A stretch of DNA of 64,000 nucleotides from Eledone cirrhosa (taxonomy: Eukaryota). This document shows, piece after piece, positions 1-64,000 of this stretch. The stretch spans positions 203,484,001 to 203,548,000 of the forward strand of contig OZ024743.1 in the NCBI GenBank assembly GCA_964016885.1, read 5' to 3'. Under the pieces are notes generated by a model that did not search any database, had not been told where the DNA came from, and saw only the letters and a program-made list of their open reading frames with translations. The position numbers and the translations under genes are program-made. The first letter of the stretch is position 1. Each line of letters starts with the position of its first letter.

Positions 1-202
1 GCACTCTCTTCAAAACCTCTTCATTATTTATTCAGCCTTAATGCATATATATTCATCACCACGAACCAAGAAATGGAGACACTACAGAGTACACTACGCT
101 TTAGCATAAAGAGGGCTTTTCGTTATAGATCTTCCCGTGTGTGTATTAAGTATATATCTTGATAAAGCACTCATATTCAATAAATGCTCTCTATTATTTA
201 TG

Positions 203-396
203 AGGGCCGGTGGATTGGCAGTATCGGTAGAGGGTCGGACACCATGCTTTGATGCATAGAGTTAGGTCCCTTGCCATTCTGAGTTCAAATCCCGCCGAGG
301 TTAACTTTGCCTTTCATCCTTACGGGGTCGATAAAATAAAGTACCAGTAATGTACAGGTATTTGCTGGCATTGTACCAAAAGTAGAAACAATTATT
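203..396 (+). mobile_element. tRNA-derived SINE (octopus type, Nin/Deu-like core)
   Basis: A-box-like TGGCAGTATCGG, B-box GAGTTCAAATCC, core TTGCCTTTCATCCTTACGGGGTCGATAAAATAAAGTACC, (ATT) tail; more than 12 copies in the window. Confidence 0.85.
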
Positions 397-1006
397 TATC
401 ACTTATCTACCGCTAAATTTCTAAGCAATAATTCCGGGATCCATAAAGCAAACTCTTTTAATTTTCTATATTGCTGGCTCAATTTGGCATATATTCAATT
501 CTATTGTGGTTTTCATTCTCTCAATGATTTTGCAAGTTTTTGCATATTCCACATTCTGTGTTCGGGTTTAAATTGTTTTTGTTTTTGTTTTTTTTTATTG
601 CATTTTCATTTTTTTCTCTCCTATTTTTCATCTACTTGAGAATTTCCTGGCACAAATTCTGTTGTTTTTTGCTCTGTTTCTTCCTGTGACGAAATAGGCA
701 CACCGCTAAGTATAAATATCATGACGGTATCCCTACGAGTCTACCAGGAGCTAAGGACACAGAGATAGATGAACATTTCCACTGTTTTGTGTTTCATCAC
801 TGTCCTATCCGAAAATGTGATGAGAACTTGTGAACCGGTAGAATCTATCGAGCGTCGGACAAAATGCCCAGTGGTGTTTGTTGCCGTGGTGGTGGTCTTT
901 GTTGGCTATAAACCTCTTGGGACATTGTGGTTTTGGTGGTGGTGATGGTTGATGATGGTGCTGGTGCTTGTATTCATGATCTTGGTACTATTATTTGTGT
1001 CTTGGA

Positions 1007-1422
1007 GGGCGGTGGATTGGTAGTATCGGCAGAGGATCGGACGCCATGCATTGCACCATCGAGTTACGGCCCTTTATGATCTGAGTTCAAATCCCACCGA
1101 GGTTAACTTTACCTTCCATCCTTACGGGGTCGATAAAATAAAGTACCAGTAATGCACTGGGTAATTGCTGGCCATGTGCCAAAAGAAGAAACAATTATTT
1201 AGGGGGTTGGATTGGCAGTATCGGTAGAGGGTCGGACGCCATGCTTTGCAGCAAAGAGTTACGGTCCTGTATGATCTGAATTCAAATCCCGCCGTGGTTA
1301 ACTGTGCCTTTCATACTTACGGGGTCGAGAAAATAAAGTACCAGTCACGTACTAGGGTCGATGTGATCGACTTCCCCCTTCCCCCAAATTGTTGGCCTTG
1401 TACCCATAGAAGAAACCATTAT
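1007..1422 (+). mobile_element. Two tandem SINE copies
   Basis: Same head and core, at ~1007-1200 and ~1202-1422. Confidence 0.85.
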
Positions 1423-1479
1423 TTGTGTCTTGGTATAACTGTGTGGGTGTTGATATGCAAAATATTCGTACATGCATAC

Positions 1480-1512
1480 ATACACGCACATGCACACATG
1501 CACTCTCTCTCT

Positions 1513-1547
<35 letters not shown>

Positions 1548-2255
1548 GATGGCGAGCTGTTGGTTGTGTTAGTGCACGTGTATGTATATGTGTATTTATA
1601 TTTATGCGAGCGTATATGTGTATGTGTATCCATATGAGTGTATATGTGTGTGCATGTCGTTATGTACATGTGTATGGGAACATTTTACAGATCTGTTCAT
1701 GTGCAGGTGTGTGCTTGTATATTCGTGTAAATGTATGTGTTTGTGTGTGTGTGTTTTTGTGTATATTTGAGTGTGTGTATGTGATTGCGTGTGTGTGTGT
1801 GTGTGTGCATGTGTGTCTGTGTGTAATAGCGTGTTGGTATGTGCGTGCGTGCGTTTGGGTGTGTGATTGCATCTGTGTGTGTGCGATTGCGTGTGTGATT
1901 GTATGTGTGAGTGTACCTGAGTGTGTGTGTGATTGTATGCGTGTGTGTATATGTGTGCGTGTGTATGTGTATGTGTGTGTGTGAGGGTGTGTTTGTGATT
2001 ACATGTGTGTGTGAGTGTGTGATTGCACATGGGTATGTGCGTGCGTGAGTGTGTGTGATTGCATATGTGTGTGTGTGCCTGTGTGTGTGTCTGTGTTTGT
2101 GTGTGTGTGTGTGTGTGTCTGTGATTGCGTGTGTGTGCATGTGTGTGATGGTGTGTGTGATTGCATGCGTGTGTATGTGTGTGTATGTGTATGTGTGTGA
2201 ATGTGTCTGTCTGTGTATGTATGTGAATGTGTCTATGCATGTGTGTAAAATGTGT
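1480..2255. repeat. Degenerate (TG)n microsatellite with recurring GTGTGATTGC
   Basis: Direct inspection. Confidence 0.9.
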
Positions 2256-2732
2256 TAATCAAACACGCATATAGTGATGTGGAATGGCGACCAATTGAAC
2301 ATTTTTCTTTGAAGAAACAACGCCCAGTGTAAGATAATGTTTACTGTTTTATGGATGACAAACATTAAAATAATCAATGTACACACACACAATATAGCTT
2401 GGGGAAAATATATCAGAGAATTGATCTCCATACTGAATATAAACACTTTAATGTCTCACGTGTGGAATATAGTAGTTTGAAAAACTTCAATTAACTAAAA
2501 TTATTCAAGGAATTAGCCGACAAACTCTCTCTAGAAGGCTGTATAAAATCTTAAAAGAAGAGTAATAATAATTGAGATAAACCCTATAGATAAACCAAAT
2601 GCTTGTGAGAGTGGATTTTGTTTTAAAAACAGATTGAATGCAATGAGCATGTTTCATTTTCCGTAGACATCCCTAGCTTAGAATATTTAGCTTAGTTGGT
2701 AAGATTTAGAAGAGATCCGTATTTATACAACA

Positions 2733-3995
2733 AAGAGACCAGCTATTGAGATTGACGACTTTAGGGTCAAAGAGGCAATTAAGGAAATGAAAAAAGGTAA
2801 GGCGGCTGGACCGTCAGGGATAGTTGCTGTGATGCTGAAGGTATCAGGAGAAGTAGGAACTAAACTGGTTACACGCATAGTTAATCAAGCTATATATGGC
2901 GGAGTCATACCCAAAGACTGGTGCAGCAGTATTCTTGTAAATTGCTACAAAGGTAAAGGGGTGCCCTGGAGAGGAGCAATTATAGGGTATAAACCTGATG
3001 GATTAGGTTATGCAAGTGACAGAAAGAGTGCTAGCTCAACTAATTAGATAAAGATGCAGTTTGGTTTTGTGTCTGGGAAAAGTACAACAGATGCTCTCTT
3101 CTTAGTGAGACAACTACAAGAGAGGGTCTTAGAGAAGAATAAGCCACTATATTTAGCTTTTTTTTTTTACCTCGAGAAGGCATTTGATAGAGTACACCTA
3201 TCTGTCATCTTGTGCTTCCTAGGGAATGGCTTGTGAGGACAATGTAAGCCATGTACAGAGGAGCTGTCAGTAAAGTGAGAATAGGAATGGAGTTTAGTAA
3301 GGAATTCCAGATACAAGTAGGAGTTCATGAGAGTTCGGATCTCAGCCCAATCTTATTCATTATAGTTCTCCAAGCCATAGCAGAGGAGTTTGAGACTGGC
3401 TGCCCATGGGAACTTCTCTGTGCTGAAGATCTGGTACTTATAGCAGAATCAGTAGAGGAGCTAGAGAATAAGGACGGATGGAAGAAGTTTAGTGAGCTGC
3501 TTCCTCTGATGACAACGAAGGGTTTCTCCTTACGTCGGTTATATGATACCTGTGTGAGATGCTCGATGCTGCATGGTAGTGAGACATGGGTAGCAACTGC
3601 GGAGGATATGTGACGGCTGGAGAGAAATGAAGCAAGCATGCTCTGATTGATGTGCAATGTCAATGTGCGTGAACGACCAAGCATAGACGAGTTGAGAGAG
3701 AAACTGTGTAAAAGAGGGATAAACTGTAGTGTGCGGGAGAGAAGACTGTGTTGGTATGAACATGTGATGCGCATGGAAGATGACCGCTGGGTGAAGAAGT
3801 GCCAAGAAATCTCGGTGGGAGGAAGACGCAGTAGAGGAATACCACGAAAAACATGGGCGGGGGTGGTGCGAGCTGACCTCAGATCGCTGAAGCTCACAGT
3901 CGAGATGACGAGGGACCGTGACGAATGGAGAGATGCTGTGTTGCAAGGACCCGTCCCATCCTTGCAAGCAGAGAAAAGCGGTCGTAAAATGATGA
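2733..3995 (+). mobile_element. Degenerate RTE-clade LINE, RT region, internally deleted
   Basis: MKKGKAAGPSGI, QFGFVSGKSTTDA, LEKAFDRV, LLCAEDLVL (YADD decayed), GRPRKTW-like end; many stops and frameshifts. Confidence 0.88.
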
Positions 3996-4528
3996 GGCTG
4001 ATGATAAGGATGATTATAAGGCCATCGATTATGAAAATTAAGTATATTAAGCAAATATTTCAGGTGAACGGCCTGCATATTAAATAGATATACGCTAGAG
4101 TTTCACATGTGTTACACTTTGGCTTAATAATTTATGTTTGTACAAACTCTCCTCAGCTACGGTTATATCTATAATCAGTGTCACCACATTACTTATACTT
4201 TGATATACATTAAACTTTTTCATCATTGCAACTGTGAAAAATAAGGGTTTAGTTAGAGTGATTACTTTATTGAACTAAGGATAAAGTCACGGGTTATTGC
4301 TATTTTCCTAACACAATTATTAATATTTTTTCGCATTTTTACACTAAATAGGACAAGCTCTGACTTGCCAGATTTTAAGAGCCTACAAAATATAACCAAA
4401 ATGATTGCATTTCAACTCCATATTCATACACAATTTTAACTATGATTACTTCTACCTTGTCTGACATGAGTTACAAGCTTTCAAATTACCTCTTTTCATC
4501 CATTAAATCAGAAGCCATTATTTAACAA

Positions 4529-4722
4529 GGGCGGTGGATTGGCAGTATCGGTAGAGGGTCGGACGCCATGCTTTGACGCATTGAGTTACGGCCCTTGCCA
4601 TTCTGAGTTCAAATTCCGCCGAGGTTAACTTTGCCTTTCATTCTTACGGGGTCGATAAAATAAAGTACCAGTAATACACTGTGTAATTGGTGGCCTTGTG
4701 CCAAAAGTAGAAACAATTATTT
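4529..4722 (+). mobile_element. SINE copy
   Basis: Full head, core and tail. Confidence 0.85.
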
Positions 4723-5228
4723 AACTTCAGACTAGATCCGATTGGACATATTTTCATGACAATGCTATCCTTTCTCAGGTATCGTGTATCTAGGACTACA
4801 TTATCCAATGTATCCCCTTCGTTCTCTTAAGAAGACATGGTGTAATTTCAGGGAGATTTTACAGTGATTTCTCGGTGAATATTTGTCTCTTGATTGTTAA
4901 ATAGAGAAGACATTTCAATAGCAACGAAACGCATTGGCAGTTAGAGGATACAAGATGGTGAGTTGTATGATGTATACCGCCTGCATTTATCTGATACCAT
5001 CATGCATATTGTCTGTTTATATATTCAGCAAAGAAAAATATGAAAAGGTTTGCCAGCTGATGCAAACGTACCAAAACCTTTCGTTGCATAACAGAAACAG
5101 CAGTTGTAATAAACTGCATGATAGTTGCTGCATGTATACATATATACGTATATATATATATATGTGTATATATATATATATATATATGTATATGTATACA
5201 ATGTTTGTGAACACATAAAAATGCATGT

Positions 5229-5295
<67 letters not shown>

Positions 5296-5317
5296 AAAAT
5301 ATATATATATATATATA

Positions 5318-7310
5318 AATGGAATAGAATGAAACGAAATTTCATTTCTCACTCTTAGTACGGCACTTACTTAAATGTAAGTATGTATGTATACGTACAT
5401 ACATATATGTATACAGACGTACAGTAGTTTGTATATATATATACATACATGCAGACATATATATATGCACGTATCGGTTTACCGAACATTTATTATAATG
5501 CTCGGTTTGTTTGTTTGTAAACAAACAAACAGCCCGAATTACGCCGTGCAGTGTTTAGGCAACCGCGTCACCTTTTTGTTCAACACTGACACAGAAACGA
5601 TGTACTAGTTTCAAGCTTATTATTTATCGTCAGCACGTACACCTTCCTGCCAGATGGTTGAACGTCTGAAAGTATATACTTTCCTTATGCATATTAACGG
5701 CTGAGCAGCCTAATTTGCATACCGAGTGAGTTCAGTCGGCCACTCACACCGAAATCGATAAATGGAATAGAATGAAACGAAATTTCATTTCTCACTCTTA
5801 GTACGGCACTTACTTAAATGTAAGTATGTATGTATACGTACATACATATATGTATATACACGTACAGTAGTTTGTATATATATACATACATGCACACATG
5901 TATATATGCCCGTATCGGTTTACCGAACATTTATTATAATGCTCGGTTTGTTTGTTTGTAAACAAACAAACAGCCCGAATTACGCCGTACAGTGTTTAGG
6001 CAACCGCGTCACCTTTTTGTTCAACAGTGACACAGGAACAATGTACTAGTTTCAAGCTTATTATTTATCGTCAGCTCGTATACCTTCCTGCCAGATGGTT
6101 GAACGTCTGAAAGTATATACTTTCCTTATGCATATTAACGGCTGAGCAGCCTAATTTGCATATCGAGTGAGTTCAGTCGGCCAGGCACACCGAAATCAAT
6201 AAATGGAATAGAATGAAACGAAATTTCATTTCTCACTCTTTGTACGGCACTTACTTAAATGTAAGTATGTATGTATGTATACGTACATACATATATGTAT
6301 ACAGACGTACAGTAGTATGTATATATATACATACATGCAGACATATATATATATATGCATGTATCGGTTTACCGAACATTTATTATAATGCTCGGTTTGT
6401 TTGTTTGTAAACAAACAAACAGCCCGAATTACGCCGTACAGTGTTTAGGCAACCGCTTCACCTTTTTGTTCAACACTGACACAGGAACGATGTACTAGTT
6501 TCAAGCTTATTATTTATCGTCAGCTCGTATACCTTCCTGCCAGATGGTTGAACGTCTGAAAGTATATACTTTCCTTATGCATATTAACGGCTGAGCAGCC
6601 TAATTTGCATATCGAGTGAGTTCAGTCGGCCAGGCACACCGAAATCGATAAATGGAATAGAATAAAACGAAATTTCATTTCTCACTCTTAGTACGGCACT
6701 TACTTAAATGTAAGTATGTATGTATGTATACGTACATACATATATGTATATACACGTACAGTAGTATGTATATATATATACATACATGCACACATATATA
6801 TATGCCCGTATCGGTTTACCGAACATTTATTATAATGCTCGGTTTGTTTGTTTGTAAACAAACAAACAGCCCGAATTAGGCCGTGCAATGTTTAGGCAAC
6901 CACGTCACCTTTTTGTTCAACACTGACACAGGACCGATGTACTAGTTTCAAGCTTATTAGCTATCGTCAGCATCGTATACCTTCCTGCTAGATGGTTGAA
7001 TGTCTGAAAGTATATACTTTCCTTATGCATATTAACGGCTGAGCAGCCTAATTTGCATTCCTGTGTCAGTGTTGAACAAAAAAGTGACGTGGTTGCCTAA
7101 ACACTGTACGGCGTAATTCGGGCTGTTTGTTTGTTTACAAACAAACAAACCGAGCATTATAATAAATGTTCGGTAAACCGATACGTGCATATATATATGT
7201 GTGCATGTATGTATATATATACATACTACTGTACGGCTGTATACATATATGTATGTACGTATACATATATATACATACTATTGTACGGCTGTATACATAT
7301 ATGTATGTAC
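5318..7310 (-). repeat. Tandem ~441-449 bp hammerhead-containing repeat (4 units) plus an inverted partial unit; retrozyme/pLTR-like
   Basis: GGAATAGAAT recurs at 5321, 5764, 6205 and 6654; inverted copy from ~7058; (TA)n on both flanks. Confidence 0.9.
6935..6975 (-). ncRNA. Minimal type I hammerhead ribozyme (best copy in the array)
   Basis: Minus strand reads CGAUG CUGACGA U AGCU aaua AGCU U GAAA CUAG UA^ CAUCG. Stem I CGAUG/CAUCG, palindromic CUAG loop III. Degenerate copies at ~5598-5637, 6039-6078 and 6488-6527. Confidence 0.8.
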
Positions 7311-7780
<470 letters not shown>

Positions 7781-8262
7781 GAATATATATTAATATATCG
7801 TTGTGCGTGTGTGGTGAGGAGTATACCTTTGCAGAGAATGATGTAGTTAAAGCCTTAGTGGCTGGTGCATTGCGCAAGCTGTGCTGCATTATCAAACATA
7901 TCCTCCATGTTGGTTGTGCTGATTTTGTTGCTGTTTTTACACATTATTTAGATTGTTGCTGTTGCTGCTGATGATGGTGATTCAGGCTGATGGTGATTTA
8001 TGCATGGTTGTTCTAATCTGCAATTTAGCTTTATATAATTCGTGTGGGCTTTAAAACTGTGCATTCGTTGATTCTAGTACAATACATATATTTAGAATTA
8101 AATACTAAATTGCAATTTATTTGTGGTCACTTGAGATTTCTACTCTGACTGATAGAAAGATAATTTTACAACCCACTCTCGTCTAACCTTTCTATAGGTA
8201 TTTATATATATTTCTACCTCAACTTCCTCAATGTAATTTCCATGTTGTTGTATAGTGTTCTT

Positions 8263-8264
<2 letters not shown>

Positions 8265-8353
<89 letters not shown>

Positions 8354-8635
8354 CACTCAATTTCTCACTCTCTCAATGTCCCTCACTATATTTGCCCTGC
8401 TCTCTCTCTCTCTATCTCTCTTCCTCTCTCTCTCTCTGTCTCTGTCTCTCTCTCTCTCTGTTTTTTTTGTTGTATTTTTTGCGTATGAACATAAACAAAT
8501 GATAATATATATATATATAATATCATTTGTTTATGTTCATACACAAAAAAATACAACAAAAAAAACAGAGAGAGAGAGAGAGAGACAGAGACAGAGAGAG
8601 GGAGAGGGAGAGAGATAGAGAGAGAGAGAGCAGGG

Positions 8636-8718
<83 letters not shown>

Positions 8719-8720
8719 AG
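8265..8720. repeat. (TC)n tract followed by a fold-back inverted repeat with ~120-bp arms and (TG)n
   Basis: 8388-8510 is the near reverse complement of 8520-8645. Confidence 0.8.
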
Positions 8721-9169
8721 TGGGTAGAAGTCGTTCCACAACAGTTAATACACAATTTCCGAGAACAATTTGTTTCACCTCAAACGGATTATCAGCTCGG
8801 TTTAAATGAGATAATACGGAAAAGGAAAACAATTGCATAAATAGACATGCGCAGCAGGTATTCTCAAAGGGGATGCAACTCACATTATATCTATATATAT
8901 AGTTCAAAAAATGACGAGACCAACACAAAAAGTCGTATTAGTGTCACGCTTAGGAGGAAATATTAGAGGGCTTAACGTTTCGCAAAAATTCTTCAGGAAA
9001 TAGAAAATTCGAAGAGAGAAAGAAAATGTTGGAACATCGGAGTTTGGAAACAAGTTAAGAAGGCTTCTGTATTAGGGAGTGTAGACCGAGGTGGAGTGTC
9101 CAGGTGTGTCATGAGTCTTTTATGTGTTTACCGATGGAGTCCATTCCATGGGTGTGCATCATTGCTTCT

Positions 9170-9310
9170 CTGAGTTACGCCCTTTTACGGTCTGAGTTCA
9201 AATCGGGCGTAGGTTAACTTTGCCTTTCATCCTTACGGGTTCGATAAAATAAAGCACCAGTAATACACTGTGATAATTGCTGGCCTTGTGCCTAAAGTAG
9301 AAACAATTAT
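9170..9310 (+). mobile_element. 5'-truncated SINE
   Basis: B-box, core and tail. Confidence 0.8.
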
Positions 9311-10004
9311 TGCATCTCTGTCTGTGTGGTTGATGTATGGTTGCTGGAAATGCGTGTACATATGACTGCGCGTGTTTGTGATTGTGATTTTTTGTGTGTG
9401 AACGTGTGTGTATGTTTTTTGTTATATGTGTGTATGTGTATACGTGCGTGTCTGATAATTATCAGACACGCACGTATACATAATAATTATATAACGTATA
9501 CATAATAATTATATAACGTATAAAAAATAATTATAATTATTTTGTTGTATATTTTGTGTGCTTGTGTTTATGTGTGTGTGTGCGTACATTTCTGTATTGT
9601 GTGTGTGTGTAAGTTTGATTGTGAGTGTATACATGTATGTCTGTGAATCCAGTGGTTTATGTATGCATATGTGTACACGTACCTATGTTTATGTGTGTTT
9701 TTAGTTAGTTTTTTGTGTGTGTGTATTTCTTCGTATATGTGTATGTTTTTCATGAGGGTGTGTATGTATATATATATGTATGAGAGTGTGTTGGTGTCAC
9801 TACGATTTAATAGATGTCGACAACGCAGATAAATAGCTCAGTCAGTTTATTTCAACGGTAAAAGACCAAATTGTTTTAAATACTTACATATTAGTTACTA
9901 TTCAAAGAATCCAGGAATCAATGACAACTCTGAGAATCACTTTCAAATATACAATTAATGTGAGTGGTATATAAATATATACAGATACATCAGATCCGAA
10001 AACA

Positions 10005-10475
10005 ATGGAATCAAACTTCCACTGTCACTGCCTCCGTCTTTCCCGCACACTCCATCTCTTACTATTATGAGCAAATTGGGACCCACGCACTGGACACCCC
10101 GTGATCCCGGCCGACAGATTAGAGAAGGGGTTTCCCCGGAGGATAGTGAGGGAGACGCGCTGAAAGAGTCATTCCAGCTCGCGAGGCCTACACCTGCGGG
10201 TCGCTAACTCTGTGCCGATGGTGGTGTGCCGATGGGGGTAGTTCTAGGGCCAAGGACACCAGAGTCGCCACTGCTATGGGTTCGACATCAAATCTGTCCG
10301 AAAGCGATCGATACTTGGAGAGTTTACCCTCCTCCGACCGAAGTGCAGCATAGCCTGGGTTAGTCGCAGACTGCACCAGGTTGCCGCTGGAGAATGTGTT
10401 GCTGCATATGGCATCACATATGAGGGGTTTACCACCACGGAACGGGAAGTTGGTCATGCCGTCTGGCCTTAACGA
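10005..10475 (-). mobile_element. 3' fragment of a CRE-like (restriction-like endonuclease) non-LTR element
   Basis: RPDGMTNFPFRGGKPLICDAICSNTF...KLSKY...EPIAV resembles the RPDG.T..P...G..L..D.TC..T RLE motif. Related pieces at 39545-39847 (-) and 42700-43420 (+). Confidence 0.7.
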
Positions 10476-11716
10476 AATATTTGTTGTTGTCATTACGATT
10501 TAATATATGTCGGAACCTCAATGCTCAGTTAAATCGATGCATTGTATTTATTTTAATTACATGCCATAAATAATTAAATAAGAAATAATTAAATAAGAAA
10601 TAAATAAATAGAAAAGTTTAATTGACTTAAATTGTCTTAGATGCACTAATATAATTGCTAATTCTCAAGACAGTTATATCTACTGGCTTACTTAGCAGTA
10701 ACAATATGCAAATTGCCTTCATTGCCGTACAAAGGTGATATTGAATCTAGAATCTATCTCTATAAGCCAAAATATCTCACGATAATTGGCCTGTGTTTCG
10801 TGGAGAAGCGCGTGGCAAAATGTTTAGGGTGTTCGATTTGGAACCGGTACGTTGTATTTTTGGGCAAGGCACTTCTATTTCCCGTTGTTCCAGTTCATTC
10901 AACTGGAATTAAAATATCTAGCATTTTAACAGTGCACCATGCTGAATATCCATGAGAGCTACGTTAAAAGCATACATGTCTCTAGAATGCTCAGCCACTT
11001 CTAAGTGGCTGAGCACACGCACACGCTGTTCCATTGATCAAACATCTAGAATGCTCTTCATCAGAACCGACGAAGGTCCAGCACACAATCAAAACTACAG
11101 ACACTCTTAGGAGTGCATCACGAAAGTAAATGAGCTCTTTAATTTAAAATTGCTCCCACTTGCATAGTAAGAAGACGGTATATTAATGGAAGCTAATTAC
11201 ATCCGAATATATAGTATGTTTATGTTAATTACAACCAATTATTTACTAGTACTAATACAACTCTTTTTACGCATGTGTCAATGCAGTTATAAGATTTTTG
11301 TCATTTATAAATACAATTCCGTACAGAAAACGACAATGTAATTGCTCAACTCGCCAGAAATAGCAGTCAAATCTGCCCTTTCATATTACACCCTACTATC
11401 TTTAAAAAAAAGGACACATTAAATAATGTAGTTCTAGATAAATGATGCTTCGATAAAGGACTTGGTAGTCATAGCTGGAATGCGTTTGATCTTAAGTTTG
11501 CTTGATCAGTTCTGACCTGGGCCTAACTAACAATAACAATATCAACAACAGAACAGTTTGAAACAAATCAGTACATCGGAATGAGCCTCTTTTCAATTGA
11601 TACTGATATAGCTTAACGAATTACCGTATTCAGAAACATATATTTAAACAGTGAAACCGGCTCATCATATTGCAGTCGTATTGTATTTGTATTTCTTTTG
11701 CCGTTTACTTTTGTAG

Positions 11717-11911
11717 GCTTACAGACTGAAATTGTACGGAAGGCGCCACGTCTGGATGTTAAATGGAGGCTATACCTCGGAATGGTGGAGGGCAAAAAAT
11801 GACACGAACTGTTCAGAAGACCAACTGACCGAGGTACTCCAGGGGTACTTTACAGTAGCTAGCATAAACGCCCTGTCAGGCAGCCTGGGGATGCGGTCTA
11901 TAGGCGGACTG
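11717..11911 (+). CDS. GABA-B-R3: Host exon A, GABA-B receptor-like class C GPCR (Venus-flytrap domain)
   Basis: tttgtag| acceptor, |gtgagt donor, 195 nt, phase 0/0. AYRLKLYGRRHVWMLNGGYTSEWW...NCSEDQLTEVLQGYF...SIGGL matches the GABA-B pattern AY...YG..YVW...G.Y...WW...C. The R3 subtype is recalled from similarity, not searched. Confidence 0.85.
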
Positions 11912-12958
11912 GTGAGTTGATTGTTGTTTTTTTAAATAGAATTTTATTGTTTTCTTTACCACTATCATCACTCATATGTACCGAATTAGCCTTCCAAACA
12001 CACGCGTACTCTTAATATAATTTTCAGGAAAATTCATCGTGACACACTGTGCGACATAACTGGTCCTTTGAATTACAGGTACAATCCATACGACGGACTT
12101 CCAAACATTTTCCGTCTATCCAATATAATACAGTTGCCTCAGATATCACACAGAAGGAAAGAATCCGTAGCTTAATAATTGCAAAATGAATTCTTTTAAC
12201 CAACTGGCCCTGCAGTGTCTACAGACATACTTATACCAAGCTGACGTCACTCATTATATGATTCTCTGCTTTAATAACCTTAACTTTAATCTCTATAACT
12301 CAATAAAATCATCCACTTAACAGTCTCCACACCCATCTCTAAAATTTCTCTTAATTCTCCTACACAACTATGAATATAAATGGATTTTCTGAAGCAATTC
12401 ATTTATTATTTGCACTTCTTAAAATTCTAATCGCCCTGCCTCTTTCCATTCTCTCTCTTACGCTGTCTCTCACTATATGTAATATATATGTATGTGTGCG
12501 TGTAAATGCATTACACATAAACATGTATGTATGTATGTATGAAAGTATGTATGTATGTATATACGTATGTACGTATGTACGTATGTATGTACGTATGTAC
12601 GTATCTATGTACGTATGTATGTACGTATGTACGTATGTACGTATGTACGTACGTATGTATGTATGTATATATGTATACTGTGCCAGCTCAACAATGAAAA
12701 ACAGTTAAAACAACTGGCGAAAAAAAAAGTGTTACTAGATTCAGGCTTTTATCCAGTCGAAGAAACTAAACCAGAAACAGTTCTGTATGAGCAAGATATG
12801 ATCACCTTATCTGACTTGTGACACACAACGGGTCACCTCGTCTAACCCATTCTAGCGTGGAAAGATTGACAAAAATGATGATGATGATGATGATGAGGAG
12901 GAGGAGGAGGAGGAGGAGGAGGAGGAGGAGGGGAGGTAGAGGAGGGAGATACATATAC

Positions 12959-12995
<37 letters not shown>

Positions 12996-12997
<2 letters not shown>

Positions 12998-13860
12998 AAG
13001 ATTCAGCGAGAATCGTATTTCGGCGGGCAGGAAAGCCGAAGCGAAACGCAAAAATCAGAAATGATACTGGCAAAGTGCTCAATAGTTAAAAACCAGAGCT
13101 AAACAATGTGTTAAGAAGCCATACAAAACTGAAAAGGTGGTCAAGAAGGCATTAACCACCCAAGCCAAAAACCAAATCAAGCTAAACAGGTCAAAACAAA
13201 ATAAATGATAAAAATAAATTATAACCCGACCTGGACTCCCGGAATTGCTGTTAAAATCCGATGTAGAGTTTCTGTGACACCTAAATCAAAATACAGTCTG
13301 CTTAAAAATATAAGCTTTGTGTATAACGATCGAACAAGGAATATCACGTTATCAACAGGTATTTCGCTCTGTACCAAACAAGTGAATGACACGGTGGTAA
13401 GTTAAACCACGTGTGAAAATCACAAGGGGAATAACCCCAGATTTTGGCAAAGTAATTCAGTGAGTGTAAATCATGCGAAAAATATTATAAATAGCACAAA
13501 TCGAATAAGTTCTCAACTGGGTGGTTTTAAAATAAACTTATACAATTAACATGTCAATAGAAATTATTAACAAGTTAATTGTAAGAAACGGGAGATTAAT
13601 ACAAATAAAGATTCAGCGAGAATCACATTTCGGCGGGCAGGAAAGGAGAAGCGAAACGCAAAAATCAGAAATGATACTGGCAAAGTGCTCAATAGTTAAA
13701 ATCCAGAGCTAAACAATGTGTTAAGAAGCCATACAAAACTGAAAAGGTGGTCAAGAAGGCATTTACCACCCAAACCAAAAACCAAATCAAGCTAAACAGG
13801 TCAAAACAAAATAAATGATAAAAAAAAAATGATAACCAGACCTGGACTCCTGGAATTGCT
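12996..13860. repeat. ~250-bp direct repeats ~610 bp apart (unclassified, possible pLTR)
   Basis: ATAAAGATTCAGCGAGAATC...GGAATTGCT at 12996-13250 and 13606-13860. Confidence 0.75.
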
Positions 13861-14018
13861 ACATATATAGAGAGAAAGAAGTGGTAACACAACTGTTAGT
13901 TCACCATGCCAAGAAACTATTGTTCTCGGTATGGTGAACTAACTGTTGTGTTACCACTTCTACCTAACTCGTCCCATGGACTGAGTGCTCTAACACTACG
14001 GATATAGCTTCCAGTGTT

Positions 14019-14051
<33 letters not shown>

Positions 14052-15136
14052 TTTATATACTTAAAATGCAGTAGGAGTGTGAAGAAAGCAAGAATGGAGT
14101 GGTGGTGAGTTTTCTTCATCAGTTGTCTACTGGGGGTCTCGGATATTTCTACGCTTTAAAGACAAGATATCTCACCCCAGGGCGTCAATAACTGGATAAG
14201 TTATTGGGAAAACGGAGGAGGGGGCAAGGAACATAAAAGGAAGAAAATAGAAAACAGTAAAAACACAACAAACCGAGCAATGTACGAGCAACTTAAGGTA
14301 AGGAAATCCAAGACCACACGATAAGAGAACTTAAGTTCAAGACTGAGTGGTCGAGAGAAAAAAGACAACGTCTGATCGTCGCAGTTGTAAGTGAGAAGAG
14401 AACTGTTAAACGGTCAGGCGTGGGGGTGAAAGTGAGAGGGAGAAAGGGAGTGGAAGAAAGAGGGGTGATAGTAGATATATATAACAAAAAAGGTGTGGTA
14501 AGATTCCAGGTGGACTATAACGCACCAGAATACTTGATACTTAGGGCAGTAGAGTGGGTAATATGAAACGCGTCAGGACCCCGAAGGGTGACCTCCGGCC
14601 ATTTTGACAGCAAGATCCGAAACGACAGCTGTCGAAACGACCGGAGCTCAGCCCTCGGGGTCCTGACTCTTTTCATATATATATATATGAAAGGTGGATA
14701 ACGGCGAAGTCATGATGAGAGGTGTTAGCTTCTGTATGATGGGAGGGCATTCATTCATTTAATTCTCATTTTTTTCTTTTTTTTTCTTATTTTTTAATCC
14801 TTTACTCGTTTCAGACATGAGAGTGAGCTTTGCTAGGGTACAGGCTTGATTTCATCGGTCATGTTGACCCTAGTACTTATATGTTCTTCTCTGCTGTACA
14901 TTTTAATTATCTCTGTTTCGTGTGAACCCCTAACTAAAGAAACATATACACAGACACAAACGTAGGCTTGACACAAACCGCACGGACGCATATATATATA
15001 TACAGTCGATCGACTTTCGTCAAATCGGACCGAGGAAACAATGTTTGCGTTGGTCTTTCAAATTTCTAATACTATCAATTGGTCGCAACTCCAGGTAGAA
15101 GGAGCAACGTGAAATAATATATATATATATATAGGA

Positions 15137-15180
<44 letters not shown>

Positions 15181-15524
15181 AACCAGTAAGACCCCGACAG
15201 CTGAGCTCAAGCCGTTTCGACAGCTCAGCTGTCGGGGTCTTACTGGTTCCTATTACCCACTCTACTACCTCAAGTATTGAGTACTTTGGTGCGTTATGGT
15301 CCACCTGGTTCCTTACCACTTTTCCTTCGTTATATATATATATATATGTTTATATGTATATATATATATATACGATATTAAACAAATGGAAACTATATTT
15401 ATAAAACCATAGTTTAATATCGTAAACCTACTCCAGAAACTGTTGAGTGCTTTTATATCAGTTATAAAATATTTACTCGTTGTAACCCAACAATCTTAAA
15501 TAAAACTTTTGCATATATATATAT

Positions 15525-17075
15525 CATCATCATCATCATCATCAGGTTTAGCGTCCGTGTTCCACGCTTGCATGGGTTTGGACGGGGGTTTTCCCACTTG
15601 AGGCAAGAGTGGTTGTCTTGCTCGCATAGGACTGTCTGGCGGGTTTTCTACTGTTGGATGCCCTTCCTAACACCAACCACATTTACAGTGTGGGGCTGGG
15701 AGGTTTTTACCGTGTTGCCTACACGGCCACATTACAGCGTGGACTGTCTGGCGGGTTTTCTACAGCTGGATGCCCTTCCTAACACCAACCACATTTACAG
15801 TGTGGGGCTGGGAGGTTTTTACCGTGTTGCCTACACGGCCACATTTACAGCGTGGACTGTGTGTTTTTTGTCGTGACACCTACACGATCTCATTTGTTTC
15901 GGCCTGGATGTTGTGGGACCAACATAACTTTACATTGAAAGGGGCGGTGTGGGTGGGGTGGAGGTGGTGGGACGGGGGTGTGTTTTGATAGAGATGCCTA
16001 CTGACTGTAGTAGGTTTTTACTTTGTATTTAGGTAAGGCGGGTCTTCTCTATTACTGAGTACCGCCAAAGGTCTCGGTCCAGTGACATTGTCTTGGAGAG
16101 GTGTAAGCGTGTGAGGTCGGAATTTATCAGCTCGTCCCATGTTTTTCTGGGTCTGCCTACTCCGTGGTTACCGTCTATCTTTATTGCCCTGCACTTTGTT
16201 ATACAGCTGTCGTCTTTCATGCGCATCACGTGACCGTACCAACGTAGCCTTCTCTCGAGTAAACAACATCTGATCCCTCTTATTTCTAATTTTTTCCTTA
16301 GTTCGTTTATGCTTTGCCGTTCACGTATATTACTATTGCACATCCAGCGGAGCATGCAAGCTTCGTTCCTCTCTAGTCTGCGTATATCCTCTGCACACAA
16401 TGCCCAGGTCTCACTGCCATGCAGCATTGCTGTTCGTATGCAGGCATCGTATAACCTGCCTTTCATTTTTAGGGAGAACCCTCTAGCGGCTAATAGTGGT
16501 ATAAGCTCTCTGAACTTTTTCCATCCAGTTCTGACTCTAGCTACTGTACTTTCAGAGCACCCTCCCCCACTGCTGATTTTGTCACCCAGATAACGGAAGC
16601 TGTCCACTATTTCTATAGAACCCTCTGCGCAGTTGAAGGAGCTAGTATTTTGTGGGCACTTGTTGCTACTTATTGCACCAGAGCACCGGCCACATGTAAA
16701 ATCTATGTTCTTAGTTAGCTTACCTGTGATCCCACTACATCTTTTATGCACCCATACTTTGCATTTGGGACATAAAATGGAGTTTCTACCTACGCCTTTC
16801 CTACACACTGAGCATGGCCATTTCCCAGATGGGACCGCCGCCTTATTTTCTTTCCTACAAACTAGAACTTTAGTCTTAGCCAGGTTAATTTTAAGGCCTT
16901 TTGATTCAAGGCCGTGCTTCCATGTTTGGAATTTCTTCTCTAGTTCGGTCATTGATTCAGCTATGAGCGTTAGATCATCTGCGTATAGGAGTTCCCATGG
17001 GCAGCCGGTCTTGAACTCCTCTGTTATAGCCTGAAGGGCAATAATAAATAGTAGGGGGCTAAGAACAGAGCCCTG
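15525..17075 (-). mobile_element. 5'-truncated RTE-clade LINE with (GAT)n tail
   Basis: QGSVLSPLLF, LLYADD, GRPRKTW; 3' UTR with a short tandem duplication; (ATC)n on + at 15525-15545. Confidence 0.92.
16029..17075 (-). CDS. RTE reverse transcriptase C-terminal part with embedded PHD-like finger
   Basis: ORF 16029..16952 extends upstream through YADD. CSVC...SILCPKCKVWVHKRC...FTCGRC fits C4HC3. Confidence 0.85.
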   Translation of the reverse strand, partial: QGSVLSPLLFIIALQAITEEFKTGCPWELLYADDLTLIAESMTELEKKFQTWKHGLESKGLKINLAKTKVLVCRKENKAAVPSGKWPCSVCRKGVGRNSILCPKCKVWVHKRCSGITGKLTKNIDFTCGRCSGAISSNKCPQNTSSFNCAEGSIEIVDSFRYLGDKISSGGGCSESTVARVRTGWKKFRELIPLLAARGFSLKMKGRLYDACIRTAMLHGSETWALCAEDIRRLERNEACMLRWMCNSNIRERQSINELRKKLEIRGIRCCLLERRLRWYGHVMRMKDDSCITKCRAIKIDGNHGVGRPRKTWDELINSDLTRLHLSKTMSLDRDLWRYSVIEKTRLT

Positions 17076-17146
17076 ATATATATATATTGGTAAACGGAAT
17101 AGAAAATGCTGACAAATTGTTCACAGTGAAAAATAAAAAAATAAAA

Positions 17147-17193
<47 letters not shown>

Positions 17194-17246
17194 GAGAGAG
17201 ATAGGGAGTTACTAATTAAGACTAGTAAAACCATTGTTAGAGCAAG

Positions 17247-17281
<35 letters not shown>

Positions 17282-17368
17282 AAATAAATTTTGATATCAC
17301 ACTGAAAAATCTCTTCAACATTTTCTACTGAAATAATCCTGTTCCTTGCTAATATTTGTTTATATATA

Positions 17369-17415
<47 letters not shown>

Positions 17416-18037
17416 ATCAAGTATAATCAACAAGTTTAAATTAATTTCGTTTATTCATAGTCTATGAATAAACGTTAATTTTAACCTGTTGACTTCATGT
17501 TTATAAATATACTCGGGAGTAAACAGAACCCCCCACTCGCACTTCGAAGAGTGCTATTCTCTGTATCGGTGATTAAAGAACACATACTCGAATTAATTAT
17601 ATGATTATATATATACAGCGGGCTTCAGCATTTTCTATGAACCAAATTCCGCTCGTAAGGTATTGAGCAGCTTGAGGCTATAGTTGAATAGTTGAAAACA
17701 CTTGCATAATATATCTCCCAGCAGGCCTGAACCCAGAACAACATGGTTGCACAGGGAGCTCCTTGACCTTACAGGCATAACAACTTTTCACAGAGATTCA
17801 TATGCAGACATATTAACAATTGTAATCGTTAGTTTCACTGACAGCAAAGAAGGTCTCTCCTTGGACTTATTCTGAAATCAGAAGCTCATCGAACCTGTAG
17901 TTTACCCGCCATCAAGGGAACCACGAAACTGATGACCTATTGATTCCAGAGTCGAGCCCCATCGATACGGATCGTACTTTGACCTCATCAATCGTGAAAC
18001 GCGCATCACACCTGAATAAATCTAATTTATATATATA

Positions 18038-18092
<55 letters not shown>

Positions 18093-18260
18093 CAAAAGAG
18101 TCAGGACGCCGATGTCTGAGCCCCGGCCGTTTCGACGCCTAGATCCGAACTAGCTGTCGAAACGGCTGGAGCTCTGCCGTCGAGGTCCACTCTACTACCG
18201 TAAGTATCGAGTACTTTGATGCCTTATGGTCCACCTGGTATCTTACCACACTTTCTTTGT

Positions 18261-18364
<104 letters not shown>

Positions 18365-18372
18365 CGTGTGTT

Positions 18373-18489
<117 letters not shown>

Positions 18490-18499
18490 GAATATATAC

Positions 18500-18534
<35 letters not shown>

Positions 18535-18596
18535 ATCTTTTACTCTTTTACCTGTTCCAGTCATCCATATCAGATGCCAATGTATATATACATATC

Positions 18597-19512
18597 CGAG
18601 GTGTGTCAGAAAAGTTCCAGGACTGATGTCACAAAAGATTTATTTCAAACCCAAACTTCACACTAAGAGTTTTCTCCTTCAAAGTAATCCCCCTGGAGTC
18701 TAATGCACTTTCCCATCCTTTTCTGCCACGCTTGCATGCTCTCCTGAAAGGATTCTTCTGGGATCCTCCGCAGTTCCATCGTCACGGCTTTTTTGATGTC
18801 GTCCACGTCTTCAAAACGGGTCCCCTCCCGGTCGTACTCGAAGATCCATGACTCATCACCGGTGATGACTGTCCCTAGCAAGTATGGTTCGGTTTCAATA
18901 CGTTTGAGGATGTCTTGGCACACTTGTAATGCCTCGACCCTTCTGGTCCTCGTTCAGCAGTTTTGGCACCAACTTCGCGCAGATTTTCCGCATGTCCAAA
19001 TCTTCAGTGAGAATCTTCCAGACGCTGTCCCGATTCATACCCAGCTCATTTGCCATCGGTCGAACAGTCAGCCGACGATCGCTACGCACCATCTGCCTGA
19101 CGCACTCAACGTTGACCTCAGTCCTGGTTATTGAGGGCCTTCCGCTCCTGGGGTCATCTTCCACGTTCTCGCGTCCTTCTTTAAACCTCTTGCACCACTC
19201 AAAAACACGTGAGCGTGACATCGTCTCATTTCCATACACTTGCTGCAGCAACCCCAGTGCTTCTGACGGAGTTTTCCCCAACCGTACCAGAAACTTCAAG
19301 TTTGTTCGTTGCTCTGTGCTCATTGCTTGACGACCTGAAATATAGGACTGTATATAAAATTATGAAGAAAAAAGTTTGATCGTTGCAGAGAGCTAAGATT
19401 ACAGTTACATACACCAGGGGGATTACTTTGAAGGAGAAAACTCTTAGTGTGAAGTTTGGGTTTGAAATATATGTTTTGTGACATCAGTTTTGGAACTTTT
19501 CTGACACACCTC

Positions 19513-19513
<1 letters not shown>
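18597..19513 (-). mobile_element. Internally deleted mariner (Tc1/mariner) element with ~100-bp inverted termini
   Basis: MSTEQRTNLKFLVRLGKT, DDPRSGRP, AKLVPKLL (WVPHEL-like), ITGDESWIFEYD, GDYFEG; termini CGAGGTGTGTCAGAAAAGTTCC; TA follows the right end. Confidence 0.92.
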
Positions 19514-19573
<60 letters not shown>

Positions 19574-20167
19574 TATATACATATACACACACATACATAC
19601 ATACATATACGTGTGTGAGTTCATTAGTTGTCAGTTTTGCAGTCTGTACGTGTATCTGATGCATATCATATTTCCAGTATCTATTCTCTATTTAACCACT
19701 GCTTAATTTACGTTCGCTTAAATGACAATCGTATAACCTAAAGTAATTATCGGATACTGCTTGGCTAATGCTGCATAACCATACAAAATCCGGTTCTCTA
19801 ATGTCCTATTACACTCGACCTATAGAGAAAGATGCTCATAAAGGCAACTGATTAAATCTCGCACTAAATACATTTTCTATTTGAACTGTGATCTCAATGT
19901 TGACATATCAAGTATCGGTGAAAATTACTGAGGCGATAAATACGTTTAGCTATTCAAGACGTTTATATAAACTTTGCTTCTATTCATATACTTGCCTAAA
20001 TGTTTTCGGCACATGATAACTAACATATTATAATTCATACCATCCTCCAATCTATTGTAGCCTTTCATCGTAAAGATAATTCCTCGCTTACTAATTCTAA
20101 TTGAATGAATTAGCGCATTGCAACTTCTATAAATGAACAGACTCCCTCGGTGTTTGCGTGTGTGTGT

Positions 20168-20201
<34 letters not shown>

Positions 20202-20269
20202 GTGTATTTGTGTCCATGGGTGCAGGCGGTATATGCTTATACCACCCTCTCTCACACACACTCTCCCTC

Positions 20270-20312
<43 letters not shown>

Positions 20313-20630
20313 CTCTATCAGACGTGTATAACTTCGCGGAGAAGTTTCCGTTAATTTATGTAAGAAAAAAACGTGAGTTTTTAGTTAAATTTTATATCAT
20401 TGTGTAACTTGACCCCCCGTCTGAACCTTCAGGTGGTGGGTCAACTCATTTTCGCCCCTACAGGGACGGAATATCCATTTAAAAAATTTTTCTCCATCGA
20501 ATCTTGGAAAAAAATATTGTAAAATTTTGATTACGTTATGAACGCTGCGTCCAACGATAATGGTGGTGGAGAGGCGGTAAGACTACAAAGCTCGTAGTCA
20601 ACAACGTCTTCTTCACTAGATACTATAGAG

Positions 20631-22454
20631 ATGGAAAGACAAAATGAAAATAAAAAAACGAATTCACATCCAAACAACACAAATGACACCAAACAGCTCA
20701 ATGACAACAAAAATAACAGCAAAACCAATAATGATGATAAAAGCAACAATGATAACAACAACAAAGAAAAAAATAAAGACAACGCCAATAACACCAGCAT
20801 CAAAGACAACAACAACACCAAGGAAAATACGGATGATACCAACATCGGTGACAACAAGAATAACAACAAGAATAACAACAATAATGACAACACCACCAAT
20901 ACGGATTCCACAAAGAAACCAAAAATCTCCTTTGCGGAGAAAGTTCAAAAGAAAGAACACTTGATATATCTCGACATAACAAATGCTGAACAACTTTTAA
21001 AGGACGCTAAGAGATATGTCACCTTCGAAAAAAATGGTGCTTTCAGCATCAATTCTCCGGTAGAAATTCGCAAGGAAACTGCTCTCAAAACGATAGTTTT
21101 TAGGACAGTTTCCAATTCTACCCGAAAACCAGTCCAATTGTCACAGAAAGATATTGAACTTGTTTTCAAAGATTCAATGAATGATATTGCATTCATTCAA
21201 AGAAGCAAACTTTTTGGGAGTATTTCGGTACTGATGAAGGATCAATTGACGGCCCAAAACTACTCTGTGTCGCCAATTGTATCCAACCTGTACACCTTTT
21301 TCCCTACATACATGGGAAAAAGGACACAAAAGATCAGAATCACAAGTGTCACACCAAAGGTGAACATATGGTGGATACTGTGCGGCTTCATCAATTTTGA
21401 TGAAGACAGAGTACTGTCAGTAGGCAAGTCCCCCAGAAATGTATTCAATGGGACTAGCATTGAAGTTCTGGTGCAAATGAGCCCAGAGCGAATAGCTATG
21501 ATCCCACAGCGTGTACTCCTGGACGGACTTACCTACATAAACCTTTCGGTTGAGGGTAGGCGGCCTTCATGTTACCATTGCTTTAGCAGGGGTCACCTGA
21601 GGGCTTCCTGTCCTAAACTAATGAACCAAAAAAAGGCTCTTCTGCCGACACCCATCAAAACAACACAACCACCAACACCACCACAACAACAACAACACCA
21701 ACACACAAAAATAACCACAACAAACACAGTCCCACCCAACCTCACTCCACCTAAAACCACTGCAAAATCACATACAGACACAACAGCTTCCCAAGACATA
21801 CCCCTCCCCAATCACACAGACGATACAACAGATGAGGCTATCTCGCCATCACCCAGTGAAGACGAGGGAGAACCCCATCGCTCGAAAAGAAAGAAAAGAC
21901 ATCACAAAAGCAAAAAACCAGCAAACACTACCACAAACATACAGCCACCAACACAAACAACAAAAATATCACAAACAAAACTCCCACCTCCTGAAAACAG
22001 AATACCTACAACAAAACGAAAGCACACACAAGAACTACAGACAAAAACAAACACAACACAAGAAAATTACACTTTCACTTACATAAACACTGAAAACAAA
22101 ACACTAATGGAGACCATCACGAACGACCCTTCGGTTTTCACCGAAGGGAAAACTTTCGCCCACTCTATAAAAAATAGCAAAAAACTGAACCTAAAACTGA
22201 TTAGGGTCCCTATACAAACTTATAGGTCCCTAAAAGAAACATTTGAGAAGGATGTGGGGAATTCCTGCGTGAAACCACTCAACCGCGTCCTTCTCGAATG
22301 CCTCCCCACCCCAGACACCCCCATCCCACCAGACCCCACCCCACCAAACATCTGCGTCCCCACCCCGCCGGAAACCACCACCCATCCAGACAACCCCTTC
22401 AACACCCCCATGGAAATCGTGTGGCCTGGTCCCCAGGAGGCGAAGGGTGAGTGA
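20631..22454 (+). CDS. Tx1-like ORF1 (gag-like; Asn-rich N-term, zinc knuckle, Pro/Thr-rich C-term)
   Basis: 607-aa ORF containing CYHCFSRGHLRASC (CX2CX4HX4C); homologous ORF in copy 2. Confidence 0.88.
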   Translation: MERQNENKKTNSHPNNTNDTKQLNDNKNNSKTNNDDKSNNDNNNKEKNKDNANNTSIKDNNNTKENTDDTNIGDNKNNNKNNNNNDNTTNTDSTKKPKISFAEKVQKKEHLIYLDITNAEQLLKDAKRYVTFEKNGAFSINSPVEIRKETALKTIVFRTVSNSTRKPVQLSQKDIELVFKDSMNDIAFIQRSKLFGSISVLMKDQLTAQNYSVSPIVSNLYTFFPTYMGKRTQKIRITSVTPKVNIWWILCGFINFDEDRVLSVGKSPRNVFNGTSIEVLVQMSPERIAMIPQRVLLDGLTYINLSVEGRRPSCYHCFSRGHLRASCPKLMNQKKALLPTPIKTTQPPTPPQQQQHQHTKITTTNTVPPNLTPPKTTAKSHTDTTASQDIPLPNHTDDTTDEAISPSPSEDEGEPHRSKRKKRHHKSKKPANTTTNIQPPTQTTKISQTKLPPPENRIPTTKRKHTQELQTKTNTTQENYTFTYINTENKTLMETITNDPSVFTEGKTFAHSIKNSKKLNLKLIRVPIQTYRSLKETFEKDVGNSCVKPLNRVLLECLPTPDTPIPPDPTPPNICVPTPPETTTHPDNPFNTPMEIVWPGPQEAKGE

Positions 22455-22487
22455 TCTCTTTTCCTCTTTTAACTTTTCAGCACCAAC

Positions 22488-25400
22488 ATGGCCAATATAA
22501 GAGTTGGATGTGTGAACGTACGCGGCCTGGGGATGCCCTGGAAACAGGGCAAACTCTTAAACGACCTCAGGTCGCACAGTTTGGATGTGGTAGCCATTTG
22601 CGAGTCCAGGATCCACGGCGAGCGACAGCTGGCCCCCATCTTCGATGACTTTGAGATCTACGCATCTCTCTGTCAACCGGGGGGTGGGGGAGGAGTTGCC
22701 GTTTTGCTGCGGAAACACCTGGGCCTCGTAACACAGACGGTACATCTGGACCCGGAGGGTCGACTGGTGGTCCTAGACCTTGACGGTAGTGAAGGTGGAG
22801 CCTTCAGGCTGGTGGCCGCATATGCCCCATCCGGGACACCGCGGCCAGACTTCTTCAAACGTCTAGAGACTTTTCTGGGAACGTCCCGCTCCTTGCTTTT
22901 AGTGGGGGACTGGAATGGAATCCTAGATGCACGTTGGGACTATGTGGGAGCATGTCCCGAAAAAGGGGGGTGTAACAGCCTCAAACAGTTAATCGACCGA
23001 TTTGACCTGGCCAATAGATATCGACTAGATTTTCCGACTGCGCCACTGTGGACGTGGAGTAATCGTAGCGGAACATCTAGATCGTACCTAGATAGGGTTC
23101 TAGTTAGAAATAAGGATAGGGACATGTTAAGCTGTCCACAAATGTTCATGGTTGCCCATTCAGATCACAAACTAGTGACCTGCATGGCCAACCTTGTTGG
23201 AACCCATAGACAAGGACCCGGCTACTGGAAGCTGAACTTGTCGTTACTGACAAGCAAAGCCTACAGTAGACGGATTAGCACTTTAGTTAAACAGCACTTG
23301 ACAGGGGCCATTGTCAACAACAGATGGTGGTACTCTCTCAAGAGGGCAGTTAGATTAGACTCGATAGTTTTTAGTAAAGAATTAGCGTTAGATAGAAATA
23401 GAACCGAGAAGGAACTGGTAGATAAAGTAGAAGAGGCAATTAGAAGTGGCAACGTAGCCAGCGTGCTAGCAACGAGAACGGCCTTGGACCAGTTCTTCGA
23501 CGCAAAGCACGAGGGCTGCGTTGTCAGAAGCAAAATACGTGCTCTGGGAAACGAGGGAGCCAAAGCTGTTAGCTGGGCCCGAGTGACGGAGGCAAAAAGT
23601 GGCAACAAGTCCACGATTCGGTCTTTGAAGGACCAAAACGGACGCGTGATACGTGAGCCGAAGCAGATGTGTTTGCTTTTCAGCGGCACTTTGCTCGGCT
23701 GTTCGGGGGGAGCGGGGCGCCGGGAGAGGCTATGGATTTCGGTCCATACCTCGACGGCCTACCGCGACTCTCGGACAGTGAGGCGAAGTTCTGCGAAAAG
23801 CCGATTTCAGCCACTGAGATAGGGGACGCGCTGAGCCAATGCGGCAAACGCAAATCTCCAGGTCTCGACGGTCTACCCTACGAATTTTACGTAGCAATGC
23901 CGGACTTATTCTCCGGTCTCCTGGAAGCGGTCTACTGCAACTGGCAACAGAACGGGAGAATTCCCAGTTCTGTAACCGGGGGCGTGGTCACACTAATCAG
24001 GAAGGACGAGAATAAGGGGGATGATATAGGCAACTTCCGGCCCATAACTCTGCTAAACACAGAGTTACAGATTTTGGCCAAGGTGTTGGCAAAGAGGCTG
24101 GCGCTTGTCGTCGAGAACCTGGTGGGAGAAGCGCAGACATGCGCGATCCCGACCAGGTCCATACACGACAACCTCCACCTCATGCGATACATCATAGAGA
24201 GGGTAGGGTGTAAACCCGACTTCGGTGGGGCCCTGATCAACTTGGATCAGTCTAAGGCTTTCGATAGGGTTGACCATCGTTACCTGGATGCGGTGCTCGA
24301 GGCGGCAGGCTTCGGACCCGTGTTCAGGGGCTGGATTGCTGCAATGCACAACAGCAACATCTGCTCAAGGGTCAAGGTGAACGGTTACCTCTCGGAGCCG
24401 TTCCATATTACGCGATCCATTCGACAGGGATGCCCTCTCTCCTCCCTTCTGTACGTACTGACTCTCGAGCCACTACTGCGGAAGCTGGAGCTATTGCAGG
24501 GCATCCCTCTGGAACCGGGACTGCGGAAAGCGGCGTCGGCCTACGCCGACGACGTGACAGTAATGGTGTCGAGCGCCTCGCAAATTGAGGAAGTCGGCAC
24601 CTTACTAAAGGAATACGAAAGTCTCACAGGAGCGAAGCTGAACCGGGACAAGTCCATCGGCTTGCAACTCGGATCGTGGAGAGGCAGACCGATGCCTTCC
24701 GATGGCGTCGTCGGACGCTGGACGGAAGGACCGGTAAAGCTGCTCGGGGTCTGGTGTGGTCCGGACCTCCAGGTGGAGAAGAACTGGAACGAAGTGACGG
24801 CCAAGGTGTTTGCACTCACCCAGAAGTGGGCCGAGTGCAAACTATCCTTGAAAGGTCGAGCGGAGGTGGCGAACACTTTTATAGCGTCCGCCATCTACTA
24901 CCGCTTGACCGTCGTGCCTTGCCCAGCCAAAACGCTCGTCAAAATGGAGCGCGCCCTCTTCCGATTCCTTTGGAAGAGGCGGGCTCCTTTGGTAAGAAGA
25001 TCCATCTGCTGCCAACACCCTTCTAACGGAGGGCTAGGGATGCCGTGGTTGACGATGCGCAAACACGCGCTCAGGCTGCGGCATCTCTACGTATTCCTCA
25101 CCGGACAACCGGTGTGGGCCCCGTTCGTGAGGCGAGCCTTCCCACGACTCGTCTCGCTGACCGAGCTGCAGTCCTGGGTCAAGCAGAGACCGAGGAAAAT
25201 GGGCAACTGGCACATCGAATGTGCTCAGGCGCTCACAGCCCTCTGGCAGGCGGACCCGGCGATCAGTGGAGACTCCACTTCGTCATTCTATAGAGGGTTG
25301 GTCCGCAGCAAGTGCGACGACGCGCTCGGTGAAACTCTAGGCGTGGAGGAAGATGAACTGGCCAGTCTGTTCGGTAGGACCTTCCGCCCGGGACCGATGG

Positions 25401-25924
25401 ACAACTTCCAAAAGTCCCTGGCCTGGCAGTGCTACCGAGGAGCTCTACCAGTTCGAGACAAGCTCTACAGACATGGGCGCCCGGGAAGGGACCCTGCAAA
25501 AAAGATATGTCCGAGGTGCGTGCGAGACGAAGAAACCGTCGCGCACGCATTCATACACTGCCCGGGCGTCACTAACCTGTGGGGCTATGTAGAACGACTA
25601 TTGTCGCGGGTGGGACCAATCCAGTTGACCACCGAGTCCATTGTCATGATCAAACCGCCACCCTCCTTCAAAAACGAAGGAGAGGCGGTTTTCCTTTGTG
25701 TGATAGCTATGGCGAAAGAGGTTGTATGGTGGACAAGGTTGAAAGGGCTGAGGTCAGACACCTTTCTCTCCGGCCAACAACTGATTCTTTTTTTCAAATA
25801 CCACTTTGGAAGAAGAATCAGGATGGAGAGAGAGGTGCTGTACCCCAGCAAGTTTTATGAAAGGTGGGTGAAAGTGGCGAGAATGGCCCGAGTGAATGGG
25901 CCTTCTCTCTATATCAGCCTGTAG
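22488..25924 (+). CDS. Tx1-like ORF2: AP endonuclease + RT + C-terminal zinc finger (one frameshift near 23670-23690)
   Basis: NVRGL, GDWN, YLDR, SDHK, GYWKLN, KSPGLDGL, DQSKAFDRV, RQGCPLS, YADD, CPRC..ET..HAFIHC. Confidence 0.93.
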
Positions 25925-26346
25925 GTTGAGGAAAAGGAGGAGGAGAGGAAAGGAGTACAAGCTCTTCGTACTCCTGGAGATGAGGGTTGCACATTTTTTT
26001 TCGGGGGTATGTGTTACCCATATAAACTGTCTCCCTCTATTGGGGAAAATCGACTAACTTTTAAATTCCATCTGTGATAACATTTTACACGTTTTTATTG
26101 TATGTAAACTTCCCCCTTTGTATTTGTCCCCTTCTTTTGTGCCCCTGTGGCTAATAAAGAAATATATCTATCTATCTATCTATCTGTCTATCTATCTATC
26201 CATGTCTCTCCTTTCCTGGCTCATATTTTCCCCTATTTCTTCTTTTTCTGTATAAAAGTACAATATATCGTACCAGGAAAAGTCACACAGACGCACACAC
26301 ATACATACGCACATATACCCACACTCATATATACATATATACATGC

Positions 26347-26393
<47 letters not shown>

Positions 26394-26917
26394 CGTGTAT
26401 ATATATATATATACATACATATATTTGTGTCTTTGTGTGTTGCAGGTGTGTGTGTGTATAGAAGGCTGAGTGGCTGGATGGATGGAAATACTATTGCGAA
26501 CACAATATTTTGAAAATTGTGTGATTTACAGAGTATATACAGAGGTGGTGGTGCTGGAGATGGGGGCATGACCACCCCCCAGTAATTAAATTCACCTCCC
26601 CAAACTACTAAAACACACATCTATTTGCATATGCGCTACAATTTATGTACATGTTATATTTATCGCATACCGAAGTTTTTTATATCTTGGTTGTAATTTG
26701 ATAATATATTATATTAACTTTCATAGTAAATTCTTTTGTCATGTCATAACTTTTTCTCCACATATCATTATTTGCCAATTAACTAGTATGTGTATTTAGA
26801 GACAGATTTCATAGGTCATTTTTCTATAATCACTTCATAATTATTGAAAGCTATAAATATTATATGACCTGCTTGGACTCAAATTGTATTTTCTGACCAT
26901 TTTAGAGCGCAAAGAGC

Positions 26918-28870
26918 TAGAGTATAGTGTTAATTGATATAGAGAGGGGTATTGGAAGAGAATACGGTGTAGTAGGTATGGTGAGATGGAGAGTATAGTG
27001 GTAATTGATATAGAGAGGGGTATTGGAAGAGAATACGGTGTAGTAGATATGGTGAGATGGACAGTATAGTGGTAATTGATATAGAGAGGGGTATTGGAAG
27101 GGAATACGGTGTAGTAGATATGGTGAGATGGAGAGTATAGTGGTAATTGATATAGAGAGGGGTATTGGAAGAGAATACGGTGTAGTAGATATGGTGAGAT
27201 GGAGAGTATAGTGATAATTGATATAGAGAGGGGTATTGGAAGAGAATACGGTGTAGTAGATATGGTGATATGGAGAGTATAGTGTTAATTGATATAGTGA
27301 GGGGTATTGGAAGAGAATACGGTGTAGTAGATATGGTGAGATGGAGAGTATAGTGGTAATTGATATAGAGAGGGGTATTGGAAGAGAATACGGTGTAGTA
27401 GATATGGTGAGATGGACAGTATAGTGGTAATTGATATAGAGAGGGGTATTGGAAGAGAATACGGTGTAGTAGATATGGTGAGATGGAGAGTATAGTGGTA
27501 ATTGATATAGAGAGGGGTATTGGAAGAGAATACGGTGTAGTAGATATGGTGAGATGGAGAGTATAGTGGTAATTGATATAGAGAGGGGTATTGGAAGAGA
27601 ATACGGTGTAGTAGATATGGTGAGATGGAGAGTATAGTGTTAATTGATATAGTGAGGGGTATTGGAAGAGAATACGGTGTAGTAGATATGGTGATGTGGA
27701 GAGTATAGTGGTAATTGATATAGAGAGGGGTATTGGAAGAGAATACGGTGTAGTAGATATGGTGAGATGGAGAGTATAGTGTTAATTGATATAGTGAGGG
27801 GTATTGGAAGAGAATACGGTGTAGTAGATATGGTGAGATGGAGAGTATAGTGGTAATTGATATAGAGAGGTGTATTGGAAGAGAATACGGTGTAGTAGAT
27901 ATGGTGAGGTGGAGAGTATAGTGGTAATTGATATAGAGAGGGGTATTGGAAGAGAATATAGTGTAGTAGATATGGTGAGGTGGAGAGTATAGTGGTAATT
28001 GATATAGAGAGGGGTATTGGAAGAGAATATGGTGTAGTAGATATGGTGAGGTGGAGAGTATAGTGGTAATTGATATAGAGAGGGGTATTGGAAGAGAATA
28101 CGGTGTAGTAGATATGGTGAGATGGAGAGTATAGTGGTAATTGATATAGAGAGGAGTATTGGAAGAGAATACGGTGTAGTAGATATGGTGAGATGGAGAG
28201 TATAGTGGTAATTGATATAGAGAGGGGTATTGGAAGAGAATACGGTGTAGTAGATATGGTGAGATGGAGAGTATTGTGGTAATTGATATAGAGAGGTGTA
28301 TTGGAAGAGAATACGGTGTAGTAGATATGGTGAGATGGAGAGTATAGTGGTAATTGATATAGAGAGGGGTATTGGAAGAGAATACGGTGTAGTAGATATG
28401 GTGAGGTGGAGAGTATAGTGGTAATTGATATAGAGAGGGGTATTGGAAGAGAATACGGTGTAGTAGATATGGTGAGGTGTAGAGTATAGTGGTAATTGAT
28501 ATAGAGAGGGGTATTGGAAGAGAATATGGTGTAGTAGATATGGTGAGGTGGAGAGTATAGTGGTAATTGATATAGAGAGGGGTATTGGAAGAGAATACGG
28601 TGTAGTAGATATGGTGAGATGGAGAGTATAGTGGTAATTGATATAGAGAGGGGTATTGGAAGGGAATACGGTGTAGTAGATATGGTGAGGTGGAGAGTAT
28701 AGTGGTAATTGATATAGAGAGGGGTATTGGAAGAGAATACGGTGTAGTAGATATGGTGAGATGGAGAGTATAGTGGTAATTGATATAGAGAGGGGTATTG
28801 GAAGAGAATACGGTGTAGTAGATATGGTGAGATGGAGAGTATAGTGGTAATTGATATAGAGAGGGGTATT
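26918..28870. repeat. 71-bp tandem satellite, ~27 copies
   Basis: Unit AGAGAGGGGTATTGGAAGAGAATACGGTGTAGTAGATATGGTGAGATGGAGAGTATAGTGGTAATTGATAT recurs at 26941, 27012, 27083 and onward. Confidence 0.97.
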
Positions 28871-28967
28871 GAAACGGAATGTTGTATGGTAATTATATAG
28901 AGGAGGAGAGCTTGCTGGTAATGTATATAGAGAGGGGGATTCAGAGAGTGTTATGCATGGTAGATAT

Positions 28968-31900
28968 ATATTTCTATTTATTTGCCACCAGGGCATCAAA
29001 GATTGGTACAAATACAAAGGGGGGAGTTTACATACATTTAATAAGACGTGTAAAAAACATATAACAAATTAAATTTAACAATCGACGTCCTCAATAGGGA
29101 GGGGCGTTGACATGGGTCGCACACACACCCGAAAAATTGTGCAACCCTCCTCTTCAGGAGCACAAAGAGCGGGTGCTTCCTTCCTCTTCTCATTCTTCTC
29201 CTCTCTCACCTACAGGCTGATATAGAGAGAAGGCCCATTCACTCGGGCCATTCTCGCTACTTTCACCCATCTTTCATAAAACTTGCTGGGGTAGAGTACC
29301 TCTCTCTCCATTCTGATCCTTCTTCTAAAGTGGTACTTGAAAAAAAAGACCAGTTGTTGGCCGGAGAGAAAGGTGTCTGACCTCAGCCCTTTCTTCAACC
29401 TTGTCCACCATACAACTTCTTTCGCCATGACTATCACACAGAGGAAAACCGCCTCTCCTTCGTTTATGAAAGGAGGAGGCGGTTTGATCGTGACAATGTT
29501 CTCGGTGGTCAACCTGATTGGTCCCACTTGCGACAGTAGTCGTTCTACATAGCCCCAGAGGTCATCAACGTCCGGGCAGTGTACGAATGCGTGTGCGACG
29601 GTTTCCACGTCACGCACGCATCTTGGACAGATCTTCTTCGAGGGGTCCCTACCCGGGCGCCCGTGTCTGTAGAGATTGTCCCGAACGGGTAGAGCTCCTC
29701 GGTAACATTGCCAAGCCAGGGACTTTTGGAAGTTGTGCATCGGTCCCGGGCGGAAGGTCCTACCGAACAGACTGGCTAGCCAGCTCGTCTTCCTCCATGC
29801 CCAGAGCCTCTCCAAGATTGTCGTCGCACTTACTGCGCACCAACCCTCTTTAGAATGTTGAGGTTGAGTCTCCACTGATTGCCGGATCCGCTTGCCAGAG
29901 GGCCGTGAGCGCCTGGGCACATTCAATGTGCCAGTCGCCCATTTTTCTCGGTCTTTGCTTGACCCAGGATTGCAGCTCGGTGAGTAAGACGAGTCTCGGA
30001 AAGGCTTGCCTCACAAACAGGGCCCACACCGGCTGACCGGTGAGGAATACCTGGATGTGCCTTAGCCTTAATGCGTGTCTACGCATCGTCAGCCACGTCA
30101 ACCCCAGCCCTCCGTTCGAAGGGTGTTGACAGCAGATGGATCTTCTCACCAAAGGAGCCCGCTTCTTCCAAAGATGTATCGCATGAGGTGGAGGTTGTCG
30201 TGTATGGACCTGGACGGGATTGCGCATCTCTGCGCTTCTCCCACCAGGTTCCCGATGACAAGCGCCAACCTCTTCGCTAACACCTTGGCCAAAATCTGTA
30301 ACTCTGTGTTTAGCTGAATTATGGGCCTGAAGTTATCTATGTCATCCCCCTTGTTCTCGTCCTTCCTCACCAGCGTGACTACGCCCTTGGTCACAGAACT
30401 GGTAATTCTCCCGTTCTGTTGCCAGTTGCAGTAGACCGCCTCGAGGGCACTGGAGAACAAGCCCGGCATCGCTACATAAAGTTTGTATGGTAGACCATCG
30501 AGACCCGGAGATTTGCGTTTGCCGAATTGGCTCAGCGCTTCCCCTATTTCAGCGGCTGAAATCGGCCTCTCGCAGGACTTCGCCTCCCCGTCCGAGAGCC
30601 GCGCCAGACCGTCGAGGTATGGACCGAAATCCATGGCCCCCTCCGGCCCTCCGCCCCTCCCGAACAGTCGTGCAAAGCGCCGTTGAAAGGCCGCGCTCAT
30701 CCGCTCAGGTTCAAGGATCACGCGTCCATCCTGGTCCTTCAAAAACCAAATCGTGGACTTGTTCCCACTTTTTGCCTCTGTCACTCGGGCCCAGCTAACA
30801 GCTTTGGCTCCCTCGTTACCCAGAGCACGTATTTTACTCCTGACAACGCAGCCCTCGTGCTTCGCATCAAAGAACTGGTCTAGGGCCGTTCTTGACGCCA
30901 GCACGCCGGCCACGTTGCTACTCCTAATCGCCTCTTCTACTCTATTTGTTAATTCCCTTTCACTTCTATTCCTATCTAATGCTAATTCCCGACTAAAACC
31001 TATCGATTCTATTCTAATTTCTCTCTTGAGAGAGCCCCACCACCTGTTGTTGACAATTGCCCCCGTCAAACGCTGCTTAACTAGTGTGCTAATCCGCTTA
31101 CTGTAAGCTTTGTTTGTCGGTAAAGACAAGTTTAGCTTCCAGTAACCGGGTCCCTGTCTATGAGTTCTATCAAGGTTGACCACTCCGGTCACCAACTTGT
31201 GATCCGAATAGTCAACAATGAACATTCGTGGACAGCTTAATATGTCCCTATCCTTATTTCTAACTAGGAACCTATCTAGGTACGACCTAGATGTTCCGCT
31301 ACGATTACTCCACGTCCACCGTGGTACAGTCGGAAAATCTAGTCGATATCTATCGGCCAGATCAAATCGGCCGATTAAACGTCCCTACATAGTCCCAACG
31401 TGCATCCAGGATACGATTCCAGTCCCCCACTAAAACAAGGAGCGAGACGTTCCAAGGAAATTCTCCAGGCGTCGGAAGAAGTCCGGTCGCGGTGTCCCAG
31501 ATGGGGCATACGCTGCCACCAGCCTGAAAGCTCCACCTTCACCACTGCCGACGTCTAAAACCACCAGTCGACCTTCCGAGTCCAGGTGTACCTTCTGTGT
31601 GGCAAGACCCAGGTATATTCGTAGCAGAACGACAACCCCACCCCCACCCCTCAGCTGACAGAGAGATGCGTAGATCTCAAAGTCGTCGAAGATGGGGGCC
31701 AGTTGGCGCTCGCTGCTGATCCTGGACTCGCAAATAACCATTATATCCACTCTGTGCGACCTGAGGTCATTTAAGAGTTTTCCCTGTTTCCAGGACATCC
31801 CGAAGCCGCGTGCATTCACACACCCAACCCTTATATTGGCCATGTTGGTGCTGAAGAATTAAAAAGGAAGAGGAAAGGAAATTACTTACCTTTTCGTCTC

Positions 31901-32610
31901 CTGGGGACCAGGCTGCACAATTTCCATGGGGGTGTTGGAAGGGTTGTTTGGTGGGGTGGTGGTTTGTGGTGGGGTGAGGACATCATTGTGTGGTGGGATT
32001 AGGGTGTTTGGTGGGGTGTGGGTGTCTGGTGTGGGGGTGGGGAAACATCTCAATAGGACGCTGTTATGTGGTTTGGTGCAATTGGCCCCACATGCATTGG
32101 ATGGTTCTTTTTTCAATGTTACATAGGTTTCCGTTGGGACCCTAATCATCATTAGCTGCGGTTTGTTCGCTGCGTAGGTGAAAGTGATCCTTTCGGTTTC
32201 CACCGAAGGGTTATTTTCTATCGCTTTCATCAACGTTTTATTGTTCTTGTTAATGTATGTATAGAGTTTTTGTTGTGTTGTGTTTGTTTTTGTTTGTTGT
32301 TCTTGTGCGTGTTTGCGTTTTGTAGTACGTGTTATGGTTTGGGGAGGGGTGGGTTTTTTATTTGTGATGTTTGTTCTGTTTGTGCTGGTGGTTGTGTGTT
32401 TGTGGCATTTTTGTTAATGTGGTGCCTTTTTTTTCCTTTTCACCTGTTGAAAGGGTTCTCCCTTGTCGTCACTGGGTGACGTTGATACGGAGTCCTCTTC
32501 CAATGTTGTTGGGGAGGGGTATATTTTGGGGTTTTGTTGTGGTTGCTTTTGTATTTGTTTTAGGTGGGGAGGTGTTGGGTGGAACAGTGTTTTGTGTTGT
32601 TATTTTTCCG

Positions 32611-32646
<36 letters not shown>

Positions 32647-33936
32647 GGTGGTGGTGGTGGTGGTGGTGTTGGTGGTGGTGGTGGTGGTGGTGGTGGTGGT
32701 GGTGGTGGTGGTGGTGGTTGTGTTGTTGTGTTCGGGGTTGGCAGAAGAGCCTTTTTTTTTTACTCGTTAATTGTGGACAGGCAGCCCTCAGGTGACCCCT
32801 GCTTAAGCAGTGGTAACATGGGGGCCGCCTTCCCTCCACTGAAATGTTTGTATACGTTATCCCGTCCAGAGGCACGTGATATGGGATATTCGCTATTCGT
32901 GCTGGGCTCATTGACACCAGAACTTCTACGGTGGTCCCACCAAATACACCTCCGGAGTACTTTCCTATTGAAATTGTCTTGTCTTCGTCAAAGTCAATGA
33001 TTCCACATAGTATCCACCAAATATTTACATTTGGTGTGATACTCATTATTCTTATTCTTTGTGTCCTTTTTCCCCTGTATGTGGGGAAAAAGGTGAAGCC
33101 GGGGGACACAATGGGTGATACCGAGTACTTTTGAGCTGTTGACTGGTTGTTCATTAGCACCGAAATGCTACCAAATAGTTTACCTTTTTGTATGAAGGTT
33201 AAGTCCTTCATTGCATCTTTTAGAACCAGCTCAATTTCATTTTGTGATAATTGAGCTGGTTTTCTTGTTTCGTTCGATATTGTCCTGAAAACCACAGTTT
33301 TCAGGACAGTCACTCTACGTAATTCCTGTGGAGAATTGATGCTAAAAGCACCGTTTTCGCCAAAAGTCACGAATTGTTTTGCGTCTTGTAATAGTTGTTT
33401 AGCATTTGTTATGTCTATTGGCGTGTATAGTTCGTTTTTTTTTACAGTCTGTGCGAATGTTGTTTTGGTGTTGTTGTCTTTTTTGTTGCTGTCACTGTTG
33501 GTAATATTGTTCATGTTTTCCTTGGTGTTGCTATTGTTGCAGTTGTTGGTTGTGGTGTTATTGTCATTGTTCTTGTTGTTGGTACTGGTATTATTTACCG
33601 GGTTTTGTTTCGTGGTTTCGATATTTTTAACGTTTTTCGATGATGCGAGGGGGGAAGGCTGCAAGTTTTGTACTCCTACCTTCCCTCCACCACTTTTCTT
33701 AGTGGGCGTGGCACTCACGACAGTGTGCGAGGTGGAAATGGCATCCATTGCCACCAAGTCTACAGTTTTGAGATGAAAATTGAAAATTTCGCCCAAGAAA
33801 GGGGCGAAAATTAGTTGACTCAACGTCTGACGGCCCAGGCAAGGGGTTAAACTAAACAATGTTATTAAATTGAGCAATAAACTCACAGTTTTTTTTACAA
33901 TAATCCGTAAAAATCCGGAGCGAAGTAAATCACGTC
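28968..33936 (-). mobile_element. Tx1/L1-like LINE (copy 2), RT core deleted, frameshifted
   Basis: ORF1 ~31886-33748 (CYHCLSRGHLRAAC), ORF2 from 31843. Junction near 30172 joins NLHLMRYI to the WKKRAPLV region, so QGCPLS/YADD are lost. Confidence 0.92.
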
Positions 33937-34820
33937 TATATCAAGTGGTAATTGATATAGAGAGGGGAATAGTTTGGTAGTAATTGATATAGAGAGGGGG
34001 GTTGTGAGAGATTGACTTGTAGTAGATGTAGAGAGGGGTAGATTTCAATGATTGTAGATATAGTGAGGGGCTTGGGAAAGATAAATATTGCCAAATATAG
34101 AGAGAGGGATTCAGAAAGACAGTGTCGTAAAAATATAGAGGGGGGGAGTTAGAGAGGAGGAGAGTTGGGTAGTACTCTCGGGTCCCAAATAATAGGAGGG
34201 GTTGGAATGGGGATCCTTGGAAAATCGGTAATTGTATAGTGTACGTTCGTAAATATGGGATTTTTTGCTGTTGTTGTTGTTCTTTTTGACGTTTATGATG
34301 TTTTTTTTTTATGTAAAATAAAATCAGTATTAGATTCTCCAGCTGCTGTATCAATATTAATCACTTACAATAAACTTTCGCCGGAGATAGATTAGCAAAA
34401 TTTAATAACCTGGGGAGGGGGGGGGGGATACAAACTGAAAAATTAATAAGCGTTGGGGGACGATTATTCAAGACCTAAGCGTACGTGAATTATTGACGGA
34501 CGTAAAAAAGGAAAACGCAATACCGAAGTATAGCTTAAATATTCATTTATTATGGCTAAGTGTTGAGCCTTGTTACTCTGGAGTTTCACCTGTGTAGTCC
34601 ACTGGATCATCATATAAGAATGGTGATCCTGTGGGTACACAGGTGACACTTTAGAGTATCAAAGCACATCAATATCCATAATAAATGACTGTGTATATAT
34701 ATATAAATATATATATATATATAGGAGACGAATAAATTTAGTATAATACCAGTTTCTTACCAAATGGAAAGAAGCTCAATATATTAACCATTTAGGAAAG
34801 GATAGAGAGCATAGTTTTTT

Positions 34821-35160
<340 letters not shown>

Positions 35161-36163
35161 TCTACCTGGAGTTGCGACCGATAGATAGTATTAGCAATTG
35201 GAAAGACCAATGGAAACACTGTTTCCTCGGTCCGATTTGACGAAAGTCGATCGTTAGGAATATATATATATATATATAGGAGCATTGGAACTGGGAAGGG
35301 AGCAGGGATTATATTTCCTCCCCAAACTACCAAAACACACATCTATTTTGATATTCGCTACAATTTATCAATTTATGTACTTGTCGCATATCGAAGATTT
35401 CTGACAACTTTTGAGTGCAAAGAGCTAAAATAATCACTACTACTAAATTACCCAAATTTGGACCCTAATCCAGAAATGCTTCCACCGCCCCTGATATATA
35501 TATACATATATATATATAGTGATGGAAGGTGCATGGCTTATATTTTGTGTGTTCGGCTCGCAATCGTCGGTCATGAGTTCAGTTCTCAGCGGTACCCTTT
35601 GCGCTTGAACAAGATAATTTTTTTTCACAGTGCTTTAGTCCACAAAACTGGAAAATGTATTTGAACCTGTGGCACAAAGTCTAGCTTTGTTACACATTAT
35701 GTCGTTGATCTCCCATAGAAATACTTTAAGAGTACACATGACTGTGGAATGTTCAGTTACTTAAAAGTTACTTCTATTGGATGCCTTACATACATAATAC
35801 ATATCTACATAGATACGTTTATACATAAATATTAATGTACATACTCATATAGCGGCTATTTAAATTTGGTGGGGATTCGCCGTTAACGACTACGCTAGCA
35901 GGAAATACATTACTTATAGAGATTATTTTTCGGTACAATAATGTGTTATGTCATCAGCAGATTTTCCGTATCACTGGCAGACAATTATATTTGTGAATCC
36001 CAACATATTTCTATGTGTGGGTTGATGTTTTCTCTTCACCTGTTTCTCTATGATGTCTTAAAGACAAATTCCACTCGTTTGATTTACTTTCGATTTATTT
36101 CTTCAACATTTGCCTCTGGCTGTATATATATCGTAAGGGAAAAACTATCAGTTGTTTTGTCTC

Positions 36164-36197
<34 letters not shown>

Positions 36198-36237
36198 TCT
36201 TCTTCTTCTTCTAGTTCTACTTATTATTATTATATTA

Positions 36238-36752
36238 AAGGTGGTCGATTGGTGGCATAGAGTTACGTCCCTTTACGATCTGAGTTAGCTTAACCTTTCG
36301 TCCTTACGGGATCGATAAAATAAAATACCAGTAACGCACTGTGGTCGTTTTAAGCGACTTTACTCTTCACTTCAAATTGCTGGCCTTGTGCCAAAAGTAG
36401 AAACAATTATTATTATTATGGTCAATATGTTCAAATCCCGCCGAGGTTAACTTTGCCTTTCATCCTTACGGGGTCGATAAAATATAGTACCTGTAATACA
36501 CTGGGTAATTGCTGGCCTTGTGCCAAAATGTAGAAACAATTATTATTGTCAATATCAAGGGCGGTGGGTTGGCAGTATCGGTAGAGGGTCGACGTCATGC
36601 TTTGCAGCATAGAGTTACGTCCCTTTACGGTCTAAGTTCAAATCCCGCCGAGGTTAACTTTGCCTTTCATCCTTACGGGGTCGATAAAATAAAGTACCAG
36701 TAATACACTGGGGTAATTGCTGGCCTTGTGCCAAAAGTAGAAACAATTATTA
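36238..36752 (+). mobile_element. Three tandem SINE copies
   Basis: Repeated core and AGAAACAATTATT tails. Confidence 0.85.
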
Positions 36753-37387
36753 TTGTCAATATCATCATCATCGTCATCATCATCGATATTATTACTATTA
36801 TTTCATTATTATTTAATTTGATTTGAAATATATTTTGATAAGTGATAACCTTTTAATTCATTATCGCCATTAGTATAACTTTCATTTTATTCACCCTTAA
36901 AACAATTTCCGCTATTTCTTTCCAGAATTGTTTGGGTAGTTCATTCGAAATATTATTATTTAATTAGCTAACCTGTAATAACATATCACTGAAGAGGTAC
37001 CGAAATCTTTGAAACAGAATCTATTTGTGATTATAGAGAAATAATGGTTCAATTAATTAAAAATTAATAAAACATGATTTCTAACATTGAGAGGGTTATG
37101 GGAGTCGATTATATCGACCCCAGTACTTAATTTGGACTTTATTATACTGACCCCCGAAAGGATGAAAGACAAAGTTGACCTTGGGGAGATTTGAAAGTTG
37201 ACCTTGGTGAGAATGTAAAGCACAGGAAGAAATGCCAGAAAGCAGTTTTACCCAACACTCCAACGTTTCTGTCAATCCACTGCTCCTCGTGAACTCAACG
37301 CTATGGCTTTTCTATTGAAAATATTATGTTTTTATTGTTAATTTACAAGAACAACATATGAAGGAGAAGCAGTAGAAGTACATTAAT

Positions 37388-37968
37388 AATGATTGTTTCT
37401 ACATTTGGCACAATGCCAGCAATTACTGGTACTTTATTTTATCAACCCCGTAAGGATGAAAGGCAAAGTTAACCACGGATTATAAAGGGGCGTAACTTTG
37501 TGCTACAAAGCATAACGTCCGAACCTCTACCGATACTGCCAATCCACAGTAATAATAATGGTTTCTTATATAGGCGCAAGGCCTGCGATTTGGGGGAAGG
37601 GGAAAGTTGATTAAATCGACCCCAGTGCGTGACTGGTACTTTATTTTATCGACCGCGTAAGGATGAAAGACAAAGTTAACCTCGGCGGTATTTGAACTCA
37701 GATCATAAAGGGGCGTAACTCTGTGCTACAAAGCATAACGCCCGACCCTCTACCGATACTGCCAATCCACAGTAATAATAATTGTTTCTACTTTTGGCAC
37801 AAGGCCAGCAATTATATCAGTGCATTACTGGTACTTTGTTTTATCGACCCCGTAAGGATGAAAGGCAAAGTTAACCTTGGCGGGATTTGAACTCAGACCG
37901 CGAAGGGCCGAAACTCTATATTGCAAAGCATGGCCTCCGACTCTCTATCGATACTGCCAATCCACCAA
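37388..37968 (-). mobile_element. Three tandem SINE copies (antisense)
   Basis: CGATACTGCCAATCCAC heads at ~37531, 37754 and 37949. Confidence 0.85.
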
Positions 37969-38509
37969 TAATAAATAGGGGTATCAGAAACGATCCCTAT
38001 AGCAGTAATTGCTATGGGATCGATAAAAAAAATATCCTAGGCAAATACATAACCAGAAAACTCGAGGGTTCAGACATTTACACATATAGAGAAAATAGCA
38101 CTACTAGACACTGTAGATATGTTACGTCGTGTACATTCAATATAAATTTCGGTGCAGCCGTTACCCTCACCACAACACCACCACCAATCTCTCCCTCTCT
38201 CCCTCTCTATCTCTCTCTCTCTCACTCACACACACACTCACACACACACACACAAACACACTCACACTCACACACACACATATACACACACGCACACGCA
38301 CACACACACATCCATTCCATCAAAATTTGTTGAAACCTGGGATTAAAAACAAAACTTTTCGGTGGTGCCTCTACTGGCGCAACCACTATTACTTTCTCTC
38401 TTTTTCTCCCACATATACTCTTACCATCCCCTTTCTAGTGACTGATGTTTTTATATATGAAATATGCAACAAAGGTATCCGAAATATACAACTTTAATAA
38501 CTTATATAG

Positions 38510-38870
38510 AGAGTAATCACAAACACAACAATACTCTAGTGTAGCGAAATGTTATAAAATAATTTTATATTTCATTAAATAAAAATGGCGTAGGCATTAC
38601 AATAAAACAGGAGGAAATATAATAGTACAACTGATGATGTCACAGATGTGTGACGAAAGAACTTTGATAGAATATATATATATATATATATATGTTTATA
38701 TCTTTATTTTTAACCGTTGGTCAATCAATGATAAACATTGATTGCCAAATAAATTAACTATAGAGATATAAAATATACAGAAGCAAAACCCAACCCAAAC
38801 CAAACAGTGAGTGTGTTCTGTTATTATTTCTGGCAATATTATAACAATATGACCCTCCCCAAATATAAAA
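38510..38870 (+). mobile_element. Solo pLTR of PLE family B with a degenerate hammerhead
   Basis: Homologous to 40805-41100; CTGATGA-TGTCACAgatgTGTGAC-GAAA at 38631. Confidence 0.7.
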
Positions 38871-38925
38871 ATTATATATTTCTATATTCATATTTCTTGT
38901 ATTTTGTGTTGTTTTTTTTTCATAG

Positions 38926-39180
38926 TCAACGGAAGATTTTATCGATGAATATTTCCTGAACAACGGTACGGCACCTATTAGTCCCCACGCTACCAACACA
39001 TACGATGCAATATGGACAATTGCTTTGACTCTCAAAAGAGTTGTCGAAGAGAAAATCAACGAAACTAATTCCGATGATCCTAAAGATGTCCATCTTGAGC
39101 ATTTCCAATATGAATCCGGTTACAATTTAAGCAAACAATTCTTGGAAACTATTGGTAAACTAGAATTTGTTGGAGTTTCG
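38926..39180 (+). CDS. GABA-B-R3: Host exon B, GABA-B receptor-like
   Basis: Poly-T catag| acceptor, |gtaagt donor, 255 nt open. STEDFIDEY...TYDAIWTIALTL...LEFVGVS contains YDAIW and F.GVS motifs; in phase with exon A. Confidence 0.9.
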
Positions 39181-39847
39181 GTAAGTTCACTCAGCTGACT
39201 GTATCAGATTTGACATTATAGAATTGACGTTTTCTCTTTCTATCAACTTCTATAACAGTAAAATGCATTAAAGTTATTGTGTTCATTCGGAGATTGAATA
39301 TTTTAGATAAACATAACCGGTTGATTAACATCCTGTTATGTTTTCAATTATCTTTTCTTTGCTTTCTAGTGAGTGTTTCCTTACAATTACTTTTTATTTT
39401 CATTTTTTACTTTGTTTTTATTCGTATACTGAGAGAATGTACCAGCATATTCTCTTGTGGCTTTTCTTTAAATTACTTCTCAATATGTGTGTCATATCGA
39501 ATGAATAGAAGCAAACACACACACACGTAGACCAGGTCCAAGTACAGAGGAGCCGAACTCACACTGTCATTGCCACCATCTCTCTCGCCCTCCCCATCTC
39601 TCACTATTATGAGCAAATTGGGTCCAACGCACTGGCCGCCCCACGACCCCGATGGACAGAATGGTGGAGGTGTTTCCTCAGAGGATAGTGAGGGAGATGC
39701 GCTGGAAGATCAATTCCATCTCGCGAGGCTTACACCTGCGGCTACCCAGCTCAGCGTCTATGTTGGTAAGTAGGGAGGTAGTCCTACGGCCAAGTACACC
39801 AGAAGTCTCCACTGTTAGGGCCTTGACTGCAAACCTGGTATCTCTGG

Positions 39848-40617
39848 TTGCAGTTCTCTGGCTACAACCAAAGAGACAGAGTCAGAGTATACGAAGGAGC
39901 CATGGAGAAGTATAAGACCCTCATAGAACTGGACATGAAAGGAATTTGCCCATTATACAGGAGCAAATCATGGAATAGCTTAGATAGGGCTAGACATAAG
40001 ATAGGGAAAGCCATCTCATGGTACGACAGCCAGAGATACCAGAGTGTCATGTTTGTGGACGCTACCCCTGGAGGGAAATTAGCTAACCGGTGTAGAAAGA
40101 CCCTGAGAAAGACCCACTTGAAAATAAAGGTGGTAGAAAAGCCAGGAACCACCATAAAATCCCTGATCAGCAAAACCTACCCTTTTAAGAAAACCCACTG
40201 TACCAATAGGAAATGTATCATATGTAAGGTGAACCCCCGGATAAACTGTAAAACTAGAAACGTAGTCTATAGCCTAAGATGTACAGAGGGTACTTGCAGA
40301 AACATGACAACAACATACATAGGTGAGACAGCTCGTAGCATAGGTGAAAGGATAGACCAACACTGGGGGGAACTAAAAGGACGAAAAAACGGGTCAGTAC
40401 TATACGAACATGCTAGACAACAACATGACGGTAACATAGACAACATAGAAATTAGAATAATATCTAAACATAGAAATGACCCAGCAGATAGGCAAATCAG
40501 AGAGGCCAGTGAAATAGAAATTAGAAGACCAAGGCTAAACAGAAAGAATGAATGGAATAACAACAACACCCAAACAAACAACACTGACCTAAGAGATGTA
40601 TAAATAAGTAAATAAAA

Positions 40618-40648
<31 letters not shown>

Positions 40649-41160
40649 CATACACAAGCACAATAACAACAAGCACATAAACACACACTAGTCACCCATC
40701 ACACAGCAAACAAAACACTATACACACACGCAAACGCATGCGCAAAGAAGACAAAATAAAATAAAAAAACAAGCAAATAAATAAATAAATATATAGACAG
40801 ACTGAATAAAAATGGCGTAGACATACTATACAATAGGAGGAAAAAATATAGCACCACTGACGATGTTGCAGATGTGCAACGAAAGATTTATGATAAACTA
40901 TATATATGTGTTTGTGTCTATATTGTATCTGTATTATTTTTTTGACCGTCGGTCAGTCAATGGCAACATTGAGGACCGAGTAAGTTAGATTACCGATATA
41001 AAAGACACAGAAGCGAGAAGCGAAAACCAACCATACAGTGAGTGTGTTCTGTTATTAATTCTGGCAATATTACACAAATATGACCCTCCGCAAGTATAAC
41101 AATATTTGTTTCGACACACGATTTCATATAAAAAACCTCGCAAAACTATATATTTATATA
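39848..41160 (+). mobile_element. 5'-truncated Penelope-like element B (GIY-YIG end + pLTR)
   Basis: ORF 39848..40603 with CTNRKCIICK, NVVYSLRC, YIGETARS, EASEI, LNRKNEW; hammerhead core CTGACGA..GAAA at 40857. Confidence 0.88.
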
Positions 41161-41357
41161 TATAAACCACAGACCCTCCATCTCAACTCACCTTTTGAAA
41201 AGCAGAAGAACTGCGAAGTAAAGGAACCAAATAAAAATATATATATTTTTTAAAAAAATAAGACTTCAGTTGCATTTTCGATTTCATCTCTTTTTCTTTA
41301 TACTTTCACTCGTGTAGGACACCTCGGTTATTTTTCATTTTGTAAAAAAAACCTCAC

Positions 41358-41409
<52 letters not shown>

Positions 41410-41462
41410 GTGTGTGAGTGAGTGTATATGTATATATAAATGTGTGTGTGTGTGTGTGTGTA

Positions 41463-41502
<40 letters not shown>

Positions 41503-41629
41503 CGTCTTTGTGTATGACTAGGTTTTGAATGTGTATACAAATGGTTTTGAATGGGTATACGTGATTCAGAGATGAATTAGTTCGTGATGTTTATAAAATT
41601 ATATAATTCGATATATATATGATATATAC

Positions 41630-41815
41630 GGTGGATTGGCAGTATCGGTAGAGGGTCGGACGCCATGCTTTCCAGCATAGTTACGTCCCTTTACGATCTG
41701 AGTTCAAATCCCGCCGAGGTTGACTTTGCCTTTCATCCTTACGGGGTCGATAAAATAAAGTACCAATAATGCACTGAGTAATTGCTGGCCTTGTGCCTAA
41801 AGTAGAAACAATTAT
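41630..41815 (+). mobile_element. SINE copy
   Basis: Head, core and tail. Confidence 0.85.
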
Positions 41816-41901
41816 ATTATCTTCTTATTAAACATTAAGCTCAAAATACATTATATGTGTATGTGTATATATATGTATATATTTATACAATTATATATAT
41901 A

Positions 41902-41937
<36 letters not shown>

Positions 41938-43816
41938 CATATATATACATATGTATATACATATATATATGTATATATATATGTGTGTGTGTGTGAGTGT
42001 GTGTGTGTGTATAGATGTACATATATAGATATATGTAAATAAACATATTAACACATGCACACACATATACATACATATATGTATATACATATATATATAT
42101 TTATATATATATATATATATATATACATACATACATATATTTATATATATATACACATATATATATATATATATATAATATATATATCCAGCATTTTAAA
42201 GGGTCCGTCGAGCCGCCGATTATTGAGTCGGGTAGGATCGATACAGATCGAACCTTGAGCTGATCAGTGGCGAAACGCGCGTCACTTACCAATAAATGCA
42301 ATGAAGGAGTAATCAATCGTCCTTGTTATCTTTTCAATATATATACATATATATATTTATATTTATATATATATATATATATATTGAGAGAAAGGGTGAG
42401 AGGTAGATTGATAGATAGATATTAGAGAGCCAGAAAGACGGACAGACCGGGCAGCATATCGTTCGTTTCACTTTATATGCAGCACCACTATATCATTATA
42501 TATATATATATATATTTTTTTTTTTGTACGGCAGACGTTACCTTATGATTTTGAAATGCAGTCATAAAAACTATAGCGTAATAAACAGTGGCATAATTCG
42601 TGGATGAAGCTATGAAGCGACAGGGATGTTAGGGCGACGGGTTAGAAATGCTTCGGTATATGCTCCGGCTTACTAGGCTCTGAGTTTAAATCGCTTTCTG
42701 GGCCGGGAGTTGAAGTCATCTCTGGCTGGTTAGACCAACAAGGCCTTGCTCTCTCCTAGCATATCGATGCCCAACATAACTGGAACAACATCAAGTGTAA
42801 GTCCTCCTTCACGTGGATCGTATCTTCCTTGAACCAATACCACCTCCCTTGCCTACTCTCCGCCACTCAACCAAACACTAGCACTTTGTTCAATTCGGTG
42901 CCTTCCTCATCAACATGTATCTTTCTTTATGATGGGTACACCATTAGAATGGCACATCGCCTCGGCTTCCACATGTGTGAACCACACAGATACCGTTGTG
43001 GAGATAGGAGTGCACCCGTTATCCTGCCACCTTAGTACAAACTGACTCCCTACCATGCCGCTCTAAACAGCAGTATCTGAAAGTGCCCATACGCAGCCGG
43101 CTTCCATCCCAAATTGAACCAGTGACCTCAACCGTAACTATGGGAAATGCCCCGGCAGATTAATCCCCTTCTCTTTCGATGGAGGCAAACCCCTAAAATT
43201 CGTTTTCCCCTTCTAATCTTGTTGCTTCTGCCACAAACCTCGGCTTCGCTGTCCGCAATAAAGAGGAGAGGAAGATAGTTAAACACAGGTGCCTGATCGA
43301 CCGCGTCCTCTTTGTATCGGTCTCCGTCGAGAACTCTGGTTTCCTTGGTCCCCGTACTGCTGATTTCCTTCGTAAAATCAGAAAGGCGATTCTACCGAGG
43401 GTGCCTCCGACCATTCTCCGCCTTTATTTTGTCTGCAGGGGGGGGGGGGGCTGAGGTACCTACAGACAGGGATGTAATGTTTGTCCCTGCGCCATCTCCC
43501 TTTCTTTTGATGCTTCATTAATTTTTCTTTCTTTTTTCTTTTCATTACGTTTTTTTCCCCTTTAACACTGTTTTGTTTTTGTATAAACAGCTTCGTAAAA
43601 TAAATTACTTGGAAATGTCAAGCAATATTTGTTTTTGATCGCAACTTTCTGAATTCAAATACTGGCGTGGCGGACTTTGCCTTTCGTTATTCCGTGGTAG
43701 ATAAAATATATTTCCAATTAAAAACTGATGTTGATTTAATCGCTGGTTTTATACCGTAATTAGAAAATATAAACTGCTTTTCGTCAGTAATTTAGTTTGT
43801 ATTTATTTTTTGCTAG

Positions 43817-43877
43817 GGTCCAGTATCTTTCGATGGTCCAGATCGTCAGAGTTTAGCGGTAATTCAACAATATCAAG
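43817..43877 (+). CDS. GABA-B-R3: Host exon C, GABA-B receptor-like
   Basis: ttttgctag| acceptor, |gtaag donor, 61 nt. GPVSFDGPDRQSLAVIQQYQ(G) continues the GVS|GPVSF motif. Confidence 0.9.
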
Positions 43878-44154
43878 GTAAGAAAATACTATCTATTTAC
43901 GTTCATGTCATCTGACTGACGGTGTATTGGTACAAACATCAGATAATTGCTCAAGATGCATTGTGATTGTCAGTGTTGGTCTTTAATGTCTTCAGTTCAC
44001 ACTACACTAGGATCAATAGATAAAGTACCGGTTATATACTGAGGTCAATATAATCGATTATATTCTTCATTCAGCATGTACGTTTTTGTGCCTATGTAAT
44101 AAATAAAAAATATTGACTCACACGCGTAAAGTTATTATTAAAACCGTTGTAGAG

Positions 44155-44352
44155 AGGGACGGATTGGCAGTATCGGTAAAATGTCGGAAACCATGCTTGG
44201 CAGCATAGAGTTACGAATATTTACGTTCTGAGTTCAAATCCCGCAGAGGTTAGCTTTGCCTTTCATCCTTACATGGTCGATAAAATAAAGTACCGTTAAT
44301 GCTCTGGGGTCGATTTAATTGACTTTCCCCTCCCCAAATCAGAAACCATTAT
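44155..44352 (+). mobile_element. SINE copy
   Basis: Head and core. Confidence 0.8.
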
Positions 44353-44599
44353 TAAACCCGTTGTAACACTCGATACATTTCGTTGTATCTTTCGATTCAT
44401 ATAATTTATATTTCTATCGACGACTTCTGTTAAAGCCTCTTCATTTAAGCTTAACTTGCGATACTTAGTTGCTGCCTTTCACATTCTGAGTCTAAATTAC
44501 GTGACGGTCAAAGTTGCCTTTCACCTTTCGGAGTTTGATAAAACAAAGTACCAGCCAAGTACATGGTCGATTTAGCCGTCTAACTTTTCTATTGTTTGA

Positions 44600-45290
44600 T
44601 TTTGTGTGATGTTGTGCTTATGTTTTCCAGATTAAAACAAAATTGTTTCATTAGTGTGGCAGTATATGAAGAAGGAAATAAAAACGTTGGAATGAATCTT
44701 CTGGGTCGGATATTTTTATCCAAGCGGTGAAGTTGTTGGATAGAAGTTTTCTTTTGTGTGATAAATTATGTCTCGCTCATGATCACTGATAGATTTGAAT
44801 GTACAACGAAGTCCAACGTCTAGTAGCGGTTTAGTAATAGAGGGGTAAAATTGATTATATCAAACTGGGTGAATTCAGCTCTGTTCTTACATGGGATATA
44901 TTTGAACCAGGTTATAACCGATGATGTATTGTTTCAGAGTAACAGACTCATGTTGCTGATGATATGTGTGTTGATGTTTCCTAAAATCATCTTATTGGCT
45001 AGCCCTAATTTTTTTCTAGCTGGATTTATGAGCCTGCAGGATGGCCTGTTTGTAAAATCCGATTTGTGATCCTTCACGGTAATAAAAGCATCACGCTTAG
45101 CTCATCTTTCTACTCTATTGTCAATTTTTAAGTTTCTAGGTAGTTCTTTGGCTTCGTCGTTAAAAGAATTATAAGTGTCAGGTTTAACCTTCTGGTACTT
45201 ATCTGTTATATTGCTTAGAATACATATATATATATCTTTAAGTCGTTTGGAAGCCTCGACAATGCAAATGGGTAAATCTCCGGGTAACAA
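44600..45290 (-). mobile_element. Degenerate PLE RT N-terminal fragment
   Basis: NITDKYQK..EAKE..LKIDNRVE, AFITVKDHK.DF...P.CRLINP typical of PLE RT. Confidence 0.7.
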
Positions 45291-45490
45291 GATCCGGTGG
45301 TGGAGAGTCAGATGTAAGTGGGTGTACGTTGAGATGCGTGGTGTGTATAAGATGTGTGAGAGATGTAGAATGAAGGGAAGAGTATAAAGGATAAAATTAA
45401 AATAACAACACATTGTTATTTTTATTTTATCCTTTATACTCTTAAAGATATTTACTTATTATTTCACAATGCTTCAAGCAAACTTCAATA

Positions 45491-45566
<76 letters not shown>

Positions 45567-45579
45567 TTTTGAGTTTATG

Positions 45580-48500
45580 TTGGTTGTATACCAACAACAC
45601 CTCAGTATGCAGGCTGGAGCACTCGACGAAGTGCGCAGGTTGGTTTCGTTACTCCGGAGTAGTGTAAAATAAAGTTAAATAAAAGTCAAATGATTAAAAT
45701 TTAGCTTCGTTTATTACTGCTATATATATTTCAGTGACAGCCATCTTTGGCTGTGACCTCTTCAGGCAGTTTGAATTAGTATGGTATAGACAAGTACATA
45801 TGTTATTTAGGTGTATGATATTGTCAATACTCTGATATGCCCAGTTCCTTTTTGGGTTGTTAATTCACTGGGAAACTGGAGTCATATGAATTCAAACAAA
45901 CGAATTTTCGTGTCACAGGTCCCCTTCTCCTCTCATTGGTCAGTTATTAGAACATTCCTCATTCTAAGTGTTGTTATTGTTGGAGTTAGCTTAAAAATTG
46001 ATAAAATGGTAGAAGGGACAAGGTGTTAAAGGAACAAAATAACAAAAAAAGTGTCAAACTTCCCATTGTTCAGTTCTGAGAGCATTCCTCAGTCAGAAGT
46101 CTATAGAATTCTTTTAGGGGTGAGGCTCCCTGTAGTGTTTTTGCCTGCTATTATTCAGTACATTTGACCTCCACCATTATTTTGGTACTGTTGTTGTTGT
46201 AGTGGTCAGCTTATATCTTGCTGCTGCTAACAATTTAGAAGTATCCAGTTTGTGTTTTTTCTTCATCCCTCCCGCCACCATCGTAGTGGTGTTGGGAGGG
46301 GGGGGTCTTTCATGAAGATGAAGAAATATAAGGTAATAAATGAAGAAAACAGAAAATAAATAAATAATATAATAAAATAAAATAATTAATATAATTTGTG
46401 TAATTTGAAAATAAATAAATAAATAGAGAATAAAGAATAAAGAGTAAATGAGAGATTGGTGAAAAAGTAATGATAATGTATATGGAGAAGTGAGAAATAA
46501 TGTAGGATAAAGTGTGTGTGTGTGTGCTATAACCAATCTCAAGGTCAGAATATGTTGGATAGATTGGTATGATACAAGATGTTAAGATGAGATATTCAAT
46601 GTGTTTGTGTTATAATCAATCTCAACTTAAAATAAATATAAGGTGATACAGTGAAGAGGGCAGAAAACAAATAAATTAATAAAGAGAAATCAAGATTTAA
46701 GATTGGAACTTGAAAGTCAGAAATCTGGTAAATTAAAAGTGTTTGTGTTATAGATGTTGGCCAAATTATTATGGCTGTGTCCGATTCTATCTCTAGGCTA
46801 TCATGGTGTCTGCTCCGCCTGGGTTGTTCCCTGTGGCTTGAGGGGAGTTCACAACCTAGGGTGTTGTTATTGCCCATATAGCTTGAGGGTGGTCTGGCCG
46901 AGAGGTGTTTTCATGTTCTGTAGAAGTCCCTATAGCTTGAGGGGAGTTCACATCTTCTTGTGTTGCTACTGTCCATATATTTTGAGAAAGGTCCCGGCTC
47001 TAAGGTGTCTGCATGTCCCGAAGAACTCGGTTCTGAGGTTTATCAGGCCGCTTCCACCTCTTAGTATCTCGAGGGTCTCGTTCAGGCATAGTTTGCATAT
47101 GCAAGATCCCCCTTTATCGGGTGGTACTTTCCTGATTATGTACCAGGCCAGAGAGTATGGGGTCCTGTCCAGCTTAAGCTTCCAGATCAGGTCGGAGAGA
47201 GCTGTGCTTTTCCTTTTGGCCTCCTTCTTGAATGAATGGCGATGGTTGTACCAGCGGTCCTTAAAGCTCGTTGATGTGGCTCCTATGTAGAGGTGTTCGG
47301 AGTTGGGGGTTTTAACCCTACAACCGTACACTAAGTTCTTCTTGAGACATTCATTACCAAGGGGGCATGATTCGGGGTTTCTGCAGTTGCATAGGGTGGT
47401 CGGCCTCTGCGTGCCTAGATTAGGGTTCTCATTATGTGTTACATGTTGGTCTTCCCCCATGCTCGGTGGGGGGTCCTTGGGTCTGTTTGTGTTTCTTGGG
47501 TGGGCTCTGGGTCCCCCCTTCCCTCCTTTCACATGGTTCTGCTAAGTGTTTGTATTGCCATCTTCTGGTTGTGTGTGGTTTTTAAGCCTACTTCTGTTGA
47601 TGCTAGCTATGTGTTGGTCCAAATTTCTCGTGGTGGAATACGAAAGCTTCACAGTGTGTCTGTTGAAGATCCTGTGGTATCTGTGGTCCCTCGGGAAGCA
47701 TTTGTCAAGTGCTCCAAAGAATAATCGGGCCAAGATTTTCTTTAGGGCCGCTGAGTAGGGTGGGTTGTACCACGTGATTTGTCGGTGTCTCCTCCTATAC
47801 GTGTGGGTTGGGGGCTTCGTGATTTGTTGGAGATTTGTTGGGTTGCTGGTGGTTTCCGCATTGTTGCTTCCCTTTTGGGCTCTATACTTTTTGTTATCTT
47901 CGCGGCCCGGATTTGTGGGGTGGTTGTTGTCCGCCCCGGGGGATCCATGGTGGGGTGGTCGCCCCCCCCCCCACGTGTCCTGCGGTTGGGGTTGTCCGTC
48001 CTGGGGTAGTTAGCGTCGCGTCTGAGACTGCTACTCATATTGTGCTCCATCTCGTGGTCAAGCGCACTAGTCCCCACCGCCCGTGTGGTGGTGTCTGGTA
48101 CATGGTGCCTATTTGATTCTGCTCTGCCTGTATTGTTGGGGTTCGCCCTCCCCCCTCTGGCAACGCGGTTGTGGTTGTCTGTTGGGCTATCCACCTCTCG
48201 GCTTTTCGGACTATATGTTATATTTTGTCCATGTGCCGCCTTCTTTAGAGCTGCGTTGTAATATTCCGCGTGGTTGTTGAATATTTCCTTACTTGCGGAC
48301 AGGCTGGAGATCCTGTCCGAGACACTCTTCACCACTGCCTTGGTTATGGATCTAGGGTGGTTTGATTTGGCGTTAACATATACGAGTTTCTCGTTGGGCT
48401 TGTGGTAGGGGTAGTATTGCTCGGTGTTCAGGTTTAGGGTGGTGTCTAGGAAGTTAACTACCTTCCTATTTGGGTCTATTTCTATGCTGAGCCCCTGGTT

Positions 48501-48950
48501 CTTAAAGAAATGGCGAATACGCCTCCTCATACCCTCCAACATATTGGTGTTGTGGTCATGTACTGTGAATAGAGCATCGTCACGATATAATCCGCCGCCC
48601 AGGCAGGGGATTTCATCTTTTATCTGCTTCAGCAGGTAGAGCCCAACCAGGTCCGTTACCTGCGCTGAGTCGCTGGAGCCCATCGTGATGTCAAAGTTAT
48701 TTGGCCAATCACTCCTGGTCCAAAGGTCTCCATCGAAGCGGATTAAGGTCTGTCTTGCGACGTGGATGATGCTCACCTCCTCTCGGGTTAGGTCCGTATT
48801 GGACATCGCTAAAAATAGGGCCTTATTAAGTACTATGGGTGAGATTGAGGAGTAGTAGCTTGCGAAGTCCAGTTGTATAAAGCTGGTCCTACTTTTCTCA
48901 TGCAGTATTTTGAACCACTCTATTACTTCTCTCGTGCATGACCATTGACC
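45580..48950 (-). mobile_element. 5'-truncated Penelope-like element A (RT + GIY-YIG + pLTR)
   Basis: FIQLDFASYYSSI, FDITMGS.DSA, GLYRDD, NFLDTTL, YHKPN, SNHP; CNCR...CPLGNECL, LVYGC..YIGAT, CKLCLNE; broken by stops and frameshifts. Confidence 0.92.
45716..45770 (-). ncRNA. Minimal type I hammerhead in the PLE-A pLTR
   Basis: ACUGC CUGAAGA GGUCACAGCCA aaga UGGCUGUCACU GAAA UAUAUA UA^ GCAGU. Confidence 0.82.
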
Positions 48951-51900
48951 ACGGCTAATTCTGGACTGAATGAAAATTTATTCTGGTATTTAAATAGCCG
49001 AGCTCATCAAGGGGTAATTCCATATATGGTCAAAGAGATAATCACCAGGATTGGTCACATCACAAGTTAGTAGTAAATCTGTGATGGCAAATTGGTAGGG
49101 GAAGGGGTAGCTGAACCTGCCGGTAGGAGAAAAAGGGAGAGGGGGTGGAGTAGACACATTCATGCGTTGGTAGTGCCGGCTACAGCTGGGTGTGAGGTCA
49201 AAGAAGATACTGGGGAGGGGGAGGGGGAGGAAGTCGAAACGGTAAGTAGAACAATGTAGGGTAAAACTATAAAAAGTACTGAGAGAGAGAAAAAAAAATA
49301 AGCAAAGTCTGGTTACTAAGACTTAAGTCTCTCGTTATTGCTAGGCTAAAGAAATACATAAATAAATAAATAAATAAGTGAATAAAAGAATGGATAAATA
49401 AATTTAAAAAATATATATATAATGAAGAATAAAAAATAAATAAAAATAAACTAGGTGGGACGGAAATAAAGGGACCCTTATACGAGGTATAAGTGTGTGT
49501 ATCGTACGGTGACGCGTCAACAAAGGGGGGGGGGGGGGGCAAAATACTAAAGAGACTACCACGAAATAATAAAGGTTTCTACCCCAATCACAGGGCCAGC
49601 AACCACCCAGAGCAAGAAAGTAAACTAGTCGAGAATATCATTCAGGGTCCCGCAAAAAAATACTCGTGCTAACTCTAAGGGTACCGCCACGAAACAAAAA
49701 GTCTTATACAAGCTACATGAAAGATCGTACGAAGTAAAAGTAAAGAACGGAAAATTAATACAGAACTCCCCCCCCCCAAAAAAAAAGGGAAAAAGAGGAA
49801 AGAAATACTGGATAAACGAGAAATTAAAGCAAAGATGCTACTAAGAAATATAGAAGGCACGGAAAAAAGGGCAGCGGTCGGAGAAGGGTGCAAGTATCCG
49901 AGGTCTAACACCTCTGCTATAAAAAGCGGAGTCAGCCAAATCTATCATAGAATAGGGGAGGGGGTGGTGGTGCTGAAGCTACAAGGGACCGAGGGGCTAC
50001 CTCGGGTGGGCGAGAAAAAGACGACGACAAAGAAAGGGAACTGGGGTAGAAGGACTAGGGAGGGATGGGGGAAGGAGGAAATATAGAGGAAGCGATAAAA
50101 AAAGTAAAATAAGATCTTACGTCCCCATTGGCAAGCATACAAAATAGGCAAGTGGGGTGTTATAGCCCTATTCTACCCCCCCCCCCCCCGGTCATTATGG
50201 GGTTTGAGGTACTCATATTGTGCTCCATCTCGTGGTCAAGCGCACTAGTCCCCACCGCCCGTGTGGTGGTGTCTGGTACATGGTGCCTATTTGATTCTGC
50301 TCTGCCTGTATTGTTAGGGTTCGCCCTCCCCCCTCTGGCAACGCGGTTGTGAGTGTCTGTTGGGCTATCCACCTCCCGGCTTTTCGGACTATATGTTATA
50401 TTTTGTCCATGTGCCGCCTTCTTTAGAGCTGCGTTGTAATATTCCGCGTGGTTGTTGAATATTTCCTTACTTGCGGACAGGCTGGAGATCCTGTCCGAGA
50501 CACTCTTCACCACTGCCTTGGTTATGGATCTAGGGTGGTTTGATTTGGCGTTAACATATACGAGTTTCTCGTTGGGCTTGTGGTAGGGGTAGTATTGCTC
50601 GGTGTTCAGGTTTAGGGTGGTGTCTAGGAAGTTAACTACCTTCCTATTTGGGTCTATTTCTATGCTGAGCCCCTGGTTCTTAAAGAAATGGCGAATACGC
50701 CTCCTCATACCCTCCAACATATTGGTGTTGTGGTCATGTACTGTGAATAGAGCATCGTCACGATATAATCCGCCGCCCAGGCAGGGGATTTCATCTTTTA
50801 TCTGCTTCAGCAGGTAGAGCCCAACCAGGTCCGTTACCTGCGCTGAGTCGCTGGAGCCCATCGTGATGTCAAAGTTATTTGGCCAATCACTCCTGGTCCA
50901 AAGGTCTCCATCGAAGCGGATTAAGGTCTGTCTTGCGACGTGGATGATGCTCACCTCCTCTCGGGTTAGGTCCGTATTGGACATCGCTAAAAATAGGGCC
51001 TTATTAAGTACTATGGGTGAGATTGAGGAGTAGTAGCTTGCGAAGTCCAGTTGTATAAAGCTGGTCCTACTTTTCTCATGCAGTATTTTGAACCATTCTA
51101 TTACTTCTCTCGTGCATGACCATTGACCACGGCTAATTCTGGACTGAATGAAAATTTATTCTGGTATTTAAATAGCCGAGCTTATCAAGGGGTAATTCCA
51201 TATATGGTCAAAGAGATAATCACCAGGATTGGTCACATCACAAGTTAGTAGTAAATCTGTGATGGCAAATTGGTAGGGGAAGGGGTAGCTGAACCTGCCG
51301 GTAGGAGAAAAAGGGAGAGGGGGTGGAGTAGACACATTCATGCGTTGGTAGTGCCGGCTACAGCTGGGTGTGAGGTCAAAGAAGATACTGGGGAGGGGGA
51401 GGGGGAGGAAGTCGAAACGGTAAGTAGAACAATGTAGGGTAAAACTATAAAAAGTACTGAGAGAGAGAAAAAAAAATAAGCAAAGTCTGGTTACTAAGAC
51501 TTAAGTCTCTCGTTATTGCTAGGCTAAAGAAATACATAAATAAATAAATAAATAAGTGAATAAAAGAATGGATAAATAAATTTAAAAAATATATATATAA
51601 TGAAGAATAAAAAATAAATAAAAATAAACTAGGTGGGACGGAAATAAAGGGACCCTTATACGAGGTATAAGTGTGTGTATCGTACGGTGACGCGTCAACA
51701 AAGGGGGGGGGGGCAAAATACTAAAGAGACTACCACGAAATAATAAAGGTTTCTACCCCAATCACAGGGCCAGCAACCACCCAGAGCAAGAAAGTAAACT
51801 AGTCGAGAATATCATTCAGGGTCCCGCAAAAAAATACGCGTGCTAACTCTAAGGGTACCGCCACGAAACAAAAAGTCTTATACAAGCTACATGAAAGATC

Positions 51901-52399
51901 GTACGAAGTAAAAGTAAAGAACGGAAAATTAATACAGAACTCCCCCCCCCCAAAATAAAAGGGAAAAAGAGGAAAGAAATACTGGATAAACGAGAAATTA
52001 AAGCAAAGATGCTACTAAGAAATATAGAAGGCACGGAAAAAAGGGACAGCGGTCGGAGAAGGGGGCAAGTATCCGAGGTCTAACACCTCTGCTATAAAAA
52101 GCGGAGTCAGCCAAATCTATCATAGAATAGGGGAGGGGGTGGTGGTGCTGAAGCTACAAGGGACCGAGGGGCTACCTCGGGTGGGCGAGAAAAAGACGAC
52201 GACAAAGAAAGGGAACTGGGGTAGAAGGACTAGGGAGGGATGGGGGAAGGAGGAAATATAGAGGAAGCGATAAAAAAAGTAAAATAAGATCTTACGTCCC
52301 CATTGGCAAGCATACAAAATAGGCAAGCATACAAAATAGGCAAGTGGGGTGTTATAGCCCTATTCTACCCCCCCCCCCCGGTCATTATGGGGTTTGAGG
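48030..52399 (-). repeat. ~2.18-kb tandem duplication (PLE-A RT piece + ~1.25-kb non-coding segment)
   Basis: Near-identical RT ORFs start at 48806 and 50984 (offset 2178); few substitutions. Confidence 0.92.
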
Positions 52400-52493
52400 G
52401 CGAGGTAAGTCCTACGTAATCGGTGTTTACATGCAGTAACCAGTTCATCTTTCTTGTTTAGGAGTTGGTCCGTCGAAAACAACATTTGTATAA

Positions 52494-53275
52494 ATTTTCC
52501 GTTCTTTACTTTTACTTCGTACGATCTTTCATGTAGCTTGTATAAGACTTTTTGTTTCGTGGCGGTACCCTTAGAGTTAGCACGAGTATTTTTTTGCGGG
52601 ACCCTGAATGATATTCTCGTACTAGTTTACTTTCTTCCTCTGGGTGGTTGTTGGCCCTGTGATTGGGGTAGAAACCTTTATTATTTCGTGGTAGTCTCTT
52701 TAGTATTTTGCCCCCCCCCCCCCCCCCTTTGTTGACGCGTCACCGTACGATACACGCACTTATACCTCGTATAAGGGTCCCTTTATTTCCGTCCACCTAG
52801 TTTATTTTTATTTATTTTTTATTCTTCATTATATATATATTTTTTTTATATATTTATCCATTCACTTATTTATTTATTTATTTATGTATTTCTTTAGCCT
52901 AGCAATAGCAGAGACTTAAGTCTTAGTAACCAGACTTTGCTTTTTTTTTTTTCTCTCTCAGTACTTTTTATAGTTTTTACCCTTCATTGTTCTACTTACC
53001 GTTTCGACTTCCTCCCCCTCCCCCTCCCCAGTATCTTCTTTGACCTCACACCCAGCTGTAGCCGGCACTACCAACGCATGAATGGGTCTACTCCACCCCC
53101 TCTCCCTTTTTCTCCTACCGGCAGGTTAAGCTACCCCTTCCCCTACCAATTTGCCATCACAGATTTACTACTAACTTGTGATGTGACCAATCCTGGTGAT
53201 TATCTCTTTGACCATATATGGAATTACCCCTTGATAAGCTCGGTTGAGCTCAGCCGTCGGGGTCTTACTTGTTCC
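52494..53275 (+). mobile_element. Inverted copy of the non-coding segment ending in a hammerhead-like remnant
   Basis: Reverse complement of ~51175-51930; ends CCCC TTGATAA gct CGGTTGAGCTCAGCCG TC GGGG, then (TA)n. Confidence 0.8.
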
Positions 53276-53277
53276 TA

Positions 53278-53350
<73 letters not shown>

Positions 53351-53387
53351 GTATATATATGTATATATATATATGTATATATATATA

Positions 53388-53470
<83 letters not shown>

Positions 53471-53723
53471 GTATATATATAGTAATAATATATATAGTAT
53501 ATATAGTAATAATATATATATAGTAATAAAAAATTTGAAGACTAAAATCCAAAGAGGGCACGATAAGGATAAATATATATCAAATATATATTAACCATAG
53601 AGCAAATATTCATTAAAATAACAGATTAAAGTTTAAGCAAAGAATCGCTGCTTTCACCCTTAACGGGATCTTCTTAAGGGTGAAAGCAGCGATTCTTTGC
53701 TTAAACTTTAATCTGTTATTTTA

Positions 53724-53763
<40 letters not shown>

Positions 53764-53981
53764 GGGGGGGGGGGTTGAAAGCATAAAAAGGATTAACTGA
53801 AAAGTACAAAGGCCAGAGTTATTTAGAAGTTTCAACAAAAAAGGATTTTCAAAATAACAGTTTGTTAGCCCTTACATTTCGGAACCTCTTAATAAATGTA
53901 TGTATGTAACTATAACAATGTGCATATACACACGCAAAAATAAATACAGACGTACATGTATAGAAGTATGCATACATACAT

Positions 53982-54160
53982 AATTGTTTCTACTTTAGGC
54001 ACAAGGCCAGCAAATACCCAGTGCATTACTGGTACTTTATTTTATCGACCCCGTAAGGATGAAAGGCAAAGTCAACCTCGGTGGGATTTGAACTCAGATC
54101 GTAAAGGGACGTAACTATGCTGGAAAGCATGGCGTCCGACCCTCCACCGATACTACCAAT
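53982..54160 (-). mobile_element. SINE copy
   Basis: Reverse complement of the full SINE. Confidence 0.85.
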
Positions 54161-54521
54161 GGCTGCATATCAGTTCCGAGAATTACCATCCCTTGCCGTT
54201 TTACCCATACAGGGGTGGCACAACCATGACACTTTAGCTCTCCAATGACTTAGATTCTATTCTGTATATGCTGCAGTGAAAACAAAAGGAAAAGGCCATG
54301 CTCACGCAACACAGAGGGAAGTTGTTTAGAAGAACAGGTCAACATCATTGGCTGACAGCGAGTCGCAGGTTATACATGACAATGGACCTTCTCTTAGAAT
54401 AATGTTGTAACAAGAACTAGGAGTCTTTCACTCCCAGTGGGCTAATCACGGCTCGGGCACCAAGCAGAATATTTCCATCTCCCTGCACATACATACATAC
54501 ATACATACATACATACATACA

Positions 54522-54552
<31 letters not shown>

Positions 54553-55175
54553 GAAAGAGTATTGGTGGAATGTTCCAGTAAAAACCCCAATAAAATGCAG
54601 GCATAACAGACCAGCTATTATGATATGGGACAGGGAGAAGAAAACATGCACAGTAGTGGAAATTAGCTGCCCAGCAGATGCCAATATAATATCAAAGATT
54701 AGCGAAAAGGAGAATATTTATTCAGAACTGATGAGAAATCTGCAGATACTCCACCCTGATTACACCTGCAGATTTATGCCTGTGATTATTGGGGCACTGG
54801 GGTATGTTAGTAACTGATTCAATACAAATCTTGAGAAGCTAGGCATCACAGGAACAGAAAGAACACAACTAGTTAGGAAATTACAAGTACAATCCATTAA
54901 TGGAACAGTAAAAATATGTAAAACATTCCAAAAATTTGCATCTAATAACTGCATATGCACATGTACAGATACAAAGCATATACACATGCACACATACAAC
55001 TCAAAACATCCACATCCACACATACAATAACATCCATATCTACACACGCATGCATGCATACATAATCTACCTAGTTGATGTTGTCTAAATTCCAATGAGA
55101 GAGTCTTGTGTCTATGTTAGAAACCGACTCTCTCTTTTTATTTGGAAAAAATTTGTGAAATTATAAAACCAGACG
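54553..55175 (+). mobile_element. 3' fragment of an R4/Dong-like RLE LINE inside (ACAT)n
   Basis: HNRP(D>A)IMIWD..VVEISCP.D.NI..K..EK..IY..L, PVIIGALG; (ACAT)n at 54487-54550 and 55177-55220. Confidence 0.82.
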
Positions 55176-55658
55176 AACATACATACATACATACATACAT
55201 ACATACATACATACATACATAAATGATTGCACAGATACATGCATATTTACACACAGACATTCTTAAATAAATATATACATACATGCATACATACATGTAG
55301 ATAGATAGATGAAACTATATTTGCATTGTAGCTTTACCTTTAATAAGAGTTTATACAGCCTTTTGACTGGTCTTTCTGATAGGTGATGTTACCATGTAGA
55401 GGCTCCTTACATTAACTTCATATAAACATTTGTATATTGTGAATATCACCAGCTGCTCTCAGATTTCTATCTGGCCAAACACTGCAGATACAATTAAATC
55501 ACTTGGAAAATGGATCTGTAGCTTTGATTCAAAGTAAAAAGTCTTGAAATTTCTGTAAAAGTAGTAAGTAAACATGACAACGAGGGTCGTCGCAAGTAGT
55601 TGTTGCTTGACCTTCTCGAAATAGCAGCCAAATAGCTCGTTTTCTATCTGAATCTCTC

Positions 55659-55722
<64 letters not shown>

Positions 55723-55726
55723 CCTC

Positions 55727-55770
<44 letters not shown>

Positions 55771-56837
55771 TCTCTTTCTCTATCTATCTATCTATCTCTC
55801 ACTGTACCTTCCTCCCCCCTCTCTCTCTCTCTTCTTCTGTCTCCCTCACAGACACACATATTTACAAACGCACACACACACACACATACTCACACACAAA
55901 CACAATGTATATGTTAACGTAATTTGGTGGTGTTTTATCGTAGTTTATGCGTGCTTGATAGAGTAAATTGACGTTCAAACCCGACAGTTTATTATATATA
56001 TATATATTGTGCATTTAAGAATACAACGAACAATGTGTCCTCCATTTTTTAAGAGGACACGATGTGATTCGAGGATAATGAAGTTATTTTTAGCATGTTG
56101 ATTGAATATGTAGAGTCACCCTCATTGAGGCTTCTTTTCCATGGTGTAGCTGCGCTTCTTGGTCTTGGATATTCTGTTGTTATTAATTCATAACAACCTG
56201 TAATAATTGAGCAAAAAATGTTTTTAAAATTTGTTTGTTAATTCAAATATTTATAGTTTGTTCGCTTTTTACGCCAAGATGCGTTCGTGAATGCGGCGGG
56301 TAAAGTAAATTCGCCTAATTCAATATTATATTTCTGATAAATAAAACAATTAAAAACCACACATTTTATAGCGTGTTATTCGCGCAAAGTGAATATTGAA
56401 TAATATTTTTTCAAGGGGTGTTAAAGCGAATTCGCGTACTTCAACTTCGCGTAAAAAGCGAATAGACTATATTTATAGTAAACTGATCGTTGTGAAAATT
56501 TGCAATAAATACCTGAAGTATTATTTTGATGCAGTCATAGAGCTGTTTTGGGACTTTTCAACAAATTTAGGGGAAGGGCAAAAATTGGTTCAATCAACCA
56601 CAATACTTAGCTAGTACTTTACTTTATCGATCATAGAAGGATTAAAGGTAAATTTGACCTCGGCAGCATTTGAATTTAGGATGTGAAAAGCTAAATTAAA
56701 TACCGCACTAGCGTTATATCCGACGCTCTATCAATTCTGCCCATCCAACACCACTATGTTGTAGAATACATTAACTTTCAGAAAGTCCAGTAGTCATATG
56801 GAGTTTAGTTAATTGTCTCCCTTTGTAATCTTTGCAG

Positions 56838-56927
56838 GTGGCAAAATGCAAGTTGTTGCGCTTTATGAGCCAGACAATGAATCCTTAAACTTTAGTTGTG
56901 AAGCATGTGTTCCAATTGTCTGGAGAG
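56838..56927 (+). CDS. GABA-B-R3: Host exon D, GABA-B receptor-like
   Basis: tttgcag| acceptor, |gtaagt donor, 90 nt, phase 1/1 matching exon C. GGKMQVVALYEPDNESLNFSCEACVPIVWR(G); VALY.P...L.F.C..C.P..W resembles insect GABA-B-R3. Confidence 0.88.
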
Positions 56928-57329
56928 GTAAGTCACATTAGTATTATATTAAATTACATTAATACATTGGCATAGTTGATGATTTTATTATTGCTGTTAT
57001 TTTTCTATTTACGGCGGATGAAATACATTCTTTGTGAAATATATTCCATCTCATTTCACTCAGAGTTCATTTCCTGTCATGATGAACTTTGCCTTTCAGC
57101 CTTTTGAGGTCAATAAATGAAGTATCAGTCTAGTACTGGGGTCGATTCTTCCTCTAAATCTCTTTTCACTTCATATCTATCACACTCACTCCTTATCTGG
57201 AAGAAGTCAGCTGTGTACAGACCTAGAGAGAAGATGGGCTCCTGGAGGCTTAAGGTATGACCAACAAACGCTCTACGTTACTATGGTCTTACTACACCTC
57301 CACGAGGAGTTACGGGTTTAAGCTATGAG

Positions 57330-57655
57330 AGTTGTTCTAATTCGTGTTGTTGTTATTGTTGTTGTGTTCCTGTTGTTGTTCTTGTTGATGACAACGATGA
57401 CAAAGACGCTGTGGCTGCTGCTGCAACTACAATATTACTGATGATGATGATTTTTGAAGGTTATGATGCTGATGGTGGTGATGTTAATGATGATGCTGTT
57501 GTTTGTGTTATTGATGCCGGTGTTGGTGTTGTTATTTTTGTTATTGGTGATGGTGTTGATGGGGGTGCCGTAGTTGCTGCTGCTACTGCTGCTGATGCTA
57601 CTACTTCCGCAGCTACTGCTGCTGCTACTACTACTGCTGCTCTACTACTACTGCT

Positions 57656-57687
<32 letters not shown>

Positions 57688-58015
57688 CGCTGCTGATGCT
57701 ACTACTACTGTTGTTGATACAGCCGCTGCCACTACTGCTGCTGATACTGCCGCTGCTACTGCTGCAGCCACTACTACTGCTACTGCTGATGCTGCTACTA
57801 CTACTACTGCTACTGCTGCTACTACTACTACTGCTACTGCTGCTACTACTACTACTTCTACTGCTGCTACTACTACTACTGCTACTGCTACTACTACTGC
57901 TACTGCTCCTGCTACTACTACTACTGCTACTACTACTACTCCTACTGCTACTGCTGCTGGTACTGCTACTGCTACTACTACTACTACTACTGCTGCTACT
58001 ACTGCTGCTACTGGA
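57330..58015. repeat. Compound trinucleotide tract (GTT/GAT then CTA/CTG)
   Basis: Direct inspection. Confidence 0.92.
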
Positions 58016-58421
58016 TGTGATAGTTTTATATACTGCGTTATGAAAATAACGTGGAAGGAAAGTAGGAAGAACTAATAGTGACGTTACACTATGAACAGTT
58101 ATATACTTGAGAGAGAACATAGAATTATTTTTTGTTATCTACTCGTAGTACGTACCTGGATACTTATCTTCATACATACATGCATACATAAATACAGATA
58201 AACATTCATGCGTATATACATACATTACATACATAAGTAAGTATTTATATAAATGTTGAGTGTGTGTATATATGTCTATATATATATAAGGAAAAGAAAT
58301 TGAAAATCCAACTGGAGTCTTTTCAGAATATTTGTTTCTTTACGTTGCCGGTTTGACAGCTCTTATGATTTTCAAAAGTAAAATTGAGAAGGAGGTTTTG
58401 TGTTTCTGTAGCAGTTTGTCT

Positions 58422-58491
<70 letters not shown>

Positions 58492-58514
58492 TATATACAT
58501 ATATATATACATAT

Positions 58515-58577
<63 letters not shown>

Positions 58578-58588
58578 CATATATATAT

Positions 58589-58629
<41 letters not shown>

Positions 58630-58632
58630 TAT

Positions 58633-59026
<394 letters not shown>

Positions 59027-59089
59027 ATACTTTCACTCGTGTAGGACACCTCGGTTATTTTTCATTTTGTAAAAAAAACCTCACTTTCT

Positions 59090-59164
<75 letters not shown>

Positions 59165-60353
59165 GTATATATTTATATATATACATATATATACATATAT
59201 ATATATATACACAGAGGTATCCACAGTAAGTTGTGGGGTCTATTCTGAATGAAGAACTCGATTTAATCCATATGTTGAAAATGTTGTAGGTTAAGATAAA
59301 TCTCGGAAAACAATAAAACATTAAAAGGAAAACAGAGTCATGATATAAGTTAACACAATGAAATAAAAAAATCAAGTCATTAGAGATATACTTCACTGCT
59401 TTACGATCGTTTCTAGATCATGATAATACATTGTAGCTATACTAAGTTATTGATCTATGTAAGGTTAGTTACAAACTATCAGATAAAGAGAATATTTACT
59501 TACATGCATATCACCAGCTGTTTTCAAAAGCAATAATAATTTTATTCAATAATAATTTTATTCAGAATTAGTAGTATGTTAGTTTCATGTCCTTATTTGG
59601 AGGATGTTGAAGAACTAAGGAATCAAATGTTTTTTTTTTTCATATGGTGTTAAGATGAAAAGTGATATACTTTAGTTGAGGTCATGACCCTTTGAAAGGA
59701 ATGGTTGAAGGGTCTTAATAGTAGAATTGGCATAAAAATCTATTAGGAGGAAAGCGATTGTCAAACTGATAGTTGAATGTATATGGTATAGTGAATTTAA
59801 AAGGAATGTTAAAATAAATGGTGATTAGTGTTGTATTGAGTTTTAAGGTGAATATAAATTAAAGTTATGGCTAGGAAAGATAGTATATTAAAAGATGAAA
59901 AATATAATAATATTATGAAATACAGTAATGCTATAATATACAACTTAACCAACACAATATAGTACTGTGTGGTAAATTGCATTTAGTATAATATAGCATA
60001 TGATACGCTCTACAATATTATCAAGTATGTTTATGCATAAATAATCAAACTCAGATAAATACATGTTGGCATAGTTAAAACTCATACATTTCATAGATTA
60101 CAAAGTGCATATATCCACACTATATAGAGAGAGAGGTACAGTAAAATTGATATCCAACCAAAATTATACATACGCACAAATAGATGCAAATCTAAATACA
60201 CATTTACACGCATGCATATAATCATATACATACATATCCATATATATCTATATCCACACATACATATCTATACCCACATATATACATATATATATACACA
60301 CACACTCATACATACATACACACATATATATATATGTATATATACACACACAC

Positions 60354-60434
<81 letters not shown>

Positions 60435-60445
60435 TATATACATAC

Positions 60446-60476
<31 letters not shown>

Positions 60477-60999
60477 TACACATATACATATACATGTGTG
60501 AGTATATGTACACTCCTCATACATGCGCACATACTCATATATAAACACTCATACACCTATACTCACATATACACACACACAAACACACATATAAATATAC
60601 ATATATATATATACATACATACACATACACACATACAAGTATATATATATACACATATACACATAGATAAATACATATACACACACATATATATATTTCC
60701 ATATATATATATACGCACACACATAAATATATTTCCATATTACACATAGATATATATTTACTCATGCAATTACGGGTGGTTGTCTATCTGCTTGCCTTTA
60801 GTCATTAACGCATAAATCTAAGGAAGCTAAAACATTAAAAGGCAGAAGATAAGCATGAATGCACATAATTAGGGGAAAAAGATACTAATAAATGTTACTC
60901 TATATGGAATTATAGTGAGTTGCTATTTAGAATATTTAATTAGGTTTATAGTATTTAATTAGGTTTATAGTATATTAAATGTTTTTCGTATACGGTGAT

Positions 61000-61220
61000 T
61001 TCAAACTATGATCAATTCCTTTCTTTTATTTAATAAATCGTCCTTAGATTTAGTAATTTCCAAGATCTCCCCTGAACATAATCTGCATTCCCTCCTGTTC
61101 CAAAGATATGGAGTTCTTTGTTGAACGGTGTTCCACGATAACTTGGAATCTATTTTTTTCTTTTTATAATTATTTACCGTTTCAGCAAAAGATGTGGTGT
61201 TAGCTAGTTTAGTATTGTTA
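61000..61220 (-). mobile_element. PLE GIY-YIG C-terminal fragment
   Basis: TTSFAETV...LSWN...[18 protein letters not shown]. Confidence 0.65.
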
Positions 61221-61428
61221 CTATATATATATATATACATATATATATACATATATATATACATATATATACATATATACATACATATATATACATATTT
61301 ATATATATACATATATATATACATACATATGTATATATGTATACATATATACATATATATATATATATAAATATATATATATACATATATACATACATAT
61401 ATATATATAGATATGTATGTATATATAT

Positions 61429-61615
61429 TGAAGGAAGACGTGGTAGAGGTAGACCACGAAAAACATGGGCGGAGGTGGTGAGAACAGACCTCAGATCATT
61501 GAAGCTCACGGTGGAGATGACGAGGGACCGTGACGAGTGGAGAGATGCTGTGCTGAATAAGACCCGTCCCACCCTTGCAAGCAGGGAAAAGCGGACGTAA
61601 AATGATGATGATGAT
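61429..61615 (+). mobile_element. RTE 3' end fragment with (GAT)n tail in (TA)n
   Basis: [17 protein letters not shown]...; homologous to 3820-3990. Confidence 0.85.
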
Positions 61616-61722
61616 ATATATATATATATATACACATATATATATACATATATATACATATGTATATATATACATATAATATACATATATATATACATAT
61701 ATATACATATATATTTATATAC

Positions 61723-61835
<113 letters not shown>

Positions 61836-62267
61836 TATATACATATATATATATATACATATATATATACATATAACTGTTTCTACTTTAGGCACAAGGC
61901 CAGCAATTACCCAGTACATTACTGGTACTTTATTTTATCGACCCCGTAAGGATGAAGGGCAAAGTCAACCTCGGCGAGATTTGAACTCGATATAACGGCG
62001 ATGAATTAGTTTTGCGAGGTTTTTCATATTAAATCGTGTGTCGAAACAAATATTGTTATACTTGGGGAGGGTCATATTTGTTTCAGAATTAATAACAGAA
62101 CACACTCACAGTTTTCGCTTCTGTGTCTTTTATATCGGTTAATTTAATTTATTCGGTCCTCAATGTTACCATTGACTGACCAACGATCAAAAATACAGAT
62201 ATAATATAGTCACAAACACATATATATAGTCTATATATAGTCTATAGACTATATATATGTGTTTGCA

Positions 62268-64000
62268 GATTGGAGCAGTCGACGAAGTGCGCAGGTTGGT
62301 TTGGTTACTCCGGAGTAATGTAAAATAAAATAAAATAAATAAGTCAAATGTTTATGACTGCTATATATATTTCGGTGACAGCCATCTTTGGCTGTGACCT
62401 CTTCAGGCAGTCCGAATTAGTGTGGGAGAGACGAGTACACATGTTGTTGAGGTGTATAACTTTGTCAATACTCTGATATGCCCAGTTCCTGGTTGGGTTG
62501 TTATTTCACTGAGGAACTGGAATCATATGAATTTAAACCGACGAATTTCAGTGTCAAAGGGCCCCTTCTCCTGTCATTGGTCAGTTGTTAGAACATTCCT
62601 CAGTCAAAAGTCTATAGAAATTCGTTCTGAGGCAAGCCAATCTGTAGTTGTTGTTCTTGTTATTGTTATGAACATCTGACCTCTATTCTTATGTTGGTAG
62701 TGGTGTTGTTGTTGGAGTCAGCTCAAAAAAGGTGATAAAGTGGTAGAAGGAATAAGATGGTAAAGGAACAAAATAAAATAATCAAATAAAATGTGTGTGT
62801 GTATGTTATACCCATCTCAATGTTATAAAGATTTGTATGGTCAAACTTCCCATTGGTCAGTTTTGAGAGCATTCCTCAGTCCAAAGTCTATAGAAATTCT
62901 TTTTGGGGTGAAGCTCCCTGTTGTGTTTGTGTTTGCTATTGTTAAGTACATCTGACCTCTACCCTTATTTTGGTAGTGCTGTTGGTGTTGTTGTCAGCTT
63001 ATGTCTTGCTGCTGCTGACAATTTAGAAGTATCTGTGTGTGTGTTTCTTCATCCCTTCTGCCACCATCTCCCGTGGTGGTGGTGGTGGTTGGGGGGGGGG
63101 GGGGTCTGCCATGTATATGAAGAAATAGATGGCAATAAAATGAAATGAAATGAAGAAAACAGAAAATAAATAATAAATAGAGAATAAATGAAAAATTAAT
63201 GAAAAAGTAATGAAAAAATGAAGAATGAATATGGAAAATAAAAGATGAAGATGGGAAGTGCCTGGGTGAAGACCACCATGTAACACCGAACGGGAACCAC
63301 AATTTAGGCACGCAGAGGTCGATCACCCTCTGCAACTGCAGAAACCCCGAATCATGCCCCCTTGGTAATGAATGTCTTAAAACCCCCAACTCCGAACACC
63401 TCTACATAGGAGCCACATCAACGAGCTTTAAAGACTGCTGGTATAACGATCGCCATTCCTTCAATAAGGAGGCCAAAAGGAAAAGTACGGCTCTCTCCGA
63501 CCTGATCTGGAAGCTTAAGCTGGACAGTACCCCGTACTCTCTGGCCTGGTCCATAATCAGGAAAGTACCACCCGATAAAGGGGTATCTTGCATATGCAAA
63601 CTATGTCGGAACGAGACGCTCGAGATACTAAGAGGTGGAAGCGGCCTGCTAAACCTCAGAACCGTCTTCTTCGGGACATGCAGACACCTCAGGGCCGGGA
63701 CCTTCCTCAAGATATATGGACAGTAGCAACACAATAAGATGTGAACTCCCTTCTAGCTATAGGTACTTCTCCAGCACATGTAGACACCTCTCGGCCAGAC
63801 CTCCCTCGAGCTATATGTGCAGTAACAACACCATAGGTCGGGAATTCCCCTCAACCCATAGGGACCAACCCAGGCTGAGCAGACACCATGATAGCCTAGA
63901 GATTGATTCTGACACAGCCTTTATAATTTGGCCAACATCTTTATAACACACACACATTTTAATTTACTTGATTTTTGATTTTTCATTTTTGATTTCTCAT
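62268..64000. mobile_element. PLE-A copy with inversion: pLTR on - (62268-63255) joined head-to-head to GIY-YIG/3' region on + (63262-end)
   Basis: 62270-63200 matches 45610-46400 in the same orientation; 63262-63960 is the reverse complement of ~46740-47460. Confidence 0.85.
62357..62411 (-). ncRNA. Minimal type I hammerhead (PLE-A family, canonical G10.1-C11.1)
   Basis: ACUGC CUGAAGA GGUCACAGCCA aaga UGGCUGUCACC GAAA UAUAUA UA^ GCAGU. Confidence 0.85.

What the first reader, a model, noticed from the sequence alone, without database searches (positions are those of the whole stretch)
31841..31900. Tx1 copy 2: 39-nt micro-intron whose removal fuses ORF1 to ORF2 in frame
Seen on the minus strand: AAA AG|GTAAGT aatttcctttcctcttcctttttaattcttCAG|C ACC AAC ATG (intron 31889-31851). 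The ORF1 stop TAA lies inside a perfect GTAAGT donor, and splicing gives ...ETK-S-T-N-MANIRV in frame. Donor, pyrimidine tract and TTCAG|CACCAACATG are conserved in the clearly diverged copy 1 while spacer length changed. Established: LINE ORF2 is normally made by termination-reinitiation or frameshifting. Inference: this family may use splicing to make an ORF1-ORF2 (Gag-Pol-like) fusion or a subgenomic ORF2 mRNA, while the unspliced RNA is the transposition template. Caveat: 34-39 nt is below usual metazoan intron size.
Basis: partly seen in the sequence, partly recalled or inferred. Interest (0 to 1): 0.75.

Follow-up and report, generated by a model that had tools for sequence, protein, structure and literature searches.

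The report
LINE splice donor inside long-range helix
The proposed 39-base intron in this jumping gene is not conserved and no spliced copy turned up; instead related families keep a splice-start signal at the end of their first gene, inside a stretch complementary to the sequence just after their second gene, which is predicted to fold into a long RNA helix that likely hides the signal in the finished RNA.

Summary
The sequence is as described (GT at 31889, CAG at 31851, 39 nt, in frame). The micro-intron reading fails. In copy 1's subfamily (young, intact ORF2) the same splice is out of frame. Six of ten lineages have no AG before the ORF2 start, including an intact, abundant one. No precisely spliced genomic copy was found against 1,200 unspliced junctions; no RNA run was available.

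Two features are real. (1) G|GTRRGT is kept at the ORF1 end in 10 of 10 lineages, in all three phases, while only 7 of 37 silent sites are invariant. (2) The ORF1 end, spacer and ORF2 start are complementary to the ORF2 stop and the next ~55 nt, with lineage-specific matching (6 of 362,880 permutations as good). That explains the pyrimidine tract.

Best reading (inferred): a U1-binding donor works on the nascent RNA and is then masked by a helix that loops out ORF2; ORF2 is made by reinitiation. Rival: the donor splices out all of ORF2. Earlier unchecked notes of this scan reported the donor and the helix on other DNA of this genome; the helix lead came from them and was retested here.

The parts
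28975..33940 (-). Copy 2: dead two-ORF L1-group (Tx1-like) LINE, my subfamily B; ends approximate
33881..33886 (-). Second donor-like motif (GTGAGT) about 55 nt from the element's 5' end
   Evidence: a GTRRGT lies 12-65 nt from the 5' end in 5 of 6 lineages scanned
31886..33748 (-). ORF1 of copy 2, frameshifted; CCHC knuckle in the 5' piece
31884..31892 (-). Conserved 5' splice-donor-like motif AAG|GTAAGT over the ORF1 stop
31851..31889 (-). The proposed 39-nt intron; here read as inter-ORF spacer, not an intron
31838..31901 (-). 5' arm of the predicted long-range helix (ORF1 end, donor, spacer, ORF2 start)
   Evidence: duplex -49.8 kcal/mol with its own 3' arm
29210..31843 (-). ORF2 of copy 2 (APE endonuclease, RT, zinc motif), broken and with an internal deletion
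   Evidence: domains from an intact relative
29156..29218 (-). 3' arm of the predicted helix (ORF2 stop and purine-rich start of the 3' UTR)
20320..26170 (+). Copy 1: subfamily A, ORF1 intact, one frameshift in ORF2; ends approximate
20373..20378 (+). 5'-proximal donor-like motif of copy 1
22447..22480 (+). Copy 1 donor-to-CAG stretch, 34 nt, out of frame if removed
22435..22489 (+). Copy 1 helix 5' arm
   Evidence: -56.1 kcal/mol
25919..25976 (+). Copy 1 helix 3' arm

Best explanation
The 39 nt are the spacer between the two genes of a LINE, carrying a conserved splice-donor motif that likely binds U1 snRNP on the growing RNA without being spliced and is then likely masked by a predicted helix with the start of the 3' UTR. 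Shown: the donor motif is kept independent of frame and stop codon; the acceptor is not kept; the two arms are complementary and match lineage by lineage; the register puts the ORF2 start next to the ORF2 stop, so the 3.4-kb ORF2 would be looped out. Inferred: U1 binding supports full-length transcription (suppressing early cleavage in the A-rich ORF1) while the 3' arm is not yet made; once made, the helix covers the donor or its surroundings, which would block splicing and let a poly(A) RNA with an unused donor escape nuclear decay; the fold-back would also bring the poly(A) tail near the ORF1 stop and so limit nonsense-mediated decay. ORF2 would be translated by termination-reinitiation, as proposed for L1.
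For: Donor: G|GTRRGT at the ORF1 end in representatives of 10 of 10 lineages, in phase 0 (I: 520 codons open; G by homology), phase 1 (A: 473 codons open; E by homology) and phase 2 (B, C, D, F, H, J); fourfold-degenerate ORF2 sites invariant in only 7 of 37 over nine of these lineages, A versus F 39 of 83. The hexamer occurs only 3-5 times per element, once at the ORF1 end in 6 of 6 and once near the 5' end in 5 of 6. Helix: cognate duplexes of -34.6 to -59.2 kcal/mol, matched by 0-12 of 200 dinucleotide shuffles in 11 of 11 representatives and stronger than every own-ORF2 window in 10 of 11; cognate over non-cognate pairing reached by 6 of 362,880 permutations, and 1 of 5,040 in each of two seven-lineage subsets. 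The bases facing the donor differ between lineages while the donor does not, so pairing alone does not explain it. No spliced copies; in human L1 even rare splicing leaves about 2% such copies (PMC5860796, section 7). Precedents: U1 at a conserved donor blocks early termination in EVD (PMC5580714, passages); RNA structure hides a donor in foamy virus (PMC3694450, abstract); donor plus poly(A) triggers nuclear decay (10.1101/2024.07.23.604837, abstract); 3' UTR fold-back suppresses NMD (PMC2689704, abstract).
Against: No RNA data at all. In whole-context folding of about 3.8 kb the helix formed in 2 of 5 elements (F, H) and not in A, B or I. The donor hexamer is paired at 5-6 positions in 7 of 12 rows, 3-4 in three, and 0 in the B and one D representative (4 of 6 in copy 2 itself), so masking is incomplete in the finding's own subfamily. 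J's duplex is no better than 16 of 179 of its own ORF2 windows. AWTAAA signals in the 3' half of ORF1 exist in 4 of 6 lineages but not A or D, and ORF2 has none in 5 of 6, so what U1 would protect is unclear. The lineages are related, so permutation counts overstate independence. Spliced-copy searches cover A, B, C and partly F only, and each purine-anchored pattern sees about half of possible joins.
Confidence: 0.5

Rival explanations
1. The donor is really spliced, over a long distance, to an acceptor at or after the ORF2 stop, giving an ORF1-only mRNA (copia/EVD logic); the helix is the switch or bridge between spliced and full-length RNA.
For: TAG|G at the ORF2 stop behind a short pyrimidine stretch in 9 of 10 rows; joining there gives a stop within 1-3 codons in A, B, D, I, J. 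Exon-side bases of both sites pair with each other. An ORF1-only RNA lacks ORF2 in cis and would leave few genomic copies.
Against: F has TAA there; C and E would gain 28-33 residues and H no stop within 400 nt. No AG scores well in all six lineages on my crude, self-weighted scale (best shared minimum 2.4 against 5.7-7.0 for the spacer CAG). No ORF1-to-3'UTR copy. The helix covers the candidate acceptor region. A bicistronic RNA already favours ORF1 (own knowledge).
Confidence: 0.28
2. The helix is the functional unit (translation, NMD escape or RNP assembly) and the motif only resembles a donor: it is a DNA-level factor site or a reinitiation signal.
For: The conserved human L1 donor lies in a RUNX3 site and its mutation cuts RNA about fivefold (PMC5860796, sections 10 and 17). 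No splicing seen here.
Against: Variation is confined to positions that the donor consensus tolerates (+3 A/G, +4 A/G), and a second such motif sits near the 5' end.
Confidence: 0.15
3. One reading: a mini-intron (34-39 nt to the spacer CAG, or 44-61 nt to an AG in the first ORF2 codons) fuses ORF1 to ORF2.
For: In frame at the spacer CAG for B and C and probably G (30 nt); that CAG is the top-scoring acceptor in A, B, C. An ORF2-frame AG within 20 nt after the ATG exists in 8 of 10 rows.
Against: Out of frame in A; no AG before the ATG in D, E, F, H, I, J; none in frame at all in I. A fused RNA would retrotranspose in cis, yet no such copy in A, B, C. The tract is explained by the helix. The 53-nt variant in F was not visible to my pattern, so it stays untested here.
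Confidence: 0.05

Closest known systems
Tx1-clade non-LTR retrotransposons, microsatellite-targeting Kibi and Koshi (PMC4494074, PMC3812793; passages)
   Same: Two ORFs, APE endonuclease plus RT, copies flanked by microsatellite (TATC or ATT runs).
   Different: Other repeat units; the passages read mention no conserved donor or long-range helix; clade placement not tested by a tree with named references.
Human L1 splice donor and SpIREs (PMC5860796; abstract, sections 7, 10, part of 17)
   Same: A conserved, mostly unused donor in a LINE; short spacer before ORF2 with reinitiation proposed (PMC5972666, passage).
   Different: L1's donor is in the 5' UTR, is explained by a RUNX3 site and leaves about 2% spliced copies; here the donor is at the ORF1 end, inside a predicted helix, with no spliced copy found.
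Arabidopsis Ty1/copia EVD shGAG system (PMC5580714; passages of sections 7-13)
   Same: Conserved donor near the end of the structural gene; U1 both splices and blocks early termination.
   Different: LTR element with one polyprotein ORF, a real short intron and a poly(A) site behind it; here no conserved acceptor and ORF1 has its own stop.
Foamy virus major splice donor (PMC3694450; abstract)
   Same: U1 binding without splicing controls 3' end choice, and RNA structure hides the donor when not wanted.
   Different: Local LTR structure in a retrovirus, not a 3.4-kb long-range helix in a LINE.

Membership tests
Functional spliceosomal micro-intron | GT...AG ends with pyrimidine tract | tested here: met
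   (subfamily B)
Functional spliceosomal micro-intron | Acceptor conserved with the donor | tested here: not met
   AG before ATG in 4 of 10 lineages; 1 of 30 F copies
Functional spliceosomal micro-intron | Phase conserved for an ORF1-ORF2 fusion | tested here: not met
   phases 0, 1 and 2; A out of frame
Functional spliceosomal micro-intron | Precisely spliced retrocopies | tested here: not met
   0 against 1,200 unspliced
Functional spliceosomal micro-intron | Junction reads in RNA | not testable with these tools
   no RNA holder listed
Functional spliceosomal micro-intron | Length within the host's intron range | not tested
   no host annotation; one search gave no figure for this group
L1-group non-LTR retrotransposon | ORF2 with APE endonuclease, RT and C-terminal zinc motif | tested here: met
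   PF03372, PF00078, PF13966; best solved relative L1 ORF2p, E 3e-51
Tx1 clade | RT tree groups with named Tx1 elements | not tested
Tx1 clade | Target preference (microsatellite) | tested here: inconclusive
   TATC or ATT runs seen at many ends, not counted and not separated from tails
EVD-type shGAG system | Conserved donor at the end of the structural gene | tested here: met
EVD-type shGAG system | Conserved nearby acceptor and early poly(A) site | tested here: not met
   (crude score)

The most novel reading that the evidence does not exclude
A LINE lineage treats its whole reverse-transcriptase gene as a switchable intron: a donor at the ORF1 end is free only until the 3' UTR is transcribed, and a co-evolving 50-bp helix across 3.4 kb then decides between an ORF1-only spliced mRNA and a masked, NMD-resistant full-length template.
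Probability: 0.28. Interest if true: 0.82.

Novelty: new variant of a known kind. Interest (0 to 1): 0.56.

Why it matters
How a LINE RNA with a stop codon 3.7 kb from its poly(A) tail stays full length, avoids splicing and decay, and still makes a little ORF2 is an open question. Here two compact, mutable signals (a nine-base donor and a co-evolving helix) make it testable with compensatory mutants in an abundant family with many intact copies. Six paper searches (listings only, open-licence library) showed no LINE with a conserved ORF1-end donor or a helix closing ORF2. The result also warns against calling a micro-intron from one subfamily.

Tried and rejected
No RNA holder listed for the stretch; the three runs look like genomic DNA of one sample (my inference from size and 5'-falling depth) and showed no joint at 31851-31889 (one unrelated 56-nt joint), which says nothing on expression. 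Three hits looked like splices at the donor but were a chance motif inside another family's ORF1. Deletions near the donor have microhomology ends, not splice ends (read by eye). ORF1 homolog search found nothing among 7,993 candidates; ORF2 searches gave 30 and 3,158 relatives without DNA context and no fused protein among the 30 (629-2,004 aa searched); longer or shorter forms were not searched. Of 37 metagenome loci (21-52% identity) none of the seven true ORF2 starts printed showed a donor within 140 nt upstream (by eye). Rfam gave nothing for the 5' UTR. Trans-splicing to the CAG was rejected because the AG is not conserved. A genome-wide, donor-blind sample of ORF2 starts was not obtained, so lineages came from matches and their neighbours. 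Dropped rows: one 5'-truncated F junction (L245); G left out of duplex tests (no cognate 3' end held); one H copy has GC at +2. Supplements were not read for any paper.

Full report
Setting. It holds two related two-ORF LINEs: copy 1 on the plus strand (about 20320-26170) and copy 2 on the minus strand (about 33940-28975). An intact relative's ORF2 (1,145 aa) has APE endonuclease, RT and zinc-binding domains and its best solved relative is human L1 ORF2p. The Tx1 label was not tested by a tree.

Observation. Copy 2 reads AAG|GTAAGT, pyrimidine tract, TTCAG, seven bases, ATG; 39 nt; removal would be in frame. Copy 1 has the same look but a phase-1 donor, so its 34-nt removal is out of frame. 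This is the state of its subfamily A (30 of 30 best matches), which is young: 150 of 150 scored matches at 97-100% identity, many with a full open ORF2.

Conservation. From genome matches and their neighbours I collected ten lineages, named A-J by me (tree). The core G|GTRRGT is at the ORF1 end in all ten. It lies in phase 2 over the stop in B, C, D, F, H, J, in phase 1 in A and E, and in phase 0 inside coding sequence in I and probably G (E and G assigned by homology in decayed copies). So it is not a by-product of the stop codon. Fourfold-degenerate ORF2 sites are invariant in 7 of 37 cases across A-I and identical in 39 of 83 between A and F. Spacer length runs from 28 to 47 nt. An AG before the ORF2 start exists only in A, B, C and G. 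Family F, with intact ORF1 (about 700 aa) and ORF2 (1,139 aa) and 150 of 150 matches at 98-100%, has none in 29 of 30 copies. An ORF2-frame AG shortly after the ATG exists in 8 of 10 rows, which keeps a 44-61-nt variant formally open, but not in I.

Genomic record of splicing. A spliced RNA that still encodes ORF2 should retrotranspose in cis; human L1 leaves about 2% such copies even though splicing is rare (PMC5860796, sections 7 and 17). The unspliced junction pattern matched 1,200 places; of the first 100 listed I counted by eye 42 A-type, 23 B, 22 C, 12 D, 1 E, and 76 that fit the stricter flanks, so roughly 900 copies were testable (about 430 of B and C; extrapolation). One search found 4 small deletions and no precise loss. 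Searches for anything else joined at the donor (for A-C; 48 for F), at the CAG or at A's 5' UTR donor found point changes, microhomology deletions and one chance motif. The purine-anchored patterns see about half of arbitrary joins, and could not see the 53-nt variant in F. No RNA run was listed.

The pyrimidine tract. Two earlier unchecked notes suggested that the spacer pairs with the 3' UTR. I tested this on my own cognate pairs. The ORF1 end, spacer and start codon form duplexes of -34.6 to -59.2 kcal/mol with the ORF2 stop and the next 70 nt; 0-12 of 200 composition-matched shuffles do as well in 11 of 11 representatives, and no own-ORF2 window does as well in 10 of 11. Cognate pairs beat non-cognate ones: 6 of 362,880 permutations for nine lineages, 1 of 5,040 for two subsets of seven (lineages are related, so these are not probabilities of independent events). 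In most rows the bases before the ORF2 start pair with the bases around the ORF2 stop, and the last 10-12 bases of ORF1 pair with lineage-specific partners. Copy 2 gives -49.8 kcal/mol between 31901-31838 and 29218-29156. Against: in whole-context folding the helix appeared in F and H but not in A, B, I, and the donor hexamer is unpaired in the B and one D representative. The donor's facing bases drift while the donor does not, so the donor has a constraint of its own.

Mechanism. Shown: conserved donor motif; no conserved acceptor or phase; no spliced copy found; co-varying complementarity around ORF2. Inferred (0.5): U1 binds the donor on nascent RNA and supports full-length transcription, as at the EVD donor (PMC5580714, passages); the helix, which can form only after ORF2 is transcribed, masks it, as structure does in foamy virus (PMC3694450, abstract), so that a poly(A) RNA with an unused donor is not degraded (10.1101/2024.07.23.604837, abstract); the fold-back may also protect the ORF1 stop from NMD (PMC2689704, abstract). 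ORF2 would be made by termination-reinitiation (PMC5972666, passage on SART1 and L1). The main rival (0.28) is real long-range splicing to an ORF1-only mRNA: TAG|G at the ORF2 stop in 9 of 10 rows and a stop within three codons in five lineages, but not in C, E, H, and no AG there in F. A non-U1 reading gets 0.15 and the mini-intron 0.05.

Novelty. The element is an ordinary L1-group LINE; the donor-plus-helix arrangement was not seen in six paper searches (listings only; also 73), within an open-licence library that lacks most subscription journals and Repbase reports. Other papers seen: PMC13282606, PMC12129022, PMC4494074, PMC3812793 (passages); PMC13644364 (listing). The scan noted the donor and helix before on other DNA of this genome (8 notes shown of 362 that fit); these notes are not independent support. 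Verdict: first reading not upheld; a new variant feature of a known kind, untested in RNA; interest 0.56.

Noticed in passing
L096 (minus), L134:8741, L238:4252: Lineage I starts ORF2 with ATA instead of ATG in 3 of 3 copies held, overlapping the ORF1 stop: non-AUG reinitiation or a family moved in trans.
   Followed up: partly
window 20410-20478 (+) and 33850-33780 (-): Conserved 5' UTR hairpins, one with a GCCCC/GGGGC stem, in A, B, D, D2 and variants in E, F; no Rfam match.
   Followed up: partly
window 20373-20378 (+), 33886-33881 (-): Second donor-like motif near the element's 5' end in 5 of 6 lineages; no spliced copy found in A.
   Followed up: partly
L095-L134, L202-L256: Copies of different lineages sit head to tail in TATC or ATT runs, often about 6 kb apart; F lies in ATT runs, A-E in TATC-like runs.
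   Followed up: no
window 26777-29064: Tandem array of a 71-nt unit, 96-99% identical in its core, directly beyond the 3' end of copy 2; similar sequence lies at 33940-34180 on its other side, so copy 2 may have inserted into this satellite.
   Followed up: no
window 47742-48977 and 50160-51155 (-), 46966-47541, 63229-63726: Duplicated RT and GIY-YIG-like frames that look like Penelope-like elements (label recalled).
   Followed up: no
window 16029-17120 (-) and 18895-19359 (-): An RTE-like RT fragment and a mariner-like transposase fragment (labels recalled).
   Followed up: no
L115:6954: Lineage G pairs an ORF1 end like A-J with an ORF2 that groups with F: possible ORF1 exchange between families.
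   Followed up: no
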